Origin: Solobacterium sp.
GTDB lineage: Bacteria > Bacillota_I > Bacilli_A > Erysipelotrichales > Erysipelotrichaceae
Direction of reading: 5' to 3'
Length of the DNA stretch: 64,000 bases
Assembly (NCBI GenBank): GCA_015256455.1
Contig: JABZMB010000001.1
Coordinates: forward strand, 45,514 to 109,513
This document shows, piece after piece, positions 1 through 64,000 of this stretch (the stretch's first letter is position 1; each line of letters begins with the position of its first letter). The notes under the pieces were generated by a model. It did no database searches and was not told where the DNA came from. It saw nothing but the letters and a program-made list of their open reading frames with translations. The translations under genes were made by a program, and so were the position numbers.

Positions 1-937
1 GAATGTATGTAACACCCATTGGTCCAACAGAGGATTGTGAGATGTTTGACTCTACAATCGATATCTCAAATGGTACAAGTCTTGCCGCATTGATAATCGT
101 TGGCTGCTCTGCATTATTTCCTGTAAAGGATAAACGTAGTAACTTACCACTTGGATATTTCTCTTTTAAGCTCTCCGCCAATTCTTCGATTGTTTGGTTG
201 GCTTCAATATTCTGTACGAATCTTCTTGTGACTGCGTGCTTTGGATGTTCGAACAATTGCTTCACTGTTCCTTCTTCCACAATATTTCCATCACTCATCA
301 CTGCCATTCGTGTACATATCTTTTGAACAACTTCCATCTGGTGTGTAATCATCACGATGGTGATTCCTAAACGCCTATTGATTTCTCTTAATAGTTCAAG
401 AATCTGCTCTGTTGTATCAGGGTCTAGCGCAGAGGTTGCCTCATCACATAGTAGAATTCTTGGCGAATTGGCAAGTGCTCTTGCAATACCAACTCTTTGT
501 TTTTGACCACCTGAGAGTTCACTTGGGTATGCATCTTCTCTTCCTGTTAAGCCTACCATTTCAATTAGCTCAGCTGCTCTTTGTTTTCTTTCTGCTTTAG
601 GAACATGCGCGAACTCTAGAGGAAGTTCAATGTTTTCAGCGACTGTTCTACTCCATAGGAGGTTGAAGTGTTGGAAAATCATACCGATTTGTTGACGTTG
701 TAAACGTAGTTCTTTAGGACTAAGTTCTTTGAAGTTGACACCATTGATGATAACATCACCAGCTGTCTGTACTTCGAGTTGATTGATCAAACGAATTAAC
801 GTACTTTTACCAGCACCGGAATATCCGATGATGCCGTAGATTTCACCATCATTGATGGTGAGTGAAACGTTGTTTACCGCATGGATGTTTTCCTTATTTG
901 CTTTGAATGTTTTCACTATGTTGTATAACTCAATCAT
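1..937 (-). CDS. metN: Methionine ABC transporter ATP-binding protein (MetN-like), 3' end truncated by window edge
   Basis: Minus-strand reading frame with no stop inside the window. Its reverse-complement translation begins [46 protein letters not shown] (Walker A) and continues through [15 protein letters not shown] (ABC signature) and the MetN C-terminal domain. RBS AGGAGG lies upstream of the ATG at 937. The listed + ORF 3..326 is antisense to this gene. Confidence 0.85.
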
Positions 938-954
938 CGCTGCCTCCTATCTAT

Positions 955-1255
955 ATAAACAAAAATCCCGCACTTACACTTACATGTAAGGACGGGATAT
1001 ATAATCTCGTGTTACCACCTTAGTTTATATGTACTTCACAATACATACCTCATCGAGTACTAACATACTCTATGTCTATAACGGGACATCCCGATACCCC
1101 CTACATTTCGGAAGTACAACTCCAAGACCATCTTCACTAAACCTTCGTATATCCTCTTCTCAGCGCTCGAGGACTCTCTGTGATACTATCTTTCAGCTAC
1201 TCTTCTTATCATCGCCTATGGTTATAGTTTATTTAGAATTTAATAAATGTCAACA
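955..1255 (-). promoter_or_regulatory. T-box leader (tRNA-sensing transcription attenuator) upstream of metN, candidate Met specifier
   Basis: Minus-strand leader contains the AGAGAG GA-motif. It has a T-box-like sequence AACUAAGGUGGUAACACGAG (consensus AAnnnGGGUGGUACCGCG). It ends in an intrinsic terminator AUCCCGUCCUUACAUGUAAGUGUAAGUGCGGGAUUUUU directly 5' of the metN RBS. A candidate specifier AUG sits in GAAAUGUAGGG. A putative promoter TTGACA-16-TAAACT lies at about 1236-1210. Confidence 0.55.
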
Positions 1256-1312
1256 ACTTTTTTGAGATTTTTTTGTAAATTTTGTTTTCTTCCATGAAAA
1301 GTCTGTAAAATA

Positions 1313-2866
1313 TTACATTTTTTGTAATACTACAAACGAACTTGGTCCAATTGTAAGAGTTAGCTCTTCAATAGATGCTTTTCCAATCGTATAGATTGGC
1401 TTATAACCTTGTAGCTCATCAAGAGAAATTGTCTCCTCTAATCCACTTGGATTGATTGCTAGTATCAACTTTCCACGTTTGTATACAAATGGCATCTTCT
1501 CCTTCTCAGCATAAATCACATTGAAGTCTGCATCAGCCTGTAAGTCTGCGTGCTTGTGACGTAATTCCACAAGAGATTTTGTCGTAGAATAGAGGGAATT
1601 TTTATCATTAATTTGATCTGCAACGTTTGGTGCATCTGCTGATGAATCCACGGCTAGATAGAGTTGATGTGCTCCTGCTGTTGAAAAGCCCTTGTTTACG
1701 CTATTATCCCACTGCATTGGTGTGCGTGATCCTGTACGTTGGAAGCCACCTTCTTTGGAACGTATATCCTTCATATAGCGCATACCAATTTCATCACCAT
1801 AGTAGATAAATGGTACTCCTGGCATTGTTAAGATAAATGCATATGCAATCTTTAACTCTTCTGGAGTTAATGTATTAGCCGGACGAGGTGTATCATGGTT
1901 GCATGTAAACATGGAGATATAACCATTCTGCTTTGTTGCCTTGTATTTAGGCATGTAGTCATTTAAGAAACGACAGATATCACCCTTACCACTCTTTAAG
2001 AAGAAGCTATTATCTTCCCCACCTGTTTCATAATCACGTAATAATGTGTTATATCCATTGTGCCAATGATCTAAGTAGAAATCCATGTGGAAGCCACCAC
2101 CATTGATCGCTTGTTGTGGATTGGACCATTCACTGACAAGTGCTGCTTCTGGATACTCTTGATCTAGCATATTACGAACATCTCTCCAGATTTTCGCAGT
2201 CGCTGATTTCTTGTTATCATCATTCTTCACAAGTGAATCTGCCATATCTACACGGAAGCCATCTGCACCATGATCTAGCCAGAAGCGCATCACATCTTTC
2301 ATCGCTTCTTTGGTAGCGATAGCTTCTGGACTATCAACTGCAGACATCCAACTTTCTGTACGATCTAACCAACCATAGTTGAGCGCCGGTTGAGACGCAA
2401 AGAAGTTTAACATATAGGCACCATTTCGATCAGACATACCTGCCATATATGGATGATCTTTAACCCCAACAAAAGCACCATTTGTCCATACATAACGACT
2501 AGAGTATTCATTTTCTTCTGGTTGCTTACTTGCGTTAAACCAAGCATGTTCATCAGATGTATGACCAGGTACTAAATCTAGCAATACTTTGATACCACGC
2601 TTATGTGCTTCTTCAAATAAGCGATATGCGTCTTCATTTGTACCATAACGAGCCGCAACCTTCTTATAATCCCTAACATCATATCCTGCATCCATAAATG
2701 GTGAGTCATACATTGGATTAATCCACAATGCATTACAGCCTAGTTCTTTGATGTAATCTAACTTCTGGATGATACCTTCTAAATCACCGATACCATCTCC
2801 ATTTGTATCATAGAATGACTGTGGATAGATTTCATAAAACACTGCATCTTTTAACCATGTTGGCAT
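1313..2866 (-). CDS. GH13 alpha-glucosidase / oligo-1,6-glucosidase-like (DexB/MalL type)
   Basis: 517 aa. N-terminus is MPTWLKDAVFYEIYPQSFYDTNGDGIGDLEGIIQKLDYIKELGCNALWINP, with GH13 catalytic regions GFRVDMA and EWS. It is the last gene of the maltodextrin transporter operon. Confidence 0.85.
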   Translation of the reverse strand: MPTWLKDAVFYEIYPQSFYDTNGDGIGDLEGIIQKLDYIKELGCNALWINPMYDSPFMDAGYDVRDYKKVAARYGTNEDAYRLFEEAHKRGIKVLLDLVPGHTSDEHAWFNASKQPEENEYSSRYVWTNGAFVGVKDHPYMAGMSDRNGAYMLNFFASQPALNYGWLDRTESWMSAVDSPEAIATKEAMKDVMRFWLDHGADGFRVDMADSLVKNDDNKKSATAKIWRDVRNMLDQEYPEAALVSEWSNPQQAINGGGFHMDFYLDHWHNGYNTLLRDYETGGEDNSFFLKSGKGDICRFLNDYMPKYKATKQNGYISMFTCNHDTPRPANTLTPEELKIAYAFILTMPGVPFIYYGDEIGMRYMKDIRSKEGGFQRTGSRTPMQWDNSVNKGFSTAGAHQLYLAVDSSADAPNVADQINDKNSLYSTTKSLVELRHKHADLQADADFNVIYAEKEKMPFVYKRGKLILAINPSGLEETISLDELQGYKPIYTIGKASIEELTLTIGPSSFVVLQKM

Positions 2867-2869
2867 AAC

Positions 2870-3637
2870 TTATTCTCCTAAAATTTCTAAAATATCCCCT
2901 GAAGTAACAATTTTGTACTGGAAGTTTGGATATTCTTGTTGTAACGTTTCTAATTCTTTTTGAATTACTTTTTCTTTGCGATGTGCTGTATTTAATAATA
3001 TACCAGTTACACCACAAGATGCCGCAACTTGCATATCACTACCAACTTCATTACCAATCATGACACAATCACAAACATTAAGTTTATGGTCATCTAGTAC
3101 TTTTTGCATAAATGCTTTCTCTGGCTTACGGATACCGTAATCAGCAGAGATATACATGTAATCAAAGTATGGAATTAAATCACACATACCCATCTCCACT
3201 AGCGCAAAAGAGCGCTGTGCATTGGATAGTAAGATAATTTGATGCCCTTGTTGCTTTAATGTTTGTAATGTCTTGATGGTATTGAGGTATGGTTTACAAC
3301 GTACTCTTGTCAAACGTCTAAACTCTGTTTCCACAAAGAGTAACCAAGTCTCCATATCTTGGACTCGTAATACTTCTTTGTGCATAGGAGCTTCATCATA
3401 TAAACGTTTGAATACATTTTTAAATTGAATATCAATATATGTATCAGGATGAAGTGCTTCTACACGATCCCACTCTTCTTTATTAAACTTTAAATATGCT
3501 TGTTTAAACTGTTCTGGTGTATAGATAGCACCATAACATGCATACATGTCTGATAGTGCTTTCCACACCTTATGATTATGTAATTCCGTATGAATATCAA
3601 TGAGTGTTCCATACAAGTCAAAGATATATGTTTTCAT
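2870..3637 (-). CDS. HAD-superfamily hydrolase
   Basis: 255 aa. HAD motif I is present at MKTYIFDLYGTLID. There is a 3-nt gap to the downstream GH13 gene, so the two are co-transcribed. Confidence 0.7.
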   Translation of the reverse strand: MKTYIFDLYGTLIDIHTELHNHKVWKALSDMYACYGAIYTPEQFKQAYLKFNKEEWDRVEALHPDTYIDIQFKNVFKRLYDEAPMHKEVLRVQDMETWLLFVETEFRRLTRVRCKPYLNTIKTLQTLKQQGHQIILLSNAQRSFALVEMGMCDLIPYFDYMYISADYGIRKPEKAFMQKVLDDHKLNVCDCVMIGNEVGSDMQVAASCGVTGILLNTAHRKEKVIQKELETLQQEYPNFQYKIVTSGDILEILGE

Positions 3638-3721
3638 GTGGTTCCTCCTGATTCATATCTATCATACTACGTTTTTACAAAGTAAACGGCAGGACCAAAA
3701 GGTTCTACCGTTTTTGTTTTA

Positions 3722-4600
3722 TTATCCTTTAACAGCGCCAGACATTCCTTCAACGTAGAATTTCTGCATGTATACGAATAAGATTGCGATTGGAAGAGAG
3801 ATAATAACCGCACCAGCCGCAAAGCTTGTGTACCATTGGTTAATATATTCCTTCTGTAACATATTCCATAAACCGATTGCGACTGTAAATTGATCTGCGT
3901 TAGCACGAACAATAACTTTCGCAAAGATAAAGTCTACCCATGGAGCGATGAATGAAGTCATAACTGTATAGATAATGATTGGTTTTGATAATGGCATTGT
4001 AATTCTTGTGAACACTTGCCATTGTGTAGCACCATCCATAATCGCTGCTTCATCGACAGAACGTGGAATCGTATCAAAGTAACCCTTGGCAATTTGGAAG
4101 CCTAAACCAGTACCAGCAGAATATACGATGATAAGTGCTAAACGTACTGCAGAACCTTCTGTTAAACCAAGTGCTTTTAAGATATAGTATTCCGCAATCA
4201 TAGCCATAAATCCTGGGAATAAACCAAGAATCATCGCTAAGTTCATATATGGCTTACGTAGCTTGAAACGCATACGAGATAAGCTATATGAAACAGATAA
4301 TACGAAGAATGTTGAAATAATACATGTGAATACCGCGATGATGAGTGTATTTGCAAACATACGTGGGAAGTTTAAGACGTTACGGTCTGTAAATAACTTA
4401 ATGTAGTTTGCAAGTGTATATCCCTTAGGGAAGAATGTACTTACATAGGATCCCTGTTCAGCTCTAAAGCTAGTTAAGATAATCCAGAAAATTGGTAATA
4501 CCCATATCGCTGCTAGCATTGCCAAAAATACATGAACGAAGAAGTTACCAACACGGCTGGATACGCTCTTTTTATTACGTTTTAGTGTATTCGTACTCAT
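3722..4600 (-). CDS. malG: Sugar ABC transporter permease (MalG-like)
   Basis: 292 aa polytopic membrane protein in the MalG family. The EAA-like loop is present. It overlaps the upstream malF-like gene by 1 nt. Confidence 0.85.
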   Translation of the reverse strand: MSTNTLKRNKKSVSSRVGNFFVHVFLAMLAAIWVLPIFWIILTSFRAEQGSYVSTFFPKGYTLANYIKLFTDRNVLNFPRMFANTLIIAVFTCIISTFFVLSVSYSLSRMRFKLRKPYMNLAMILGLFPGFMAMIAEYYILKALGLTEGSAVRLALIIVYSAGTGLGFQIAKGYFDTIPRSVDEAAIMDGATQWQVFTRITMPLSKPIIIYTVMTSFIAPWVDFIFAKVIVRANADQFTVAIGLWNMLQKEYINQWYTSFAAGAVIISLPIAILFVYMQKFYVEGMSGAVKG

Positions 4601-5958
4601 TACATGAACGCCTCCTCATTCTGATAAGACTTCGATCTACGATATGTGATCAATGTGACTGTTGTTAAGATAATGAATGTCAAGATACCGATAACTGCAC
4701 CTAAGTTATAGTACTGTTGATCGATTGTTAACTTGTACAACCATGTTACGAGCAAGTCTGTTTGACCTGCAGTATCTCCAACATATGTTGGTCCACCACC
4801 TGATAAGAGGTAGATAACGTTAAAGTTATTGATATTACCAACAAATGATGTAATCAAATATGGTGTAGTAACAAATAACATGTAAGGAAGTGTAATCTTG
4901 AAGAAGATCTTCACTGGTCCTGCACCATCCATACGAGCTGCTTCATAGAGCTCGCCTGGAATGTTCTGTAAGATACCTGTTACCTGTAACATTGTATATG
5001 GAATACCAATCCATAAGTTGATTACGATAATTGTGATTCTAGCCCACATCGCATCTGTTAAGAATGGTAGTGGTCCACTGATTAATCCATTATTCTGTAG
5101 TAACACGTTGATTGCACCTGATGGTTGTAACATGATATTCATAATCATCAAGGAAATAAACTGTGGTACAGCAATAGACAATACAAAGCAGAAACGCCAG
5201 AATCCTTTTGCCTTTGTTTCCTTACGGTTAATGATCATCGCAAGGATCATACCTGTAATGTAGTTTAAGAATGTCGCAACAAGAGCCCAAACAACTGTCC
5301 AAGCAAGTACATGCCAGAACTGTCTACCTATGTTACCACTGAAGTTTAATACACGCTTAAACTGTGTTAGTCCATTCCAATCGAACAACTGTAAGTGTTC
5401 ATCTTCTTTGGAATAGGATGTAAATGCCATACTGATCATATACACTAATGGCACGATATTGAATACTAAGATACCAACACATGGTAATGTCATCAATGTG
5501 ATATGTAAGTTTCCATCTAATAGAGACTTCAGATCTTCCTTAAAGGTATTGATGTGTTCATTATTTTCTTTCTTTAGTTGTAGTTTGTATGCATGCTTAA
5601 TCTGTAATACCCATAATAGGATAAATCCAGCGATGACGAATAATGCAACAACTCCAAATAAGAGAATAAGTTGTGAGTTATCCCCGGCAGAATATTCAAA
5701 AATTTGTTTTGCTTCATTCCACACTTTACCCTGTGCTTCATCACCAAGTGACGGTAGCAATGTTAAAGCATGAATACCAGAAGTAGCCATATATAAGAAG
5801 AACGCTACTTCTAGAAGGAATATGAGGCAACCTTTAATTTTCTGCCCTTTCAAAAATATACCAAGTCCCATAAATGGGATGGATAGCTTCGTTTGTAAAT
5901 CACCTGATGTTATTGCTTTTAACACTGTGATTTTATCCTGAATCTTTTTATTTTCCAT
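4600..5958 (-). CDS. malF: Sugar ABC transporter permease (MalF-like)
   Basis: 452 aa polytopic membrane protein with the MalF-type EAA motif region EAARMDGAGPVKIFFKITLP. Confidence 0.85.
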   Translation of the reverse strand: MENKKIQDKITVLKAITSGDLQTKLSIPFMGLGIFLKGQKIKGCLIFLLEVAFFLYMATSGIHALTLLPSLGDEAQGKVWNEAKQIFEYSAGDNSQLILLFGVVALFVIAGFILLWVLQIKHAYKLQLKKENNEHINTFKEDLKSLLDGNLHITLMTLPCVGILVFNIVPLVYMISMAFTSYSKEDEHLQLFDWNGLTQFKRVLNFSGNIGRQFWHVLAWTVVWALVATFLNYITGMILAMIINRKETKAKGFWRFCFVLSIAVPQFISLMIMNIMLQPSGAINVLLQNNGLISGPLPFLTDAMWARITIIVINLWIGIPYTMLQVTGILQNIPGELYEAARMDGAGPVKIFFKITLPYMLFVTTPYLITSFVGNINNFNVIYLLSGGGPTYVGDTAGQTDLLVTWLYKLTIDQQYYNLGAVIGILTFIILTTVTLITYRRSKSYQNEEAFM

Positions 5959-6041
5959 ACGATTACCTCAATTCTATAAACGAAGAAGAATGCGGTTAAA
6001 ATAAGTATCTCAACCACATTCTTTTAATCAGTAATGCAATA

Positions 6042-7277
6042 TTATTGAACGGAAGCAGTGTTCATTGCCTTGTTCATGCTCTCTGTCTTTTCAGCAGCAT
6101 TTTCGTGTGTTACTGTACCGGCAACGATTTCCTTACCCATTGATTCTGCTGGTGTCCAATATTGAGCCATGCCTGACTGTAGTGGCTGTACAATTGAAGC
6201 AAAGTCCATTGTATCCATCTGTGCCTTAGCCAATGCATCAGAAACTTTCAATGATGTATCTGTAGGAATGATATTACGTAAGTCGTAGTGAGCTTGTTGA
6301 GCCTTTGCACTACCTAAGAATGAAGCTAATGCAACTGCAACTTCTGGATTCTTACTTGTTGGGTTAACACCAATAGCCTTAGAACCTGCGAATGCCTTTA
6401 ACTGAACTTCCTTACCATTTAATGTGTACTTAGGAGGAGCTACGATACCAACGTTTTCTTCACCTAAAGCTTCAACAACTGCCTTGTAATCCCAAGTACC
6501 TGAGAATAATGCATTGATTGTACCATCAGCTAATGTGCTTGGTGTTAAACCAGCCGCATCCTTGAAGTTAGGATTCTGAACTAAGTCAACTAAGTAATTT
6601 GTAACTGCTGTACCCTTTTCACCACCGAAATCGATACCAGCTTTAGCATCTGCTCCATTTTCACCGAATAATGTGCATCCGTTAGCTGCATAGAATGCTT
6701 GAATATACCAAGAGTTAGAGAGTGGGAAACCAACCTTACCCTTTGTAAGCATTGTATCTAAGTTCTTAACATCATCTTCAGAGAAGACGCGCTTGTCATA
6801 GTACATGAACCATGTGTTTGCTGTAAATGGAACACCATATACAGAGTTTTCATAAGTTACTGTATCAACAGTAATGTCACTGTTGTTCTTCTTGATTGCT
6901 TCTACTGCAGATCCACCTAATTCAGCGATAGCGTTAGCCTTTAATAAATCTGGGATCTGGTCGTTTGCGAACATGTAAACGTCAGCTGCTGCTGATGGGT
7001 CAGCTGCTACTAATGTCTTCGCATCACCTTCAGGACATACGCCTGTGTTGAATGTTAACTTCCATTCTGGGTGAGCTTCCTGGAAAGCATCTAATTGCTT
7101 CTTGAGCCAGTTGCCCTGTTCTTCTGATTGATCTTCAGATGGTGTCCACACTGTAAGTGTAACTTCCTTAGAATCTGAAGCTGTTGTGTTTGATTCCTTC
7201 TTGCTGCCGCATCCTGCTAATACAGAGATACCCATTAAAGCAGCTAAACCAAGTGATGCTAACTTTGTACTTTTCAT
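6042..7277 (-). CDS. malE: Maltose/maltodextrin ABC transporter substrate-binding lipoprotein (MalE-like)
   Basis: 411 aa. Lipoprotein signal with lipobox LAGCGS. It belongs to the family-1 solute-binding protein group. Confidence 0.85.
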   Translation of the reverse strand: MKSTKLASLGLAALMGISVLAGCGSKKESNTTASDSKEVTLTVWTPSEDQSEEQGNWLKKQLDAFQEAHPEWKLTFNTGVCPEGDAKTLVAADPSAAADVYMFANDQIPDLLKANAIAELGGSAVEAIKKNNSDITVDTVTYENSVYGVPFTANTWFMYYDKRVFSEDDVKNLDTMLTKGKVGFPLSNSWYIQAFYAANGCTLFGENGADAKAGIDFGGEKGTAVTNYLVDLVQNPNFKDAAGLTPSTLADGTINALFSGTWDYKAVVEALGEENVGIVAPPKYTLNGKEVQLKAFAGSKAIGVNPTSKNPEVAVALASFLGSAKAQQAHYDLRNIIPTDTSLKVSDALAKAQMDTMDFASIVQPLQSGMAQYWTPAESMGKEIVAGTVTHENAAEKTESMNKAMNTASVQ

Positions 7278-7305
7278 GTTATCCTCCCGAAAAAGTTTAT
7301 ATATT

Positions 7306-7331
7306 TGTAAACGTTACTGGAAACGTTTACA
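7306..7331. promoter_or_regulatory. LacI/MalR-type operator palindrome upstream of malE
   Basis: TGTAAACGTTactggAAACGTTTACA is a perfect inverted repeat around AAACGTTT cores. It lies in the malE 5' region. Confidence 0.5.
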
Positions 7332-7396
7332 ATCCTATAGTTTTATTTTATGCAAAGCGCTTTCAAATTTCAATATCTTTTTATGAAATTTTGAAA

Positions 7397-8575
7397 TTAA
7401 TACTCTAAATTCTGGTGAGACTCTCTACCAAAGATGTGCATTACATTACCACCGAATGTAAAGTTGATCTTATCGCCGATCTTAAATGTCTTACCACCGA
7501 GGTCTAATGTTGGAACGATGATAATGCTATCCTTACCGCATGCATTTACGTGTATGTGGATTGCAGATCCCATCATTTCGCTTACATCAACTGTACCTTC
7601 GATTGACTTTCCACTTTCACCACCAAGTGAGATATGTTCTGGACGAACACCTACTGTAATTGGCTGTGGTTGTACATTCTTTTCAGCTAAGATGGCTTGC
7701 TTCTCTTCAGAAACTTCCATCACAGCATTCTCTATCTTCACGCAGTACTTACCAGCTTCATTCTTTAAAAGTTCACCACTGTAGAAGTTCATCTGTGGCA
7801 TACCGATAAAGCCTGCTACGAACTCATTGATTGGATGATCGAATAACTGCTGTGGTGTTCCTACCTGTTGGATAACACCATCCTTCATAATAACGATACG
7901 ATCACCTAGTGTCATTGCTTCTGTCTGGTCGTGTGTTACATAGATAAATGTTGCCTTAATCTTCTGTCTTAGCTTGATGATTTCAGCACGCATCTGGTTT
8001 CTTAATTTTGCGTCTAGGTTAGAGAGCGGTTCATCCATCAAGAGTAACTTTGGATCACGAACAATCGCACGTCCAATTGCAACACGCTGTCTTTGTCCAC
8101 CAGATAAAGCCTTAGGCTTACGGTCAAGATATGGTGTTAAGTCTAGGATTTCAGCTGCTTCTTCAACCTTTACCTTGATTTCATCAGCTGGAACTTTGTG
8201 CATCTTGAGTGGGAATTCAAGATTCTGACGAACACTCATATGTGGATATAGCGCATAGTTCTGGAAAACCATCGCAATATCACGATCCTTAGGAGAAACG
8301 TTGTTCATTAACTTTCCATCAATAAATAATTCTCCACGTGTAATGTCTTCTAATCCTGCAACCATTCGTAATGTTGTAGATTTACCACAACCAGAAGGAC
8401 CTACTAATACAACGAATTCTTCATCGCCGATTTCTAAGTTGAAATCATCAACCGCAACCACACCTTCATCTGTGATCTTTAGGTTCGTTTTCTTTACTTC
8501 GCCCTTCTTTTTCTTTTTTACCTCAACACTATTTGGGTAAATTTTTTGGACATGCTTTAGACTTACTGTTGCCAT
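7397..8575 (-). CDS. msmK: Sugar ABC transporter ATP-binding protein (MsmK/MalK-type)
   Basis: Walker A GPSGCGKST, signature LSGGQRQR, and a C-terminal TOBE/MalK regulatory domain. The true start is taken as MATVSLKHV, which is preceded by a GGAGG RBS. The longer ORF would overlap malR. A Lys-rich insertion follows the N-terminus. Confidence 0.85.
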   Translation of the reverse strand: MATVSLKHVQKIYPNSVEVKKKKKGEVKKTNLKITDEGVVAVDDFNLEIGDEEFVVLVGPSGCGKSTTLRMVAGLEDITRGELFIDGKLMNNVSPKDRDIAMVFQNYALYPHMSVRQNLEFPLKMHKVPADEIKVKVEEAAEILDLTPYLDRKPKALSGGQRQRVAIGRAIVRDPKLLLMDEPLSNLDAKLRNQMRAEIIKLRQKIKATFIYVTHDQTEAMTLGDRIVIMKDGVIQQVGTPQQLFDHPINEFVAGFIGMPQMNFYSGELLKNEAGKYCVKIENAVMEVSEEKQAILAEKNVQPQPITVGVRPEHISLGGESGKSIEGTVDVSEMMGSAIHIHVNACGKDSIIIVPTLDLGGKTFKIGDKINFTFGGNVMHIFGRESHQNLEY

Positions 8576-8576
8576 C

Positions 8577-9608
8577 TTACTTTTCCTCCACTGGTTTTTT
8601 GATACTAACACTTTCTCCCGCCAATACATGGAATGGAATAATTTCATGTATTACAGGTTTATTGTAATTCAATCTTAATAACAAGTCATCTACACTGCGT
8701 TTTGCAAGTTGCACCGCATCTTGTTCGACGGTAGCTAAACGTGGTGTTGTATACCTTGCAAAGTCGATCCCATCGTTACCAATAATCGATATATCTTTTG
8801 GAACATTTAACCTACGGTCGTTGATTGCTCGTAGTGCACCAATTGCCACAACGTCACTAACTGCGTAGATTGCGGTAACTTCCGGATAGCGGTCCAATAA
8901 CTTGATTGTTCCATTATATCCATCCTCAAGTGAGAACTTGCCTGGCACAAATTGCTTACGTTTATCAAATGGTATCTTGTTTTCTTTAAACGCTGCAATT
9001 GCACTTTCTACACGTGTGGAACCAATTGATCCATCCTCAGAGACAGCAGATCCGCATACAATGCCAACCTTTCTGTGTCCTGATCGGATTAAGTATTCCG
9101 CTGCTGCACGTGCAGCTTCTCTATCATCTGTCGTGAAACTGGAGAGATTACTAAACTTCATCCCTGCTGCGCTTTCTGAACATAATACACATGGCACTTT
9201 AACACTCGTAAATGATTCACGGAAGTACTTTTGATTTCCACCCAAGAAGATAAAGCCCTTTGGTTTCTTCTCACTGCATATACGTATTGCCACTTCAACT
9301 TCGTTTTCAAGTTCATCCAAGTAGACAACGGAGACATCTTCCCCACTTTCCTGCAGATAACTTTGCATCTTTTCGACAATGATACTAAAGAAGGCATTGT
9401 GCAATCCCTTGATCAAAATCGTAATTGCGGATGCTGCAGATTGCTTTAAAAGTTTCGCATTTGAGTTTGGCTCAAACTTTTCGTCCTTGATTACCTTTTC
9501 AATTTTTTTCTTTGCTATTGCACTAACATCTGGATGGTTATTTATAACTCTGGAAACTGTACCAATGCTATACCCCGATATACGTGCAATATCTTTTATT
9601 GTCGTCAT
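8577..9608 (-). CDS. malR: LacI-family transcriptional regulator (MalR-like)
   Basis: 343 aa. N-terminal HTH is MTTIKDIARISGYSIGTVSRVINNHP. A periplasmic-binding-protein-like sugar-binding core follows. Confidence 0.85.
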   Translation of the reverse strand: MTTIKDIARISGYSIGTVSRVINNHPDVSAIAKKKIEKVIKDEKFEPNSNAKLLKQSAASAITILIKGLHNAFFSIIVEKMQSYLQESGEDVSVVYLDELENEVEVAIRICSEKKPKGFIFLGGNQKYFRESFTSVKVPCVLCSESAAGMKFSNLSSFTTDDREAARAAAEYLIRSGHRKVGIVCGSAVSEDGSIGSTRVESAIAAFKENKIPFDKRKQFVPGKFSLEDGYNGTIKLLDRYPEVTAIYAVSDVVAIGALRAINDRRLNVPKDISIIGNDGIDFARYTTPRLATVEQDAVQLAKRSVDDLLLRLNYNKPVIHEIIPFHVLAGESVSIKKPVEEK

Positions 9609-9626
9609 TCAAACCCCTTTATACTC

Positions 9627-9651
9627 GTAACCGTTTACGGAAACGTTTACA
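9627..9651. promoter_or_regulatory. Candidate MalR operator(s) in malR leader
   Basis: CGTAACCGTTTACGGAAACGTTTACA resembles the malE operator. An additional half-site GCGTTTACA lies at about 9674-9682. Confidence 0.4.
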
Positions 9652-9728
9652 GGATACATCAAAATAATATGTTAGCGTTTACAAAGTGTCAAGAGAAAAA
9701 ACCTTCTTTCGAAGGTTTTTCAACTAGT

Positions 9729-11498
9729 TTATTTTGATTGTTTAAACTTGCGAATAAAGATAAGGGCAGCGATACAGAACGCTCCGATTCCAACAGCACC
9801 ATACATCATTACATTTGTCGCATCAGATGTCTTTGGTGTAGGTTTACTTGGTGCTGGTGTAGGCTGTACAGGCACCGGTGTAGGTGTTGGTACATATGTA
9901 TTTGTAACCGTAAAGCCATCTGTAAGATTACCCTCTACACTTGCGGTGTAATTTGTGTAAGTATCTTCCGTTACACTGTAGTTAATCGCATTTCCTTGCA
10001 TGTCTGTAACTGGCATCGTAACTGTCTCTTTCCAGTTATTTGTTGCGTTTAATACAATTGGACTACCTGTTTCAATTCCATTTGCTAAAACATGTAATGT
10101 TACTTCATCTAGCATATGAATTGGATCTGCCCAAACTTTCTTTACTTCAAATGTCTTTAGTTGACGATATACAAAGATCACTTCAATCGTTGTATTACCA
10201 ATGACTTTACCTGTTACATTAGCTGGTGTTTCTACAAGTTCATATCCAGCGATTGTCTTTTCAGTTGCAGTATATGCCGCATTTTCAAGTCCATTTGTAA
10301 CAACTGTTTCCTGTGGTGCCAGCTCATTACCTGCTTGATCTAAATACTTAGCTACGACGTTACCTCTAGGTGCACGTCTTGCATTTGAACTTAATGTTCC
10401 ACCATTTACCGTAAGATTATGTTGTGAAGTCTTAGGTGCTTCATTATTAATTTGTGATTTGAGCGCTACAGGAAGGGTGTTATTTGTAACGGTTGAAGTA
10501 TCCTTTACGATTAGCGGTAAATCTGGTCCTAAACGATATTGTGCCGCAATATTTTCGTCATCCATACTAATGATTTGGACAACAACCTTCGTTGGTTCAA
10601 TTGAAAGAATCTTTGTCTTTACTCTCCTCTTAGGGAAGAATACTACACCATTTCCATTTGCACGTGTGGCTGCTGTATCAGCTGTCATAAAGCGGAAGTT
10701 TTGGGGATTTACCTCAGTACCTACCGCAATACGTGTTGTATCGAATTCAACTTTTCCATCTGTTAGTTCATAAGTCAGAACATCACCTGGCTTTAGTGGT
10801 GCACTATCAGGGTTGTTACTGCCTGAGGAATAACCACTTGGTGTTAGAGTTGCAGCACGAATTTCATCTGAGGAGTTTGTCTCTAAGTTGATTGTGCCAT
10901 CTAACACCAAGAATGTTGGAACTTTATTTTGGAATGTACGTCCTGGAACATTGTATGAATTACTCGCTAGTTCTGTTCCATCATAGAGAATCTTCGCTAC
11001 ACGGTTGTAAGCTTGATTCTTAATAAAGTGATTAGAGCGAACGTTTCCACCAATATCAAAGTTGACTTCATCATATTCACCATTGAAAGTAACAGTTAAG
11101 TATGTATTCTCAGTATACTCATTGTCATAAGTTGGATTGATGACATCACTAAATGTATCAACATAGTGATCTTCATAATGTACGCTCAATTTACCAATTA
11201 CTTTTTTCGTACCCGTCGCATCTGTTGTAGTAACATCAAGCCCATTTAATGGGTTAATATTGATGTTTTCAAAATCATAGCGTATGGTATCACCCGCATG
11301 AACTTGACCTGTTACTTCAGCGTGGATATTAAATTGGATCTGTGATGAGTAGTCGTTTGCTTGGGATGTCTGTATCGTTGCGGTATTTGTTACAGTAAAT
11401 CCCGGTGCTGCATTAACACGAATTCCTGTTGTATGAAACAACATTCCTATCGCAAGCACTAGGGCACTTAGCGTGCGGATTAGATTTTTTGCTTTCAT
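9729..11498 (-). CDS. Cell-wall-anchored surface protein with CnaB/SpaA-type isopeptide domain and non-canonical TPKTSD sorting signal
   Basis: Start taken as MKAKNL, with an AAGGAG RBS 6 nt upstream. Signal peptide present. The C-terminus has a CnaB-like domain (FEVKKVWADPIHM...TVTNTYVP), a Pro/Thr linker, TPKTSD, a hydrophobic segment and a basic tail RKFKQSK. Confidence 0.75.
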   Translation of the reverse strand: MKAKNLIRTLSALVLAIGMLFHTTGIRVNAAPGFTVTNTATIQTSQANDYSSQIQFNIHAEVTGQVHAGDTIRYDFENININPLNGLDVTTTDATGTKKVIGKLSVHYEDHYVDTFSDVINPTYDNEYTENTYLTVTFNGEYDEVNFDIGGNVRSNHFIKNQAYNRVAKILYDGTELASNSYNVPGRTFQNKVPTFLVLDGTINLETNSSDEIRAATLTPSGYSSGSNNPDSAPLKPGDVLTYELTDGKVEFDTTRIAVGTEVNPQNFRFMTADTAATRANGNGVVFFPKRRVKTKILSIEPTKVVVQIISMDDENIAAQYRLGPDLPLIVKDTSTVTNNTLPVALKSQINNEAPKTSQHNLTVNGGTLSSNARRAPRGNVVAKYLDQAGNELAPQETVVTNGLENAAYTATEKTIAGYELVETPANVTGKVIGNTTIEVIFVYRQLKTFEVKKVWADPIHMLDEVTLHVLANGIETGSPIVLNATNNWKETVTMPVTDMQGNAINYSVTEDTYTNYTASVEGNLTDGFTVTNTYVPTPTPVPVQPTPAPSKPTPKTSDATNVMMYGAVGIGAFCIAALIFIRKFKQSK

Positions 11499-11812
11499 TG
11501 CCATCTCCTTACGTATCTGATTGATTGAAACTGTTGTGTAAATCTTTTTTTGATTCTTACAAATTCTTCCATTCGTAATCATCTACATACTAGGTATGTA
11601 CAGCATTTTTTGCATGAAGAAAAAATGTTTACATATATACACATTTATCATAGCCGAACATAAATAAAATAATACTTGTTTCACATCACAAAAAGTCATT
11701 CTTAATAGTTACTTAATAATTAGTGTCGTATCTAGATACAAATTATAAAAAGGTGATTCAAAACACGTATGAATCACCTTGTATTCGTTTACACGAATGT
11801 GGATACTTTTTA

Positions 11813-13072
11813 CTATTCCTGTGCTGACTTAATAAAGTTACGCAATTGTTCTTCAGATACATAGCCTGGTACATATCCTAAGAATTCACCGGATGGACGA
11901 ACAACATACGTTGTTGGATAACCACTTACCTTATAAGTTCTTGTCATCTCTAAAGTTGTGTCATAAAGAATTGTAAAGTTATATCCCTTCTTCTTCATGT
12001 ACTCCTCAACGTCAGAGATAGTACCCTCACCATTCAGGCCAGGAGCCGCAATCATAAGTACTTGAACATCGTCCTTCATCTCATCATTAATCTTCTGTAA
12101 ACTTCCAAATTCTTCGTTACAGTAATGACACCATGTGCCAAAGAAGTTCATGACAATTGTCTTTCCCTTGTAATCGCTGAGATTATGAACATTACCTTCA
12201 CCATCCACTAACGCGAAGTTATACTTTTCAATTGCAGTTTGGGAAGAGGCATCTGAATTCTCTTTTGAAGATGTATCTTCCTTGTTTGAAGTGTCTTCTT
12301 TTGTAGAAGTATCTTCCTTTGATTTGGAATCATCAACTGTTGTTGTTTCAGCTGGTGCTGAGGAACCACTATTTTGGAGAGCATTCATTGTGCTGAAACC
12401 ACGGAATAACATAAAGCATCCCATTGCCAAGACAAGAACTCCACTTGCGATACCTGTATACTTCACAACATTCTTATTACGTTTGATTAGATTCAATATT
12501 TCTTCTGTAAAGAATCCAATGAGTAAGAAGATAACGATGAATCCTAATGCATAGGACGCAATATAGAGCCAACCAAGTCCGTTTGTAGCAGTAGATGCTA
12601 GCAAGATTGCTTGTGCCAATAATGGGCCTACGCATGGAGACCATGCAAAACTAAACACAAATCCCAACGCAAATGCTTTGAAGAAAGTCATCCCACCTTC
12701 TACACGCATTGTCTTTTGGTGTGTCTGATTCAAGAAAGGAATATTGATAATGTGTAGATTTGCTAGACCAAGGATAACTAGTAATACACCACCTGCAATT
12801 TGAAACTGCAATGTGTATTGCTTGAATACTGCTGCTAATGCACTAGATCCAAGTCCTGCAATCACGAACACTGTCGAGATTCCTAAGACGAATCCAATTG
12901 TTAGAATGAGTGTTTTCATTCGATCATAACGTACCTGTCCATTCTCGTCTGTCATCATGGAACCATTTGTAAGGTAGCCAATGTATAACGGAACAAGTGG
13001 AAGAATACATGGTGAGAAGAATGATAATAACCCTTCTAAAAATAGACCGCCAAGAGTAATAATTTCTTTCAT
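11813..13072 (-). CDS. CcdA/DsbD-like membrane thiol-disulfide transporter fused to TlpA/ResA-like thioredoxin domain
   Basis: N-terminal six-TM CcdA domain carries the conserved Cys pair (FFSPCILPL and WSPCVGPL). A Ser/Thr/Glu/Lys-rich linker carries KEDTS repeats. The C-terminal thioredoxin fold has a WCHYC active site. Confidence 0.8.
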
Positions 13073-13084
13073 AATACCGCCATT

Positions 13085-13927
13085 CTATGCTATAAAGCGT
13101 GTAATGCAGAGAATCAGGACGATAATTCCGAGAATAATACGATATATGCCAAATACCTTGAAGTCATTCTTACGAATGTAATTCATTAAGGTACGAATCG
13201 CAATAATAGAAACGATAAACGAAACCACTGTACCAATGAGTAAAATCATGAGTGGCCAAAAGCCGAATGAGAAGTCTGCTTTGATAATCTTTAAAAGGCT
13301 TGCACCAAACATTGCTGGAATTGCCATAAAGAATGAGAACTCTGCAGCTGTTGCACGATTAAATCCTAATAAAGTTGCACCAAAGATTGTACTTCCAGAA
13401 CGACTTGTTCCTGGAACCAAAGCCAAAATCTGGAACATACCAACACCGAAGGCTTTCTTAGGTGTGATTTGACTAACATGTTCAATCGTAAACTTCTTTT
13501 CTCTATTCTCCATCCAGATAAACAGGATACCGTAGAGAATCAAAGTAATACCGATGATATATGGTGCACTCATCACATTGTCAATCCAATCATTCAGTAA
13601 CATTCCTGCTACTAATGGAATGGATGCCACGACAACCATTAGCCATGTGTGGTAGATATTCTTTTTCTTAGGCTCTGATACGTTTTTGCCAAATGGGCAT
13701 AAACGCTTCCAATACAACAACAGTACAGACAAAATACTACCGAACTGAATCACAACCTTGTACACATCCCAGAAGGCTTTATTTTTTTCAGGATCCGCAA
13801 AGACATTCAAAGGCATAAACGTCTGTAATAAAATTAAATGACCTGTTGAACTGATAGGTAGAAACTCTGTTACACCTTGTACAATTCCAAAAATTACAGA
13901 TTTAATAATATTTAAGATAATATCCAT
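13085..13927 (-). CDS. uppP: Undecaprenyl-diphosphatase (BacA/UppP)
   Basis: 280 aa. The N-terminus VTEFLPISSTGHLIL is the characteristic UppP motif. Confidence 0.9.
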   Translation of the reverse strand: MDIILNIIKSVIFGIVQGVTEFLPISSTGHLILLQTFMPLNVFADPEKNKAFWDVYKVVIQFGSILSVLLLYWKRLCPFGKNVSEPKKKNIYHTWLMVVVASIPLVAGMLLNDWIDNVMSAPYIIGITLILYGILFIWMENREKKFTIEHVSQITPKKAFGVGMFQILALVPGTSRSGSTIFGATLLGFNRATAAEFSFFMAIPAMFGASLLKIIKADFSFGFWPLMILLIGTVVSFIVSIIAIRTLMNYIRKNDFKVFGIYRIILGIIVLILCITRFIA

Positions 13928-13941
13928 TTTTGTTAACCTTC

Positions 13942-15405
13942 TTAGTCGTGATTAATACGATCAGCTCGCACTAAGTCTGCCTTGATTTGTTTGATACGTT
14001 TCGCAAATGCGCGTAAATCTTTCATTCGCCACATCCAGTTTGGAGCACCTACGCTACCAGGCATGTTTAAGCGTGCTTGGCTTCCAGCATGGATCCAGTC
14101 TGACATCGGAATAATTACCATGTCCGCATTACTATCCAACGAATAGTCAATCACGTCATCGACAAAGCTATGCTTGCGATATCCGTGTTTCCATAGGTAT
14201 TGACGCATCTTTCTTCTTAAAGAAGCAGGTTGCTGGCAGTACCATGAATATGTCGTATCGTTGTCATGAGTCCCAGTATATACCAATAGATGCTTTTTAT
14301 CTTCTTCCATGCCCTCAGGGTCAAATGTGAATTGAACAATACGCATACCTCTAAACTTGTAGTGATCTCTTAATTCCAATACTTCTGGACGTAAATCTCC
14401 TAAATCTTCCGCAACGATAGTAAGGTTTGGATATTGTTTGAATAATGTATCAAACAACTCATATCCAGGTGCTTCAATCCACTCACCTTCAATCGCGGTT
14501 GGACAATCTGCTGGAATCTTCCAATATGTATCAAAGGCACGGAAGTGATCAACTCTTACAACGTCAAACATCTCTCCCATGTATGACATACGCTCAATCC
14601 AGAATGTGAACTTATCCTTCTTCATAAAGTCCCAGTCATAAATAGGATTGCCCCATCTTTGTCCTGTCGCTGAGAAGTAATCTGGTGGAACACCAGCGAT
14701 AAACGTTGGTCTACCATCTTGATTTAATAAGAAGTTTTCACGGTGTGCCCAAACATCTGCAGAATCCAAACCTACATAGAATGGGATATCACCCACCATC
14801 TGAATTCCTAAACTATTTGCATACTTTTTCAGTGCATGCCATTGTTGGTACAACACAAACTGCAAGAACATCTGGTATGCAATTTCATCGTCATACTTTG
14901 ATAAATCTAATTTCTGATTAATAGGATAATCTTTCTGTTCCTTCTCCCATTCATTCCAAGGTCGTAAATTGTTCGCAACTTTAAAAGTCTTAAAGATTGC
15001 ATACTCTTTTACCCAAGGCTTCTTGATAAAGGATTCGTATGCCTCATCCTTTTCAAACTTCTGATAGGCAAGGCGCAAATACTTATCATGATACTGGCGA
15101 ACTTTCTCATACTGAATTGCATCATCGTTACGATGATAGGAAGGCACCTTCTCTAATAAACCTTGTTGCGCTAATACATCTAATGATATATAGAGCTCAT
15201 CAACCGCATAAGATGAATACGGCTGATAAGGTGAATTTCCATATCCTAAAGGGTTTAATGGCAACAACTGCCAGATGCCCAGACCCGACTGGTGCATCAT
15301 CTTCACAAAATCATATGCTTCTTTTCCAAAAGTACCACAACCGTGGCGGCCAGGCAGAGATGCGACTGGCATTAAAATTCCTGCTTTTCTCATATTACTA
15401 TTCAT
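13942..15405 (-). CDS. malQ: 4-alpha-glucanotransferase (amylomaltase, GH77)
   Basis: 487 aa. N-terminus is RKAGILMPVASLPGRHGCGTFGKEAYDFV, followed by conserved GH77 blocks. Confidence 0.9.
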   Translation of the reverse strand: MNSNMRKAGILMPVASLPGRHGCGTFGKEAYDFVKMMHQSGLGIWQLLPLNPLGYGNSPYQPYSSYAVDELYISLDVLAQQGLLEKVPSYHRNDDAIQYEKVRQYHDKYLRLAYQKFEKDEAYESFIKKPWVKEYAIFKTFKVANNLRPWNEWEKEQKDYPINQKLDLSKYDDEIAYQMFLQFVLYQQWHALKKYANSLGIQMVGDIPFYVGLDSADVWAHRENFLLNQDGRPTFIAGVPPDYFSATGQRWGNPIYDWDFMKKDKFTFWIERMSYMGEMFDVVRVDHFRAFDTYWKIPADCPTAIEGEWIEAPGYELFDTLFKQYPNLTIVAEDLGDLRPEVLELRDHYKFRGMRIVQFTFDPEGMEEDKKHLLVYTGTHDNDTTYSWYCQQPASLRRKMRQYLWKHGYRKHSFVDDVIDYSLDSNADMVIIPMSDWIHAGSQARLNMPGSVGAPNWMWRMKDLRAFAKRIKQIKADLVRADRINHD

Positions 15406-15537
15406 TTAACTCCGCTTTCAGTTTAAATATTAACCCATGATCTAATATTTTTCCATGTCAAGTGAATGGAATTCACTTTTTTCTCATTTATGGTATAGTT
15501 GTCTATGATCTTAATTATTTTGATAAAGGAGATACTC

Positions 15538-17796
15538 ATGACATTAGAGAAAAAACTTGAGTCAAGCTTAAAAAAGCAGATTAAAAATGCTACTGACAAA
15601 GAACTTTATGATGCGATTGTTGCTATCGTAAAGGAAAAACAAGATCAGGTTAAGAAGATTACAGGTGAAAAGAAGTTGTACTACATCAGTGCAGAATTCC
15701 TCATTGGTAAACAGTTAGGTAAGAATTTAATTAACTTAGGTCTATACGATGAATTAGCAAAGTTATTATCTAAGAATGGCAAATCCATCCGCACAGTTGA
15801 AAGTTTTGAAAAGGAACCTTCACTTGGTAACGGCGGTCTAGGTCGTTTAGCTGCCTGCTTCTTAGATTCCATCGCTACTTTAAACTTACAGGGTGATGGT
15901 GTTGGTCTAAATTATCACCTTGGTTTATTCCGTCAGGAATTCAAGGACAGAAAGCAACACGAAATTCCAGATGAATGGTTATATGGTTCTACAGTATTAC
16001 GTGATACTGATGTATCCTTCCCAGTTGAACTTGCTGGCAAGACATACTACTCACATATGTATGACTTAGATATCATCGGATATAAGACAAACAAAAATAC
16101 ATTACACTTATTCGATTTAGATACTGTTGATGAATGTATCGTTCACGATGGTACAAAGTTCGATAAGAAGAATATTGATAAGAACTTAACACTATTCCTC
16201 TATCCAGATGATAGTGATAAAGACGGTCAGTTATTACGTATTTACCAACAGTACTTCATGGTAAGTAACGCTGCTCAATTGATTATCAAGGAAGAAAAAG
16301 AAAAGGGACACAGCCTCAATGATTTAGATAAGCATGTTTCTATCCAGATCAATGATACTCACCCTTCTATGGTAATTCCTGAATTAATTCGTTTATTGAT
16401 GAATGAAGGTATTACATTCCGTAGAGCAGCAGATATTGTCGCTAATACATGTGCATATACAAACCACACAATTCTTGCGGAAGCTTTAGAAAAGTGGCCT
16501 CTAGATTATCTACAGGAAGTTGTACCACAACTTGTTCCAATTATCGGTGGATTAGATTATGCCGTAAATATTGCCTTCAAGGGTGATAAGGAATTAACAA
16601 TCATCGATGATAGTCATCGTGTACACATGGCAAGAATGGACATGCATTTCAGTAATTCTATCAATGGTGTAGCAGCACTTCATACAGAAATCTTAAAACA
16701 CCAAGAATTAAAGCCATTCTATAACATTTACCACTCTAAGTTTAACAACAAGACAAACGGTATCACATTCCGTAGATGGATCATGCATTGCAACCCAGAT
16801 CTTGCAAATTACATCGATACATTAATCGGTGATGCATGGCGTAAGGATGCTAGTAAGTTAGAAGACTTATTAAAGTATATTAACGATACAGCAGTACTAC
16901 AGAAGTTAGATGATATCAAGTACACAAATAAAGTACGTCTTGCGGATATGATTAAGAAGGAAGAAGGAATTGAAATCAATCCAAGTTCTATCTTCGATAT
17001 CCAAGTGAAACGTCTTCATGAGTACAAGCGTCAACAGATGAATGCATTGTGGGTAATCTATAAGTACCTACAGATCAAGGCAGGTCAAAAGCCAGCTCGT
17101 CCTATTACCGTAATCTTTGGTGCAAAAGCAGCACCTGCATACATCATGGCAAAGAATATCATTCACTTGATTATTTGCTTACAAGACTTAATTAAGAACG
17201 ATCCAGAAGTTAGTCCATACCTCAAGGTTGTTATGTTACAAAACTATAACGTAACAAAGGCAGAAACAGTTATTCCTGCATGTGATATCTCAGAACAAAT
17301 TTCTCTAGCTTCTAAGGAAGCTTCCGGTACAGGTAACATGAAGTTCATGTTGAATGGTGCTATCACATTAGGTACAAATGACGGTGCTAACGTTGAAATC
17401 GGTGAATTAGTAGGTAAAGATAACATCTATACATTCGGACGTTCATCTGATGATGTAATCAAGCTCTATGAAACAAGTGGTTACCACGCAGCTGATTACT
17501 ACAACAACAGCCAACTCATTCATGCATGTGTAGACTTCATCACAAGTCCAGAACTCATTAAGTTAGGCGACAAGCAGATGTTATCTGACTTACGTGATAA
17601 CTTAATCAACAAAGACTGGTTTATGACATTACTTGACCTTGAAGAATACTGCAGAGTAAAAGATCGTGTATTAGCTGACTACGAAGATCGTCTCGCATGG
17701 AAGAAGAAGTCATTAGTAAATATTGCTAAGAGTGGATTCTTCTCAAGTGATCGTACAATCTTAGACTATAACCGCGATATCTGGCACTTAAAATAG
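15538..17796 (+). CDS. glgP: Glycogen/maltodextrin phosphorylase (GT35)
   Basis: Contains [27 protein letters not shown] and the PLP-site region [20 protein letters not shown]. Start taken as MTLEKK, which has an AAGGAG RBS. It is divergent from malQ. Confidence 0.9.
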
Positions 17797-17805
17797 GAGG
17801 TTACC

Positions 17806-18276
17806 ATGATTGTAATCGAAATGAATAATGGCAAAGTCATCAAATTAGAACTTGATGAAGCAGCTGCTCCAAAGACAGTTGCAAACTTCAACAAACTTGT
17901 TAGTGAAGGTTTCTACGATGGATTATCATTCCACCGTATCATTCCTGGATTTATGATCCAAGGTGGTGATCCAGTTGGAAATGGAACAGGTGGTTCCAAG
18001 GAAAATATCGTTGGTGAGTTTGCTTCAAATGGATTTAACAATCCTATCAAGCATACTCGTGGTGTTATTTCTATGGCTCGCTCAATGGATCCAAACTCCG
18101 CAAGTTCCCAGTTCTTCATCATGCATGCAGATGCTCCACACTTAGATGGAAACTACGCTGCATTTGGACATGTTGTAGAAGGTTTGGAAGTAGTTGATGA
18201 GATTGCAAATACTCCAACAGACTTCCGTGATAAGCCAACAACTCCAGTTATTATCAAGCGTGCTTACATCGCTTAA
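17806..18276 (+). CDS. ppiB: Peptidyl-prolyl cis-trans isomerase, cyclophilin type
   Basis: 156 aa with the cyclophilin signature GFYDGLSFHRIIPGFMIQGGDP. Confidence 0.9.
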   Translation: MIVIEMNNGKVIKLELDEAAAPKTVANFNKLVSEGFYDGLSFHRIIPGFMIQGGDPVGNGTGGSKENIVGEFASNGFNNPIKHTRGVISMARSMDPNSASSQFFIMHADAPHLDGNYAAFGHVVEGLEVVDEIANTPTDFRDKPTTPVIIKRAYIA

Positions 18277-18284
18277 TTATTAAG

Positions 18285-18318
18285 ACCTGTGTAATTAACT
18301 AAACAGGTTTTTCTTTTA
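18285..18318 (+). terminator. Intrinsic terminator after ppiB
   Basis: Hairpin ACCTGTgtaattaactaaACAGGT followed by TTTTTCTTTT. Confidence 0.6.
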
Positions 18319-18360
18319 TCTATAAGCATTAAAAAAAGAGCGGTTATCCCGCCCATAAAA

Positions 18361-18651
18361 TTACTTAACTAAATCCTTTAAAGTCTTGCTAGCCTTGAAC
18401 TTTGGAGCCTTAGTAGCCTTGATCTTAATCTTTTCGCCTGTAGCTGGGTTTAAACCAGTGCGAGCCTTCTTCTTAACTACTGTGAACTTACCAAAGCCAT
18501 TTAATGAAACTTCGCCACCCTTCTTGATTGTTGTAGCGATTTCATCAAATACGTAATTAACTGCTTCTCCAGCAGCCTTCTTTGTTAAACCGTATTTTTC
18601 TGCTAAATCATCTGCTAATGTCTTCTTTGTAACGACTTTTACTGTTGCCAT
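18361..18651 (-). CDS. hup: HU-family DNA-binding protein
   Basis: 96 aa. The arm region GFGKFTVVKKKARTGLNPATGEKIKI is typical of HU/IHF. Confidence 0.85.
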   Translation of the reverse strand: MATVKVVTKKTLADDLAEKYGLTKKAAGEAVNYVFDEIATTIKKGGEVSLNGFGKFTVVKKKARTGLNPATGEKIKIKATKAPKFKASKTLKDLVK

Positions 18652-18813
18652 GCTTATGGCCTCCTTTTATTTTGATAATTTTATTGTAATTGATTTTTAT
18701 CTATTTTCAACCTTTGAATCTTAAAAAAGTGTTTATTTATGCATGTTTTTCGCATTTTTGATGCGAAATTGTTTATTTTTACAAAAAAAGAAGGCAAATT
18801 GCCCTCTTTTTAA

Positions 18814-19158
18814 TTACTTAGCTGCCTTTTTTAAAGCTTCCTTAGTTGCTTCAATGATTGCTTTAGAAGTAAGTGTAGCACCAGAAACAGTGTCTACATC
18901 AGCCTTATTCTGCTTAACGATAGCTGCTGGAACTTCTTCTAAAGCACCATCAGCGATACCAGCTGTTTCCTTGTGGTCCTTAACTTCTACCTTTTCAATC
19001 TTTGAATCTGAAACTGTAACTGCAACTGTAACGTCGCCATTACGTCCTTCAGCTGTTGCTTCATATGTACCGGCGTTGTAAATAGCCTTTGATCCGCAAC
19101 CTGCTAATGAAAGGATTGTAGCTGCTGCTAAAATGCTCTTAACTAATTTCATGTTCAT
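18814..19158 (-). CDS. Small FMN-binding-domain lipoprotein (PplA-like, ApbE flavinylation motif)
   Basis: Lipobox LAGCGS. An FMN_bind domain carries the flavinylation motif DTVSGATLTS. A terminator hairpin lies downstream at about 18786-18812. Confidence 0.75.
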   Translation of the reverse strand: MNMKLVKSILAAATILSLAGCGSKAIYNAGTYEATAEGRNGDVTVAVTVSDSKIEKVEVKDHKETAGIADGALEEVPAAIVKQNKADVDTVSGATLTSKAIIEATKEALKKAAK

Positions 19159-19230
19159 TTTCTCCTTTAGTCAAATGTATTATACATAATTCTCGATATT
19201 TTTGGTATCCATTTGTTATTTTTATATAAA

Positions 19231-20073
19231 TTAATCCTGCATAATCAGTTGATGATCACCCGTGTGATAATCGATTTTTATATTTGGTTGTACGTTATAA
19301 CAGAACACGTTGAAGCAGATACCTTCTCCACCATCCTCTATCGAACGTGCTTCAATTAACACACCTGTTGCCACTAAATTATCCCCTTCAAAGATAGGTG
19401 TACATCGATATAGCACATGGTTTCCTGTTCGTAAGATATACCATGCCGTCTTATCCTCAAACGGCTGCATTCCTTCCACATTCATATAACGAGTACCAGT
19501 AATCAAATTCTTCACGTTTGCATTTTCACCACTTAATTCATACGCAATCAAGTGACAACGATTATACAAATATTTCCCATCGATAAAATCATACTTGGCT
19601 AAATGCCAACCAGTTGGTTTTATCATCGATATTGACTCACGCTTCTGCGTTGGCATAATATCAATGCCTATCATCGCCATCGCTGGACCACAGCGACCAA
19701 GATAATCCAGTTCACTATACGATTCGTATTCATCGCTCTGTAATTCTTCTTCTCTAAAGAATGGGATATTATGATTCACTTCTACGTATGGCGATGATGT
19801 ATATGCTGGAATATCCGACATTGAAAATGAACCATCACGATTCACCGGAATCGCAGAAAAGAATGCTTCCCATATCATCACTGCCGATAATACTAATAAA
19901 AGCAGTGATGACAAAATGCGTTTACGATATCGATGAAAAGACTTATGGTATATCATCTTTGTAACGCATATCACTAGGTATGCAAATACCAAAAGAAATA
20001 ATCCAATTGATAGATATTTTATAAATGACTGCTGGTTATACATACTTGTATTATACACACATCTATCTATCAC
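19231..20073 (-). CDS. Membrane-anchored DNA/RNA non-specific endonuclease (EndA/NucA-like DNA-entry nuclease family)
   Basis: N-terminal TM anchor. The C-terminal domain has NRCHLIAYELSGENANVKNLITGTRYMN, which resembles the RGHLIA block of EndA-type nucleases. Confidence 0.55.
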   Translation of the reverse strand: MIDRCVYNTSMYNQQSFIKYLSIGLFLLVFAYLVICVTKMIYHKSFHRYRKRILSSLLLLVLSAVMIWEAFFSAIPVNRDGSFSMSDIPAYTSSPYVEVNHNIPFFREEELQSDEYESYSELDYLGRCGPAMAMIGIDIMPTQKRESISMIKPTGWHLAKYDFIDGKYLYNRCHLIAYELSGENANVKNLITGTRYMNVEGMQPFEDKTAWYILRTGNHVLYRCTPIFEGDNLVATGVLIEARSIEDGGEGICFNVFCYNVQPNIKIDYHTGDHQLIMQD

Positions 20074-20099
20074 TCTTTAAAAAAAGCGAGAATCCTCGC

Positions 20100-20798
20100 T
20101 TATAAACTCTGTAATACTTGGAAGACTAGATTTGCACAATGCTCAGCTGCCTGTGCTTCAAAGTCCTCATAAGATACCGTACTTTCTTCATCTGCTTTAT
20201 CTGAGATTGCACGTACAATTACAAATGGAATGTGATAGTCCGTCGCAACATGCGCAATTGCACAGCCTTCCATCTCACAGCACTTTGCTCCAAAGTTTGA
20301 AATAATCCAATCTTTCTTTTCTTTTTGTCCTACAAAGATATCACCACTGGCAACACGTCCTTCAAAGACTTGAATTTCTGGAGCGACCTTTTGAATACTA
20401 TCAACGACCAACTTGCGAAGCGTTTCATCAGCCGTAAAAGAGATTGTCTTTCTGCCAGGTACCATTCCAGCAGGATAACCAAATGGTTCTACACTAAAAT
20501 CATGATATACAGCATCAGTAGAAACAACGATATCTCCAATATTAATTTGATTATCCAAAGATCCTGCAATCCCCGTATTTAGAATATGTGTAACATCATA
20601 CTTTACACACATGGTTGTAGCACAAATTGCAGCATTGACTTTACCAATGCCGCATCTTGCGACAACAACTTCCGTATCACCAATTTTCCCTAAATAATAT
20701 GTGTTATCTCCAACTTGTTCAATCTTATCGATTGTCATGCGTTCTTTGATAGATGTTACTTCCACATCCATCGCACCAATAATACCTACTCTCATCAT
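20100..20798 (-). CDS. mtnN: 5'-methylthioadenosine/S-adenosylhomocysteine nucleosidase
   Basis: 232 aa. Contains MRVGIIGAMDVEV and GIGKVNAA. It overlaps luxS by 4 nt. Confidence 0.9.
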   Translation of the reverse strand: MMRVGIIGAMDVEVTSIKERMTIDKIEQVGDNTYYLGKIGDTEVVVARCGIGKVNAAICATTMCVKYDVTHILNTGIAGSLDNQINIGDIVVSTDAVYHDFSVEPFGYPAGMVPGRKTISFTADETLRKLVVDSIQKVAPEIQVFEGRVASGDIFVGQKEKKDWIISNFGAKCCEMEGCAIAHVATDYHIPFVIVRAISDKADEESTVSYEDFEAQAAEHCANLVFQVLQSL

Positions 20799-21274
20799 TC
20801 TGCGTACACGAGGTGTGCCTCGTCAATCTCCTTTACTGTATTCTCTAAATAACGATTGGCAAGATACTTTGCCATCGGTAAATTCTGGTCTAAATAGTTA
20901 CCACAATCACGAGCTTCTGCACCAGGGATAGCTCCTTCAAAGTCACGTACAAATTCAAATAATCCTTTTACAAGTGGAACGATTTCCTTCGAAGTTAAAT
21001 TCCCTTCGCACAGTAAATAGAAACCTGTACGACAACCCATCGGGCCAAAATAAACAATACGATTTTTCCAAACAGGATTATTTCGTAAATACGTAGCACC
21101 TAAGTGCTCTATTGTATGCATTTCTGCAGTATTCATCACCGGTTCTTTGTTCGGTGTTGTCATTCTTAAATCAAATGTCGTAATTGTCACATCATTAAAA
21201 TGATCTTGACGAGACACATATATACCAGGTTCTAAAATTAGATGATTGACTGTAAAACTAGCAATTTTTTCCAT
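20795..21274 (-). CDS. luxS: S-ribosylhomocysteine lyase
   Basis: 159 aa with the HTIEHL metal-binding motif. Confidence 0.9.
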   Translation of the reverse strand: MEKIASFTVNHLILEPGIYVSRQDHFNDVTITTFDLRMTTPNKEPVMNTAEMHTIEHLGATYLRNNPVWKNRIVYFGPMGCRTGFYLLCEGNLTSKEIVPLVKGLFEFVRDFEGAIPGAEARDCGNYLDQNLPMAKYLANRYLENTVKEIDEAHLVYAE

Positions 21275-21360
21275 AATAGCCCTCTTCTATTCTATATAAG
21301 GTTATATCATACTTAAAAACTTAATGGGAAACTTTCCATAGTCTAAGATATAATAGACTC

Positions 21361-22554
21361 ATGAAGAAATTAATGACAAGATTATTCGTAATTACATGTA
21401 CACTATTGATTGCCTTAACAACACTATTACCAGCTAGCGCTAGAGAAGATGCTTTTGATTTAGGTAGAAACCTTTATAGTACAAACTATATCTTTCTAGA
21501 TGCAGATACAGGACAAGTCCTGGACGCAAAGAAACAGGATGAACAAATTAGTATCGCATCTCTTACAAAGATGATGACTGTACTTCTAGCAATCGAAAAC
21601 AGTTCCTCACTCAACGAAAACATCACAATTACAGATGAAATGCTTGCAGGACTATATGAAGAACAAGCAAGTGTTGCAGGATATATCAGTGGCGACGTGG
21701 CCTCTTTACTAGACCTATGTTACGCTGCTGCTGTTCCATCTGCTGCAGATGCCGCAAACGCACTTGCATTACAAATTGGTGGTAGTTTTGAAAAATTCTA
21801 TCAGATGATGAATGATAAAGCTGCAGAATTAGGAATGAATCACACTGTCTTCAAGAGCGCACACGGTCTTGATCGTGATGGCCAATATTCTACGGTTGAG
21901 GATATGTCAAAGTTATTACGTTATGCATTACAAAATCCAACCTTTAAAGAGATTTTCTCCACAAAGGAATACACAACCCAAGCCACAACCTATTATCCAT
22001 TTGGTATCCCACTTGCTAGTACGATTTGGGCCTATGCGGATACATATGGATACGATTTAACAAATCTATCTGGTGGTAAGACCGGTTATACACTACAAGC
22101 CGGTAGATGTATCGCCTATTGGGCAACTGTCAATGATATGAATATCATTGCCGTAACCGCTGGTGCAAGCACTAGCGTTGAACAATACTCCAACTTAAGC
22201 GATGCACAGACCAGTTTAAAGAATTTATCTTCTTGGCAGAAGAAAACAATTCTTAAAACCAATGATGTTGTTTCAACAATTGAATATAAATCATTCATGC
22301 ATACTGCAAATATCGACGTAAAGATGGATAAAGATATTACACTCGATTTACCTGCAAATGTAGAATGTACATATGAAATTGATTTACCAAAGAAATTCTC
22401 AGCAGAACTATACGACCAAAACATTCAGGCCACAATTACATTTACGGCTGATAATAAAGTCATCTACACAAAAACAATCAGTATCACACTTCCACGGGAA
22501 AAGAATATATTCGGAAGAATCATTCTACATCTACAGAACTTTATAAAAGGTTGA
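21361..22554 (+). CDS. dacA: D-alanyl-D-alanine carboxypeptidase (S11, PBP5-like)
   Basis: Signal peptide present. SxxK motif at ASLTKMMT. A C-terminal beta-sandwich domain follows. Confidence 0.85.
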   Translation: MKKLMTRLFVITCTLLIALTTLLPASAREDAFDLGRNLYSTNYIFLDADTGQVLDAKKQDEQISIASLTKMMTVLLAIENSSSLNENITITDEMLAGLYEEQASVAGYISGDVASLLDLCYAAAVPSAADAANALALQIGGSFEKFYQMMNDKAAELGMNHTVFKSAHGLDRDGQYSTVEDMSKLLRYALQNPTFKEIFSTKEYTTQATTYYPFGIPLASTIWAYADTYGYDLTNLSGGKTGYTLQAGRCIAYWATVNDMNIIAVTAGASTSVEQYSNLSDAQTSLKNLSSWQKKTILKTNDVVSTIEYKSFMHTANIDVKMDKDITLDLPANVECTYEIDLPKKFSAELYDQNIQATITFTADNKVIYTKTISITLPREKNIFGRIILHLQNFIKG

Positions 22555-22566
22555 TTGCATGAACAA

Positions 22567-24249
22567 TCAACCTTTTTCATTTCCTATTCCATCTTTCACT
22601 TCAATGATGCGATCACAATATGTCAGTGTAGATAAGCGATGTGAAATCGTCAGAATCATCTTATCTTTAAATTCCTTTTCCAATGTATAAAGCAGTTCTT
22701 TCTCATGCAATACATCTAGAGCACTCGTTGGCTCATCTAAGATAATGACATCAGGTTGTTTTAACATGATACGTGCTAAACCAATACGCTGTCTTTCACC
22801 GCCTGAAACACGCAAGCTCATCTGCCCCATTTGTGTATCATATCCTTCTGCTAAACTCATAATAAAGTCATCAATCCCAGCTCTTTTCGCTGCTAGACGA
22901 ATTTCATCTAATGTAGCATCTGGTTTTGCGATAGCGATATTTCCAGCAATCGTGTCGTTAAATAGATAGGTATCCTGCTCTAATACTGCAATATGACGAT
23001 GTAATTCTTCAAATGAGAATTTGTCTAAAGAGATACCATTGATACGGATATCACCAGTTTGAATCGGATAATATCTTAACAACAATCTTAAAAGAGTTGA
23101 TTTACCAGAACCACTTTCCCCGATAATACCGATATGTTCGTGGTTCTGTATAGATAAATGAAACTGCTTTAAAATCTTGCGATTTGTCTTTGGATATGTA
23201 AATAAGACATCTTCAAAATCAATACGTTCGACGTAATCAATCTTCACGGATTCACTTGGATCAATTGTCATTGGATTTGCGTCTTCGATTAAGAAGATTC
23301 TCTCTGCCGCCGCAAAAGCTTCCAGTAAATGAGAAACGACAAATGTAAGTGAGAATGTAGAAGAGAATGATGCAGTCGCAATAAATGAAATTAAAATCGT
23401 ACCGACTGGATTGCCAATTCCATTCGAAAGTAAATACGCAGCCACAATCAAAATCATTACTCTACCCAAATAGACAAAGAAATTTGGGGCGGAAGATAAT
23501 GCTTGTTTATGCATGGTCATCACATGCATGTCCTTATTAACCTGGTCGTTATACTCCATCACCTTTTTCGTCTTTATATCTTGAGCATTATAAATTTGAA
23601 TATCCTTAATCGCATAGATGTTTTCAAGAATCACTGCCTTTAGCTTACCTAAATCTTTACGATACTCTTTGCCAATTTCTCTTCCTAAATATAATCCAAT
23701 AAGTGGAATCATCACACTGATCATAAGATATACAGGAATGAGTACATACGCATACAAAGGATTAAATTGTAATGCAATGAGAATAGTTGTAACTGGCAAG
23801 AGTATTACCGTAAACATCGGCCCTATTGTATGGGCAAAGAAGTATTCTAGAGTTTCAATATCACCTACCGCAATGTTAATCACATCACCTATCTTTTGAT
23901 CAATCAGATATGCAGGTGCTAAGCGATTAATAGATTTAAATAAATCTACACGCATCTTTGCCAAGATACCATACGCACCTAGATGCGAGAAAACACCTTC
24001 TAAATATCGACAGACTGCAATCAAAATACCACACAATAACATCATGCATGCATAAAACCATATATTACCAGTTTTCATTATGTCTGCAGCCCTCATAATC
24101 CAAAGTGCACCAAATCCCATTACACCCATATGGGATAGATTACCAATAATACTAGCTAGTGTAGATATTGTAAGATATTTGGCGATTGGTTTAGCTTTCT
24201 TGATTAATCTTGATACTAGAACTGGAATTGAATATGCGTATTTTTTCAT
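22567..24249 (-). CDS. ABC transporter permease/ATPase fusion, CydC-like thiol exporter subunit
   Basis: 560 aa. Six-TM domain followed by an NBD with GESGSGKST and LSGGERQR. It overlaps the upstream partner gene by 4 nt. Confidence 0.7.
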   Translation of the reverse strand: MKKYAYSIPVLVSRLIKKAKPIAKYLTISTLASIIGNLSHMGVMGFGALWIMRAADIMKTGNIWFYACMMLLCGILIAVCRYLEGVFSHLGAYGILAKMRVDLFKSINRLAPAYLIDQKIGDVINIAVGDIETLEYFFAHTIGPMFTVILLPVTTILIALQFNPLYAYVLIPVYLMISVMIPLIGLYLGREIGKEYRKDLGKLKAVILENIYAIKDIQIYNAQDIKTKKVMEYNDQVNKDMHVMTMHKQALSSAPNFFVYLGRVMILIVAAYLLSNGIGNPVGTILISFIATASFSSTFSLTFVVSHLLEAFAAAERIFLIEDANPMTIDPSESVKIDYVERIDFEDVLFTYPKTNRKILKQFHLSIQNHEHIGIIGESGSGKSTLLRLLLRYYPIQTGDIRINGISLDKFSFEELHRHIAVLEQDTYLFNDTIAGNIAIAKPDATLDEIRLAAKRAGIDDFIMSLAEGYDTQMGQMSLRVSGGERQRIGLARIMLKQPDVIILDEPTSALDVLHEKELLYTLEKEFKDKMILTISHRLSTLTYCDRIIEVKDGIGNEKG

Positions 24250-25979
24250 GCTTGCACCTCCAGTTTGTTTTGTTCTTCTACAAGATCTCGGTAAAGCCTA
24301 TGATTCTTCATGAGTTCATCATGATTTCCAATTTCTTCCACAGCACCTGCACGTAACACAATGATTTGATCTGCATTTCGTATCGCAGATAGACGATGTG
24401 AAATAATAATGAGCGTACGCTTCTTCGATAATTTATCAATGCAGTCCCATATTATCTTTTCACTTTCAGGATCAACTGCAGAAGTCGCCTCATCAAAGAT
24501 GATATACTCCGCATCTGTTAATAGTGCCCTAGCGATACCCATCATCTGTTTTTGACCACCAGATAAATTTGATCCAAACTCACTTACCATCGTGTCTAAA
24601 CCATCAGACATTTTTTGTATATGCTTATCTAGGCTAACCTCATGTAGCACCTGCCAAAGTTGTTCATCACTTGCGAATGGATTTGCGACTAATAGATTAT
24701 TACGAATTGTATCATTAAATAAATTGACTGTTTGTGGGACCATTACAATATATTTTGCGATTTCTTCACGATTCATGCATGCATAATCTTTTCCATTCAG
24801 ATATATAGCTCCACTTGACGGATAGATAAACTTCATTAACATCGACGCAATTGTACTCTTACCACAACCAGATAATCCTACTAAAGCTGTAGTCTTTGAT
24901 TTTTCAATCTCGATGTTTATATTCTGTAATACTTCTTTTCTACCTTCATATGAAAAAGAAACATCCTTTAACAAGATACCTTCTTGATAGCTATCTTGTT
25001 TTTTATTTTGTCTTATTTTCTCAGATTCTACCGCAAGGATTTCTTCTGCACGGGTTGCGGCAGAAACAGCAGTTAATGCATCATGAGTTGCGGACATTAG
25101 TTGACGAATTGAGCCAAAATAACTATACCCTAACAATAAAATCATTAGCACACTACTTAGATCCATTGTTTTATTTACGAATCCATTTATAGCTATGAAT
25201 ACACAGAGAAATAATGTAATGTAGATGATTCCTTCAGTTACTAGGAATGATGTGAAATTCACCTTCATGAATTCATTAATCTGACGATTCAGATAGTCAG
25301 CTTTTTCTCCTAATACTTCCGCATGTTTATCCGATTGGTCAAATAGCTTTAACGTTGAAAGACCTCGAATACTATCGAGGTAATAACCTGTCATATCTTC
25401 CAGTGATTTCCAATATGACTTTCTAAGTTTCTCAATCCGATAACGAAACACATTATGTAATGGCAATAGCACAAAAGATACTACGAGTAGTATGCATGCA
25501 ATGAAGAATGAACTCGGATATATCTTTGTAAACAAGTATACTGGCGCAATCACACTAAAGATTAAACTTGGTAAATACACGCTAAAGTATACTTGCATCT
25601 GTTCTACACCATCGACAGCTGATGTGATTGCGGAATTAGGACCAATCTTCTCAATATATCCGGCATCGAGTGACATCGTTTTTGTAAATAACTTCTGACG
25701 TATAGACGAACGTGCTGCTGCTTGCACACGATATTCTAATTCTCCCTGGATTAATTGAAAAACAAAAATCAGTATTGATACGATGATAATCTGAATAACT
25801 ACATTTCGTATTTCATCATGCGTAAATGTCGGACTCATCATATTTCCCAAGAAATAGGAAATATTACTTGCAAAGTTTGTTATCATCACAAGCGAGCATA
25901 CGCGTATCACTACTAGTGAAATTATCCATACCCAAAGACCTTTTGTCATCTTTAGTAATGTTTTATCGAGTAATAACAT
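24246..25979 (-). CDS. ABC transporter permease/ATPase fusion, CydD-like thiol exporter subunit
   Basis: 577 aa. TM domain followed by an NBD with GLSGCGKST and LSGGQKQ. Confidence 0.7.
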   Translation of the reverse strand: MLLLDKTLLKMTKGLWVWIISLVVIRVCSLVMITNFASNISYFLGNMMSPTFTHDEIRNVVIQIIIVSILIFVFQLIQGELEYRVQAAARSSIRQKLFTKTMSLDAGYIEKIGPNSAITSAVDGVEQMQVYFSVYLPSLIFSVIAPVYLFTKIYPSSFFIACILLVVSFVLLPLHNVFRYRIEKLRKSYWKSLEDMTGYYLDSIRGLSTLKLFDQSDKHAEVLGEKADYLNRQINEFMKVNFTSFLVTEGIIYITLFLCVFIAINGFVNKTMDLSSVLMILLLGYSYFGSIRQLMSATHDALTAVSAATRAEEILAVESEKIRQNKKQDSYQEGILLKDVSFSYEGRKEVLQNINIEIEKSKTTALVGLSGCGKSTIASMLMKFIYPSSGAIYLNGKDYACMNREEIAKYIVMVPQTVNLFNDTIRNNLLVANPFASDEQLWQVLHEVSLDKHIQKMSDGLDTMVSEFGSNLSGGQKQMMGIARALLTDAEYIIFDEATSAVDPESEKIIWDCIDKLSKKRTLIIISHRLSAIRNADQIIVLRAGAVEEIGNHDELMKNHRLYRDLVEEQNKLEVQA

Positions 25980-26028
25980 TCTACCTCCTACTTAAAAAAG
26001 GAATCTTTACTGGATTCCTTATCAAAAA

Positions 26029-26304
26029 CTATTTAGCAGCTTCAAATACTTTACGCACTTGTTCCTTGCATTCTGCATACTTTTCGAATAAATGTGCTTC
26101 ATAGATTTTCTGATCACCAATCCACATACATGGAACTGCGTGATAATCATAATTCGCAATGATTTCTGGATGTTCATTTTCATCAATCATATCAATTTCG
26201 ATATTCTTATATTCTGGATTCTCTGCTCTAAGTTCTTCAATTGCCTTATTTGCATTCTTGCAGTATGGGCATGAAGGTAGATGGAAATAAGTAATTTTCT
26301 TCAT
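26029..26304 (-). CDS. Glutaredoxin-like protein (CPYC active site)
   Basis: 91 aa. MKKITYFHLPSCPYCKNANKAIEEL has the classic Grx CPYC motif. It lies 50 bp upstream of the cydD-like gene. Confidence 0.7.
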   Translation of the reverse strand: MKKITYFHLPSCPYCKNANKAIEELRAENPEYKNIEIDMIDENEHPEIIANYDYHAVPCMWIGDQKIYEAHLFEKYAECKEQVRKVFEAAK

Positions 26305-26364
26305 ATTTTTTACCTCTATGTACCTATTTTACTATTTTTTGTTTAATTTTATAGTGAAATGCTT

Positions 26365-27612
26365 TTAGTTTGTATTTCGTTCAATACGCGTACTATTCAT
26401 CTTAGAGAAGATAATTGTCTGCGCTTTATATAGTCCTGAATAGCCAGAAACAATATAACTGATTGCAACCGCAATCAATAAGAATGAACTAGCTTGGAAG
26501 TTAAATAATTCAAACCCAATCAGCAATGATGTGATTGGACAGTTTGTAACTCCACAGAATACCGCAACCATACCTACTTCAGCCCATAAACCAGCAGGTA
26601 GTCCAAAGATTGTACCAAATGTACTACCAAGCATAGCACCAATAATTAAGGATGGAATGATTTCACCACCCTTGTATCCAGATGAAAGCGTGACTGATGT
26701 AAAGAGTATCTTGAGTAAGAATGCATAGAGAGGAACATTCCCTTCTAATGCACGTTCAATCATATGTGCACCAACACCATTATAATCTTGATTACCTACT
26801 AGCAGTGTTAACACGATAATAATTACAGCACCTACAATTGCACGTACATATGCATTTTCAATCATCGCAAATATATGGTGTGTCTTATGTAAACTATATA
26901 CAAATAAGCGGCTAACTAAACCAGCTAATAGTGATAGAACAATGACTGCAATCGCTGTCATTGCATCTAAGTTAGGAACTGTTCCTATATGATGCATAGG
27001 CTCTACAAGATTCAATGCAATAGCGACGCTATGTCCAATCAGTGATGCGATAGCACATGGAAGTAATGCCGCATATTGCATATATCCTACATGTACAACT
27101 TCGAGTGGGAAAATAGCCGCTGTTAGTGGTGTTCCAAATAAAGCCGAGAAACAACCAGACATACCTGCCATGATTAATGTTTTTTTATCATCTTCTTTTA
27201 AACGAAGTGCCTTTGATACAAAGCTACCAACACTACCACCAATCTGTAGTGCTGCACCCTCACGTCCAGCAGAACCACCAAATAAGTGTGTAATAACAGA
27301 AGAAACAAAGATGAGTGGCCCAACACGTACTGGTAAATGGGGTTCAGAGTGAATCGAATTGATGACTAAGTCTGTTCCTGCATCTTTATATTTTGCTAGT
27401 TGATATAGTAGCACGATTATTATACCACCGAGTGGTAGTAAATAGATGAGCCATGGATATTGTATTCTTAGATTAATAACACTGTTTACACACACAGTAA
27501 ATAAGGTGCCGATAGTACCTGCAACAAGTCCAACGATTGCCGCATATATCAGAATACGTATAAAGTCTATATTTTGTTTCAGATTTAACTTCTTCTCATT
27601 CATATTTGTCAT
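26365..27612 (-). CDS. ClC-family chloride channel / H+-Cl- antiporter
   Basis: 415 aa with ClC selectivity-filter blocks GSAGREGA, GIPYT-like and GxFxP. Confidence 0.85.
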   Translation of the reverse strand: MTNMNEKKLNLKQNIDFIRILIYAAIVGLVAGTIGTLFTVCVNSVINLRIQYPWLIYLLPLGGIIIVLLYQLAKYKDAGTDLVINSIHSEPHLPVRVGPLIFVSSVITHLFGGSAGREGAALQIGGSVGSFVSKALRLKEDDKKTLIMAGMSGCFSALFGTPLTAAIFPLEVVHVGYMQYAALLPCAIASLIGHSVAIALNLVEPMHHIGTVPNLDAMTAIAVIVLSLLAGLVSRLFVYSLHKTHHIFAMIENAYVRAIVGAVIIIVLTLLVGNQDYNGVGAHMIERALEGNVPLYAFLLKILFTSVTLSSGYKGGEIIPSLIIGAMLGSTFGTIFGLPAGLWAEVGMVAVFCGVTNCPITSLLIGFELFNFQASSFLLIAVAISYIVSGYSGLYKAQTIIFSKMNSTRIERNTN

Positions 27613-27739
27613 AACTTACTCCCTCTTGCGTACCATACTATAACAGATTTATTTTTGGATTGTAAAACTGTATTAATGATACAACCAATCCACCAAAAAA
27701 GTACGTATGGATTTAATTTACATACATACTCCTTTGTAA

Positions 27740-29542
27740 TTATTCCTGTAATGCATTTACAATTTCATCTGCGACATATTTCCCAGACACAAATGCCCAT
27801 GCAAGACCCGCTCCACCTGGCATCTTTTCACCAAATACATTCCCTGCAACACTTCCTACCGCAAAGACATTTGGCTGCGCTAGTCCATTACCATCTAATA
27901 GATTCAAGTGATTGTCCACCTTTAAACCACCTGTTGTCTCATAGCGATATTTATTGAGTGGAATAATGCATGTTGGTTTTTCTGGATCTATTTTACCCAT
28001 TGTATTAGTGCTTGAAGCATCTATTTCAAGGTTATGAAAGCTAATCGTTTCTAATAATTTCTGCGCATCTAAATCAGCAGAAACTGCAGCTTCGCTTAGT
28101 GTTTCTCCACTAAATGGCACAATACCGTACATGGACTCTAAATACTTTTCTTCTGATTTTGTGATTGTCGCAGTGGATAGTAGCTTCTTCTTCCATTCTT
28201 GATATACTTCCTCATTCATCACAAGATAGGAAGTCGCATTGTTCTGATTATGGATTGCGTCTGAGATTTGATTATATGGTTCTGTTTCATCGATGAAACG
28301 TTCTCCCGTATTGTTGACTAATGCAACTCCTTTGGAGAGAATCGATTTTGTCGCAAGATAGGTATCCAATGTAATATCACGTACACTATATCCTAAATAG
28401 TTATAAATAACTGAACCATCTTCTATTTGATACGGATGTTCTGTATCTTTCGCTAAAGCTAATGCATCACCTGTATTTGTAGTAAGACCTAAATAATTTG
28501 AGTTATGATCACGATCTGGAATCATATTTAAATTACCCGCAGCTGTACCAGTCGCTAAAACAACATACTTTGAAGTTGTTTCAATAATATCACCATTCGA
28601 TTTTTTAGCTCTTACGCCGATGACTTTACCTTCTTCATCATAACGTAGTCCAATGATACCTGCATTCGTATGAACACTAGCTCCAGAGACTTTCACTTCT
28701 TTTTGAAGTAATTCATCAATTTCACCACTCGATTCATCATATAACATAACAGAATTGAGGGCTAAACCATCTGTAGGAATATATCCAGTCTTCTTATCAA
28801 AGGTAATCCCCAAAATCTTAGATTGCCAATCGACCGTCTCACCGATATTATCTTCTAATATCTGTGTTAGAGCTGCGTTGTTTGTCTGATTACTATAGGC
28901 TGCGATATCTTCCGCAAGCGGTTCAGATGGATCAATATCAAATAGGTTTAGTTTTGTAGAGCCTGCTACGATTTGACCACTATTTGCATAGTAGCGTAAG
29001 GAGCCACCAATCTCACTATCCTTTTCAATCAGGCTTGTCTTATAACCCATTTCCTGTAGTCGTAGTACAGTTGCGATACCTGCTGCACCACCACCTACGA
29101 CAGTTACATCTGTATCTTCTTGAATCATCTTTTCTTTATTCTTACCTGTACAATCCTTTTGCCACTCATCGACATTACCATTTGCAGCAGTAATTGCATT
29201 ACCAATTGCTTCAATGACTGCTTTTGAGGTCTGGGTTGCACCTGTAGAAACATCTACATTTAAAGATTGCTCACTGATGACATATTCCGGGATCTTAGTC
29301 AAAGCCGCATCAGATACTGCTTTTGTCTCTTGTTGATCTGTAATAATGACATTTGTTAAAACACCATTCCGAAAAGAAGCAGATACTGTCACATATCCAT
29401 TATAGCCAGTACCAATACCTGTATAGTTACCATCATTGACTGTATGTGTAGTAGCAGATTCTTTCTTAGGTGCACAACCTATCAATGACACACCAAGAAT
29501 AAAAGCTATGCTAGTTTTACAAACTTTATTTAGTATATTCAT
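27740..29542 (-). CDS. Extracellular flavoprotein reductase lipoprotein: FMN_bind domains + FAD-dependent fumarate-reductase-like catalytic domain
   Basis: Lipobox LIGCAP. FMN_bind domain with the flavinylation motif DVSTGATQTS. A second FMN_bind-like segment follows. Then the FAD Rossmann motif VVGGGAAGIATV and a succinate-dehydrogenase/fumarate-reductase flavoprotein fold. Confidence 0.8.
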   Translation of the reverse strand: MNILNKVCKTSIAFILGVSLIGCAPKKESATTHTVNDGNYTGIGTGYNGYVTVSASFRNGVLTNVIITDQQETKAVSDAALTKIPEYVISEQSLNVDVSTGATQTSKAVIEAIGNAITAANGNVDEWQKDCTGKNKEKMIQEDTDVTVVGGGAAGIATVLRLQEMGYKTSLIEKDSEIGGSLRYYANSGQIVAGSTKLNLFDIDPSEPLAEDIAAYSNQTNNAALTQILEDNIGETVDWQSKILGITFDKKTGYIPTDGLALNSVMLYDESSGEIDELLQKEVKVSGASVHTNAGIIGLRYDEEGKVIGVRAKKSNGDIIETTSKYVVLATGTAAGNLNMIPDRDHNSNYLGLTTNTGDALALAKDTEHPYQIEDGSVIYNYLGYSVRDITLDTYLATKSILSKGVALVNNTGERFIDETEPYNQISDAIHNQNNATSYLVMNEEVYQEWKKKLLSTATITKSEEKYLESMYGIVPFSGETLSEAAVSADLDAQKLLETISFHNLEIDASSTNTMGKIDPEKPTCIIPLNKYRYETTGGLKVDNHLNLLDGNGLAQPNVFAVGSVAGNVFGEKMPGGAGLAWAFVSGKYVADEIVNALQE

Positions 29543-29784
29543 AGAGATATTATATCATTTAATAAATCAAGTGAAATATGTGATTCAACCCATCATTTAT
29601 TCAGATAATGTTCACATAGTGTTCTTATTCTTTTAACATATAGACTTTATAGTAATAACTGTAAACAGAAAGGAGAACTAAGAATAAAGTTACTAAAGAG
29701 TAACTAAAAATGCAGTAGTAATTAAATTATTTCTTAAATTCATAAATTCCCCCCAATTTATAAAAATAATAATATGTTTTACTT

Positions 29785-29809
29785 AACCATCGGCTCCCCA
29801 CCGATGGTT
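29785..29809. terminator. Stable hairpin in ldcA leader (terminator/attenuator candidate)
   Basis: AACCATCGGctccccaCCGATGGTT is a 9-bp perfect stem followed by ATTTTATATAT. It lies 35 nt upstream of the ldcA start. There is no upstream same-strand gene for it to terminate. Confidence 0.3.
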
Positions 29810-29843
29810 ATTTTATATATAATACGATTTAAGGAGACCAACT

Positions 29844-30827
29844 ATGAAATATCCTAAATTTATAAAGCAAGGTAGCACAATTGGTATTTGCGCTCCAAGT
29901 TCAGGCGTTGGCAAGTTTGTGCAGAAATTTCAACGTTCCATTGATAACCTGCATGCGTATGGCTATCAGACAAAAGAAACTGCGTCTGTTCGAAGTGAAA
30001 GTGAACCAAGCAATTCTTCAACCATTCGTGCAAAGGAAGTCGAAGAGCTACTACTTGATAAAGATGTAGATATGATTATGGCCGCAACGGGAGGAGATTT
30101 CTTGTTTGATATCCTACCTCACTTAAATCCATCTGTTATTCAAGAGAACATAAAGTGGATTATGGGTGCTTCTGATCCAACAGGCCTTGTTTACCCAATT
30201 ACTACGAAGTATGATATCGCAACACTCTATGGAGAAAATGCTGGCGATTATTACGCAACACCTACGCCTGATTATCTACAAGGAAATCTAGCAATATTAA
30301 AAGGTGATTTAGTCGTACAAACGAATTACCCAAGACGTATGGAACAACCACCATTCTTTTGCGATGATATCGTCTATGATAAAGAAAATGTTTGGAAATC
30401 TACATTAAATACAATTGATGTAGAAGGAAGATGTATTGGTGGATGTATCGATGTACTAAAAGATTTAATTGGCACACCACATGATGGTACATTAGATTTT
30501 ATCGAACGTTATCGCAATGATGGTATTATTTGGTACTTCGATAACTTCGCAATGAATAGCGAAACACTCTATCGAACCCTTCTACAGATGAAATATATGG
30601 GATGGTTTGAAACAACCAAAGCCATCATCATCGGAAGAACTTGTTTTGAATCCAATAGTACTGGCTTAAGTTATAAAGACGCAATCAAACATGCATTACA
30701 AGATATACCAGTTATTTATGATGCGGATATTGGACATACTGTCCCACGCATCACAATGATCAATGGCGCTATCTTACACTTACAGTACGAAAATGGAAAA
30801 GCAGCTCTACAATTCAAACTAAAATAA
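29844..30827 (+). CDS. LD-carboxypeptidase (peptidase S66, LdcA/MccF family)
   Basis: 327 aa. Contains IGICAPSSG and the catalytic Ser region MGASDPTGL. Confidence 0.8.
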   Translation: MKYPKFIKQGSTIGICAPSSGVGKFVQKFQRSIDNLHAYGYQTKETASVRSESEPSNSSTIRAKEVEELLLDKDVDMIMAATGGDFLFDILPHLNPSVIQENIKWIMGASDPTGLVYPITTKYDIATLYGENAGDYYATPTPDYLQGNLAILKGDLVVQTNYPRRMEQPPFFCDDIVYDKENVWKSTLNTIDVEGRCIGGCIDVLKDLIGTPHDGTLDFIERYRNDGIIWYFDNFAMNSETLYRTLLQMKYMGWFETTKAIIIGRTCFESNSTGLSYKDAIKHALQDIPVIYDADIGHTVPRITMINGAILHLQYENGKAALQFKLK

Positions 30828-30849
30828 TAGGGTCTACACCCTATTATTT

Positions 30850-31539
30850 TTATGCATAAATTTTTAAGATATTTGGTAAGTCTGAAGTTGTAATAATACC
30901 AATAGGTTTTTCACTAGGCTTTCCAGATTCAGTGATTAGGATTGCCAGTAAAGTAATACCTTCTTCTCTAGCCTTATCAAAATAACGCAATACTATATCT
31001 ACATTATTACTCTTAGAGGTAAACACAACCCTAGAGTTCTTCGTAGAAGATAATACATCAGATACGACTGTATCATCTGTTTTCCCTTGCATCGCAACTT
31101 TCGCAATTTCATCTAAGGTAATCATTCCCACAAAATTCTGTCCTTTATATACAGGTACTTTAGATGTATCCATCTCTTGCATAAGATGAAACGCATCACG
31201 AATACTTGTATCGATATGTATTGTTTTTACTGGCATGCTTGCATACTTAAGAATGTCATGTGGTTCCGTTAATAACTTTGCGATTCGTTCAATATCTTCT
31301 GTAACACTATCGCATGGTTCAGCGATAATTTCTTTTTCACTACCACGGATATGAACGATTGCATTACGTAATTCATTATATTCACGTAGAGATTGTTGGT
31401 TAAGTGCGACAACTCTACTTCGATTAGCGCAGCGAGCTACAAGTTGTGAAAACGGAATGTACTTTGGTTGTTCTGCTAATTCGGCCAATTTCTTCTCGCA
31501 TTGCGCATACGCATTTAAAAATCTCTCAGCATTTGTCAT
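30850..31539 (-). CDS. CBS-pair domain protein with N-terminal HEPN-like (Rx4H) helical domain
   Basis: The C-terminal ~130 aa form two CBS motifs. The N-terminal ~100 aa are helical and carry LRNAIVH, which matches the HEPN Rx4-6H motif. Confidence 0.55.
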   Translation of the reverse strand: MTNAERFLNAYAQCEKKLAELAEQPKYIPFSQLVARCANRSRVVALNQQSLREYNELRNAIVHIRGSEKEIIAEPCDSVTEDIERIAKLLTEPHDILKYASMPVKTIHIDTSIRDAFHLMQEMDTSKVPVYKGQNFVGMITLDEIAKVAMQGKTDDTVVSDVLSSTKNSRVVFTSKSNNVDIVLRYFDKAREEGITLLAILITESGKPSEKPIGIITTSDLPNILKIYA

Positions 31540-31553
31540 AGATATATCCTTCT

Positions 31554-32390
31554 TTACTTGATTTTACCTTCCAAAGCTTCTAGGGCACTATCTGCACTCA
31601 TGTGATCGAGTATCATCTTCATCAATGTTTCCATTTCTGAACCTTCACTGTAATCTGCTTTTACCATGTAGTTTGCACGTTCTTCGCGGATCAGTTTTTC
31701 CGCAATCTTCTTTGCTTTTGCAGACTTCTCGTTATAGACCGCTACAGAACGACCACCATATTCTTTTATAAGACGCATGCAAGGTACATCTGTTAAACCA
31801 TCTGCCACATAAACCATCTTTGTAAGTGGAATTGGACGTAACTTTGGATCAATATATGTATTTAAGTCTTCAGAATCATTCTCATCTAATACCTGTTTAT
31901 TAATACGGAAGATATATTGTGTCTTTGTCGTGTAGTTTACGATTTGTGCTGGCCATCTTGCAAATCCATTTTCATCGTAGAAATAACTACATGCATAGAT
32001 ATGTTTAAACTCATCCGCAACTGTTACATTCTCAATAATTTCTCTCATACCACTAGAGATAATGTAATGTTCTACTTCAAGTCCTAATTTCTTACCATAC
32101 TTGTTAATACGTTTAAACCAAGTATCAACCCCGTTATATAAAACAATGCCCTTTCCTACGCCTTCAAATTGTTGTTTTGTAAGTGGTTGATCCATCTCCT
32201 CAAATTTCTTCTGCAACATATAAAGATATGCACTAATCGCATCCATATGATGTTGTGAAGCTAGTTCAGTTACTTCTTTCCAGAAATCTTTTGGGTTATC
32301 ATAGCCTAAAGATGGTATTAAGCTATATTCCTGCATGTCTTTTCCACACAGTGTTTTATCAAAATCATATAAAATCGCTACTTTTGTCAT
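31554..32390 (-). CDS. HAD-superfamily (IB-like) hydrolase
   Basis: 278 aa with the HAD motif I LYDFDKTL. It lies 14 nt upstream of the CBS gene, so the two are probably co-transcribed. Confidence 0.65.
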   Translation of the reverse strand: MTKVAILYDFDKTLCGKDMQEYSLIPSLGYDNPKDFWKEVTELASQHHMDAISAYLYMLQKKFEEMDQPLTKQQFEGVGKGIVLYNGVDTWFKRINKYGKKLGLEVEHYIISSGMREIIENVTVADEFKHIYACSYFYDENGFARWPAQIVNYTTKTQYIFRINKQVLDENDSEDLNTYIDPKLRPIPLTKMVYVADGLTDVPCMRLIKEYGGRSVAVYNEKSAKAKKIAEKLIREERANYMVKADYSEGSEMETLMKMILDHMSADSALEALEGKIK

Positions 32391-32472
32391 GTGACTATTA
32401 TATCACGCTGTATGATTCAAAGTTGCTAGATAAACAAAAAGACAGAAGCTTTTACAGTTTCTGTCTATTAAT

Positions 32473-33837
32473 TTAGATTTCTAAGAGTTTCAGAATTGCA
32501 GCTACATAAATTTCTGCTTGTAAGAGTAATTCATTAATCTCTACATATTCATTTGCGTCATGGATATGATAATCCTTACCTTGGAATGCGCATCCAAATG
32601 CAATTGTATTATCAATTCCCTTCGCGTATGTTCCACCACCTAATGTGATTGGCTGTGCTTCCTTATCGCCTGTTACCTCACGGTATGCAGAGCATAATGC
32701 ACTAACAAGTGGAGAATCAATTGGGAAGAAAAGTGGTTCATGTGCACTGAGTACTTCAATCACACCATTTTCATCCTCAAGATGGCCTTCCATTAACTTT
32801 AGTACCTTACGAGAAGTTAATGTAACTGGGAAACGGATATCGATAGAACCCTCAATAACACCGTTCTGCATTGAGATAACACCATTGTTTTGTGTTAACG
32901 ATCCATATTCATCAGAACAGTTTGCACCAAAGCCACTTCCATCTGTCGCAAGACCAAAATGCTTGCAATAGAAATCAACGAATCCATCTTGGAAACCAGC
33001 CTGCTTTAAGCCATCCATTAAGTAGGATAATGCATTCTTACCAAGTTCTGGTAAACTTGCATGTGCAGCGATTCCCTGTACAGAAATCTTAACATCATTT
33101 TCATCAATGTTTTCGATACTGAATTCTAGATTTTCGTTATTAAAGTAGTCTTCCAGTGTCTTACGAGAAAAGCTATTTTTATCGATAACTACATAGCAGT
33201 TACGACATACAATATTCTTAGCAGTACCACCTTGAATATCCTTAATAGAAGTATTCTTAGATAGGTAACGCATGGCAATCATTCCCTTTTCACCATGCAC
33301 ACCAGGGAAGTCTCCATCTGGTGTAAATCCATAGTCTACAGAACCTTCTTTTTCAACATAGTGCTTTAGGCACTTCGATCCGGTTTCTTCATTTGTACCA
33401 AAGATTAAGCGGATTCTCTTTGTGAGTGGAACATTCATGTCTTTGATTACCTTTAATGCAATCATGCTGGCAACCATCGCACCCTTATCATCACTTACAC
33501 CACGACCATATAGTACGCCATCTTTTTCTACCATTTCAAATGGATCACTATCCCATCCATCTTTTACATCAGCAGGTACGACGTCTAAATGTCCGATAAT
33601 ACCAATCAGCTTTTCCCCTGAGCCAATTTCTGCATAACCAATATAGTTATCCAAATTCACTGTATCAAAACCATCTGCTTTCATCATTTCTAATGCTGTT
33701 TCTAAAGCGACCTTAGGTCCCTTGCCAAACGGTGCATCTGGTTCTGGAGTTCCTTCCACACTATTAATTGATATAAGTTTTCCTAGTCTACTTAATAGTT
33801 CTTCCTTATATTCATATACCATAGATTTTACATCCAT
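32473..33837 (-). CDS. pepV: Dipeptidase PepV (M20 family)
   Basis: 454 aa. Contains GHLDVVPA, and the M20 metal ligands are conserved. Confidence 0.85.
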   Translation of the reverse strand: MDVKSMVYEYKEELLSRLGKLISINSVEGTPEPDAPFGKGPKVALETALEMMKADGFDTVNLDNYIGYAEIGSGEKLIGIIGHLDVVPADVKDGWDSDPFEMVEKDGVLYGRGVSDDKGAMVASMIALKVIKDMNVPLTKRIRLIFGTNEETGSKCLKHYVEKEGSVDYGFTPDGDFPGVHGEKGMIAMRYLSKNTSIKDIQGGTAKNIVCRNCYVVIDKNSFSRKTLEDYFNNENLEFSIENIDENDVKISVQGIAAHASLPELGKNALSYLMDGLKQAGFQDGFVDFYCKHFGLATDGSGFGANCSDEYGSLTQNNGVISMQNGVIEGSIDIRFPVTLTSRKVLKLMEGHLEDENGVIEVLSAHEPLFFPIDSPLVSALCSAYREVTGDKEAQPITLGGGTYAKGIDNTIAFGCAFQGKDYHIHDANEYVEINELLLQAEIYVAAILKLLEI

Positions 33838-33873
33838 GATCTCACCTCCGTAATTCTAATATGTACTATTTTA

Positions 33874-34629
33874 TTACAGATTGATATTTAATCCAACTGG
33901 GCAATGATCAGAGCCCTCTGTCTGATCAAATATTAATGCATCTTGTACATTTGCTAGTAGACGTTGACTTACTAAGAAATAGTCAATCCGCCAACCAACG
34001 TTTCTTTCACGCGCTTTCATACGATAACTCCACCAAGAGAACTTCTGTGTATCTGGATATAGTTCTCTAAATGTATCACAGAAGCCTGAGCCTAGTAATT
34101 TTGTCATCGCTGCACGTTCTTCATCTGAGAAACCAGGATTCTTATGGTTAGTCGCTGGATTCTTCAAGTCAATTTCTTCGTGTGCTACGTTCAAGTCACC
34201 AGTATAGATAACTGGTTTTTTCTTATCCAATTCCATTAGATGCTTACGTAACATCTCTTCCCATTCAATACGATATGGTAGACGTAATAGGCCATCCTTG
34301 GAGTTTGGTACATATGCACATACAAAATAGAAATCTGGGTATTCAAGGGTGATAACTCTACCTTCCTTGGTTACATCTCCTTCAATTTCATAAGTGACAC
34401 TGAGTGGTTCATGTTTTGTATAGATTAGTGTTCCAGAATATCCTTTTCTTTCTGCACTATTCATGTATATATGATAACCATCAAATTTCATCGCATCTTC
34501 TAGCTGATCTGGTTGCATCTTTGTTTCCTGTAAGGCAAAGAAGTCTGCATCCTGTTCATTGAAAAAATCTGCGAATCCCTTCTTCATTGCGGCTCTTAAG
34601 CCATTTACATTCCAAGATATGAATTTCAT
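33874..34629 (-). CDS. xth: Exodeoxyribonuclease III
   Basis: 251 aa. Contains MKFISWNVNGLRA and the C-terminal DHCPV motif. Confidence 0.9.
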   Translation of the reverse strand: MKFISWNVNGLRAAMKKGFADFFNEQDADFFALQETKMQPDQLEDAMKFDGYHIYMNSAERKGYSGTLIYTKHEPLSVTYEIEGDVTKEGRVITLEYPDFYFVCAYVPNSKDGLLRLPYRIEWEEMLRKHLMELDKKKPVIYTGDLNVAHEEIDLKNPATNHKNPGFSDEERAAMTKLLGSGFCDTFRELYPDTQKFSWWSYRMKARERNVGWRIDYFLVSQRLLANVQDALIFDQTEGSDHCPVGLNINL

Positions 34630-36422
34630 GCACGTGTAATCTTTCCAGTAGCTTTCTTTAAGAAGCTCTTTTCTTTACCGCTAAGAAGTGGGCCAATCTT
34701 TTCCCAAATCATCTTGTGGTATGCATTAATCCAATCAATCTCTTCATCACTGAGATACTTTGTATCAATCGCATCGCGGTCATATGGTACGTATGTAATA
34801 TCTTCAAAGGATAAGAACTGTCCGTAGAAATTCTTTTCTTCCTTTTGAACAATCATTTCATTTTCAATACGGATACCTAACTTATGTGGTAGATATACAC
34901 CCGGTTCATCTGTGACTACCATTCCTTCTTGAAGTACAACTGCTTTACCATTTGCTGGCATGCCCCAACGAATACCATGTGGACCTTCATGTACAGCTAA
35001 CACGTGGCCTACACCATGACCTGTACCACATTGATAATCAATGCAATCATTCCATAATGGGTTTCTTGCAAGAATGTCTAAGTTATTGCCTGTTGTTCCA
35101 TATAAGAACTTTGCATGCAATAGATCAAGATGTCCCTTTAATACCTTTGTATATAACTTCTTTTCTTCTGCTGTTAATTCACCAACAGCGATTGTTCTAG
35201 TAATGTCTGTTGTTCCATCTTTATATGTTCCACCAGAGTCTACAAGTAAGAAACCTTTTGGTTTCACTGCTGCATGTTTTTCTTTTGTCGCAGTGTAATG
35301 CATCATTGCCGCATTCTCTTGATATGCACAGATTGTTTCAAATGATGGTTCGATGTAATCTTTCTGCTCTGCACGTAATGCATATAAATGATCTTGTGCT
35401 GTCACTTCTGTCATCTTGCCTTTTGCAACATTACTCTTTACCCAAGAAATAAACTTCACCATCGCTACTGCATCCTTTACGTGTGCATTACGAATGTTCT
35501 TAATCTCTGTCTTATTCTTGATTGCACGGAAGTAAGCAACTGGTGAAATCGCATCGTAGATTTCATTACCTGCTAATGCTTTATACAGATTGGAATTAAG
35601 ATGTCCCATATCTGCCCAAATCTTCTTACCTTCTAATTGCTTCAAGTCCTTCATCAACGCATTGTATGGACGCACTGTTACCTTATTGTCCTTGAAGTAC
35701 TTTGCAACCTTCGCATTAATCTTCTTAGAATCTACATAATAGTAAAGTTTCTTATTTGTAATTGCAGCGAATGCATAACTCACTGGAGTACATGCAATAT
35801 CATTACCACGAATATTTAATAACCAACATGGATCTTCTAAAGCAGTGAATAAGATTGCATCACATTTGCTTGCCTTCATTGCTTCTCTTACACGTGCAAT
35901 TCTTAGAGATGCTTCTTCACCCGTATACTTCTTAAGAAGTACATATAATTCTTCCGTTGGCATAGCCGGTCTATCTTTACCCCAAACCATTCCAACAAGA
36001 TCTTCTGTTGTATATAACTTCGCATTCTTTTCCTTTAACGCTTGGGTTAGATGTAAATAATTTCTAGCAGAAACAACTGCTCCATCAAAACCTAACACAC
36101 CATTCTTTGGTGTATTCGCAATTAAAAAATCAATTGGATTTGGTACACCTTCTTGACGCAGTCTCATTAATGTAACACCAGTTCCCTGAAGTTCATTTTC
36201 TGCCTGTGTAAAGAATCTTCCGTCTGTCCAAAGACCTGCAAAATCCTTTGTGATAATTGTGCATCCGGATTCACCACTGAAGCCAGACATGTATGATTTA
36301 CACTTAAAATAATCAGCTGTATATTCATCAGAAAGATGGTCATCCTCATTTGGAATGTAATACACATCAATCTTACGTTCAGCCATCAAAGCTCTTAATT
36401 GTTTGATTCTATCCTGTATCAT
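34626..36422 (-). CDS. pepP: Xaa-Pro aminopeptidase (M24B) with N-terminal creatinase-like domains
   Basis: 598 aa. Contains the M24 metal-binding block HGVGHVLAVHEGP. It overlaps xth by 4 nt. Confidence 0.85.
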   Translation of the reverse strand: MIQDRIKQLRALMAERKIDVYYIPNEDDHLSDEYTADYFKCKSYMSGFSGESGCTIITKDFAGLWTDGRFFTQAENELQGTGVTLMRLRQEGVPNPIDFLIANTPKNGVLGFDGAVVSARNYLHLTQALKEKNAKLYTTEDLVGMVWGKDRPAMPTEELYVLLKKYTGEEASLRIARVREAMKASKCDAILFTALEDPCWLLNIRGNDIACTPVSYAFAAITNKKLYYYVDSKKINAKVAKYFKDNKVTVRPYNALMKDLKQLEGKKIWADMGHLNSNLYKALAGNEIYDAISPVAYFRAIKNKTEIKNIRNAHVKDAVAMVKFISWVKSNVAKGKMTEVTAQDHLYALRAEQKDYIEPSFETICAYQENAAMMHYTATKEKHAAVKPKGFLLVDSGGTYKDGTTDITRTIAVGELTAEEKKLYTKVLKGHLDLLHAKFLYGTTGNNLDILARNPLWNDCIDYQCGTGHGVGHVLAVHEGPHGIRWGMPANGKAVVLQEGMVVTDEPGVYLPHKLGIRIENEMIVQKEEKNFYGQFLSFEDITYVPYDRDAIDTKYLSDEEIDWINAYHKMIWEKIGPLLSGKEKSFLKKATGKITRA

Positions 36423-36604
36423 AATTTAATCACCTCGTTATAATTATACTCAATATTTTTCAAACAAAAACAAATCCGCTTCAATTCTATACTTTTTTGT
36501 TAGAATAAACTAACCTAAATATACGAAAAAAGTTATAGTCTCAAAATATATTTGAGAATTATGTTGTAAATAGAGACAAAACATCACTATTTTTTTGTAT
36601 AAGA

Positions 36605-36613
36605 ATGATATAA
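36605..36613 (+). promoter_or_regulatory. Extended -10 promoter element (TGaTATAAT) for the small membrane protein gene
   Basis: AATGATATAATTC is 20 nt upstream of the AAGGAGG RBS. Confidence 0.4.
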
Positions 36614-36633
36614 TTCTTAAAGGAGGAACATTT

Positions 36634-36855
36634 ATGGAAAAGAAAAAGGATTGGCTTGGTATCGTCTTTGGTACAATTTGGTTTCTATATGCAGCCTTTA
36701 TCTTAATCAACTATCTATCCGGAAATCTAAACGGCAGTTTCAGTGTACCACGTCTTTTAGTAGCGATATATGATATCTTCGGTGTTGTCCCTGGTTCAAT
36801 CATACAGATGGTTGTAAGTGCTATTGTAGTAATCTTTAGCATTCGTGGAAGATAA
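36634..36855 (+). CDS. Small two-TM membrane protein (73 aa), unknown function
   Basis: Strong RBS AAAGGAGGAACATTTATG. Two hydrophobic helices. A terminator follows. Confidence 0.55.
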   Translation: MEKKKDWLGIVFGTIWFLYAAFILINYLSGNLNGSFSVPRLLVAIYDIFGVVPGSIIQMVVSAIVVIFSIRGR

Positions 36856-36865
36856 TTTTTATTCA

Positions 36866-36896
36866 CAAACACATGGAATCCATGTGTTTTCTTTTA
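36866..36896 (+). terminator. Intrinsic terminator after small membrane protein gene
   Basis: AAACACATGGaatcCATGTGTTT followed by TCTTTTAT. Confidence 0.55.
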
Positions 36897-36959
36897 TCTA
36901 TCACAGAATTTACATTCCTATTCTGTTGATAATTTTGTAAAATATAACAGAGGATATCC

Positions 36960-39092
36960 ATGGAAACAATCAGACAAACATTTTCAGTCGCAAATCTGTA
37001 TTTGAATGCAAGTGCTGATACCATCTATCAACACTTAATGAATACGCAAGGAATCGTTGCAGTAACGGTTGCTTTAAGCGACCGCAATGTGACTGTCGAG
37101 TTTGATCCATCGATTGTTACAGCAGATATCATTATTGCAAAAATCAAAGCATGCGGATACCAAGCATATACACGCGAGATTCCAACTTCGGATATGCTGA
37201 TACCACAGGATAATAAAGTTTCAATCAAACCCAATTACCGTATCTTGTTTATTTTTGTGGTTGAAGTGATTCTACTAGCAATTCTATGGATCATGCATAT
37301 AACGCCTTGGATTGGACTAATATTCTCTTTATATTCCCTATATGTTGGTCGTTTCATATTCATGCATGCAAAAGAGGAAATTCAAAAGGGAAATCCATCC
37401 TCTGCTACGATTGGTAGTATTGCCGTTATGATTACATTTTTATACGGTATTTATCTAACAACTCAAAATACTGCAAATGCATATCCATTTATCATTTCAA
37501 TGATTGCAATACTTGGTACAAACATCTATAAAACAAAATATCTAAAGTACATGCAACAATGTTCTTCTACTTCGTTGAATATAAAACAATATATTCCAGA
37601 AAATACAGCCGTATTCAATAAGACAGGTGAAGTCATTGAAGAAACAAGTCAGCTCAAAAAGAATCAGATTTTGATTATTAGACCTAATGAAAACATTCCT
37701 TGCGACGGTATCGTCGTAGAAGGATACGCATCTGTCGATGAATCTACACTGACAGGTGTACAATCAAACATCACAAAGTCCGAAGGTTCTTATGTTTATG
37801 CAGGTACACGTTGTTTACAAGGTTCTCTACAGATTAAGGTAGAGAAGATTGGTGAAAAGACAACACTATTACAGTTTGCAAAACTTGCCAAAGAAACAGC
37901 GAACGATAAATCCTTTGATTCACCATTTAAGAACTTCTCAAAATACTTATTCTTATATTCGATTATTACAGCTATCATTTTATTCTTTGGTTGGATCTTA
38001 GTTGGAAAGTCATTCTCTATTGCGATTAGTGTTTCTGTTGCAGTACTAGCATCTGTCGCAATGAACGCACTAACAATTGCCTCAGAAAAAGAAGTATTAG
38101 AAAAGGCCATTTACGCTGCTAAAAACCATGTGCTATTCCGTAATGTGGACGCATTAGAAACAGCAGGCAAAGCTGAAACATTATTCCTTGAACAAGATGA
38201 TGTATTGATTGGTTCAAAACCAGAAGTAACTGATTTTATTCCTGTCGATGATACAGATTTAAATATCATGCGCTATATTGCATATACACTATCCAATAAA
38301 CGACATGACAGTTATTCAAGAGCGATTAATCGCTACTTAAAATCACAAAAGATTTCATCTTCAAATCTAAGTGTTCTAACAAATTTCCAAAAAACACATC
38401 AAAGTGATTTGATTCAAAGTACATATAAGTTATGTAATATCCATGATTTCTCAAATACTGATTTAATAAATGATTCTACAAATCAGAAGATTAATGAACT
38501 CATGCATCAAGGAAAGACTGTGTTCATCTTAATTGGTGAAGAACAAGTCATCGGCTTAATCGCAATGCAAAAGCCTATCGTGCCAAATAGTTTACAGGCT
38601 ATCAGTTCTCTAAAAGAACTCATAGATGTTCATCTTTTTACCCATGGTAATACAGAAGAGATTCAGCATATTCAAGATTCTTGTGGCATTAAGAACATTC
38701 ATGCAAATGTAGATATAAACGAAAAAGAAAATCTGATAAAATCATGCTCGCATGACTCTATTAGTATGTATGCAAGTGCAGATAGTTCATGTACTTCATC
38801 TACAGCTGATGTTAATGTTCAATTCGGTATTCCTCAGAATCTAGATTCCGAGGATAATGACATTATATTAACGCGTAAACGTTTAAGTGATTTAGTATTC
38901 GCAATTCAAACGTCCGCAAAACTAAACCAACAGATTCAATTTAAGCAGATTGCAATCATTGCATATCATGTCTTGGCAGTCATTTTATTTGGCTTTATTA
39001 CTCCAATCTTCTTCGATATACCATTACCAGCAATCTTACCATGTATTACTTCAATCTATGTAGTACGTTTCCTATTAAATTATCACAAATAG
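36960..39092 (+). CDS. P1B-type (heavy-metal) ATPase homolog with all catalytic signature motifs degenerate (predicted pseudo-ATPase)
   Basis: 710 aa with the full P1B architecture: N-terminal HMA-like ferredoxin fold, eight TM helices, and actuator, P and N domains. Signature motifs are replaced as follows: HMA CxxC becomes NASAD; TGES becomes TGVQ (within VDESTLTGVQS); TM6 CPC becomes SVA; DKTGT becomes EQDDV (within ETLFLEQDDVLIGSKP); GDGIND becomes ASADSS. The ORF is intact and has an RBS (AGAGGA). Confidence 0.75.
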   Translation: METIRQTFSVANLYLNASADTIYQHLMNTQGIVAVTVALSDRNVTVEFDPSIVTADIIIAKIKACGYQAYTREIPTSDMLIPQDNKVSIKPNYRILFIFVVEVILLAILWIMHITPWIGLIFSLYSLYVGRFIFMHAKEEIQKGNPSSATIGSIAVMITFLYGIYLTTQNTANAYPFIISMIAILGTNIYKTKYLKYMQQCSSTSLNIKQYIPENTAVFNKTGEVIEETSQLKKNQILIIRPNENIPCDGIVVEGYASVDESTLTGVQSNITKSEGSYVYAGTRCLQGSLQIKVEKIGEKTTLLQFAKLAKETANDKSFDSPFKNFSKYLFLYSIITAIILFFGWILVGKSFSIAISVSVAVLASVAMNALTIASEKEVLEKAIYAAKNHVLFRNVDALETAGKAETLFLEQDDVLIGSKPEVTDFIPVDDTDLNIMRYIAYTLSNKRHDSYSRAINRYLKSQKISSSNLSVLTNFQKTHQSDLIQSTYKLCNIHDFSNTDLINDSTNQKINELMHQGKTVFILIGEEQVIGLIAMQKPIVPNSLQAISSLKELIDVHLFTHGNTEEIQHIQDSCGIKNIHANVDINEKENLIKSCSHDSISMYASADSSCTSSTADVNVQFGIPQNLDSEDNDIILTRKRLSDLVFAIQTSAKLNQQIQFKQIAIIAYHVLAVILFGFITPIFFDIPLPAILPCITSIYVVRFLLNYHK

Positions 39093-39531
39093 AAAAGGTC
39101 TCGATTAAACCCTGCTGTTTCATTCTAACGGTTTATTTTTGCGAGACCTTTCTTGATGCTATAGATTTGCTACATTATCTTTTTTTGCGATACTTCGCTA
39201 CTGAAATACGAATTTCAGAACTATTTGTTATTCACAAATTATTTTTACATTCTATTTTAATTTAAATTGTCCATTGGTCTGTCCTCAACTTTTCTTGAGA
39301 AACATTTCATTTAACGATCATTTTGTTAAATGTTGGAGCGTAAACTGTAATTGAGTAACACTTCCTTCATGAGCTTGTACCTCCTTATCCTTTCTTTTAG
39401 GGTACTTCTCTTTGCACCTTTACTATAGCATCCACTTTTAAATTTAATAGTCTTACAATTAAAATTTTTTTGTTCTATAATATTATTGTTGGTCCGATAA
39501 GGACCATTTCTTATTTCCAGGAGGTTACCAG

Positions 39532-40341
39532 ATGATTCAAGATATTTACCCACACATCTATAATAATACGTTTGATCCTGGTGTTAAGCCTTCAAACGAT
39601 GATATTATCTTTTCATTTGAAGAAGACCAAGTCTTAATGAAAGATGAACATCAGTTCTACCACTATCACGATATTTCCAAGGAAAGTGTTTGTTATTATC
39701 TATTTTCAATCGATAATATCAAATTCTTCCTTGCAGACTTAACAAGTCTGAATCATATTAAAGTTTCTTTCCGCAAAATGCGTACCTTTGAAGATCAAAT
39801 GTTTGGTTTTGCGGCTATCACAGCTTGGCATCTTTATCGTTGGATTCAGGATAATAAGTATTGTGGTAAATGTGGTCATCCGATGGATTTCGACAAAAAA
39901 GAAAGAGCGATGCGTTGTCCACATTGCTCAAATATTGTATATCCTAAGATTTCACCTGCTGTTATTGTAGGTATTACCAATGATAAGGGCCAGATTCTTG
40001 TCACAAAGTATGCACATGGTCATTACCAAAGCTATGCGCTCGTTGCAGGTTACTATGAAATTGGTGAAACAATCGAAGAAACTGTAAAGCGTGAGGTAAA
40101 AGAAGAAACTGGGCTAGATGTAACTGATATTCAATACTATAAATCACAACCATGGTCCTTTTCATCTTCATTACTATTTGGCTTCTGGTGTAAAGCGCAT
40201 GGTGATCAATCAATTCAGATGGACGAAAATGAGTTGCGTGTAGCTCGTTGGGCAGATCGTGATGAAGAAATTAATACACTCGATAATGCTTCACTTACAT
40301 CTGAAATGATTCAATATTTCAAACAAGGGAAAGTAGTCTAA
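39532..40341 (+). CDS. nudC: NAD+ diphosphatase (NADH pyrophosphatase, Nudix)
   Basis: Zinc ribbon CGKCGHP...CPHCSN and a Nudix box GYYEIGETIEETVKREVKEETG. The promoter TTACAA-N17-TATAAT lies upstream. Confidence 0.85.
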   Translation: MIQDIYPHIYNNTFDPGVKPSNDDIIFSFEEDQVLMKDEHQFYHYHDISKESVCYYLFSIDNIKFFLADLTSLNHIKVSFRKMRTFEDQMFGFAAITAWHLYRWIQDNKYCGKCGHPMDFDKKERAMRCPHCSNIVYPKISPAVIVGITNDKGQILVTKYAHGHYQSYALVAGYYEIGETIEETVKREVKEETGLDVTDIQYYKSQPWSFSSSLLFGFWCKAHGDQSIQMDENELRVARWADRDEEINTLDNASLTSEMIQYFKQGKVV

Positions 40342-41205
40342 CTACTTTCTTTTCATATCTTCAGCTAACGCTATTTCTAGCTCTAGCTTCTCTTTACTAA
40401 AGGGTTGTAAAAACTTTACTCTTGCACAATGTAGGGCTGGTCTGTTAATCCTATCTGTATTACCACCATATAGTGTATCACCCAAAAGTGGATGTCCTAT
40501 TCCGGCAAATCCTGCGCGTATTTGATGTGTTCGACCCGTTTTCAAACAAACCTTAATCAAGCATTCTGTAGAATATTGTTTGATCACTTCATATTCAGTT
40601 ACACAATCTCTTCCACCCTGATTAAATGCCTGTGCCATCTTTCCTGTTTCCTTCTTCAAGGAAAATGAAAGTATTCCATAACTATCGAGTTGTCCTTCTA
40701 CGATAGCGTAATATTCTTTTTGAAGTATTCCATCTTTTCTCTGTGCTGTTAATCTAGCTGCAGCCAACTGATTTTTAGCATATATCATAATACCTGATAC
40801 ATCTTTATCTAGTCGTCCTATTGGACGAATCACAAAATGTTCATCTTGGTAATAATTTCGTAGTAGTGTTCCCATATCATCCTCTAAATGATGATGGCTT
40901 GGATGAGATGGCATACCAGATGGTTTATTTACAACAACCACATCTTCATCTTCATATAAGATTTCCGGTTCTACACTAATGGAATGTAACTCAAACTTTT
41001 CTACATTCAACTCCTCAATCACCAACAAATCATCAGTATGTACAACTTGATTGACAATAACTGGTTTCTGATTTAAATACATCTGATATGCTGAAAACTT
41101 AAAGCGAGAAATCTCATGACGACTAAAACCCAGAGACGATAAAACGGCCTTTATTGTAAGACCGTTTTGTTTATCTGTGATTTGATAGCGCAGTACTTTA
41201 TTCAT
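40342..41205 (-). CDS. RluA-family 23S rRNA pseudouridine synthase (RluD-like)
   Basis: 287 aa. Contains the catalytic motif HRLDKDVSG and HQIRAGFAGIGHPLLGD. Confidence 0.85.
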   Translation of the reverse strand: MNKVLRYQITDKQNGLTIKAVLSSLGFSRHEISRFKFSAYQMYLNQKPVIVNQVVHTDDLLVIEELNVEKFELHSISVEPEILYEDEDVVVVNKPSGMPSHPSHHHLEDDMGTLLRNYYQDEHFVIRPIGRLDKDVSGIMIYAKNQLAAARLTAQRKDGILQKEYYAIVEGQLDSYGILSFSLKKETGKMAQAFNQGGRDCVTEYEVIKQYSTECLIKVCLKTGRTHQIRAGFAGIGHPLLGDTLYGGNTDRINRPALHCARVKFLQPFSKEKLELEIALAEDMKRK

Positions 41206-42308
41206 CTGCCTTAATCATACTACGTAAGTAACTATCAATGAAACCATCAATTTCGCCATCCATAACAGCTTGTACATTACCTGCTTCATGACCAGTACGT
41301 AAATCTTTGACCATTGTATAAGGCGCAAAGACATAGGAACGAATTTGAGAACCCCATTCATTTGCCTTTACTTCGCCTCTGACCGCAGCTGCACGCTCTT
41401 CATTCTCACGAATCTTGAGCTGTAGTAGCTTTGACTTTAACATATTCAAGCATGCTTCACGGTTTTGAATCTGTGATCGCTGGGATTGGCAGAATACTGT
41501 AATTCCACTTGGAATATGTGTCATACGTACTGCAGAGTCTGTCTTGTTGATGTGCTGTCCACCAGCACCGGAAGCTCTCATTGTGATAACTTCCAAATCC
41601 TTATCATCAATTTCAATTTCAAGATCATCTTCAAACTCAGGCATAATTTCTACTGACGCAAAGGAAGTATGTCTTCTTGCGTTAGAGTCAAATGGTGAAA
41701 TACGTACCAAACGATGTACACCACTTTCTGCCTTCAGATAACCGTAAGCCATAGGACCTTGGATAAGGACAGAACAGGATTTCATACCTGCTTCTTCACC
41801 TTCTTGATAATCCATTAAATCAATCTTGAAGCCTTTTCTTTCTGCCCAACGCATATACATACGATATAACATTGCGGCCCAGTCCATCGCTTCTGTTCCA
41901 CCAGCACCTGGATGAATTTCTAAAATAGCATTATGATCATCATACGGACTAGACAATAGAACCTGAATTTCAAACTCTTCAAACTTCTTCATTGTCTCAG
42001 TATATTCTTCACTAATTAGCTCATTCATATCTTCATCAAAAGAAGATGATAGTTCACTGATACCTTCACTTAATTCCGCAAACGCATTCGTTAAAGAATG
42101 GTGGGTTTCGATTAGAGCTTTTAACTGATTACTCTCACGAATAATTTTCTGTGCCTTCTTCTGATCATTCCAGAAGTCAGCTTCTGCCATTAAGGCATTA
42201 TTTTCTGCTAAGCGTTTCTCTTTCCCTTCTAAGTCAAAGAGAGTGGCCAAGCGACTCCAATTTTGCTTGGCACTGAGAAACACTCTGTCTCATCTCATAC
42301 AATTCCAT
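41198..42308 (-). CDS. prfB: Peptide chain release factor 2 with programmed +1 frameshift
   Basis: Frame 0 reads ATG(42308) MELYEMRQSVSQCQAKLESLGHSL then TGA. The classic CTT TGA C shift site is at 42233-42239. The +1 frame continues DLEGKEKRLA through SGAGGQHINKTDSAVRMTHIPSGI (GGQ motif) to the stop at 41198. Confidence 0.85.
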
Positions 42309-42310
42309 GA

Positions 42311-44662
42311 TTATGCCTCCTGTTCAGGACCATCCACTACACGAATGTTCATGCAGAACGCCACAATTTCACGAGAAATTGTACGCATCATATCTTCAAA
42401 TAGGTTAAATCCTTCCGTAACATATGCCTGTAAAGGATTGCTTTGTGCGTAAGAACGTAAACCAATACCATCACGTAACTTCGACATTGTATCGATATGA
42501 TTAGACCATGCACGGTCAATCATACGCAAGGAAACTTCCTTCTCGATTGGCAGTACTTTATCTTTCACCTTTTCAATCTTCTGTTCATAATCAGACCAAG
42601 CCTGTTCTAAGCAGATATCAACGACATCGTTTTCTGCTCGTCCTTCGATATCTTCTACGCGAACAATACCCTTGAACCCAATACCATCTAAAGCCGCAAT
42701 CAATTCATTTAAGTCTTGATCTCTAGCTTCACTATTGAAGTGTGCTGCCACAATATCAGAGATAACACGCTTAAACATATCATAAATGACTGCGTGAACA
42801 TCGTCATTTTCAAGAATATAATTTCTTGTCTCGTACATTGTTTCGCGCTGTTGACGCATGACATCATCATATTGTAATAACTGTTTACGAGCATCGTAGT
42901 TTACACCTTCTACACGGCGTTGTGCACCAGAGATAGAACGTGTAACAGTCTTAGATTCAATAACTGTATCACCAAGTTTTGCAAATAGTGCTTCCATGTG
43001 TTCTGCACCGAAACGTACCATTAGATCATCCTGTACAGATACATAGAAACGTGACATACCTGGATCACCTTGACGACCAGAACGTCCACGCAACTGATTA
43101 TCGATACGTCTTGATTCATGTCTTTCAGAACCTAATACACATAGACCACCTAACTCACGAACGCCTTCGCCAAGCTTAATATCGGTACCACGACCAGCCA
43201 TATTAGTCGCAATTGTAACTGCACCTCTTTGACCCGCCTTGGCGATAATGTCTGCTTCACGTGCATTATTCTTAGCATTCAATACTTCGTGTGGAATATG
43301 ACGTTCCTTTAAGTACTTAGAAATTAATTCAGAAGTTTCAACCGCAATTGTACCTACAAGTACTGGTTGACCTGTCGCATGACGTTCTACAACCTCATCC
43401 ACAAGCGCATTAAACTTTGCCTTCTTAGTACCATATACAGCATCTGGATAGTCAATACGTGCAACTGGACGGTTTGTAGGAATCTCATAAACGTACATAT
43501 TGTAAATCTCTAGGAATTCTTCTTCCTCTGTCTTCGCTGTACCAGTCATACCACAAAGTTTGTTATAAAGACGGAAGAAGTTCTGGTATGTAATTGTCGC
43601 AAGTGTTGTTGTTTCTTGTTTGATGGAAATACCTTCCTTGGCTTCTACAGCCTGATGTAAACCATCAGACCATTGTCTACCCTTCATCAAACGACCTGTA
43701 TTAGGGTCAACAATTACAATTTCATCATTTTCTTCATCAACGACATACTCAATATCTCTTAACATCACATAGTTAGCCTTTAGCGCTTGGTTGATGTGAT
43801 GCAATAACTGTGTATGTGCTAGATTAAACAAGTTTTCAATACGGAAAGTAGCCTCTGCTTTCGCTGTACCTTTTTCTGTTAACTGAACTGTACGTGACTT
43901 GACGTCTAATTCATAGTCTTCATCTTTCACCAAACGCTTTACAAAGCGATCAGCTTGTAGATATAGATTGGCAGTATCTTTCTTACCACCAGAAATAATT
44001 AATGGAGTACGAGATTCATCAATTAAAATGGAGTCAACTTCATCGACCATCGCAACATTCAAGCCACGAAGCACACGATCTTCAACACGAGTAACCATGT
44101 TGTCACGTAGATAGTCAAATCCAAGTTCTGAGTTTGTTGTATATGTAATATCACAGGCATACGCTGCACGCTTTTGTGCCTTTGTTAATTGGCGAAGATT
44201 CAAACCAACTGTCAAGCCTAAGAAACGGTGAATCTCTCCCATCCATGCGGAGTCACGTTCTGATAGATATTCGTTTACAGTTACAACGTGAACACCTTTC
44301 CCATCTAGGGCATTTAAATATACCGCCATAACAGATGTCAAAGTCTTACCTTCACCTGTCTTCATTTCAGCAATATCGCCACCTTGCATAACAGCAGCAC
44401 CCATGAGCTGTACAGGATATGGGAATTCTCCAATGACTCTTCGGCAAGCTTCACGTGCTGTTGCAAATGCCTCTACAAAAATATCATCTAGAGTAGCACC
44501 AGCAGCAAGCTTTTCTCTCAAGTATGGTGTCATTGCCTTGAGTTCATCATCGCTCTTTGCTTTATATTCTTCTTCCAGTTCTAAAACTGGTTTGATCTTC
44601 TTTTGAATCTGTTTTAACTTACGGGCGTCTTCGTTGAATAATCGAGTTAAAAAATTTGCCAT
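42311..44662 (-). CDS. secA: Preprotein translocase ATPase SecA
   Basis: 783 aa. Contains MKTGEGKTL (Walker A) and the DEAD-like DEVDSILIDE block, with full-length SecA architecture. Confidence 0.95.
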   Translation of the reverse strand: MANFLTRLFNEDARKLKQIQKKIKPVLELEEEYKAKSDDELKAMTPYLREKLAAGATLDDIFVEAFATAREACRRVIGEFPYPVQLMGAAVMQGGDIAEMKTGEGKTLTSVMAVYLNALDGKGVHVVTVNEYLSERDSAWMGEIHRFLGLTVGLNLRQLTKAQKRAAYACDITYTTNSELGFDYLRDNMVTRVEDRVLRGLNVAMVDEVDSILIDESRTPLIISGGKKDTANLYLQADRFVKRLVKDEDYELDVKSRTVQLTEKGTAKAEATFRIENLFNLAHTQLLHHINQALKANYVMLRDIEYVVDEENDEIVIVDPNTGRLMKGRQWSDGLHQAVEAKEGISIKQETTTLATITYQNFFRLYNKLCGMTGTAKTEEEEFLEIYNMYVYEIPTNRPVARIDYPDAVYGTKKAKFNALVDEVVERHATGQPVLVGTIAVETSELISKYLKERHIPHEVLNAKNNAREADIIAKAGQRGAVTIATNMAGRGTDIKLGEGVRELGGLCVLGSERHESRRIDNQLRGRSGRQGDPGMSRFYVSVQDDLMVRFGAEHMEALFAKLGDTVIESKTVTRSISGAQRRVEGVNYDARKQLLQYDDVMRQQRETMYETRNYILENDDVHAVIYDMFKRVISDIVAAHFNSEARDQDLNELIAALDGIGFKGIVRVEDIEGRAENDVVDICLEQAWSDYEQKIEKVKDKVLPIEKEVSLRMIDRAWSNHIDTMSKLRDGIGLRSYAQSNPLQAYVTEGFNLFEDMMRTISREIVAFCMNIRVVDGPEQEA

Positions 44663-44761
44663 AGTGCCTCCATATTTTTTATACTAAATAACTATTTTAT
44701 TATATATTTTCGGCCTGTAAAAGGCAATGAGACAAGCCTAGCCAATCCCTTAGAAATCTCT

Positions 44762-45388
44762 TTATTTCCCGAATATTTTACGCTTTTTTAGCCAAAGTTG
44801 ATTTACACTAACCACATAGATTGTAATCTTACAGTCATAACCCTTTAAACAACGTAACGCTCCTAATAAAGAAGCACCTGTTGTAATCGTATCATCAACC
44901 AACAAAATCTTCTTTGGCACAACACAGTTTTTCTTTAGTACAATGTTATCCGACATCTTCATGCGCTCTTCCACACTGCGATTTTTCTGGTCAAAATCAT
45001 AAACTTTTTCAAAGAGATCTAACTGTCGCAAAGGCAAAGTGGAAAACATCTTTTCAAGATGATGGAACCCACGTTTTGCGATTTTTTCTTTAGAACTTGG
45101 TAAATAACAAATTGTATAACCAAAAAATCGTAATAACAACCACCACCGAAATGGATACAGAAATACTGTTTTCAATGCTTCATCAAAACATTCCTTATAT
45201 TGAACTAATAATTTTGCAAAGGCATCATCGTAGATATAACTAGCATACAGTTTATGTCCGTGAAACTTCATGTGAAACTTAACCTTACTTAGATGATTTC
45301 TGCAGGCATGGCACAATGGATCATCATTCTCCAGTATATCGATGAAATCCCCATCTCCTTTTTCTATTCCACACATTAAACAGCGCAT
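44762..45388 (-). CDS. comFC: ComF family protein (ComFC-like phosphoribosyltransferase domain)
   Basis: 208 aa. N-terminal Cys-rich region CLMCG...CHAC. The C-terminal PRT motif is LLVDDTITTGASL. Confidence 0.75.
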   Translation of the reverse strand: MRCLMCGIEKGDGDFIDILENDDPLCHACRNHLSKVKFHMKFHGHKLYASYIYDDAFAKLLVQYKECFDEALKTVFLYPFRWWLLLRFFGYTICYLPSSKEKIAKRGFHHLEKMFSTLPLRQLDLFEKVYDFDQKNRSVEERMKMSDNIVLKKNCVVPKKILLVDDTITTGASLLGALRCLKGYDCKITIYVVSVNQLWLKKRKIFGK

Positions 45389-46521
45389 ATTTGATTCGCC
45401 TGCTCTATCTTATTTTTGCAAAGTTGCACTAGTTCTGTCTTTTCACTACATAAAAACAGTACATCACCCTCTGGTGATGTAAAGCTTCTTCCTGCTCTAC
45501 CTGCCATTTGAATCAACCCAGCTTCATCAAAGACAGAATGATTCGCGTGCCATACACAGATATCTGCCTTAGGAATAGTTACGCCTCTTTCTAGAACTGT
45601 TGTCGCTATCATCACACCTAACGGGTTTTGTTTGAAATGATATATGATTTCATCCCTATCTTCACTTTCACTTGTACAGACATAACATTGCATAAAGATA
45701 TTAAGAATAAGCCCTAGTATCTTGGCAGTTTTAATAGTTGGCACAAAGATAATTCTAGGATTGCATGCATGTTTATTTATCCATCGTATCAGTATAAAAA
45801 ATAATAGTACCGATGGATAAATCAATAGTCTTGGGACTGGCAAATCATGTCCATGTGGACGCTTATTCAATATGATATGATGCATCATTCCTTCTTTTAC
45901 TCTACTTAAAAGATACGCATCTGGTGTAGCAGTTAAATATATGATATTTCCTATGCAAGCATGTTTTGCAATACCATGTAATACTTCATCTCCACGATAT
46001 GGAAAGGCATCTGGTTCATCTAAAATCAACAATGAGAATTGACCTTGGTAACGATATAACTGATGCGTCGTACATACAATTAAATCACCATCAATTTCAT
46101 CTGTATGTCCACCACACACTGCTACAATCTTCGCCTTTTTAAAATATATGTTTAATCTTTCAGCCAGTTCTAGTACGACCTGTCGTCTTGCAATCGCAAA
46201 ACATACTTTGCGTTTTTCATTTAACGCATCTGCTATACTAGCAAGCACCATTTCCGTTTTCCCAGCACCACAAACACACTCCAACAATACATCTTTTGTA
46301 CGAATGTATTGTTGACACTCTTTGGACACTGCTTCTTGCAGTTTTGTTAGGGGATATTTCATGGTATATTCACTACAATCATCGTGAATATCCTCAAGTT
46401 TAATATTTATTTCCTCTTCTAATAGCAACCTTCCAAAGCCTATACATTTCCGACAATAATATCCATGACTCCCTTTATAAAAATATGATTTTTGTGTATT
46501 ACCACAACGTGGACATTTCAT
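45376..46521 (-). CDS. comFA: Competence helicase ComFA (DEAD/DEAH-box)
   Basis: Start taken as MKCPRCGN, which has an RBS AGAGGTG (N-terminal zinc finger). Contains Walker A CGAGKTE and the DEAD-like LILDEPDA block. It overlaps comFC. Confidence 0.75.
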   Translation of the reverse strand: MKCPRCGNTQKSYFYKGSHGYYCRKCIGFGRLLLEEEINIKLEDIHDDCSEYTMKYPLTKLQEAVSKECQQYIRTKDVLLECVCGAGKTEMVLASIADALNEKRKVCFAIARRQVVLELAERLNIYFKKAKIVAVCGGHTDEIDGDLIVCTTHQLYRYQGQFSLLILDEPDAFPYRGDEVLHGIAKHACIGNIIYLTATPDAYLLSRVKEGMMHHIILNKRPHGHDLPVPRLLIYPSVLLFFILIRWINKHACNPRIIFVPTIKTAKILGLILNIFMQCYVCTSESEDRDEIIYHFKQNPLGVMIATTVLERGVTIPKADICVWHANHSVFDEAGLIQMAGRAGRSFTSPEGDVLFLCSEKTELVQLCKNKIEQANQICAV

Positions 46522-46609
46522 TTGTTCACCTCTAAAAATGTATATGAAAATAATCATCAATTTCCACAAAAAAAGGTTGATAGTATGAACTATCAACCTA
46601 AAGTATTAC

Positions 46610-48778
46610 TTATTGTTTGTTCAACTTAAATCTCTTTACTACTGCAAAGCCAAATCCTGCAAGAGCAATAATCACTGCTCCAATATAGATTGGTAATTGA
46701 GAGTTATCACCTGTCTTAGGTGTAGCTGACTGTGCAGTTTCAGGAGCAGCTAAATACTTCAATGTAAATGTAATTTCATTGCTTGTTGGATTTGTTGAGT
46801 CAGCACCCGAAGGTAGCTGTACAGCATCCCACTTCAATGCAAATGCTACAACATTACCTGTTGCACCATCTGTAGCCTTCGCCATTAATAAGCCCGCCAT
46901 GGAACCCGCTACTGTATAGTTTGTATTTGGACGAGCTGTGCTATTAAAGTGTACGCCATCCACTACAACTTCCATTGTATTTTCCATTCCAAGTACTGCA
47001 TCCTTAAGATCTGCGAATGTAGTTACTGGAGCAGCCACCGTCATGTTGACTATAATAGTCTTTCCATTTACTGTTTGTGAAGTAATCCTATACTTACCAT
47101 TGTCATGTAGTAAGGATACTGTTGGGTTTGTATCAAAATCCATTTCATTTGGAAGAGTTAATGAAGCTGTAAATGTTGCACTGTAATCTGCTAAAGCAAT
47201 TGTAGTTGGATCTACATTAGCTCTATTAAATGCATTTTCAATTTCGGTCATCTTTGTTTTAACAGAAGAAACATCTAAGGAACCTGTAAATGCAAGATTA
47301 GCATCTCTTGTTGTTTCGTACACTGCATTATGCTGTGTTTCATTTCCAACAAGAATATCACCAGGAAGTGTCATCACTTCTTCATAACTTCTTTCTAGTG
47401 GGGCAGCATAGTTTACAGTTAAAGCAATCGCACTAGGATTGTTTACACTTGCTCCTGCAGCCATCTGCTTACCAACCCACTTCAAGTCAAAGTTGATTGT
47501 ACTTCCAGAAACGTTACTTGTAGCTATAGCAGTTAAGTTACCATTTACAGTACCGATTACTTCGTAGTTTCCTCCAGCTACAGATCTAGCATCGAAGTTT
47601 GCGGCAGGAACTTTAATCTTCATATCATCTGCCACTGCATTTACTGCATTCTTTAAATCTGTAAAATTTGTAATATTTGCTGCATTAGCAAGTTCAAATG
47701 TTACGGTAGCACTCTGTATATTACCAGTCACATTACTTATAACAAATGAACCATTAGCACCTTCTAAAGTAGTATTTGCTAATGAAGGTACATCCTTAAA
47801 ACTTAAGCCAGTTGGTAATGTAATTGTAGCTGTGAAAGATGTATTTAAGTTTGCTAAGTTAATTTGATTTGCAGCTGCAGAGTAGCTTGCTTCAATAGCA
47901 GCCATCTGATCTTTAATTGTCTTTGCATGGAATAAACCAACAAAGTTAAGGTCATCTGTCTTTTGTTTTGTCACTGCATTATTTGCAGTATCGTTATCAA
48001 TTAATAAGTCCGCATCAACATCTACTGTCACATTTGAATTTGTAACAGTTGGCTGCTCAAATACATCACTAGTCGCAAAACTATCTGTTAATGAGATTGT
48101 AGCTGTATCTGCTTGGAATTCCGTAGGAATACGAATAAAGCTACGACCTGTAATAAATCCAAAGCTACCCGTACTAGTAATCTTTAAATTTTCATCGATT
48201 GCATTTGCAGCTACGTACCCATTTGCGTTAATACTATATGGAATAGTTAGAGTTACTTTTCTATTCTGTGTACCAGCATTCACATCACTTTGATAAAGTG
48301 TATTGATACCAGCCCAATTTTGTTGTGCTAGAGGTAAATCAAAAGTTACAACATTTCCTGAAACAGAATATGTAATTGTTGCTCCTGGGATAATTGCGGA
48401 TGTGCTTGCTGTAGTTGGTGTACCTAGTGTTACTTCATTAGGGAATGTAACACTATATTTGATACTAGCCACCTTACCTGCTGTTCCATCGATATTCCAT
48501 GGATATGCAGCACCATACGTTGTCATATATGGAGCTAATTCAGACATAACATCTGCGATTGGAACATCTGCTGTCCAAGTACCATTATATGTACCATGAT
48601 TGCTTCCAGTGACTCCACTCACAGTTCCAGAGTTACTAATATATTGTGCAATTTGTAGAGTGCCTGCCGCGTTAACAAAAGTCACATTTGGCATAAGAAA
48701 GCCAAGTGTAACCATCAATGTTGTAAATAGTGTAATGATTTTAGTAAACATTTTGCTGAATCCTGCATTTCTGCTCAT
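46610..48778 (-). CDS. Cell-surface repeat protein with C-terminal TPKTGD sorting signal
   Basis: Start taken as MSRNAGF, which has a GGAGG RBS. Signal peptide present. Two ~200-aa internal repeats are visible (…FDLKWVGKQMAAGASVNNPSAIALTVNYAAP… and …FALKWDAVQLPSGADSTNPTSNEITFTLKYLAAP…). The C-terminus reads TPKTGD, a hydrophobic helix, then KRFKLNKQ. Confidence 0.7.
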   Translation of the reverse strand: MSRNAGFSKMFTKIITLFTTLMVTLGFLMPNVTFVNAAGTLQIAQYISNSGTVSGVTGSNHGTYNGTWTADVPIADVMSELAPYMTTYGAAYPWNIDGTAGKVASIKYSVTFPNEVTLGTPTTASTSAIIPGATITYSVSGNVVTFDLPLAQQNWAGINTLYQSDVNAGTQNRKVTLTIPYSINANGYVAANAIDENLKITSTGSFGFITGRSFIRIPTEFQADTATISLTDSFATSDVFEQPTVTNSNVTVDVDADLLIDNDTANNAVTKQKTDDLNFVGLFHAKTIKDQMAAIEASYSAAANQINLANLNTSFTATITLPTGLSFKDVPSLANTTLEGANGSFVISNVTGNIQSATVTFELANAANITNFTDLKNAVNAVADDMKIKVPAANFDARSVAGGNYEVIGTVNGNLTAIATSNVSGSTINFDLKWVGKQMAAGASVNNPSAIALTVNYAAPLERSYEEVMTLPGDILVGNETQHNAVYETTRDANLAFTGSLDVSSVKTKMTEIENAFNRANVDPTTIALADYSATFTASLTLPNEMDFDTNPTVSLLHDNGKYRITSQTVNGKTIIVNMTVAAPVTTFADLKDAVLGMENTMEVVVDGVHFNSTARPNTNYTVAGSMAGLLMAKATDGATGNVVAFALKWDAVQLPSGADSTNPTSNEITFTLKYLAAPETAQSATPKTGDNSQLPIYIGAVIIALAGFGFAVVKRFKLNKQ

Positions 48779-48897
48779 ACATAAACCTCCATTTCTTATA
48801 CATTGACAAAACTTACCAACGAAAAACGATAAAATTTTACTCGGAGCCACATCATATTATAAGTATTTTACACTTTATTTTGTGTCTCAATTATACA

Positions 48898-51800
48898 TTA
48901 TGCCTTCATTATCTTTTTGTCAACATTTACAATAAACGCAGCCATTAATGCGATACTCATCATAATCGCATACATTAACATATTATTTTGATCACTTGTC
49001 TTAGGTGTTGAAATAGGTGCCTTATATACATTTGTAAATACAGCTTCATTTACAACTGTGCCATCTGCCTTTTCAACATGTGTATCTGCCACAAGCTGTC
49101 CAGCCACATCTGTTACCTCAAATGTGATTGTATATTGGGTTGTATCATATGTGTAATTTGCGATACCATCATTGATTTCACTAATTACATATTGATATGT
49201 ACCTGCCTGTGTAATTTCGAAGATACCAAATTCTACTTCACCACTACCGGTTACTTCAGCTTGTTTTACACCACCAACACTACCTACTGGCATTGGATCT
49301 GCTGGATTAACAGCTCTCATCTCAAAATGGAATCTAGATGGATTTGTCGGATTACCTTCTACGATCTTCTTGACTGGTGGATCAACCAATACTGGTTTTG
49401 GTACATATGTATTTACAATCTTTGTGCCATCATAATGAACTGTAAAGTCTCTACCACTAATTGTGATTGTGCTTCCTTCTTCCACAACATTACCATCACC
49501 ATCTAGTTCCTTTACAGTATAAGTATTTGCAGCAGACGTAATTGTGTCTGTCACTGGTAAATTGGAGAATGTTGCCGTAAAGTGATTGTTCTTATCCACA
49601 ACCACTTCTTGTACTTTATTGCCATTTTTATATAGGGCAATTGTAGTAGAAAGCGTATCAATCTCACTTTGTGTTAAATTAGACCATTCTTTAGTAAATG
49701 TCTTTGTCGTTGTTGCAGGGATAAGTGGCGTTACTTCTAAAGACTTCTTATTTGTAACTGTAAATCCTTGGTCTACATCTCCTGTTACAGTTGCAGTATA
49801 CCAAGCATCGTTAATCTTAATCTTGCCAGAGCTATCTACGCCCACTTCTTTTACAGAGTATTGATAGTTTGTACCAGTTGTTGGATTTACTACATCAATA
49901 TTATCGAAAGAAACTTCCCAGTTATTTGCTGCAGTAAGTTTCTTCTTTTCTAGAACTGTTCCATCACGGTATAACTCTACTTCTATTTCACTCACTGGAG
50001 CAGTAAGCGCAGTACCATCATAGTTCTTCCAATCCTTCGCAACCTTGATTGAAGAAGTATGAAATGTCATCGCAGCAGGCTCTAGAGTTAATGTTGCACG
50101 GTTACCATTGATATCATAATCCAATACTGGAGTAATCACGTCTATCTTATCGTTATGAGACATTGTTAAGTTATTCTCAGCCTTATATGTCACTTCAATT
50201 CTTCCGCCATCACCATTACTTAATGTTGTTTTCGTAACCAACATAAGCATATTGGCATCTGCTGGATTTGTAACAATATCATAATCTCCTGGTTGAGGAG
50301 CGTGATTGAGTGCGTATGTCTTGCCTGGCTTTAACTTAATATACTTCACTTCAAAGTTTGGCGTCGCCTCCACTTTGTCCAGTTTTAATGGTAACTGATT
50401 CGCACCTTCCGGCATGAATGCAGGACCAAAATCTAGATTCTCATTTAAGAGAGGAATAAATACATTTGCGTAGTTAATATTTGTTCCACTATTATTTCTT
50501 AGTTTGATACGCATTGTTGTCGTATCGCCTTTTTCTAATACGACTGTTGTATCTTTTTTGGTTGTTGCAGAAGTATTGTCATAGATAATTTCTGCACCTG
50601 TATCTTTATCAATTAAAGTGGAATGTGCATTTACTTCAGCTGCCTGATTTACTTTGACACCAGGTCCTTCAGACAAGGAAACCATTGTCTTACCAGAGTT
50701 TACAGCTGTACCAAATACAGCTGTATATTTATCTGTATTCCAGTTTCTTCTATCCCACTTTTCAGGTTTGATGACTGCACCAATCGCATCAAAATCCTTT
50801 GTCGTAATTCCAAGGAAGTCATTGATATGGTATGTCGCAACCTTCACTGTCTTATCCGCATGAACATCAAACTTGATTGTCATGTTCTTACTTGTGAAGT
50901 TTGGCTGATATTGACCTCTTGTTTCTTGGCCAATATCAATGGAATACTTCCAAACTTTGACTTTCTCACCATCTTTTTCAAACTCACCTACATATGTTGG
51001 TGTACTCAATGTTCCGTTTGTTACTTGTAAGTTTGAATATGTAAATCCTTCTGGCATAATCATGTAAATCTCTGGTTCCTGTAGTGGGTTCCAATCCCAG
51101 TTTGCGTCATCAATACGTCCAGATACTGTAAAGGAATTTCCGCCAAGAATTTGTGTCTGATTGATTGAACCAACACCATTCTTTACTTCAGGTACCTTTG
51201 GCTTACCAATTAGGGTATATGTATCGCCAGCAGTTGGTGTAGCGCCTGTGTTGTATAGTTTTACAGTTGTCTTAACATTATCGTTAGTACCCACCTTCCA
51301 GCTTCCATATACACCATTTGGAATATATGACCAACCGTAGAATTCACCATCAGAGATAAACTGATTATTAGGATTCCATGTATCTAATAAATCACGTTGT
51401 GGACGAATGCCATCATACTGTCCAGGAATTTGACCAATATCAACTTTGATTGTTTTGATAGAATCATTAATATCAAGTCCTAGTGCTGTATTTGTGATTA
51501 ATGCAGATACATTTAATGGAGATGCATTTGGCTTCTGTAAAATACTTGGATCAGCTACACCACTAGCACCACTAGCAGATGTCCAATAGATGTTTCCATA
51601 TACCATATCTGCGTGATATGGAATTGTAACACCACGAATAATCGCAGTATCTGTTTCATCAATTGTCATTTCAAGTGTCTTTGGTTTTGTTGGTGTAGAT
51701 AATTCGTTCTTAATTAATAAGGAACCTAAACGAACATTATAGGTATCATATTTTTTATATGCCCAGTTTACTGCTGTATCAACTAAGGCATGAGAAGCTA

Positions 51801-52905
51801 CCTGTTCTGGATCAGAACCGTCAATCAACTTCACTGTCATGGTAGATACGTTGCTAGAAGTACGATCTACGTTTGGAGTATCATCCCAGATTGTTTTCTT
51901 AAAGTTTTTTAGAGTAATTGTAAACGAAGAACCATTTGCACGTGTACTATTTGACGGAACCTTTACATGAGGTACAAACTTTGGTGTTCCAGAATAAGAA
52001 CCAGGTTCATTCCACTCTAATTTCGTGGTCTTCATTCCACCACTCTCTGTCGTAGAAACAACAGTACCATTTGAGTGATATAACTGTGTCTCTTCGAGAG
52101 ATATAAACTCAATGTCACTAGGATATTCAATTTCAACGGTTGTCTTACTACCTGCTTCTGTCAAGGAATTTCCACCTGTAATGGAAGCGAGCAATGTTGT
52201 CGTTGTATCACCCTTACTGATAGTCTCTGTTGATTGGTCTGTCCAGAAGTTATATCTAAACTCTTCTGTAGACTTCGCATTAAAAGAACGTGCATCTACA
52301 GATGGAGTTGAATCTGTACTTAGACTAATCTGAAACAAGTTCGTAAGAATCTGATTTGGATCCTGATTTAGATATGCACTGTCAATGCTGAAACTAATTT
52401 CTCCTGCAGAAGCCACATTTGTTAGTGATGTCTTTGACTTAAAAATTAATTCGCCATTTCTTGACTGAGCAGAACCTGCAGTTGGATATCCATATGGGGA
52501 AGTACCTGTCCCTGTAGGTGTATTAACCAACTGTTCAAAACCCGTTGCAGTAATTGGACCTTCCGTAAATGTTGAACCTGGAAGTGTAGTAATATACGCT
52601 CCATTTCCAAGATTTAGATGAAAATAGGTATTTGAAAACTGCAAGGATGATGGAACAGAATATTCTACATCCAATGAGTAAATAACCCCTGTTTTTAGTT
52701 CAGGAACATCACCTGCCAATAAATCAGCTACCTGAGCACCTGTAGATGAGTCCTTTACAACTACTTTATTAAATTTAAAACCGGTTGTATCCTCAGCCTG
52801 AACGACTGCTTTTCCAGGAATAAAACCAGCGATTACGATTATAAGTGATAATAGAAACGCAAACACCCTCTGTATTCCCTTTGCAAAACAATGATTGCTA
52901 CACAT
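48898..52905 (-). CDS. Large (1335 aa) adhesin-like surface protein with CnaB/SpaA-type isopeptide domains and TPKTSD sorting signal
   Basis: RBS GGGGGAG. Signal peptide present. Thr/Asn-rich beta-rich N-terminal region. C-terminal CnaB-like domains (KVAKDWKNYDG…, TFTKEWSN…, DPPVKKIVEGNP…TNVYK). The tail reads TPKTSD, a hydrophobic segment, then KKIMKA. Confidence 0.75.
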   Translation of the reverse strand: MCSNHCFAKGIQRVFAFLLSLIIVIAGFIPGKAVVQAEDTTGFKFNKVVVKDSSTGAQVADLLAGDVPELKTGVIYSLDVEYSVPSSLQFSNTYFHLNLGNGAYITTLPGSTFTEGPITATGFEQLVNTPTGTGTSPYGYPTAGSAQSRNGELIFKSKTSLTNVASAGEISFSIDSAYLNQDPNQILTNLFQISLSTDSTPSVDARSFNAKSTEEFRYNFWTDQSTETISKGDTTTTLLASITGGNSLTEAGSKTTVEIEYPSDIEFISLEETQLYHSNGTVVSTTESGGMKTTKLEWNEPGSYSGTPKFVPHVKVPSNSTRANGSSFTITLKNFKKTIWDDTPNVDRTSSNVSTMTVKLIDGSDPEQVASHALVDTAVNWAYKKYDTYNVRLGSLLIKNELSTPTKPKTLEMTIDETDTAIIRGVTIPYHADMVYGNIYWTSASGASGVADPSILQKPNASPLNVSALITNTALGLDINDSIKTIKVDIGQIPGQYDGIRPQRDLLDTWNPNNQFISDGEFYGWSYIPNGVYGSWKVGTNDNVKTTVKLYNTGATPTAGDTYTLIGKPKVPEVKNGVGSINQTQILGGNSFTVSGRIDDANWDWNPLQEPEIYMIMPEGFTYSNLQVTNGTLSTPTYVGEFEKDGEKVKVWKYSIDIGQETRGQYQPNFTSKNMTIKFDVHADKTVKVATYHINDFLGITTKDFDAIGAVIKPEKWDRRNWNTDKYTAVFGTAVNSGKTMVSLSEGPGVKVNQAAEVNAHSTLIDKDTGAEIIYDNTSATTKKDTTVVLEKGDTTTMRIKLRNNSGTNINYANVFIPLLNENLDFGPAFMPEGANQLPLKLDKVEATPNFEVKYIKLKPGKTYALNHAPQPGDYDIVTNPADANMLMLVTKTTLSNGDGGRIEVTYKAENNLTMSHNDKIDVITPVLDYDINGNRATLTLEPAAMTFHTSSIKVAKDWKNYDGTALTAPVSEIEVELYRDGTVLEKKKLTAANNWEVSFDNIDVVNPTTGTNYQYSVKEVGVDSSGKIKINDAWYTATVTGDVDQGFTVTNKKSLEVTPLIPATTTKTFTKEWSNLTQSEIDTLSTTIALYKNGNKVQEVVVDKNNHFTATFSNLPVTDTITSAANTYTVKELDGDGNVVEEGSTITISGRDFTVHYDGTKIVNTYVPKPVLVDPPVKKIVEGNPTNPSRFHFEMRAVNPADPMPVGSVGGVKQAEVTGSGEVEFGIFEITQAGTYQYVISEINDGIANYTYDTTQYTITFEVTDVAGQLVADTHVEKADGTVVNEAVFTNVYKAPISTPKTSDQNNMLMYAIMMSIALMAAFIVNVDKKIMKA

Positions 52906-53317
52906 AGATTTCTCCCCCTAAAATAGTTTTAGCAGCGTTTTACTTTGTACGAAGTAGTTGCTAGGAATCGTGATTTCCACAATCAACGCTACTTGGCAAT
53001 GTGGTTTCACTTTTGTTTTTATCGTTCTAGTTTAGTAATACTTCGTATTCAAAGGCAGTGTTTACAAACAAAAAGTAGTATTTGTTGTTCATTACAATTT
53101 TAAGTGAAAAACCGAAATAATAAAATACTATATTTTTTTAATTTTTAGTTAATAATTTTCTCATATTAGTAATATTTAATGCATATAGTTATTATTATTG
53201 AAATATTGTTATTAATTTTACATTTCAAAAATGATGTTTATAGCATAAAAGACAAGTCCCTTGAAGTGCATCTTCTTAGGACCTGCCTTTTATGTTTCTA
53301 TCCCTTCCGATTATTCT

Positions 53318-54367
53318 TTAGTCAATAACTGCACGAGCAGCAGCATCTTTGTAATACTTAAATTCTGTAAATACTTCTCCTTTATATGGATTCTTCTTTG
53401 TCTTTATACACGTACGGATGATGTAGATAATAGCGATAAGATTTACAATAAGTGCTAGTCCACTAACAATTGTCATCATTGTAGGATTTGCGTTAGCACT
53501 TCCTCCAGCCACAATTCCATTCAGTGTACCATCTGCGTATAATACTGGTAATGTTACCCATGGGAATGCCTTTGTACCATCTGCAAATGTTTCTTGGAAT
53601 AATGGGAATACCTGTGCAAACATACACCATATACATAAAGTATTCGCTCTATTTTGAATCCATCCACCCTTATTCCATAGTAATGCAGGAATTGTTGGTG
53701 ATAGTAGTAATGCAACACCACAGAACCATGAATGTGTTGGTAAACAGTTGTATGTATACGCAAAATTCCACACATCATAGATTAAGATATATACCCAGAT
53801 CATATCTGGCCAAATCATATCCTTTTCATCCTTAGAAGAATATACAGCCCACCAACCTGTCATACAGAAGATATTGATCAAACCTGCTAAACCATTGAAT
53901 ACATTATGCCATCCTCCATATAACCATACACCTTCAGAAGATAACCACCATTTGTACCAACCATTAATTGCTGACTCAAAATCACTTGCTACTGCAATCA
54001 AGATATTAATAGCAACAATCGCAAATGGGAATGCACGGAACCAATGTTGTTTTCCAATACCCCATTTGTATTTGATCATCATAAATCCAATACATCCTGT
54101 AAGTGATGCATAGAGTTTTGCATAATGGAACCAACCATTCATATATAGATATGTTTGGTTATGTAGTGCCCACTCTGCCCCCATTCTCGCTGATACATAA
54201 ATTACGATAAAATAAATTGTCAAAATTAATGGTAAAACAAAAAACATCAAGATACCGCCAAACTTTGTTCTACGAGAAAACTCATTTAACAAAATCAAAC
54301 TTGCAAGTACTCCTAGCATTGCGACCCATTGGTATATGGCCGAATCTCCGCTAATGTGAAATAACAT
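53318..54367 (-). CDS. Trp-rich polytopic membrane protein, unknown function
   Basis: 349 aa with about 8 predicted TM helices and many Trp (WYKWWLSSEGVWLYGGWHNVF). It contains none of the motifs recognised elsewhere in this window. Confidence 0.6.
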   Translation of the reverse strand: MLFHISGDSAIYQWVAMLGVLASLILLNEFSRRTKFGGILMFFVLPLILTIYFIVIYVSARMGAEWALHNQTYLYMNGWFHYAKLYASLTGCIGFMMIKYKWGIGKQHWFRAFPFAIVAINILIAVASDFESAINGWYKWWLSSEGVWLYGGWHNVFNGLAGLINIFCMTGWWAVYSSKDEKDMIWPDMIWVYILIYDVWNFAYTYNCLPTHSWFCGVALLLSPTIPALLWNKGGWIQNRANTLCIWCMFAQVFPLFQETFADGTKAFPWVTLPVLYADGTLNGIVAGGSANANPTMMTIVSGLALIVNLIAIIYIIRTCIKTKKNPYKGEVFTEFKYYKDAAARAVID

Positions 54368-54508
54368 ATTTCCTCCCCCTTTTTTATGTTCTCACTTCAT
54401 TCAATTATGCATGTATATACATGTGATTAATTTCACTTATATTTTATAAAACATCAAAATGTTAGACAATGGCTAGAGAAAAAAATTTTTTAGAATTTTG
54501 ACAAATAT

Positions 54509-54538
54509 AAAAAATTGGATAAATTTTTTATCCAATTT
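54509..54538 (-). terminator. Intrinsic terminator after ispD-family gene
   Basis: TTGGATAAAttttTTATCCAA hairpin flanked by A/T runs. It abuts the ispD stop codon. Confidence 0.55.
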
Positions 54539-55181
54539 TTATCTAATATCTTCTGGTGTAGTAATTTTGTAATTAGAGTATTTCCCTTCAACTACAGCCA
54601 CTCTTACATTAGAATACTTCTCTACCAAGGAAGTATCATCCGTGCCAATAAAGTGGTCCTTTTTTGCTTTATGCATGCATGTGAGTAATAAATCTGTCTC
54701 AAATGCTTGTGGTGTCTGTGCACACTGTAATGTACTACGGTCATATGTCTCTACAACATATCCGTCCTTAACATGCTTTACGGTATCCTTGCATGGAACG
54801 CACAATAAAGCTGCCTTCTCTGTTTCCATCGTCTTTTTAAGCTTCTCTAATGACTCTTTTTCTAAGAATGGTCTAGCTCCATCATGCACAAAAACAATAT
54901 CTGCTAGTACTGCACGCAAGCCATTATAAACACTATCTTGACGTGTTGCACCACCACACGCAAATACGACTCTACCATCTTTTCTTCCATGTACTTTTTC
55001 AAAATGCTCTGCACAATCTGTCACTAAAACAATTTGTACACAATCACTATCATTAAGAAATACAGAAAGCGTCTTATCCAAAATGGTTGTTCCATCTGGC
55101 AGTTTTGCATAAACCTTATTATATCCAAGCTTCATTCTTGTTCCACTACCTGCCGCAACGATTAGAGCACTGTATTGCATA
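54539..55181 (-). CDS. ispD: IspD-family cytidylyltransferase (2-C-methyl-D-erythritol 4-phosphate or ribitol-5-phosphate cytidylyltransferase)
   Basis: Start taken as MQYSALIVAAGSGTRMK, with a GAGGGAG RBS. Contains GGATRQDSV. It is monocistronic with no adjacent ispF. Confidence 0.8.
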
Positions 55182-55268
55182 ACTTTCTCCCTCTTTTTCA
55201 TATATTAAAACATAATCAGATGTCATGCGCATTAATAAAATGTATAATAATCAAAAAAAGGAGATAAC

Positions 55269-55931
55269 ATGCACTATAACGGAATTATTTTTGATTTTAA
55301 CGGTACATTATTCTTTGATACTGATTTACATATTCAAGCTTGGGATACTATCGCTATGAGAGTCGTTGGTGAACACATGACAAAAGAAACACTCGTACAG
55401 AAATATTGGGGGTTAGCAAATGTCGATTTGATTCAACGTATGACGAATAACACACTTTCTACAGAAGAATGTGAACGCTTATCAGCCGAAAAAGAAGCCC
55501 TTTATCGCCAATATGTTAAAAATGATCCTAGTGCACAACTAGCTCCGGGTGTCATTGAATTCTTTAACTACCTCAAACAACACAATATTCCCTTTACAAT
55601 TGCCTCTGCATCAATCAAAGAGAATATAGATTTCTACGTATCACAGTTCAATTTAGACCAATGGATCGATCCAAAAACAATTGTCTATGATGATGGTACA
55701 TACAACAGTAAATATGAAATGTATTTAGAAGCTATGAAACGTCTTCATGTATCCGATCATGTTATCGTCTTTGAAGATTCTATCAACGGTGTTCTAGCCG
55801 CAAAAAAAGCTAATGCTAAAGTTATTGCGATTTCTAGTGATTCTCTTGAAGCACATGATCTTCCATTCTTATCTGCGACAATCAATGATTTTCAAGGTAT
55901 TGTTGAATTACTTGAGACTCTTCCTGAATAA
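55269..55931 (+). CDS. HAD-IA hydrolase (beta-phosphoglucomutase/phosphatase family)
   Basis: 220 aa with motif I IIFDFNGTL and motif IV FEDSINGV. Confidence 0.75.
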   Translation: MHYNGIIFDFNGTLFFDTDLHIQAWDTIAMRVVGEHMTKETLVQKYWGLANVDLIQRMTNNTLSTEECERLSAEKEALYRQYVKNDPSAQLAPGVIEFFNYLKQHNIPFTIASASIKENIDFYVSQFNLDQWIDPKTIVYDDGTYNSKYEMYLEAMKRLHVSDHVIVFEDSINGVLAAKKANAKVIAISSDSLEAHDLPFLSATINDFQGIVELLETLPE

Positions 55932-55964
55932 CCCCATATAGAAAAAAGATCTCAATATGAGACC

Positions 55965-56462
55965 TCATCCAAATACTGCACCTAATAATCCATAAGATAC
56001 TAGTGTCATGATGACTGCAGCCATTGCAACTCCAATCAATATTGATAGGGTTGCTTTTTTTAAGTCCATTTCAAACAAGGCCGCAATTAAGCATCCAGTC
56101 CAAGCACCTGTACCCGGTAATGGAATACCTACAAATAATGCCAATCCCCAGAAACCATACTTATCGATTTTCGGCTTATTCTTAATTGCTTTCTGTTCTA
56201 ACCACTCCGCAATCTTAGATAAGTGATGTATTGATAGCCAATGGATTAGCTTTTTAATTCCAAATAAAATAAATGGGATTGGTAAAATATTACCAATGAC
56301 ACACCAGAATACTGCCTCCCACATAGGTATCCCTAACATCTTGGCAAGTAATAAGCCACCACGTTCTTCAATCAGTGGTAGTAAGCTAACTAAAAAGATT
56401 GATAATTTAGGTGATAAGAACTTCCCAACAGTTCCTGCCCACCAGAGAATAAAACCTTCCAT
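55965..56462 (-). CDS. Small polytopic membrane protein (putative small multidrug-export-like family)
   Basis: Start taken as MEGFILWW, which has a GGAGG RBS. Four TM helices. The family assignment is made from memory only. Confidence 0.5.
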   Translation of the reverse strand: MEGFILWWAGTVGKFLSPKLSIFLVSLLPLIEERGGLLLAKMLGIPMWEAVFWCVIGNILPIPFILFGIKKLIHWLSIHHLSKIAEWLEQKAIKNKPKIDKYGFWGLALFVGIPLPGTGAWTGCLIAALFEMDLKKATLSILIGVAMAAVIMTLVSYGLLGAVFG

Positions 56463-56613
56463 GCAAAACCTCCGCATATCCCTGCATACTTTACCATAGA
56501 CCACTATTCATCGCAATTCTCGCTGATAAACTTCATCTAAATTCAATAAAATTCTTTCTTTCAATTCTGTTTCTCAAAATTCAAAATTATTTTTGAAAAA
56601 ATATAAAAATGTG

Positions 56614-56642
56614 TTGACACTCTGTGTTGAGGTTGATATTAT
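56614..56642 (+). promoter_or_regulatory. Sigma-A type promoter for tRNA-Ile/tRNA-Ala operon
   Basis: TTGACA (56614-56619), a 17-nt spacer, then TATTAT (56637-56642), about 20 nt before the tRNA-Ile 5' end. Confidence 0.6.
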
Positions 56643-56663
56643 ATTAAAGCATTCGATGAAGTT

Positions 56664-56740
56664 GGGCCTGTAGCTCAGGTGGCTAGAGCGCACCCCTGAT
56701 AAGGGTGAGGTCGCTGGTTCAAGTCCATTCAGGCCCACCA
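56664..56740 (+). tRNA. tRNA-Ile (anticodon GAT), CCA encoded
   Basis: GGGCCTGTAGCTCAGGTGGCTAGAGCGCACCCCTGATAAGGGTGAGGTCGCTGGTTCAAGTCCATTCAGGCCCACCA is near-identical to bacterial tRNA-Ile(GAU). The T-stem has one C•U mismatch (GCTGG/CCATT). Confidence 0.85.
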
Positions 56741-56771
56741 TTTTCGGAAAATTCATCGAATTGATATACAT

Positions 56772-56844
56772 GGGGTTATAGCTCAGCTGGGAGAGCACCT
56801 GCTTTGCAAGCAGGGGGTCAGGAGTTCGATCCTCCTTAGCTCCA
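56772..56844 (+). tRNA. tRNA-Ala (anticodon TGC), CCA not encoded
   Basis: GGGGTTATAGCTCAGCTGGGAGAGCACCTGCTTTGCAAGCAGGGGGTCAGGAGTTCGATCCTCCTTAGCTCCA. The G3:U70 identity pair is present. Confidence 0.9.
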
Positions 56845-56854
56845 CTTATCAAAA

Positions 56855-56884
56855 AAATACCGTAGAAATGCGGTATTTTTTATT
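56855..56884 (+). terminator. Intrinsic terminator after tRNA-Ala
   Basis: ATACCGtagaaatgCGGTAT followed by TTTTTTATTT. Confidence 0.7.
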
Positions 56885-56954
56885 TACTAAGAAGAATTTG
56901 AGATTAATAAACTAAAAGCAGATTTCACGTGTGTGTATGAAATCTGCTAAATTT

Positions 56955-57755
56955 TTATTTCTCAGGTTTTGCAAGAACAAATAATGCGTTACGTTCGTAG
57001 TTTTCGTTTCCTTCTTCTGCGAAGAAATCATACATAGACCAGTTATAGTAGAAACGTTCAGCACCATATACAAAGTAACCATCTTGATTATGGTCAGTTG
57101 TATCATAAGGATCTGCCATAATCATAACATCATCCTGCGTTGTTTCTGTTCCCATATCATCATAACCAATGACTACTTGCCAGTGTCCGCCCCACTCAAT
57201 CCAGCAAACCATTACAGCATTTCCTGCTTGGATTTCTTCCTTAAAGCGTGACAGAGGGAAAACTTCATGTGGATCTTCACCAATATGGTCATAGTTAGAT
57301 TCAATATTGAATCCACCAACACCTTCAAACATTTCTACTGCTTGTTTTACAGATGTAGGTCCAGGTGTCAAACCATTAGAGCGTAGTTTAGCAAGATCTT
57401 CTTCTCCTATATTTCCTCTTTTACCATAGAAATCCATTACCATTAAGGCAGATGCTACGCCACAACTCCACTCACTAGATTGTTGAATTGTTTTAAACTT
57501 TGGCAAAATAGAAAGTGATCCATTGCTTGTCATGTTGTAATAATCCAAAGATGTAAAATAAGGACTATCTTTATGATCTCCTGCACGTTCAACGGAATCT
57601 GAACCAGCTTCTGGATCTAAATCTTCATTATCCTCAATCTTCATTTCATCACTGTAATTACCAGTATTGTTTGCGGCTGTTTCCTTTTCAGATACAGCTT
57701 TTGTTGTGCATGCTGTCATAAGCAATGCTAGTAAAATCAAATAAAACTTCTTCAT
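56955..57755 (-). CDS. Lipoprotein with C39-like (papain-fold, BtrH/YvpB-type) cysteine peptidase domain
   Basis: Lipobox LMTACT. Acidic linker. The domain has the catalytic Cys context SEWSCGVASALMV and a His in GGHWQVVIGYDD. Confidence 0.65.
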   Translation of the reverse strand: MKKFYLILLALLMTACTTKAVSEKETAANNTGNYSDEMKIEDNEDLDPEAGSDSVERAGDHKDSPYFTSLDYYNMTSNGSLSILPKFKTIQQSSEWSCGVASALMVMDFYGKRGNIGEEDLAKLRSNGLTPGPTSVKQAVEMFEGVGGFNIESNYDHIGEDPHEVFPLSRFKEEIQAGNAVMVCWIEWGGHWQVVIGYDDMGTETTQDDVMIMADPYDTTDHNQDGYFVYGAERFYYNWSMYDFFAEEGNENYERNALFVLAKPEK

Positions 57756-57829
57756 TTTTCCCCTTCCCGGTCCCCAACAAAAAAGGCAGTATCAACCAAT
57801 ACCACCTGTATGTATCTATTCATCACACA

Positions 57830-58010
57830 CTTATCTATAAAAGACTACTACAGGCACAGAGTTGATTTGCTCAATATGCGGGAAATCCCGATTAATCAGG
57901 CAGTCCTTCTGCCCTGCTGCATCCACGATGCAGTCCCTGCTTCTTCAACAGGTCTTCGGCATTTGACCCGGCCGTCCGTGTAGCCTCAGCTTATAATAAG
58001 CGGTCAAGCG
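57830..58010. other. GC-rich structured element in AT-rich intergenic region (candidate ncRNA or 5' leader), unassigned
   Basis: Several stable local hairpins are visible (GCGGGaaatCCCG, GGCAGtccttCTGCC, CTGCATccacgATGCAG, CCTGcttcttcaaCAGG). GC content is well above the flanks. It lies between the tkt terminator and the lipoprotein gene start. Confidence 0.3.
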
Positions 58011-58139
58011 TGACATATTTATCACAGTGATAGTTTACAAAAAGCAATATATAAAAACAAGTATATTTTTTGAAATTTTGTATCATGCATTAAAAAAAGA
58101 TTCACTACACTATTGTAGTAAATCTTTTCGTAATAACTT

Positions 58140-59063
58140 TTATAAAGCAGCCTTCACTTGTTCGTAAACACCTTCACCATCTAACTTATACTTAGCCATA
58201 AGCTTATTAGCATCGCCAGATTCAGCATAAGTATCTTGGATACCAATGCGACGAATCTTCTTAGGGCACTTATCTGCAGCAATTTCACAGATGAGTCCAC
58301 CTAATCCACCGATTACATTATGTTCTTCAGCCGTAAATACTACATCATACTTCGCTAGTAATTCAGCAATCTGTTCTTCATTACATGGCTTGATAGCACA
58401 TACATCTACTACAGCTACTTCCTTACCTTCTGTACTTAACTTTTCAGCTGCCTTTAAGGCAGATTGAACCATCAAGCCACAAGCAAAGATAACAGCATCC
58501 TTACCTTCACGAACAACGTTAACCTTGCTGAAATCAAATACTGTATCTTCAGTATAAACATCTTCAACAGATGAACGACCAAGTCTTACGTAACATGGTG
58601 TCTTTGTAGAAGCAACATGTCTAATAACAGCCTTTGTCTGTGCAGCATCACATGGTACATACACTTCCATTCCTGGTACAACACGCATAAGTGCGATATC
58701 TTCAATCGCTTGGTGAGATACACCATCTTCACCTACTGTAATACCTGCGTGCGTGCCGCATACCTTAACATTTAAATGTGGATATGCAACACTGTTACGA
58801 ATCTGTTCCCAAGCTCTACCTGTACAGAACATAGAGAATGAAGATGCGAATGGAATAAATCCACTTGTCGCAAAACCAGCTGCATGACCAATCATATCAG
58901 CTTCGGCAATACCTAAATTAAAGAATCTTTCAGGTGCTACCTTTTTCGCATTTGCTGTCTTAGTACTGCCTGAAAGGTCTGCATCTAACACCACAATCTT
59001 ATTATTTTCAACGATTAATTCAGCTAACGCTTCACCATACGCTTCTCTTGTTGCCTTACCCAT
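58140..59063 (-). CDS. Transketolase, C-terminal subunit (split tkt)
   Basis: 307 aa with a Pyr-binding and C-terminal transketolase domain. It lies 2 nt downstream of the N-terminal subunit gene. Confidence 0.9.
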   Translation of the reverse strand: MGKATREAYGEALAELIVENNKIVVLDADLSGSTKTANAKKVAPERFFNLGIAEADMIGHAAGFATSGFIPFASSFSMFCTGRAWEQIRNSVAYPHLNVKVCGTHAGITVGEDGVSHQAIEDIALMRVVPGMEVYVPCDAAQTKAVIRHVASTKTPCYVRLGRSSVEDVYTEDTVFDFSKVNVVREGKDAVIFACGLMVQSALKAAEKLSTEGKEVAVVDVCAIKPCNEEQIAELLAKYDVVFTAEEHNVIGGLGGLICEIAADKCPKKIRRIGIQDTYAESGDANKLMAKYKLDGEGVYEQVKAAL

Positions 59064-59065
59064 GA

Positions 59066-59881
59066 CTACTCTGCCTCCAATTCTGCCATTGCTGCTTCAA
59101 ATTGCTCTTGGTTAGGAGCCTTTCCATGCCATCCAGCATTGTTTTCCATAAAGGAAACACCCTTACCCTTAACAGTACGAGCGATGATTGCTGTTGGCTT
59201 GCCCTTCACTGTCTTTGCTTCAGCAAATGCAGCCTGTAATTCTTCCATATTATGTCCATCAACACAAATTACATGGAATCCAAATGCTGCAAACTTCTGG
59301 TCTAATGGTTCAGGTCCAATAACATCAGATGTCTTACCATCAATCTGTAAACCATTTACGTCAACGATGGCACAAAGATTATCATTCTTATAATGAGCAG
59401 CAGCCATTGCAGCTTCCCAGATTTCTCCCTCTTCTGTTTCTCCATCACCGATTAAGCAGTAAATACGGTGATCATTTCCAGCTAATTTATTAGCTAATGC
59501 CATTCCATCCGCTACTGCAAAACCTTGACCTAATGAACCAGTAGACATATCTACACCAGTTACATAGTTCATATTTGGATGTCCCTGTAACTTAGAATCT
59601 ATTAAACGGAATGTCTTTAATTCTTCTTCAGCCAAAATACCCTTTTCAGCTAGTACAGCATATAAAAGTGGTGATACATGTCCCTTCGATAATACAAAAC
59701 GGTCACGTTCAATTCCACCAGCATTTTCCTTATTGATATCCATCACATCAAAATAAAGCACTGTAAGAATATCTGTAGCACCCAATGATCCCCCAGGGTG
59801 TCCAGATTGTGCATTATACACTTGTCTTAAAATATTCTTACGAATATTCTTCGCGTGTAATTTTAAATCTTCAATTACCAT
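59066..59881 (-). CDS. Transketolase, N-terminal (TPP-binding) subunit
   Basis: 271 aa with the TPP motif GDGETEEGEIWEA and LGQGF. Confidence 0.9.
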   Translation of the reverse strand: MVIEDLKLHAKNIRKNILRQVYNAQSGHPGGSLGATDILTVLYFDVMDINKENAGGIERDRFVLSKGHVSPLLYAVLAEKGILAEEELKTFRLIDSKLQGHPNMNYVTGVDMSTGSLGQGFAVADGMALANKLAGNDHRIYCLIGDGETEEGEIWEAAMAAAHYKNDNLCAIVDVNGLQIDGKTSDVIGPEPLDQKFAAFGFHVICVDGHNMEELQAAFAEAKTVKGKPTAIIARTVKGKGVSFMENNAGWHGKAPNQEQFEAAMAELEAE

Positions 59882-60057
59882 TATACGGCCTCCTGTTTTA
59901 TACTATTTTTATATTATCATGTTCATAATAGATACAAAAGTTCTTTTCCCTAACATTTACCTAAAGGAAAAGAAAGTATTCATTTATATGGAATATCGTT
60001 CATAAAACATTCCATTTTTCTGTATTTTTTCTATACTATTCCTATGAAGGTACTTTT

Positions 60058-60996
60058 ATGAAAAACAGTTTATTACAAGAAATATCAATCCATGCATTGA
60101 CCGAGTTTAAATTAGGTAGTGCTGAATATCCAGAATCCAATTCTGGTTGTACAGTTATCTTAAGTGAATCAGGATATCCTACCGGAATCGATATTCGTGG
60201 TGGTGCTCCTGCATCTAGAGAAAGTGGGCTATTAAATCCACTCGCTGCTAATGATGGCGTGCATGCGATTGTACTATCTGGAGGTAGTGCCTTTGGGCTT
60301 GATACTGCTAGTGGCGTTATGAAGTTTCTAGCAGAACGCAACATCGGTTTCCCTACTGCGGCAGGTGTTGTACCAATTGTGTGTGCTTCCTGCTTATTTG
60401 ATTTGAACGGTAATTCAACACAGAAATATCCTGACGCAAATCTTGGCTATCAAGCATGTGAAAATGCATATCAAGGAATCTTTAAAGAAGGAAAACATGG
60501 CGCTGGAACTGGTGCTACTATCGGAAAGATATATGGTCCTAAACAATCATCTCCTTCTGCCTTAGCAACCTACGCAGTACAACTAGGAGATTTAAAAGTT
60601 GGAGCAATTGTCGCAGTTAATGCAGTCGGTAATATCTACGATCCTACTAGTGGCAACATACTCTCTGGTATTCGCAATCTAAAAGATGGCGGTTTTATCG
60701 ATGGTGAGGAGGCATTATACACTGCAATCTTAGGTCGTGATTTATTCCATCAAAATACAACTATCGGTGCAATTATTACCAATGCAAAACTAGATAAGAC
60801 AGCACTCACAAAAGTTGCAGGCATGGCACATGATGGATATGCACGTGTTATTAAACCAGTGCACACTACATTTGATGGAGATTCCATCTATACGATGAGT
60901 TCTAGTACTGTACCAGCAGATATTAATGTTGTAGGTACAATCGCTGCTTATGTTATGGAACAGGCAATTTTAAAAACTGTTGATTTCAGTAAATAA
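60058..60996 (+). CDS. P1/S58-family peptidase (DmpA-like L-aminopeptidase/D-Ala esterase)
   Basis: 312 aa. Contains NSGCTVIL and IDIRGGAPASRE. A DmpA/OAT Ntn-hydrolase fold. Confidence 0.8.
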   Translation: MKNSLLQEISIHALTEFKLGSAEYPESNSGCTVILSESGYPTGIDIRGGAPASRESGLLNPLAANDGVHAIVLSGGSAFGLDTASGVMKFLAERNIGFPTAAGVVPIVCASCLFDLNGNSTQKYPDANLGYQACENAYQGIFKEGKHGAGTGATIGKIYGPKQSSPSALATYAVQLGDLKVGAIVAVNAVGNIYDPTSGNILSGIRNLKDGGFIDGEEALYTAILGRDLFHQNTTIGAIITNAKLDKTALTKVAGMAHDGYARVIKPVHTTFDGDSIYTMSSSTVPADINVVGTIAAYVMEQAILKTVDFSK

Positions 60997-61013
60997 CTAG
61001 GAGTATATCAATC

Positions 61014-61598
61014 ATGAATGAACGTTTACAAAAACAAATGGATTTCATCCTAGAAATCGATAAAGAAAAAAATATCTTTCGTCAGACGCATTTAACTAAT
61101 CATGGAAGAAATGAGAATGACGCAGAACATGCATGGCACATGGCTATTATGAGCTATCTTTTAAAGGAACATGCAAACGAAAAGATTGATATTGCTAAGA
61201 CAATGATGATGTGTCTGATTCACGATATTGTGGAAATTGATGCAGGTGATACCTATGCATACGATACTGAAGGCTTAAAAACACAAAAGGCAAGAGAAGA
61301 CCTTGCCAAAGAAAGAATCTATTCACTTTTACCTGATGATCAAAAAGTAGAATTGATTGCACTCTTTGATGAGTTTGAAGCAAATGAAACTCCAGAAGCA
61401 AAGTTTGCACATGCAATGGATAACTTCCAGCCACTCCTATTAAATAACTCAAATGACGGTGGTGACTGGAAGGATCACCAAGTTACTGCAGAAAAGGTAT
61501 ATGGTCGACAATCGAAAACCAAGTTAGGTTCAGAAGCCATCTATGAAGTAACAGACCAAATCCTTCAGAGTCATATTAAAAAAGGTAATCTAAAATAA
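61014..61598 (+). CDS. HD-domain phosphohydrolase (YfbR-like 5'-deoxynucleotidase family)
   Basis: 194 aa. HD motif context HAWHMAIM…LIHDIVEIDAGD. Confidence 0.75.
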   Translation: MNERLQKQMDFILEIDKEKNIFRQTHLTNHGRNENDAEHAWHMAIMSYLLKEHANEKIDIAKTMMMCLIHDIVEIDAGDTYAYDTEGLKTQKAREDLAKERIYSLLPDDQKVELIALFDEFEANETPEAKFAHAMDNFQPLLLNNSNDGGDWKDHQVTAEKVYGRQSKTKLGSEAIYEVTDQILQSHIKKGNLK

Positions 61599-61643
61599 CC
61601 TTCATGCATGATACTCATCTTTCAAGAAAATATATTTTTAAAA

Positions 61644-61675
61644 AGAATGGCAGTTAACTCTAACATTCTTTTTAC
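61644..61675. terminator. Bidirectional intrinsic terminator between convergent HD and autolysin genes
   Basis: AAGAATGgcagttaactctaaCATTCTT flanked by an A-run on the 5' side and a T-run on the 3' side. Confidence 0.55.
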
Positions 61676-61705
61676 TTTTCTTAATTGATTTAACCTGCAA
61701 GCAGA

Positions 61706-64000
61706 TTAAGATACTAATACTCCTCCATTATTGAAAGTATAATATCTTCCACCAATGGAAATTGTTCCCGTCTTCATAGAACCATCTGTCTCTTCACCTA
61801 GATAATACCAATATCCATTGATCTTTTGCCAACCTGTTAACATATGTCCAAATGAATCTAAGTAATACCATGAACCATTAATGAGCTTCCAGCCCTTGGT
61901 GATTAAACCATTTTCATCGAGATAGTAATAATAGTTTCCATAATACACCCAGCCAACCTTCATATTACCATCTGTCCCTAGATAATAATCTTTGCCATTT
62001 ACTACAATCCAATTAAATTGTTGAATACCAAAGTCATTGAGATATTGATATTGATTGTTTGTATAGACCCAACCCTTCTGCATCTTTCCATTCTCGTCAA
62101 GATAATAGTTACGGTCCAGATATTGAATCCAACCTGTCTTTCTGTTTCCATCTGTTCCTAGATAATAATCAACTCCATCGACAAGTATCCAGTTGAATTG
62201 TTGAATTCCAAAGTCATTGAGATATTGATACTGGTTATTTGTCTTTACCCAACCTGTTTGCATTTTTCCATTTTCATCGAAATAGTAATTTCGATTTGCA
62301 TAGACTTGCCAACCTAGTTTTAATGAACCATCATCATTTGCCCAATACCAGCCTGGTTTCGCATCAATCCAACCTGTCTGCATAGCACCACTACCATTAA
62401 AGTAATACTTCTTACCTTCAATATCCGCAACACCCTTAACCATGTTTCCGTTTGTATCTAGATAATAGTTGATATCTCCTTCTTTCAACCAGCCAAATAC
62501 TTGGAATCCAAAAGCATTCAAATATTGGTAATTGTTGTTGGTATATACCCAGCCTTTCTTCATCATTCCACTATCATCGAAATAATATTTTCTGCCTGAG
62601 TATTCATGCCAGCCAATCTTTAGAGAACCATCATCATTCGCCCAGTACCACTCATTATTTACTTGGAACCAACCACCAGACATTGCTCCATATGCATCGA
62701 AGTGATAAATCTTACCATTAACTTTAGCAAACCCTATCGCCATGATGCCTGATGTTTCATCTAGATAGTATTTCTTTGTACCTAATGTTAAGAATCCTGT
62801 CTTACGGTATCCCTGTTCATCAAAGTAATACCAGTAACCATCTATCAATTCCCAATCAGAACGGGTATATGTTCCATCGAAATGACGGTACCAATAACCG
62901 TAATAATCTTTTACCCAAGCACCTTTACCTACTTGTTTTGTAAGTGGCTCAACACTTATAAAACTGATATTCTGATTTGATACCCATCCTACACTCGCAT
63001 TCCAGTCATAGGTAGCCAATGATGAATTACCAGCTGTATACATTGATTGTCCATTTACTACATGATTTGTGGACTGAATCTTATAATATCCTCCACTTTC
63101 ACCAAGAACGTTAACAAAATGAAATTTATTATATCCCGATGCATATGAAGAGTTATATAGAACCGTACTTGAAGTTAGTGATTGATATACATTTATATTA
63201 TCTCCAACGATATATCCCACCTTTGCAGAACCATAGTCTACTAAGTAACCATCATTTCCGCTTGCATATTTATCAAAACTATATGCAATGGCCGCAATTG
63301 ATACACCATAATATGGTGTAGATGCATATTTCACACTTAATCCACTACCCTTATTTCCAAAGAAACTACCGTAATAGCTAAAACGATTTCTTGTACTTAA
63401 ATATCCATTTCGTAACTGGATTCCCATTTGTTCATTAATTGATTGGGCAACACTACTATAGTAACTTGCACGATTTGGATCACTATCAACTGCATTCCAT
63501 CCAAATAAGTTATATCTTTGCTTTGCAAAGTAACTAGTACCGTAGGCTGCTTCCAAACATGCCTGCGCAAAAATCATGACTGCATTTACACCATAGGTAT
63601 TCTGAGCATCAATAAAGTACTGTCCTGAATCCCAAAGAACACTGTTTGTTCCATATCCCTTCGATGCTAAAAATCCATTATACTTATCCGCAGTAATATT
63701 AGACTTTGTTCGCAGCGGTAAAAATTGATAATAGTTAAAATATGTTCCTGCTAAATAAGAATAATATGGATCTGTATAGTAACGTACATCATCATACGAA
63801 TAGTAACTGGCACCTGTTGTCATCCAAGAAGCTGCAGGACCTACCGCAATCTCCGCAACAGTACGTGGAATAGAGCCACCTTCTGCATAACTAGAATATG
63901 CCACAAAGATAAGGTCCCTATAATTTCCATTTTGGCGAACTGTATAATACGCTCTACGTGGTCGTACATAGAATGGTGCTGAATGTTCTGAAGTATTATC
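61706..64000 (-). CDS. GH73 N-acetylglucosaminidase autolysin with C-terminal cell-wall-binding (choline-binding-type) repeats; 5' end beyond window
   Basis: The listed start at 63904 is a GTG, but the frame stays open to position 64000. The GH73 block is AVMIFAQACLEAAYGTSYFAKQRYNLFGWNA. The C-terminus has at least 10 ~20-aa repeats of the form GW..Y.N.QYQYLNDFG/YYLGTDGNMKTGW. Confidence 0.8.
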   Translation of the reverse strand, partial: DNTSEHSAPFYVRPRRAYYTVRQNGNYRDLIFVAYSSYAEGGSIPRTVAEIAVGPAASWMTTGASYYSYDDVRYYTDPYYSYLAGTYFNYYQFLPLRTKSNITADKYNGFLASKGYGTNSVLWDSGQYFIDAQNTYGVNAVMIFAQACLEAAYGTSYFAKQRYNLFGWNAVDSDPNRASYYSSVAQSINEQMGIQLRNGYLSTRNRFSYYGSFFGNKGSGLSVKYASTPYYGVSIAAIAYSFDKYASGNDGYLVDYGSAKVGYIVGDNINVYQSLTSSTVLYNSSYASGYNKFHFVNVLGESGGYYKIQSTNHVVNGQSMYTAGNSSLATYDWNASVGWVSNQNISFISVEPLTKQVGKGAWVKDYYGYWYRHFDGTYTRSDWELIDGYWYYFDEQGYRKTGFLTLGTKKYYLDETSGIMAIGFAKVNGKIYHFDAYGAMSGGWFQVNNEWYWANDDGSLKIGWHEYSGRKYYFDDSGMMKKGWVYTNNNYQYLNAFGFQVFGWLKEGDINYYLDTNGNMVKGVADIEGKKYYFNGSGAMQTGWIDAKPGWYWANDDGSLKLGWQVYANRNYYFDENGKMQTGWVKTNNQYQYLNDFGIQQFNWILVDGVDYYLGTDGNRKTGWIQYLDRNYYLDENGKMQKGWVYTNNQYQYLNDFGIQQFNWIVVNGKDYYLGTDGNMKVGWVYYGNYYYYLDENGLITKGWKLINGSWYYLDSFGHMLTGWQKINGYWYYLGEETDGSMKTGTISIGGRYYTFNNGGVLVS

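Follow-up and report, generated by a model that had tools for sequence, protein, structure and literature searches.

In a 64,000-nt stretch of Solobacterium sp. DNA (hereafter the window), we found a gene whose 710-aa product is probably a non-catalytic descendant of a CopA-type (P1B-1) pump, one that functions mainly in its headpiece and by binding rather than by transport. We call it a pseudo-pump and not a dying gene because strong purifying selection acts on it at one chromosomal position across Solobacterium and Bulleidia. Its catalytic residues are gone and it is under purifying selection across species, the two properties by which a pseudoenzyme is operationally recognized. A reading of the DNA made without database searches (hereafter the sequence-only reading) had proposed a conserved pseudo-enzyme instead of a decaying pseudogene, and the purifying selection, the intact syntenic orthologs and the conservation of the dead motifs described below all bear this out.

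The gene and its signature motifs

The open reading frame starts with ATG and, as the sequence-only reading had stated, runs behind a ribosome-binding site without a premature stop (Table 1). The identical protein in NCBI, MBF1122378.1, is labelled "cation-translocating P-type ATPase [Solobacterium sp.]", and public labels elsewhere in the clade are the same or read "cation transporter" or "HAD-IC family P-type ATPase". End-to-end alignment with heavy-metal ATPases had also been claimed, and the protein does align with Archaeoglobus fulgidus CopA (3j09, E = 3e-41) over residues 25-691 against residues 23-691, while residues 153-676 match model positions 6-530 of 560 in TIGR01525, the heavy-metal P-type ATPase family. 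When the Pfam searches suggested by that reading were run with HMMER, E1-E2_ATPase (PF00122) was recovered at 2.9e-31 (108.8 bits against a gathering score of 28.1), HMA (PF00403) fell just below its cut-off (24.2 against 24.8 bits) with its CxxC replaced by L-N-A-S, and Hydrolase scored 20.3 bits, below its cut-off of 26.4. Among the NCBIfam models, TIGR01494 lies above its cut-off (77.8 against 62.3 bits), and the P1B models TIGR01525 (200.3 against 346.25 bits) and TIGR01511 (158.4 against 397) lie below theirs. Cu-type pumps scored above Zn/Cd types in both NCBIfam and PDB sequence comparisons. Because the M5 Tyr is retained and the best matches are Cu pumps, these comparisons indicate a P1B-1 ancestry, and ancestry only.

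Local GC content is 0.33, slightly below the window average of ~0.37. A search for regulatory RNAs and riboswitches in 36300-39700 gave no Rfam match even at E <= 1, no convincing sigma-70 consensus was seen directly upstream of the gene, and the large ORFs of the 64-kb window include no active pump paralog. Two other origins were considered and dropped: for a defence system PADLOC gave no match of any weight (E = 0.008, 13 bits), and for a phage origin the match in PHROG is to a generic P-type ATPase family.

We verified the motif register against the HMMER alignment and against canonical pumps aligned with MAFFT. All five replacements listed in the sequence-only reading (CxxC, TGES, CPC, DKTGT and GDGIND) are real, with one position to be corrected: the CPC columns fall on A367-M-N369, two residues downstream of the "SVA" at aa 365-367 named there, and neither register contains a Cys or Pro. 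The DKTGT and TGE motifs, on whose absence the proposal depended, are truly missing, so that the register had been read correctly; a shifted register in which D413 would serve as the nucleophile of a "DGTxT" was ruled out because the unshifted alignment preserves the G, T, (L/I) and T columns. The CxxC columns correspond to L15-N-A-S18, within NASAD. The losses extend beyond the five listed, to HP, GxG, TGD, the M5 YN and the M6 MxxSS. In the 710-aa protein, SEHP has become KRHDS, leaving no HP, and MxxSS has become CITSI, and the GxG motif reads xGR across the family or is lost in the window lineage. The N domain carries conserved residues specific to the family, namely Y439, Y442, L444, A455, Y459, L460 and G518-K519. 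Outside the N domain and the HMA-like S18/D20, residues conserved specifically in the family include Y280/A281, H390/F393, E411/Q412/D413, T561-G563 and Q663/H670.

Table 1 Features of the pseudo-pump gene and its upstream region in the window
Feature	Position	Strand	Basis or remark
73-aa two-helix membrane ORF	36634..36855	+	real gene, lineage-specific
Terminator-like hairpin and T-run	36867..36889	+	downstream of the 73-aa ORF, upstream of the ATPase-like gene
Shine-Dalgarno GAGGA	36950..36954	+	5 nt before the ATG, seen directly in the sequence
710-aa P1B-ATPase-like pseudo-pump, whole gene	36960..39092	+	ORF list, Pfam, NCBIfam, PDB alignment
HMA-like ferredoxin-fold domain (aa 4-71)	36969..37172	+	both CxxC Cys absent; conserved S18-A-D20 instead
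NASAD motif of HMA-like domain (aa 16-20)	37005-37019	+	covers the CxxC site
Helices MA, MB, M1, M2 (aa 94-203)	37239..37568	+	AF2 helices; lowest conservation in the protein
Actuator (A) domain (aa 206-325)	37575..37934	+	Pfam E1-E2_ATPase; most constrained domain
TGES replaced by TGVQ (aa 265-268), A domain	37752-37763	+	alignment
Helices M3-M4 (aa 326-388)	37935..38123	+	model and alignment
CPC metal site replaced by A-M-N (aa 367-369)	38058-38066	+	alignment
DKTGT phosphorylation motif replaced by EQDDV (aa 411-415)	38190..38204	+	alignment
Remodelled nucleotide-binding (N) domain (aa 429-545)	38244..38594	+	HP His and GxG lost
Second half of P domain, P(b) (aa 546-641)	38595..38882	+	alignment
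TGD replaced by THGN, P domain	38640-38651	+	M(I/L)TGD aligns with FTHGN
GDGIND replaced by (Y)ASADSS, 2-residue deletion (aa ~604-610)	38772-38789	+	S-A-D-gap-S alignment
Helices M5-M6 (aa 642-707)	38883..39080	+	AF2 model and alignment
Cu-site YN replaced by YH on M5 (aa 669-670)	38964-38969	+	alignment

An AF2 model was built on a 40-sequence MSA (pLDDT 82.1, pTM 0.70; a 10-sequence MSA gave pLDDT 61.6), and it answers the suggestion that the fold be checked by AlphaFold: the full P1B fold is predicted to be preserved, with an HMA domain, A, P and N domains and the eight TM helices (MA, MB, M1-M6) of P1B ATPases at residues 94-111, 117-142, 148-168, 174-203, 322-348, 352-388 (kinked), 642-684 and 692-707. 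Residues 4-71 are modelled in the beta-alpha-beta-beta-alpha-beta pattern of the HMA fold, and the helix break of M4 is still modelled at aa 365-367. The best structural matches of the model are ATP7B (E = 1.6e-37) and A. fulgidus CopA 7r0g (TM 0.66/0.71).

Conservation and constraint across the clade

The sequence-only reading had asked whether the dead motifs are conserved, and they are: NASAD, EQDD and YH are invariant in 118/118 close homologs among the matches listed, and the altered motifs are common to the whole clade. In 42 non-redundant members (39 for the HMA column), none retains the DKTGT Lys, which is replaced by Gln in 38, the TGES Glu, the TGD Asp, the HP His or an intact GDGIND, the last carrying a deletion of 1-2 residues; the Pro of HP is kept in 32/42. 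The second Cys of the HMA motif is found in 0/39 members and Ser stands there in 39/39. The CPx columns vary, with S, A or C at the first, mostly L at the second and no fixed residue at the third, CPC itself being retained only in one basal member, P0138. Replacement motifs are conserved in their turn ([E/D]-Q-[D/N]-G, T-[D/N]-G, Y-H and S-A-D), and on M5 the P1B-1 Tyr is retained and followed by His in 42/42. The residue at the phospho-site is Glu in 31 members, Asp in 10 and Arg in 1, and the ten Asp-bearing members read DQ[D/N/E][G/N/D] (DQDG in P0127, for example), and most of these sequences resemble the HAD-phosphatase motif I DxDGT; some residual chemistry in a few of them is formally conceivable from the sequences. 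An acidic residue at aa 414 excluded an acidic residue at aa 562 (0/5 versus 22/37, Fisher p = 0.018), a covariation at the P-site that is a hint only, because ~3 independent lineages stand behind the test.

A neighbour-joining tree shows the clade as monophyletic, with a long stem, and score cliffs separate it from real pumps: in one search the values stay at 208 bits or more and then level off at <= 197 bits, and in another they drop from 726 to 365 bits. Among the matches listed, 118/120 close clusters are exactly 710 aa long, and the 90% cluster containing the 710-aa protein has 696 member sequences. Our literature searches on bacterial dead P-type ATPases, P1B subfamily definitions and Solobacterium P-type ATPases found no published description of the clade.

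We located orthologs by a DNA-level scan independent of gene calls, which gave 18 GTDB species loci, all 18 in Erysipelotrichaceae, and by a protein look-up, which gave four metagenome contigs. If the gene were decaying, frameshifted or absent orthologs should be encountered in relatives, a test named in the sequence-only reading; the ORF is intact in 22/22 loci and sits in the same slot, between PepP and NudC/RluD/prfB/SecA. Between loci the protein is 25-34% identical, compared with 49-83% for the flanking genes. The neighbours are housekeeping genes, a context uninformative on function.

No conserved partner gene was seen beside the family gene in the loci compared. The 73-aa membrane gene upstream, whose conservation beside the pseudo-pump the sequence-only reading had proposed to test, has a dN/dS of 0.11-0.19 and no match in Pfam, PADLOC or PHROG, and it occurs only in the closest S. 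moorei-like clades (L001-L003) and is absent from L004-L022. A link between the two genes fails because the locus of a 58%-identical ortholog and 18/18 distant loci lack the ORF. In other species the gap between PepP and the gene is mostly 138-208 bp, at most 526 bp apart from one of ~700 bp (L014), and contains no comparable small membrane ORF. The 73-aa gene is thus a recent lineage-specific insertion and not a conserved partner.

The whole-gene dN/dS, another check that had been proposed, is 0.094-0.103 at dS 0.42-0.89, which means purifying selection of a strength similar to that on the neighbours NudC (0.08-0.12) and RluD (0.15-0.16). Over long distances the 710-aa gene evolves faster than its neighbours, so the constraint is weaker than that on core housekeeping genes. 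By domain, dN/dS is 0.010 in the A domain, 0.02-0.06 in P(a) and 0.044-0.052 in M3-M4; the A domain accumulated 3-4 nonsynonymous against 46-50 synonymous changes in the two comparisons involving L001, and 1 against 23 between the window and L002. It has 21 columns conserved at >= 90%, compared with none in MA-M2. Relative to canonical pumps, constraint is raised in the N domain (1.63x), the HMA-like domain (1.55x), the A domain (1.16x) and P(a) (1.09x) and lowered in M5-M6 (0.59x), MA-M2 (0.62x), M3-M4 (0.74x) and P(b) (0.79x). Set against real pumps, the pseudo-pump thus has less constraint in its membrane domain and more in its cytosolic domains (HMA-like, N and A), a shift that speaks for a non-catalytic protein that is anchored in the membrane and acts by binding or as a switch.

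Possible roles of the protein

From established P-type and HAD enzymology we infer that the protein is catalytically dead, and its present role would be binding or scaffolding rather than transport. A plausible history is that an ancestral pump, in the Erysipelotrichaceae lineage leading to Solobacterium and Bulleidia, lost its metal-binding Cys residues, the ATP-binding His-Pro, the phospho-acceptor chemistry (DKTGT, TGD and GDGIND) and the Glu of TGES that serves dephosphorylation, and that it was afterwards inherited vertically at one locus, intact and under purifying selection. Given these motif losses, the pseudo-pump should be unable to run the E1-E1P-E2P-E2 pumping cycle. The selected function would lie mainly in the headpiece, that is, in the A domain, the former P-site region, the remodelled N pocket and the Cys-less HMA-like domain, and the eight-helix membrane domain would be chiefly an anchor. 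That it does more than anchor is shown by the M5 His present in 42/42 members, by the conserved Tyr and Gln on M5 and by the low dN/dS of M3-M4 within S. moorei. Its most likely mode of action would be to bind another protein, or else a small ligand or cation in the acidic P-site or N-domain pocket as remodelled; some conformational switching of A/P/M4 may also persist. A sensor, scaffold or regulator, as the sequence-only reading had suggested, may be its specific role.

Membrane features come to the fore if the protein is a passive, ATP-independent facilitator or channel that re-uses the ion pathway of the pump, with the headpiece as a gate or plug only. In its favour, the eight helices with the modelled M4 break are all in place, one face of M5 carries the conserved Y669-H670 and Q663, and M3-M4 evolves at a dN/dS of ~0.05 within S. 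moorei. We nevertheless consider it unlikely, for the largest drop in constraint relative to real pumps is precisely in the membrane domain (0.59-0.74x), where MA-M2 keeps no conserved column, the metal ligands (CPC, Asn, Met and Ser-Ser) are lost with no conserved polar replacement except His670, and the constraint that is strongest and newly acquired falls on the cytosolic N and HMA-like domains.

An active ATP-driven transporter of a non-thiophilic substrate, using the Glu or Asp of [E/D]-Q-D-G as a non-canonical nucleophile, would account for the acidic phospho-site in 41/42 members, for the resemblance of most of the ten Asp-bearing ones to HAD motif I, for the invariant M5 His and for the A domain and P-site region being the most constrained parts. 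To this we give very little credence: four independent catalytic elements (the DKTGT Lys, the Mg-binding aspartates of GDGxND, the TGD Asp and the TGES Glu) are gone in every member, none of the 42 has the HP His that binds adenine, and a conserved aspartyl-phosphate chemistry does not allow the nucleophile position to switch between Asp and Glu. The D-to-E change at this position is non-viable in a Toxoplasma P4-ATPase module (PMC13466520), and DKTGT is retained in 99.77% of 9,634 P-type ATPases (PMC3896382).

That the gene is a recently inactivated copA pseudogene whose stop codons have yet to accumulate, as the loss of all catalytic motifs and the slightly low local GC might suggest, is refuted by the selection and orthology data and can be practically discounted, since dN/dS stays at ~0.10 at dS values up to 0.89 and at 0.010 in the A domain, 22/22 ORFs are intact over a divergence that leaves flanking proteins only 49-83% identical, 118/120 close clusters among the matches listed are full length, and the inactivation must be ancient because the whole clade has the same altered motifs.

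A bolder and rather doubtful reading is that bacteria have here turned the chassis of a pump into a new class of receptor or switch in the membrane, in which a ligand replaces phosphorylation as the trigger. The ligand might be a divalent cation, lodged in the reorganized acidic [E/D]-Q-D ... T-D-G pocket, or else the N-domain pocket, which is remodelled and under unusual constraint, might take up a nucleotide or a second messenger; such a ligand would drive the still strongly constrained coupling of the A domain, M3-M4 and the P domain, and would signal or gate at the membrane via the invariant M5 His. If so, the E1/E2 conformational machinery would be used independently of ATP.

Relation to other P-type ATPases

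The architecture of an HMA domain, eight TM helices and A, P and N domains is like that of the CopA-type P1B-1 pumps (3j09/7r0g, Legionella pneumophila CopA 3rfu and human ATP7B 7si6), and the likeness includes the end-to-end homology and the predicted structural match. The M5 Tyr is kept as well, as are many Gly, Pro and Asp positions that are structural in the A domain. Unlike these pumps, the pseudo-pump has CxxC, TGES, CPC, DKTGT, HP, GxG, TGD, GDGIND, the M5 Asn and the M6 MxxSS replaced, and its constraint shows the opposite pattern, having shifted out of the membrane and into the N and HMA domains.

HMA domains without Cys serve as protein-binding modules elsewhere, for example as the integrated HMA domains of plant NLR immune receptors, which retain the HMA fold without CxxC as the present protein is predicted to do, in a different kingdom and context. 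Degenerate flippase modules are found in the alveolate P4-ATPase-guanylate cyclase fusions (P4GC-beta) of Cryptosporidium, gregarines and Tetrahymena, where the Asp of DKTGT and the A-domain Glu are altered or lost and yet the module is retained and apparently necessary, its role there being presumably regulatory or supporting and not that of a pump (PMC13466520). Those modules are eukaryotic lipid flippases fused to a cyclase, with a motif loss that is partial and lineage-dependent, whereas the protein described here is a free-standing bacterial P1B homolog without a fused effector, in which all motifs are lost in every member (the CPC of P0138 apart). A survey of P-type ATPases found DKTGT variants in 22/9,634 sequences, 17 of them bacterial, which its authors suggested might be "highly specialized" proteins, non-functional ones or products of sequencing error (PMC3896382). 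They are, like the pseudo-pump, clear P-type ATPase homologs without an intact DKTGT, but each is a single substitution that stands alone, and nothing indicates conservation at the level of a family. The present clade is monophyletic and comprises at least 42 non-redundant sequences; it has lost all motifs in a coordinated way, and purifying selection on it has been measured.

Few membrane machines are understood as well as the P-type ATPases, whose defining feature is taken to be the Asp of DKTGT. The clade would show that the P-type chassis can be re-used for a non-pumping job, because the catalytic and ion-binding apparatus has been discarded and the fold has remained under purifying selection over genus- to family-level divergence. 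It also provides a natural system in which the capabilities of the A, N and HMA domains by themselves can be probed. Because public labels call these proteins cation pumps or transporters, metabolic or metal-resistance inference for Solobacterium and Bulleidia would wrongly count them as copper or metal exporters. Both genera are common anaerobes of the mouth, gut and rumen.

A P-type ATPase homolog with replaced signature motifs

A sequence-only reading had described an intact gene with a ribosome-binding site whose product aligns end to end with heavy-metal ATPases, and all three points are confirmed: the frame was found exactly as it had placed it, the site lies 5 nt upstream (see table), and A. 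fulgidus CopA (3j09), the best solved relative, aligns through its residues 23-691 with residues 25-691 (E = 3e-41). The product, the same sequence as MBF1122378.1 (NCBI, Solobacterium MAG), matched Pfam E1-E2_ATPase in the profile search (E = 2.9e-31), Pfam HMA and Hydrolase fell slightly under their gathering scores, and NCBIfam TIGR01525 covered residues 153-676 with 200 bits against a cut-off of 346 bits. Judged by these matches, it is a full-length homolog of heavy-metal P-type ATPases.

The motif register was taken from the 3j09 alignment and MAFFT alignments with canonical pumps. All five motifs reported as replaced are lost, although the 'SVA' read in place of CPC lies two residues upstream of the true CPC columns, a trivial slip. 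Losses outside that list affect the N-domain HP and GxG, the P-domain TGD, the M5 Asn and the M6 MxxSS.

Features of the window and motif states of the ATPase-like protein; family counts refer to 42 family sequences non-redundant at 90%
Feature	Position	Strand	Remarks
ATPase-like ORF	36960..39092	+	710 codons, ATG start, no internal stops
GAGGA ribosome-binding site	5 nt upstream of ATPase-like ATG	+	direct reading
DKTGT to EQDDV	aa 411-415		family: phospho-Asp column Glu 31, Asp 10, Arg 1; Lys kept 0/42, Gln in 38; Thr column Asp 22, Asn 10, Glu 5
TGES to TGVQ	aa 265-268		family: Glu kept 0/42; following residue Asp or Glu in 32
CPC to A-M-N	aa 367-369		
GDGIND to S-A-D-(gap)-S			family: intact 0/42, shortened
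HMA CxxC to L-N-A-S	inside 'NASAD'		family: second Cys column Ser 39/39
HP			family: His kept 0/42
TGD			family: T-[D/N]-G; Asp never in canonical place
M5 Asn			family: His 42/42
73-aa two-helix membrane ORF	36634-36855	+	dN/dS 0.11-0.19; no family match
Hairpin with T-run, terminator-like	36867-36889	+	between 73-aa ORF and ATPase-like gene
prfB	41198-42283	-	release factor 2
Canonical CTT-TGA-C +1 programmed frameshift site	42233-42239	-	near 5' end of prfB
T-box leader	985-1221	-	Rfam gathering-score match
Two tRNAs	56664-56844	+	Rfam gathering-score matches
SpF59 (ldcC) sRNA-like element	57956-58006	-	Rfam gathering-score match
745-aa ORF	46610-48850	-	no Pfam match at all
ComFA-like helicase	45376-46596		adjoins 745-aa ORF
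ComFC-like phosphoribosyltransferase	44762-45388		adjoins 745-aa ORF
1334-aa Cna_B and FctA (Spy0128-like isopeptide pilin) protein	48898-52905	-	large predicted surface protein
MucBP and Cna_B protein	9729-11582	-	large predicted surface protein
Glucosaminidase with choline-binding repeats	61706-63904	-	large predicted surface protein

Selection, orthologs and age of the inactivation

Codon comparison with the sister-clade orthologs at L001 (85% amino acid identity) and L002 (92%), two of the closest, S. moorei-like loci, gave dN/dS of 0.094-0.103 at dS 0.42-0.89 for the ATPase-like gene, and by the same method 0.02-0.05 for PepP, 0.01-0.02 for ExoIII, 0.08-0.12 for NudC and 0.15-0.16 for RluD. 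Domain by domain, the ratio was 0.010 in the actuator domain (3-4 nonsynonymous vs 46-50 synonymous changes in both comparisons with L001), 0.02-0.06 in the P-domain segment with EQDD, ~0.05 in M3-M4 and ~0.08 to 0.27 in the remaining domains, one linker comparison reaching 0.57. Close relatives form more than 120 clusters (85-99% identical), and the 90% cluster with the window protein holds 696 member sequences. Because dN/dS is low, 118 of the 120 close clusters listed are exactly 710 aa long and NASAD, EQDD and YH do not vary in 118/118 close homologs, a recently decaying pseudogene is excluded, in agreement with the earlier proposal of a conserved protein.

An exhaustive HMMER search over 1.84 billion cluster representatives gave a single 58% relative, followed by 16 full-length representatives with 25-34% identity (208-414 bits); after a score cliff came a plateau at or below 197 bits of ordinary CopA-type pumps with all canonical motifs, and a second profile search gave an equivalent gap (726 to 365 bits). 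Each GTDB species was scanned at the DNA level through one genome, blind to gene calls and using two search peptides. The scan yielded 18 loci, all in Erysipelotrichaceae filed as Solobacterium, as Bulleidia or without a name; the samples came from humans, the rumen and goats, and one locus belongs to a cultured isolate, NK3D112. At 17 of the 18, and on four metagenome contigs, the gene lies immediately downstream of PepP in the same slot, with HAD, M20 peptidase, ExoIII and PepP upstream (minus strand) and NudC, RluD, prfB and SecA downstream; the exception, L014, has a different upstream flank and shares only NudC downstream. Frameshifted or absent orthologs, which the sequence-only reading had named as a sign of decay, were not what we saw: the ORF is intact in 22/22 loci (699-786 aa by start choice, three with TTG), and the DNA-level scan, in which frameshifted copies are detectable if the two peptides are retained, returned none. 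Since the window protein is 25-34% identical to those of these species whereas the flanking proteins are 49-83% identical, the distant loci hold true, vertically inherited but fast-evolving orthologs. In MAG JAUNEN01, two loci, L009 (contig 78) and L010 (contig 77), have identical layout and coordinates over the HAD-to-ATPase-like region; this pair, compared by layout and coordinates, could be a true duplication, a product of the assembly or a sign of mixed strains.

Placed with 16 canonical pumps in one neighbour-joining tree, the clade came out monophyletic, on a long stem. As judged from this monophyly and the clade-wide motif states, the inactivation is older than the clade's radiation, and the replacement motifs are conserved in their own right. 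CPC is retained in the most basal member, P0138, alone, in M4, yet EQDD is already there and the TGES loop is deleted, a pairing which suggests that the catalytic headpiece died earlier than the membrane metal site. The Asp/Glu flip at the old nucleophile argues for a required carboxylate and against aspartyl-phosphate chemistry. Within the former active-site pocket, aa 414 (nt 38199-38201) or aa 562 (nt 38643-38645) is acidic, never both: when motif-I position 4 is acidic (EQDD/DQDD), the TGD middle is H, N or K, and most others have T-D-G. T-D-G occurs in 0/5 sequences with acidic aa 414 vs 22/37 others (Fisher p = 0.018, kinship ignored, ~3 independent lineages), only a hint of compensation between the two positions.

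Constraint, predicted structure and possible role

Constraint per domain was normalised to overall divergence and then compared with canonical pumps. It was down in the membrane domain (MA-M2 0.62x, M3-M4 0.74x, M5-M6 0.59x) and in the P-domain half with GDGIND (0.79x), up in the HMA-like (1.55x) and N (1.63x) domains, the two that are least conserved among real pumps, and still high in the A domain (1.16x) and the P-site segment (1.09x). Columns at least 90% conserved within the family numbered 21 in the A domain and 0 in MA-M2; family-specific conserved residues include S18/A19 (D20 in most members), Y280/A281, H390/F393, E411/Q412, Y439/Y459/L460, Q663 and H670.

The first AlphaFold model, from a shallow MSA, was poor (pLDDT 61.6). 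With a 40-sequence MSA of family and canonical relatives, the model (pLDDT 82.1, pTM 0.70) showed an HMA-like ferredoxin fold, eight TM helices with M4 broken at the old CPC position, and complete A, P and N domains. Cu-ATPases ranked first in Foldseek against the PDB (ATP7B, E = 1.6e-37; AfCopA 7r0g, TM 0.66/0.71; plant HMA4 in the E1 state, TM 0.69). The model was nearer to E1-state than to E2P structures, which may be a preference of AlphaFold alone.

The ancestor was a pump of the CopA type (P1B-1), yet the window protein lacks each functional feature that defines such pumps; it is related to them by descent but is functionally not one of them. With the DKTGT Lys and Thr, the two aspartates that bind Mg, the TGD Asp, the TGES Glu, the His that binds adenine and every metal ligand lost, established P-type/HAD enzymology makes it implausible that the protein binds ATP, is phosphorylated or dephosphorylated, or coordinates Cu(I). 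Because constraint has shifted to the cytosolic headpiece, we favour a non-catalytic protein that is anchored in the membrane and serves in binding or as a switch, rather than a passive transporter. A role within the membrane stays plausible, given that the M5 His is invariant and that M3-M4 is tightly constrained within S. moorei. The sequence-only reading of a conserved protein with dead motifs is supported by dN/dS and the motif states. Taken whole, the pseudo-pump explanation is in our judgement probable; the specific binding or scaffold mechanism inside it is much less certain.

Conceptually, the family comes closest to the degenerate P4-ATPase module of alveolate guanylate cyclases (PMC13466520), and a large P-type ATPase survey recorded single-point DKTGT variants in just 22/9,634 (PMC3896382). 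Our searches of the accessible literature turned up neither this protein nor any bacterial clade of P-type ATPases without the motifs, and databases label family proteins as ordinary cation pumps. What emerges is a clean, well-supported pseudoenzyme family, narrow in taxonomic range, inside a textbook superfamily.

Neighbourhood and other features of the window

The loci compared have no conserved partner gene, the neighbours being housekeeping genes; no Rfam element lies near the ATPase-like gene, and among the large ORFs of the 64-kb window there is no other P-type ATPase. The 73-aa ORF, suggested earlier as a possibly conserved neighbour, is a genuine gene under purifying selection, but only S. 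moorei-like clades have it, and it looks like a recent insertion that separates the ATPase-like gene from PepP.

At L001-L003, from related Solobacterium strains, a RelB/YafQ-type toxin-antitoxin pair lies directly 3' of the ATPase-like gene. The pair is cleanly missing from the window and from L022, the locus of the 58%-identical ortholog, and the window's 439-bp intergenic region (39093-39531) matches the distal part of its L001-L003 counterpart (L001 8134-9327; L002 8134-9335) at 96-97%; the difference is a ~760-bp strain-level indel.

The mechanical prfB ORF starts at an internal GTG because of the +1 frameshift site. The 745-aa ORF and its ComFA-/ComFC-like neighbours lie downstream of secA. 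The SpF59 (ldcC) sRNA is known from Streptococcus, and the similar element in the window scored 61 bits against a cut-off of 37.

Follow-up and report, generated by a model that had tools for sequence, protein, structure and literature searches.

Two tandem adhesin-like surface proteins of an oral Solobacterium bear TPKT[G/S]D, probably a lineage-specific version of the LPXTG sorting signal

Results and discussion

In an uncultured oral Solobacterium (Erysipelotrichaceae), two consecutive genes encode large surface proteins, of 1335 and 722 aa, that end in TPKTSD and TPKTGD tails respectively. The reading that we favor, with a probability of about 0.8, is that both are Sec-exported, sortase-anchored, fibrillar adhesin-like proteins and that TPKT[G/S]D is a lineage-specific version of LPXTG read by a class-B-type sortase. 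In that case, the C-terminal hydrophobic segment and basic tail would hold each exported protein in the membrane, a sortase whose gene lies at another genomic site would cleave after the Thr of TPKT-GD or TPKT-SD, and the same enzyme would then join this Thr to peptidoglycan. The signal would thus belong to an x-P-K-T-G-D group read by general anchoring sortases of class-B type, such as that of C. difficile. The observation, first made in a sequence-only reading of this DNA, is real and mostly as described there: an ordinary anchoring system with a slightly unusual signal. The window is the whole stretch of 64,000 nucleotides that was analysed.

Organization of the gene pair

Both genes lie on the minus strand, the longer one first (Table 1), with the lengths and adjacency originally proposed. 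The ORF of the downstream gene is listed from a GTG that would give 746 aa; its ATG at 48778, with a GGAGG site 8 nt upstream, gives 722 aa. The ATG of the 1335-aa ORF follows a GGGGGAG ribosome-binding site by 6 nt. A consensus scan, whose regional match count is no higher than in shuffled sequence, places a terminator-like hairpin directly 3' of the 722-aa gene and none in the 119-nt gap between the genes. Since this gap lacks such a hairpin, they are probably co-transcribed as a two-gene operon. Their G+C content equals that of the surroundings, housekeeping genes flank them, and the pair and its two motifs are kept in four Solobacterium MAGs and S. moorei.

Table 1 Features of the gene pair and of a third protein with the same type of signal (window positions)
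Feature	Position	Strand	Evidence
1335-aa surface protein, upstream gene	48898..52905	-	ORF, ribosome-binding site, Pfam Cna_B and FctA, TIGR03786, identical metagenome protein P0022
Predicted Sec signal peptide, residues 1-37 (...AVVQA, then EDT)	52795..52905	-	read from sequence
N-terminal passenger region, residues 38-950, all-beta, multi-domain	50056..52794	-	AlphaFold, sequence comparison
CnaB domain 1, residues 953-1053 (KVAKDW ... FTVTNKK)	49747..50049	-	Pfam PF05738, motif positions
CnaB domain 2, about residues 1069-1167 (TFTKEW ... IVNTY)	49405..49701	-	Pfam Cna_B
FctA/Spy0128-like isopeptide domain, residues 1178-1295 (PPVKKIV ... VFTNVY)	49021..49374	-	Pfam PF12892, E 1.1e-15; TIGR03786
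Sorting motif TPKTSD, residues 1300-1305	48991..49008	-	motif scan; kept in relatives
Hydrophobic segment and charged tail (QNNMLMYAIMMSIALMAAFIVNV DKKIMKA)	48901..48990	-	sequence
722-aa surface protein, downstream gene	46610..48778	-	ORF, ribosome-binding site, family of 21 proteins, AlphaFold model pLDDT 82
Predicted signal peptide, residues 1-37 (...TFVNA, then AGT)	48668..48778	-	read from sequence
Domain 1, residues 40-235, beta-sandwich with helices	48074..48661	-	AlphaFold model
Repeat 1, residues 245-457	47408..48046	-	model
Repeat 2, residues 462-675	46754..47395	-	model, repeat comparison
Sorting motif TPKTGD, residues 686-691	46706..46723	-	motif scan, TIGR01167
Hydrophobic segment and basic tail (NSQLPIYIGAVIIALAGFGFAVV KRFKLNKQ)	46613..46705	-	sequence
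Terminator-like hairpin and T-run directly 3' of the 722-aa gene	46574..46599	-	consensus scan
Third signal protein, MucBP and CnaB, 617-aa ORF	9729..11582	-	Pfam MucBP 408-473, Cna_B 479-562

Domain architecture

The 1335-aa protein begins with MCSNHCFAKGIQRVFAFLLSLIIVIAGFIPGKAVVQA before EDT, and its AlphaFold model (pLDDT 78.6) has a low-pLDDT helix at residues 6-27 of this signal region. The passenger, a chain of beta-sandwich modules of about 910 aa, is 57-67% identical to Lancefieldella, Alloscardovia and Lachnospiraceae proteins and has no sequence match in Pfam or PDB; Foldseek returns only generic multi-Ig matches (TM about 0.12) for the protein. Pfam recognizes two Cna_B stretches (best at 953-1053, E 4.5e-20) besides FctA, in agreement with the CnaB/SpaA-type isopeptide domains announced for the larger protein, and the strings that had been quoted for them (KVAKDW..., TFTKEW...) are located there. 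The strand motifs of CnaB domain 1 are typical of a Lys-Asn isopeptide, which suggests such a bond; the boundaries of CnaB domain 2 were set from motif positions and are approximate.

In the 722-aa protein, ...LMVTLGFLMPNVTFVNA precedes AGT and the signal region is modelled as a helix (residues 10-25, low pLDDT). Foldseek relates domain 1 to PrgB Ig-like domains, to the collagen-binding domains of RspB, Cna, Cnm and Ace and to Gram-positive pilins (E 1e-14 to 1e-5, low TM scores). Two tandem 213-aa repeats follow, 32% identical to each other (E 5e-30). Both proteins are thus predicted to fold as Ig-like beta-sandwiches in series; in the 722-aa protein, these resemble PrgB, RspB/Cna and pilins with low TM scores. 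Such matches indicate a general adhesin-like architecture only. The layout is that of MSCRAMM/Cna-type and PrgB-type adhesins, with a signal peptide, Ig-like domains of presumed ligand-binding role, a CnaB/FctA isopeptide stalk and a wall anchor, and the Foldseek matches among adhesins include PrgB Ig-like domains, RspB, Cna, Cnm, Ace, SdrC and UafA, so that an adhesive function seems plausible. Unlike these adhesins, the pair has neither a sequence match to solved structures nor a Pfam collagen-binding domain, and its passengers are uncharacterised families.

The C-terminal signals and their homologues

The tails read ...STPKTSD-QNNMLMYAIMMSIALMAAFIVNV-DKKIMKA and ...ATPKTGD-NSQLPIYIGAVIIALAGFGFAVV-KRFKLNKQ, that is, the motif, a hydrophobic stretch of about 23 residues and a basic tail, as the sequence-only reading had it, except that DKKIMKA, with three Lys and one Asp, is only weakly basic by textbook standards. 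Cleavage is predicted between Thr and Ser in the 1335-aa protein, by analogy with known signals, and between Thr and Gly in the 722-aa protein. Across all six frames of the window (128,000 codons), xPKT[GS]D turns up just three times, in each case 31 residues ahead of the stop codon in the gene of a large secreted protein, and is therefore not there by chance. The third occurrence, missed by the sequence-only reading, is ...PTPKTSD-ATNVMMYGAVGIGAFCIAALIFI-RKFKQSK in the MucBP protein. Translation of the latter probably begins at Met29 (11498), for a length of 589 aa; gene calls on metagenome contigs give either 589 or 617 aa. All complete Solobacterium copies of the 722-aa family have TPKTGD, and the 1335-aa protein has orthologues with TPKTSD in three more Solobacterium MAGs and with VPKTSD in S. 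moorei.

Homologues of both proteins bear LPXTG-type motifs at the equivalent position, which upholds the claim of a sorting-signal architecture without LPXTG. For the 722-aa family these are LPRTGA, LPKTGA, LPKTSV, APKTGD, NPRTGD, MPSTSD or LAKTGA, ahead of a similar hydrophobic segment and basic tail; for the 1335-aa family, LPDTGD/LPYTGD, LAKTGV or APVTGD. By host, Parvimonas and Gemella have LPKTG[VY], LPKTSV and LPRTSV, Shuttleworthella and one Lachnospiraceae genome APKTGD, Bulleidia NPRTGD, Lancefieldella LPDTGD and LPYTGD, and Alloscardovia LAKTG[AT] and LAKTGV, which fit the LAXTG pattern typical of class-E sortases. Judging from these motifs, the signal on the adhesin bodies follows the host lineage across oral bacteria and TPKT[G/S]D is a true LPXTG equivalent. 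Among curated models, TIGR01167 (LPXTG_anchor) is passed by the 722-aa tail (residues 687-716, 16.5 bits, cut-off 15.9). The NCBIfam model TIGR03063 ("sortase B protein-sorting domain", srtB_target) is passed by the S. moorei VPKTSD orthologue (19.2 bits, cut-off 18.15), which scores higher with it than with TIGR01167. The TPKTSD tails of the 1335-aa and 617-aa proteins reach no cut-off of the curated anchor models; in practice, these models overlook Ser variants.

Solobacterium tails may be identical except for having either Gly or Ser: P0023 has ..STPKTGDNSHLPIYIGAIIIALVGFGFAFIKRIRSNKQS, P0026 and P0142 have ..ATPKTSDNSHLPIY.. with the same tail, and in P0144 a 1335-type body is joined to a 722-type tail. 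This alternation suggests that one sortase probably reads both forms. The S. pyogenes SrtA takes LPXTS in vitro (PMC9520033). The P2' Asp is conserved at least as well as the P1' Gly/Ser.

The cognate sortase

No sortase gene was found in the window or in 10 kb past either end: the catalytic signature TLxTC is in no real ORF of the window, and PF04203 is absent from the Pfam assignments of its ORFs of at least 120 aa (an obvious SecA gene left out). Neither is there one beside the homologues in 27 related loci. The lack of a nearby sortase pointed out earlier is thus a fact but not an oddity, since genes for the substrates of housekeeping sortases normally lie apart from the sortase gene.

The proposed likeness to the (S/P)PXTG signals of class-B sortases gains from published cleaved SrtB substrates, which share the PKTGD core, as well as from TIGR03063. 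Specificity is set by the P4 residue (PMC5118464). The SrtB of C. difficile cleaves SPKTG-DN and PPKTG-DS between T and G but not LPETG or NPQTN, and its activity at least doubles when the pentapeptide is followed by its two native residues (PMC4155245). Its substrates (CD0386, CD2831, CD3246, CD3392) continue as SPKTGDNTNL, SPKTGDSTNL and PPKTGDSTT, much like TPKTGDNSQL here and TPKTGDTSNL in S. moorei; they are also large, CnaB/collagen-adhesin-like and scattered away from their sortase, a general anchoring enzyme as that proposed here (PMC4155245). In contrast to their P4 Ser or Pro, P4 is Thr in Solobacterium and Val in S. moorei, the Solobacterium-type signal allows Ser or Asn for Gly at P1', and the hosts belong to different families (Peptostreptococcaceae for C. 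difficile). The core is also that of B. anthracis IsdC (DNPKTGDE), in which SrtB requires the P2' Asp after Gly, and Listeria monocytogenes Lmo2186, another SrtB substrate, has NPKSSD, with Ser at P1' and then Asp (PMC11987632). These two, substrates of class-B sortases that serve iron uptake, are small NEAT haem-binding proteins of srtB operons with P4 Asn, whereas the present ones are giant adhesins with P4 Thr and no adjacent sortase. By analogy, the cognate sortase would be of class-B type.

Class-A sortases predominate in the class Bacilli, where GTDB places the Erysipelotrichales, and it is possible, though less probable, that anchoring relies on a standard class-A housekeeping sortase whose P4 pocket is relaxed; this would change only the enzyme class. 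The class-A SrtA of F. alocis cleaves RHLPKTGDG (PMC13257024), so the PKTGD core alone is no proof of class B, and the match of TIGR01167 to the TPKTGD tail goes in the same direction. The species-specific LPQTXE signal of L. plantarum likewise has a free fifth and an acidic sixth position, comparable to x-P-K-T-[G/S/N]-D; nevertheless, it keeps P4 Leu, is read by a class A enzyme and has Glu instead of Asp (PMC3619620). P4 is T or V and never Leu in the Solobacterium copies, Bulleidia has the class-B pattern with P4 N, the PKTGD and PK[ST]SD cores agree with SrtB substrates of B. anthracis, C. difficile and Listeria, and the VPKTSD tail scores higher with TIGR03063 than with TIGR01167, all of which rather favors class B.

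Pili and membrane anchors

The FctA/CnaB protein and its neighbour could also be pilus subunits polymerised by a class C sortase, the Ser and Gly signals addressing separate sortases for polymerisation and wall anchoring. The FctA/Spy0128 and "streptococcal pilin isopeptide linkage" domains of the 1335-aa protein, weak matches of its S. moorei orthologue to SpaH/EbpB major-pilin and RrgB models, the pilins among Foldseek matches and the tandem order kept across species, with S upstream and G downstream, are compatible with this. Nevertheless, no class-C sortase adjoins the pair in five Solobacterium genomes or other taxa, the YPKN pilin motif and E-box are absent from all three signal proteins, Gly and Ser are swapped on identical tails and entire tails exchanged between the two genes, the unrelated MucBP protein bears TPKTSD too, and a length of 1335 aa with a passenger of about 900 aa would suit an adhesin acting alone better than a shaft pilin, which makes pili improbable. 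Similarly improbable is a plain membrane anchor with TPKT[GS]D as a conserved unprocessed linker: the sortase-free loci, the TPKTSD tails failing curated models and a report describing some predicted C. difficile SrtB substrates as not wall-localised ("disparate subcellular location", PMC5569036) would fit it, but three unrelated proteins have the hexapeptide at a constant distance ahead of their hydrophobic segments, two tails pass cut-offs (TIGR01167, TIGR03063), and a passive linker would not track sortase types as these bodies do, with canonical LPXTG or LAXTG in other hosts.

Sortase anchoring, the preferred reading, has precedents that reduce the implied novelty of the motif. TPKTG or I/TPKTG was already described as a wall anchor on large CnaB-repeat surface proteins, GAS MGAS2096_Spy1156 and the Cna-like proteins of C. 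difficile 023_CTn2 (PMC1949102, PMC6814731), and an S. moorei TPKTGD-tailed protein is named "LPXTG cell wall anchor domain-containing protein" by NCBI. The GAS and C. difficile proteins are encoded on conjugative elements, those of C. difficile beside an extra sortase, whereas the Solobacterium genes are chromosomal.

The C-terminal signals

Three large proteins of the window end in the same kind of signal. Two of them are the products of the tandem genes described in the sequence-only reading, whose TPKTGD and TPKTSD motifs, hydrophobic segments and basic tails are all present in the open reading frames and the six-frame motif scan. The upstream 1335-aa protein ends in STPKTSD / QNNMLMYAIMMSIALMAAFIVNV / DKKIMKA, with a weak basic tail, and the downstream 722-aa protein in ATPKTGD / NSQLPIYIGAVIIALAGFGFAVV / KRFKLNKQ. 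The third bearer, which that reading had not listed, is a 617-aa (or 589-aa) protein with MucBP and CnaB domains (Pfam) ending in PTPKTSD / ATNVMMYGAVGIGAFCIAALIFI / RKFKQSK, so TPKTSD is no one-off. The string x-PKT[GS]D occurs three times in the 128,000 six-frame codons of the window, and in every case the stop of a large secreted protein follows 31 residues later; this position at the C-terminal end indicates that it is not a chance string. At the other end, all three proteins have a Sec signal peptide as judged by eye, made up of a charged n-region, a hydrophobic core and an AXA-type site (VQA/E, VNA/A and VNA/A in the 1335-, 722- and 617-aa proteins).

The three parts of a sorting signal, namely a pentapeptide 30-40 residues from the end, a hydrophobic stretch and a positive tail, can be recognized in each protein: the best 17-residue window has a mean Kyte-Doolittle value above 1.6 and the tails hold at least two K/R each. 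The pentapeptide is not L-P-x-T-G, as the Pro and the Thr are there but P4 is Thr in all three proteins, and at P1' the 722-aa protein has Gly and the 1335- and 617-aa proteins have Ser. Variant motifs are in use among the recognized sortase classes, so that what is excluded is the canonical class-A motif and not the dependence on a sortase.

Positions of the features discussed (window positions unless a related locus, L, is named)
Feature	Positions	Strand	Remarks
Upstream gene, 1335 aa	48898-52905	-	GGGGGAG ribosome-binding site before the start
Passenger region of the 1335-aa protein, about 900 aa	50056-52794	-	
Downstream gene, 722 aa	46610-48778	-	ATG at 48778 with GGAGG at the right distance; ORF finder extends to a GTG (746 aa)
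Terminator-like hairpin after the 722-aa gene	46599-46574	-	consensus match only
Third TPKTSD bearer, 617 or 589 aa	9729-11582	-	
ComFA-like helicase ORF	45376-46596	-	TTG start as listed; overlaps the hairpin
DUF5692 membrane protein	53318-54367	-	upstream of the pair
266-aa protein	56955-57755	-	
944-aa glucosaminidase	61706-64000	-	runs past the right window end
DUF5692 protein, related loci	L004 4237-5301; L019 13302-14345; L020 ~13422-14453		in Shuttleworthella/Lachnospiraceae, downstream of the 722-aa homologue
Homologues P0031-P0041	L007 10001-14224; L008 1792-6015		
SUG162 orthologous pair	L025 1848-7765; L009 2040-7957		
Genes beyond the glucosaminidase	L013 10693-19694		
1963-aa S. 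moorei protein	L001 1-5533		upstream of the pair

Protein architecture

The sequence-only reading had called these proteins adhesin-like and had placed CnaB-type isopeptide domains in the larger one. The latter is confirmed by Pfam, which finds two Cna_B stretches (the best at residues 953-1053) and an FctA/Spy0128 domain at 1178-1295, and by the readable Lys- and Asn-bearing strands (KVAKDW...FTVTNKK; TFTKEW...IVNTY; PPVKKIV...VFTNVY); NCBIfam adds a match to the streptococcal pilin isopeptide-linkage domain. Isopeptide bonds are accordingly predicted from the sequence of this protein. For its residues 38-950 there is no matching family in Pfam and, in a PDB sequence search, no matching solved structure. 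In the AlphaFold model (pLDDT 78.6) they form an all-beta chain of sandwich modules, for which Foldseek returns generic multi-Ig matches (integrin legs, complement or macroglobulin domains) with TM scores of about 0.12. Neither Pfam nor a PDB sequence search gives a match for the 722-aa protein. Its model (pLDDT 82) shows three beta-rich domains, the second and third of which are a tandem duplication (32% identity, E 5e-30), and its Foldseek neighbours are adhesins and pilins of Gram-positive bacteria (PrgB Ig-like domains, RspB, Cna, Cnm, Ace, SdrC, UafA, BcpA, RrgB), again with low TM scores. The low scores of both proteins reflect the flexible arrangement of their domains. Together with the CnaB/FctA domains, these predicted Ig-like and beta-sandwich folds make "adhesin-like" a fair description of the architecture.

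The Cna_B stretches and the FctA domain might also suggest that the pair are pilins assembled by a sortase, but such domains are common in non-pilus adhesins too. No class-C sortase lies beside the pair in the window, in four Solobacterium MAGs, in S. moorei or in Erysipelotrichaceae bacterium SUG162, and regular-expression scans of the three proteins found neither the YPKN pilin motif nor an E-box (YxLxETxAPxGY). A pilus is thus a weak explanation of the pair.

Motif replacement across hosts

The strongest evidence for a sortase signal is comparative. The 722-aa family is found in several oral taxa, always with its motif at the same position before a similar hydrophobic segment and basic tail, and the motif itself changes with the host. 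The same is seen in the 1335-aa family, whose passenger region keeps 57-67% identity across phyla while the motif changes: the homologues P0044, P0047 and P0126, from Lancefieldella parvula and Alloscardovia (Actinomycetota) and from Lachnospiraceae, each carry the anchor motif of their own host.

C-terminal motifs of the two protein families by host
Family	Host	Motif
722-aa	Solobacterium species	TPKTGD
722-aa	Shuttleworthella satelles, a Lachnospiraceae genome	APKTGD
722-aa	Parvimonas, Gemella	LPRTGA, LPKTGA, LPKTSV, LPRTSV
722-aa	Bulleidia extructa	NPRTGD
722-aa	GCA_019550835	MPSTSD
722-aa	Alloscardovia	LAKTGA
1335-aa	close Solobacterium relatives	TPKTSD, TPKTGD, TPKTND
1335-aa	S. moorei	VPKTSD
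1335-aa	~90 Lancefieldella-type proteins	LPDTGD or LPYTGD
1335-aa	Alloscardovia	LAKTGV
1335-aa	Lachnospiraceae	APVTGD

TPKT[GS]D gives way to the host's LPXTG or LAXTG while the rest of the protein is conserved, which argues that it is a sortase recognition site and not a passive linker. A plain C-terminal membrane anchor would leave unexplained why the motif tracks the sortase type of the host. The swaps, and in part the curated models (see below), bear out the proposal of a sorting signal that is not LPXTG. The distribution looks as if the adhesin body had spread horizontally among oral bacteria and had its sorting signal re-fitted later. In that case, adhesin bodies shared across oral phyla, each with its host's anchor motif, would be a natural illustration of such re-fitting after gene transfer.

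Some relatives carry less usual ends. Eleven homologues, 60-63% identical (P0031-P0041), end in GGKPNT[FY]D[DE]GGMALYS, a hydrophobic segment and KKRKYSK, with an aromatic residue where Gly normally follows the cleaved Thr; KPNT[FY]D, if it is a sortase site, is an unusual one. The orthologous pair of Erysipelotrichaceae bacterium SUG162 ends in TPATAD and TLKTSD, the latter with Leu in place of the otherwise invariant Pro.

Detection by curated anchor models

The LPXTG_anchor model TIGR01167 recognizes the tail of the 722-aa protein (16.5 bits against a cut-off of 15.9) and matches neither the 1335-aa nor the 617-aa protein. The homologue P0023 (TPKTGD) likewise reaches 16.5 bits, but P0026, with an identical tail except for TPKTSD, has no match. 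A single Gly-to-Ser change therefore takes a tail below the model, and automatic annotation misses such substrates. TIGR03063 ("sortase B protein-sorting domain") matches the VPKTSD orthologue of S. moorei (19.2 against 18.15 bits), a tail that fails TIGR01167; it matches none of the three window proteins, and P0015, an APKTGD homologue, stays below the cut-off with 14.4. A search of 5.8 billion proteins with a profile built from ten sorting-signal tails, aimed at the substrate set, returned only 37 candidates and 7 short fragments. Its yield was the tail-swap evidence and a single NCBI name, "LPXTG cell wall anchor domain-containing protein", given to an S. moorei fragment reading TTPKTGDNSNL...

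The main value of these results lies in annotation and in oral-microbiome biology, Solobacterium being a genus associated with halitosis and periodontitis; the general understanding of sortase anchoring is unchanged. The loss of Solobacterium substrates from the curated LPXTG model once Gly becomes Ser is a blind spot, and [TV]-P-K-T-[GSN]-D followed by a hydrophobic segment and a basic tail can serve as a working rule for the wall-anchored proteins of the genus.

The class of the cognate sortase

The closest parallels to the motif are found among class-B substrates, as had been proposed from its likeness to the clostridial (S/P)PXTG class. This likeness holds for the SrtB substrates of C. difficile, B. 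anthracis and Listeria, and is echoed by the TIGR03063 match of the S. moorei tail. The native substrates of C. difficile SrtB are SPKTGDNTNL, SPKTGDSTNL, PPKTGDSTT and SPKTGDETQL; cleavage falls between T and G, LPETG and NPQTN are not accepted, and activity at least doubles when the pentapeptide is followed by its two native residues (PMC4155245). In B. anthracis, full SrtB activity needs the P2' Asp of DNPKTGDE, and the Listeria SrtB substrate Lmo2186 (TNPKSSDS) has Ser at P1' followed by Asp (PMC11987632). The PKT[GS]D present in all Solobacterium copies has the P-[KQ]-T core and the P2' Asp in common with class-B substrates such as DNPKTGDE, PVPPKTGDS and TNPKSSDS. The P4 residue, a proposed specificity determinant (PMC5118464), differs, being Asn, Ser or Pro in class-B substrates and Thr in Solobacterium (Val in S. 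moorei). The relative Bulleidia, with NPRTGD, does have Asn at P4, and no Solobacterium copy has Leu. Thr is chemically near Ser. Nevertheless, a class-A enzyme of Filifactor alocis cuts LPKTGD (PMC13257024) and a class-A system of L. plantarum uses LPQTXE (PMC3619620), both of which weigh against a class-B assignment. A class-B-type enzyme in Solobacterium is therefore a prediction with moderate support, at a probability of roughly 0.6.

TPKTG as a wall-anchor motif is already known, as is the general kind of protein, a CnaB/FctA adhesin anchored by a sortase through a class-B-like signal peculiar to its lineage. The motif was so described for a Cna-like protein encoded by a mobile element of group A streptococci (PMC1949102), and in the form I/TPKTG for substrates that a C. 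difficile transposon encodes next to an additional sortase (PMC6814731). The literature searched yielded no paper on TPKTS or PKTSD as a sortase signal, nor on Solobacterium or Erysipelotrichaceae sortases or Solobacterium surface proteins.

The sequence-only reading had also pointed to the lack of a sortase in the window. A TLxTC scan over six frames found no such signature in any real ORF of the window, and PF04203 is absent from the Pfam assignments of its ORFs. The search was extended through metagenome contigs by 10 kb at each end, to 27 related loci and to the contexts of five homologues, and no sortase was found in any of them. A tblastn search of plasmids with the CnaB/FctA part, for TPKTG substrates beside an annotated sortase, gave no matches other than distantly related CnaB proteins from Bacillus, Aerococcus and Lactobacillus. 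The absence therefore stands as an observation but not as a peculiarity, since it is expected for substrates of a general anchoring sortase; the same is noted of class-A sortases and of SrtB from C. difficile (PMC4155245).

Glycine or serine after the predicted cleavage site

Ser on the upstream gene and Gly on the downstream gene are kept in four MAGs and in S. moorei, a split between neighbours that could suggest two enzymes. Separate sortases for the two types were rejected as the main reading, because Gly and Ser alternate on identical tails: the tail of the homologue P0023 reads STPKTGDNSHLPIYIGAIIIALVGFGFAFIKRIRSNKQS, and those of P0026 and P0142 read ATPKTSDNSHLPIY... and then continue identically. 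Together with P0144, in which a 1335-type body bears a 722-type tail, and with the Ser of the MucBP protein, whose body is unrelated, this makes one enzyme tolerating Gly, Ser and Asn at P1' the simpler reading of the tails. S. pyogenes SrtA tolerates Ser at P1' in vitro (PMC9520033).

A bolder and rather doubtful extension is that the whole surface proteome of Solobacterium and allied oral Erysipelotrichaceae would be anchored by one class-B-type sortase reading Pro-Lys-Thr and the P2' Asp, and not P4 Leu or P1' Gly. Such an enzyme would for that reason naturally take Gly, Ser or Asn as the P1' residue, and perhaps Ala, Phe or Tyr in relatives (TPATAD, KPNT[FY]D). If so, it would be a naturally broad-P1' sortase and current anchor models would systematically under-call the sortase substrates of this lineage. 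A true tolerance of several residues after the cut would also be of modest interest for sortase-mediated ligation.

In some strains the tails seem to have been exchanged between the adjacent genes, 1335-type bodies carrying 722-type tails with Gly or Ser (P0023, P0026, P0142, P0144), which suggests recombination between the neighbours.

The locus and its neighbours

The 119-nt gap between the two genes holds no terminator-like hairpin in a consensus scan, and one follows the second gene; the pair is thus probably a single transcription unit, as far as such consensus matches can tell. G+C is even, at about 36-37%, over the locus and its surroundings, and housekeeping genes flank the pair (comFA/comFC, secA and prfB downstream; ispD upstream, with a DUF5692 membrane protein). 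The true start of the ComFA-like helicase is probably a downstream Met (MKCPRCGN...). For the 722-aa protein, identity is 99% to a fragment from an "uncultured Solobacterium sp." MAG, 95, 91 and 85% to proteins of three other Solobacterium MAGs, and 63% to a Solobacterium moorei protein.

The multi-pass DUF5692 protein adjoins the adhesin family in Solobacterium and also in Shuttleworthella/Lachnospiraceae (56-58% identity). It was rejected as a partner of the system, as it is absent beside the pair or family in S. moorei, Bulleidia, Parvimonas, Gemella and Alloscardovia, and in Shuttleworthella it lies on the same strand directly upstream of an oxidoreductase/HypA gene set. Its adjacency to the adhesins is therefore probably co-transfer or coincidence.

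In S. moorei, a 1963-aa protein with SdrD_B and Flg_new repeats is encoded upstream of the pair. It ends in a hydrophobic segment and a long charged tail without a recognizable xPxTxD motif, and appears to be anchored to the surface in another way. Elsewhere in the window, a 266-aa protein has weak matches to papain-like Peptidase_C70 (AvrRpt2) and C39-like families. The 944-aa glucosaminidase bears choline-binding repeats and is followed, in locus L013, by genes for an acyltransferase, a BCCT transporter, nucleotidyltransferases and a choline kinase, a gene set that points to wall polymers decorated with choline, and to choline-binding proteins, in Solobacterium.
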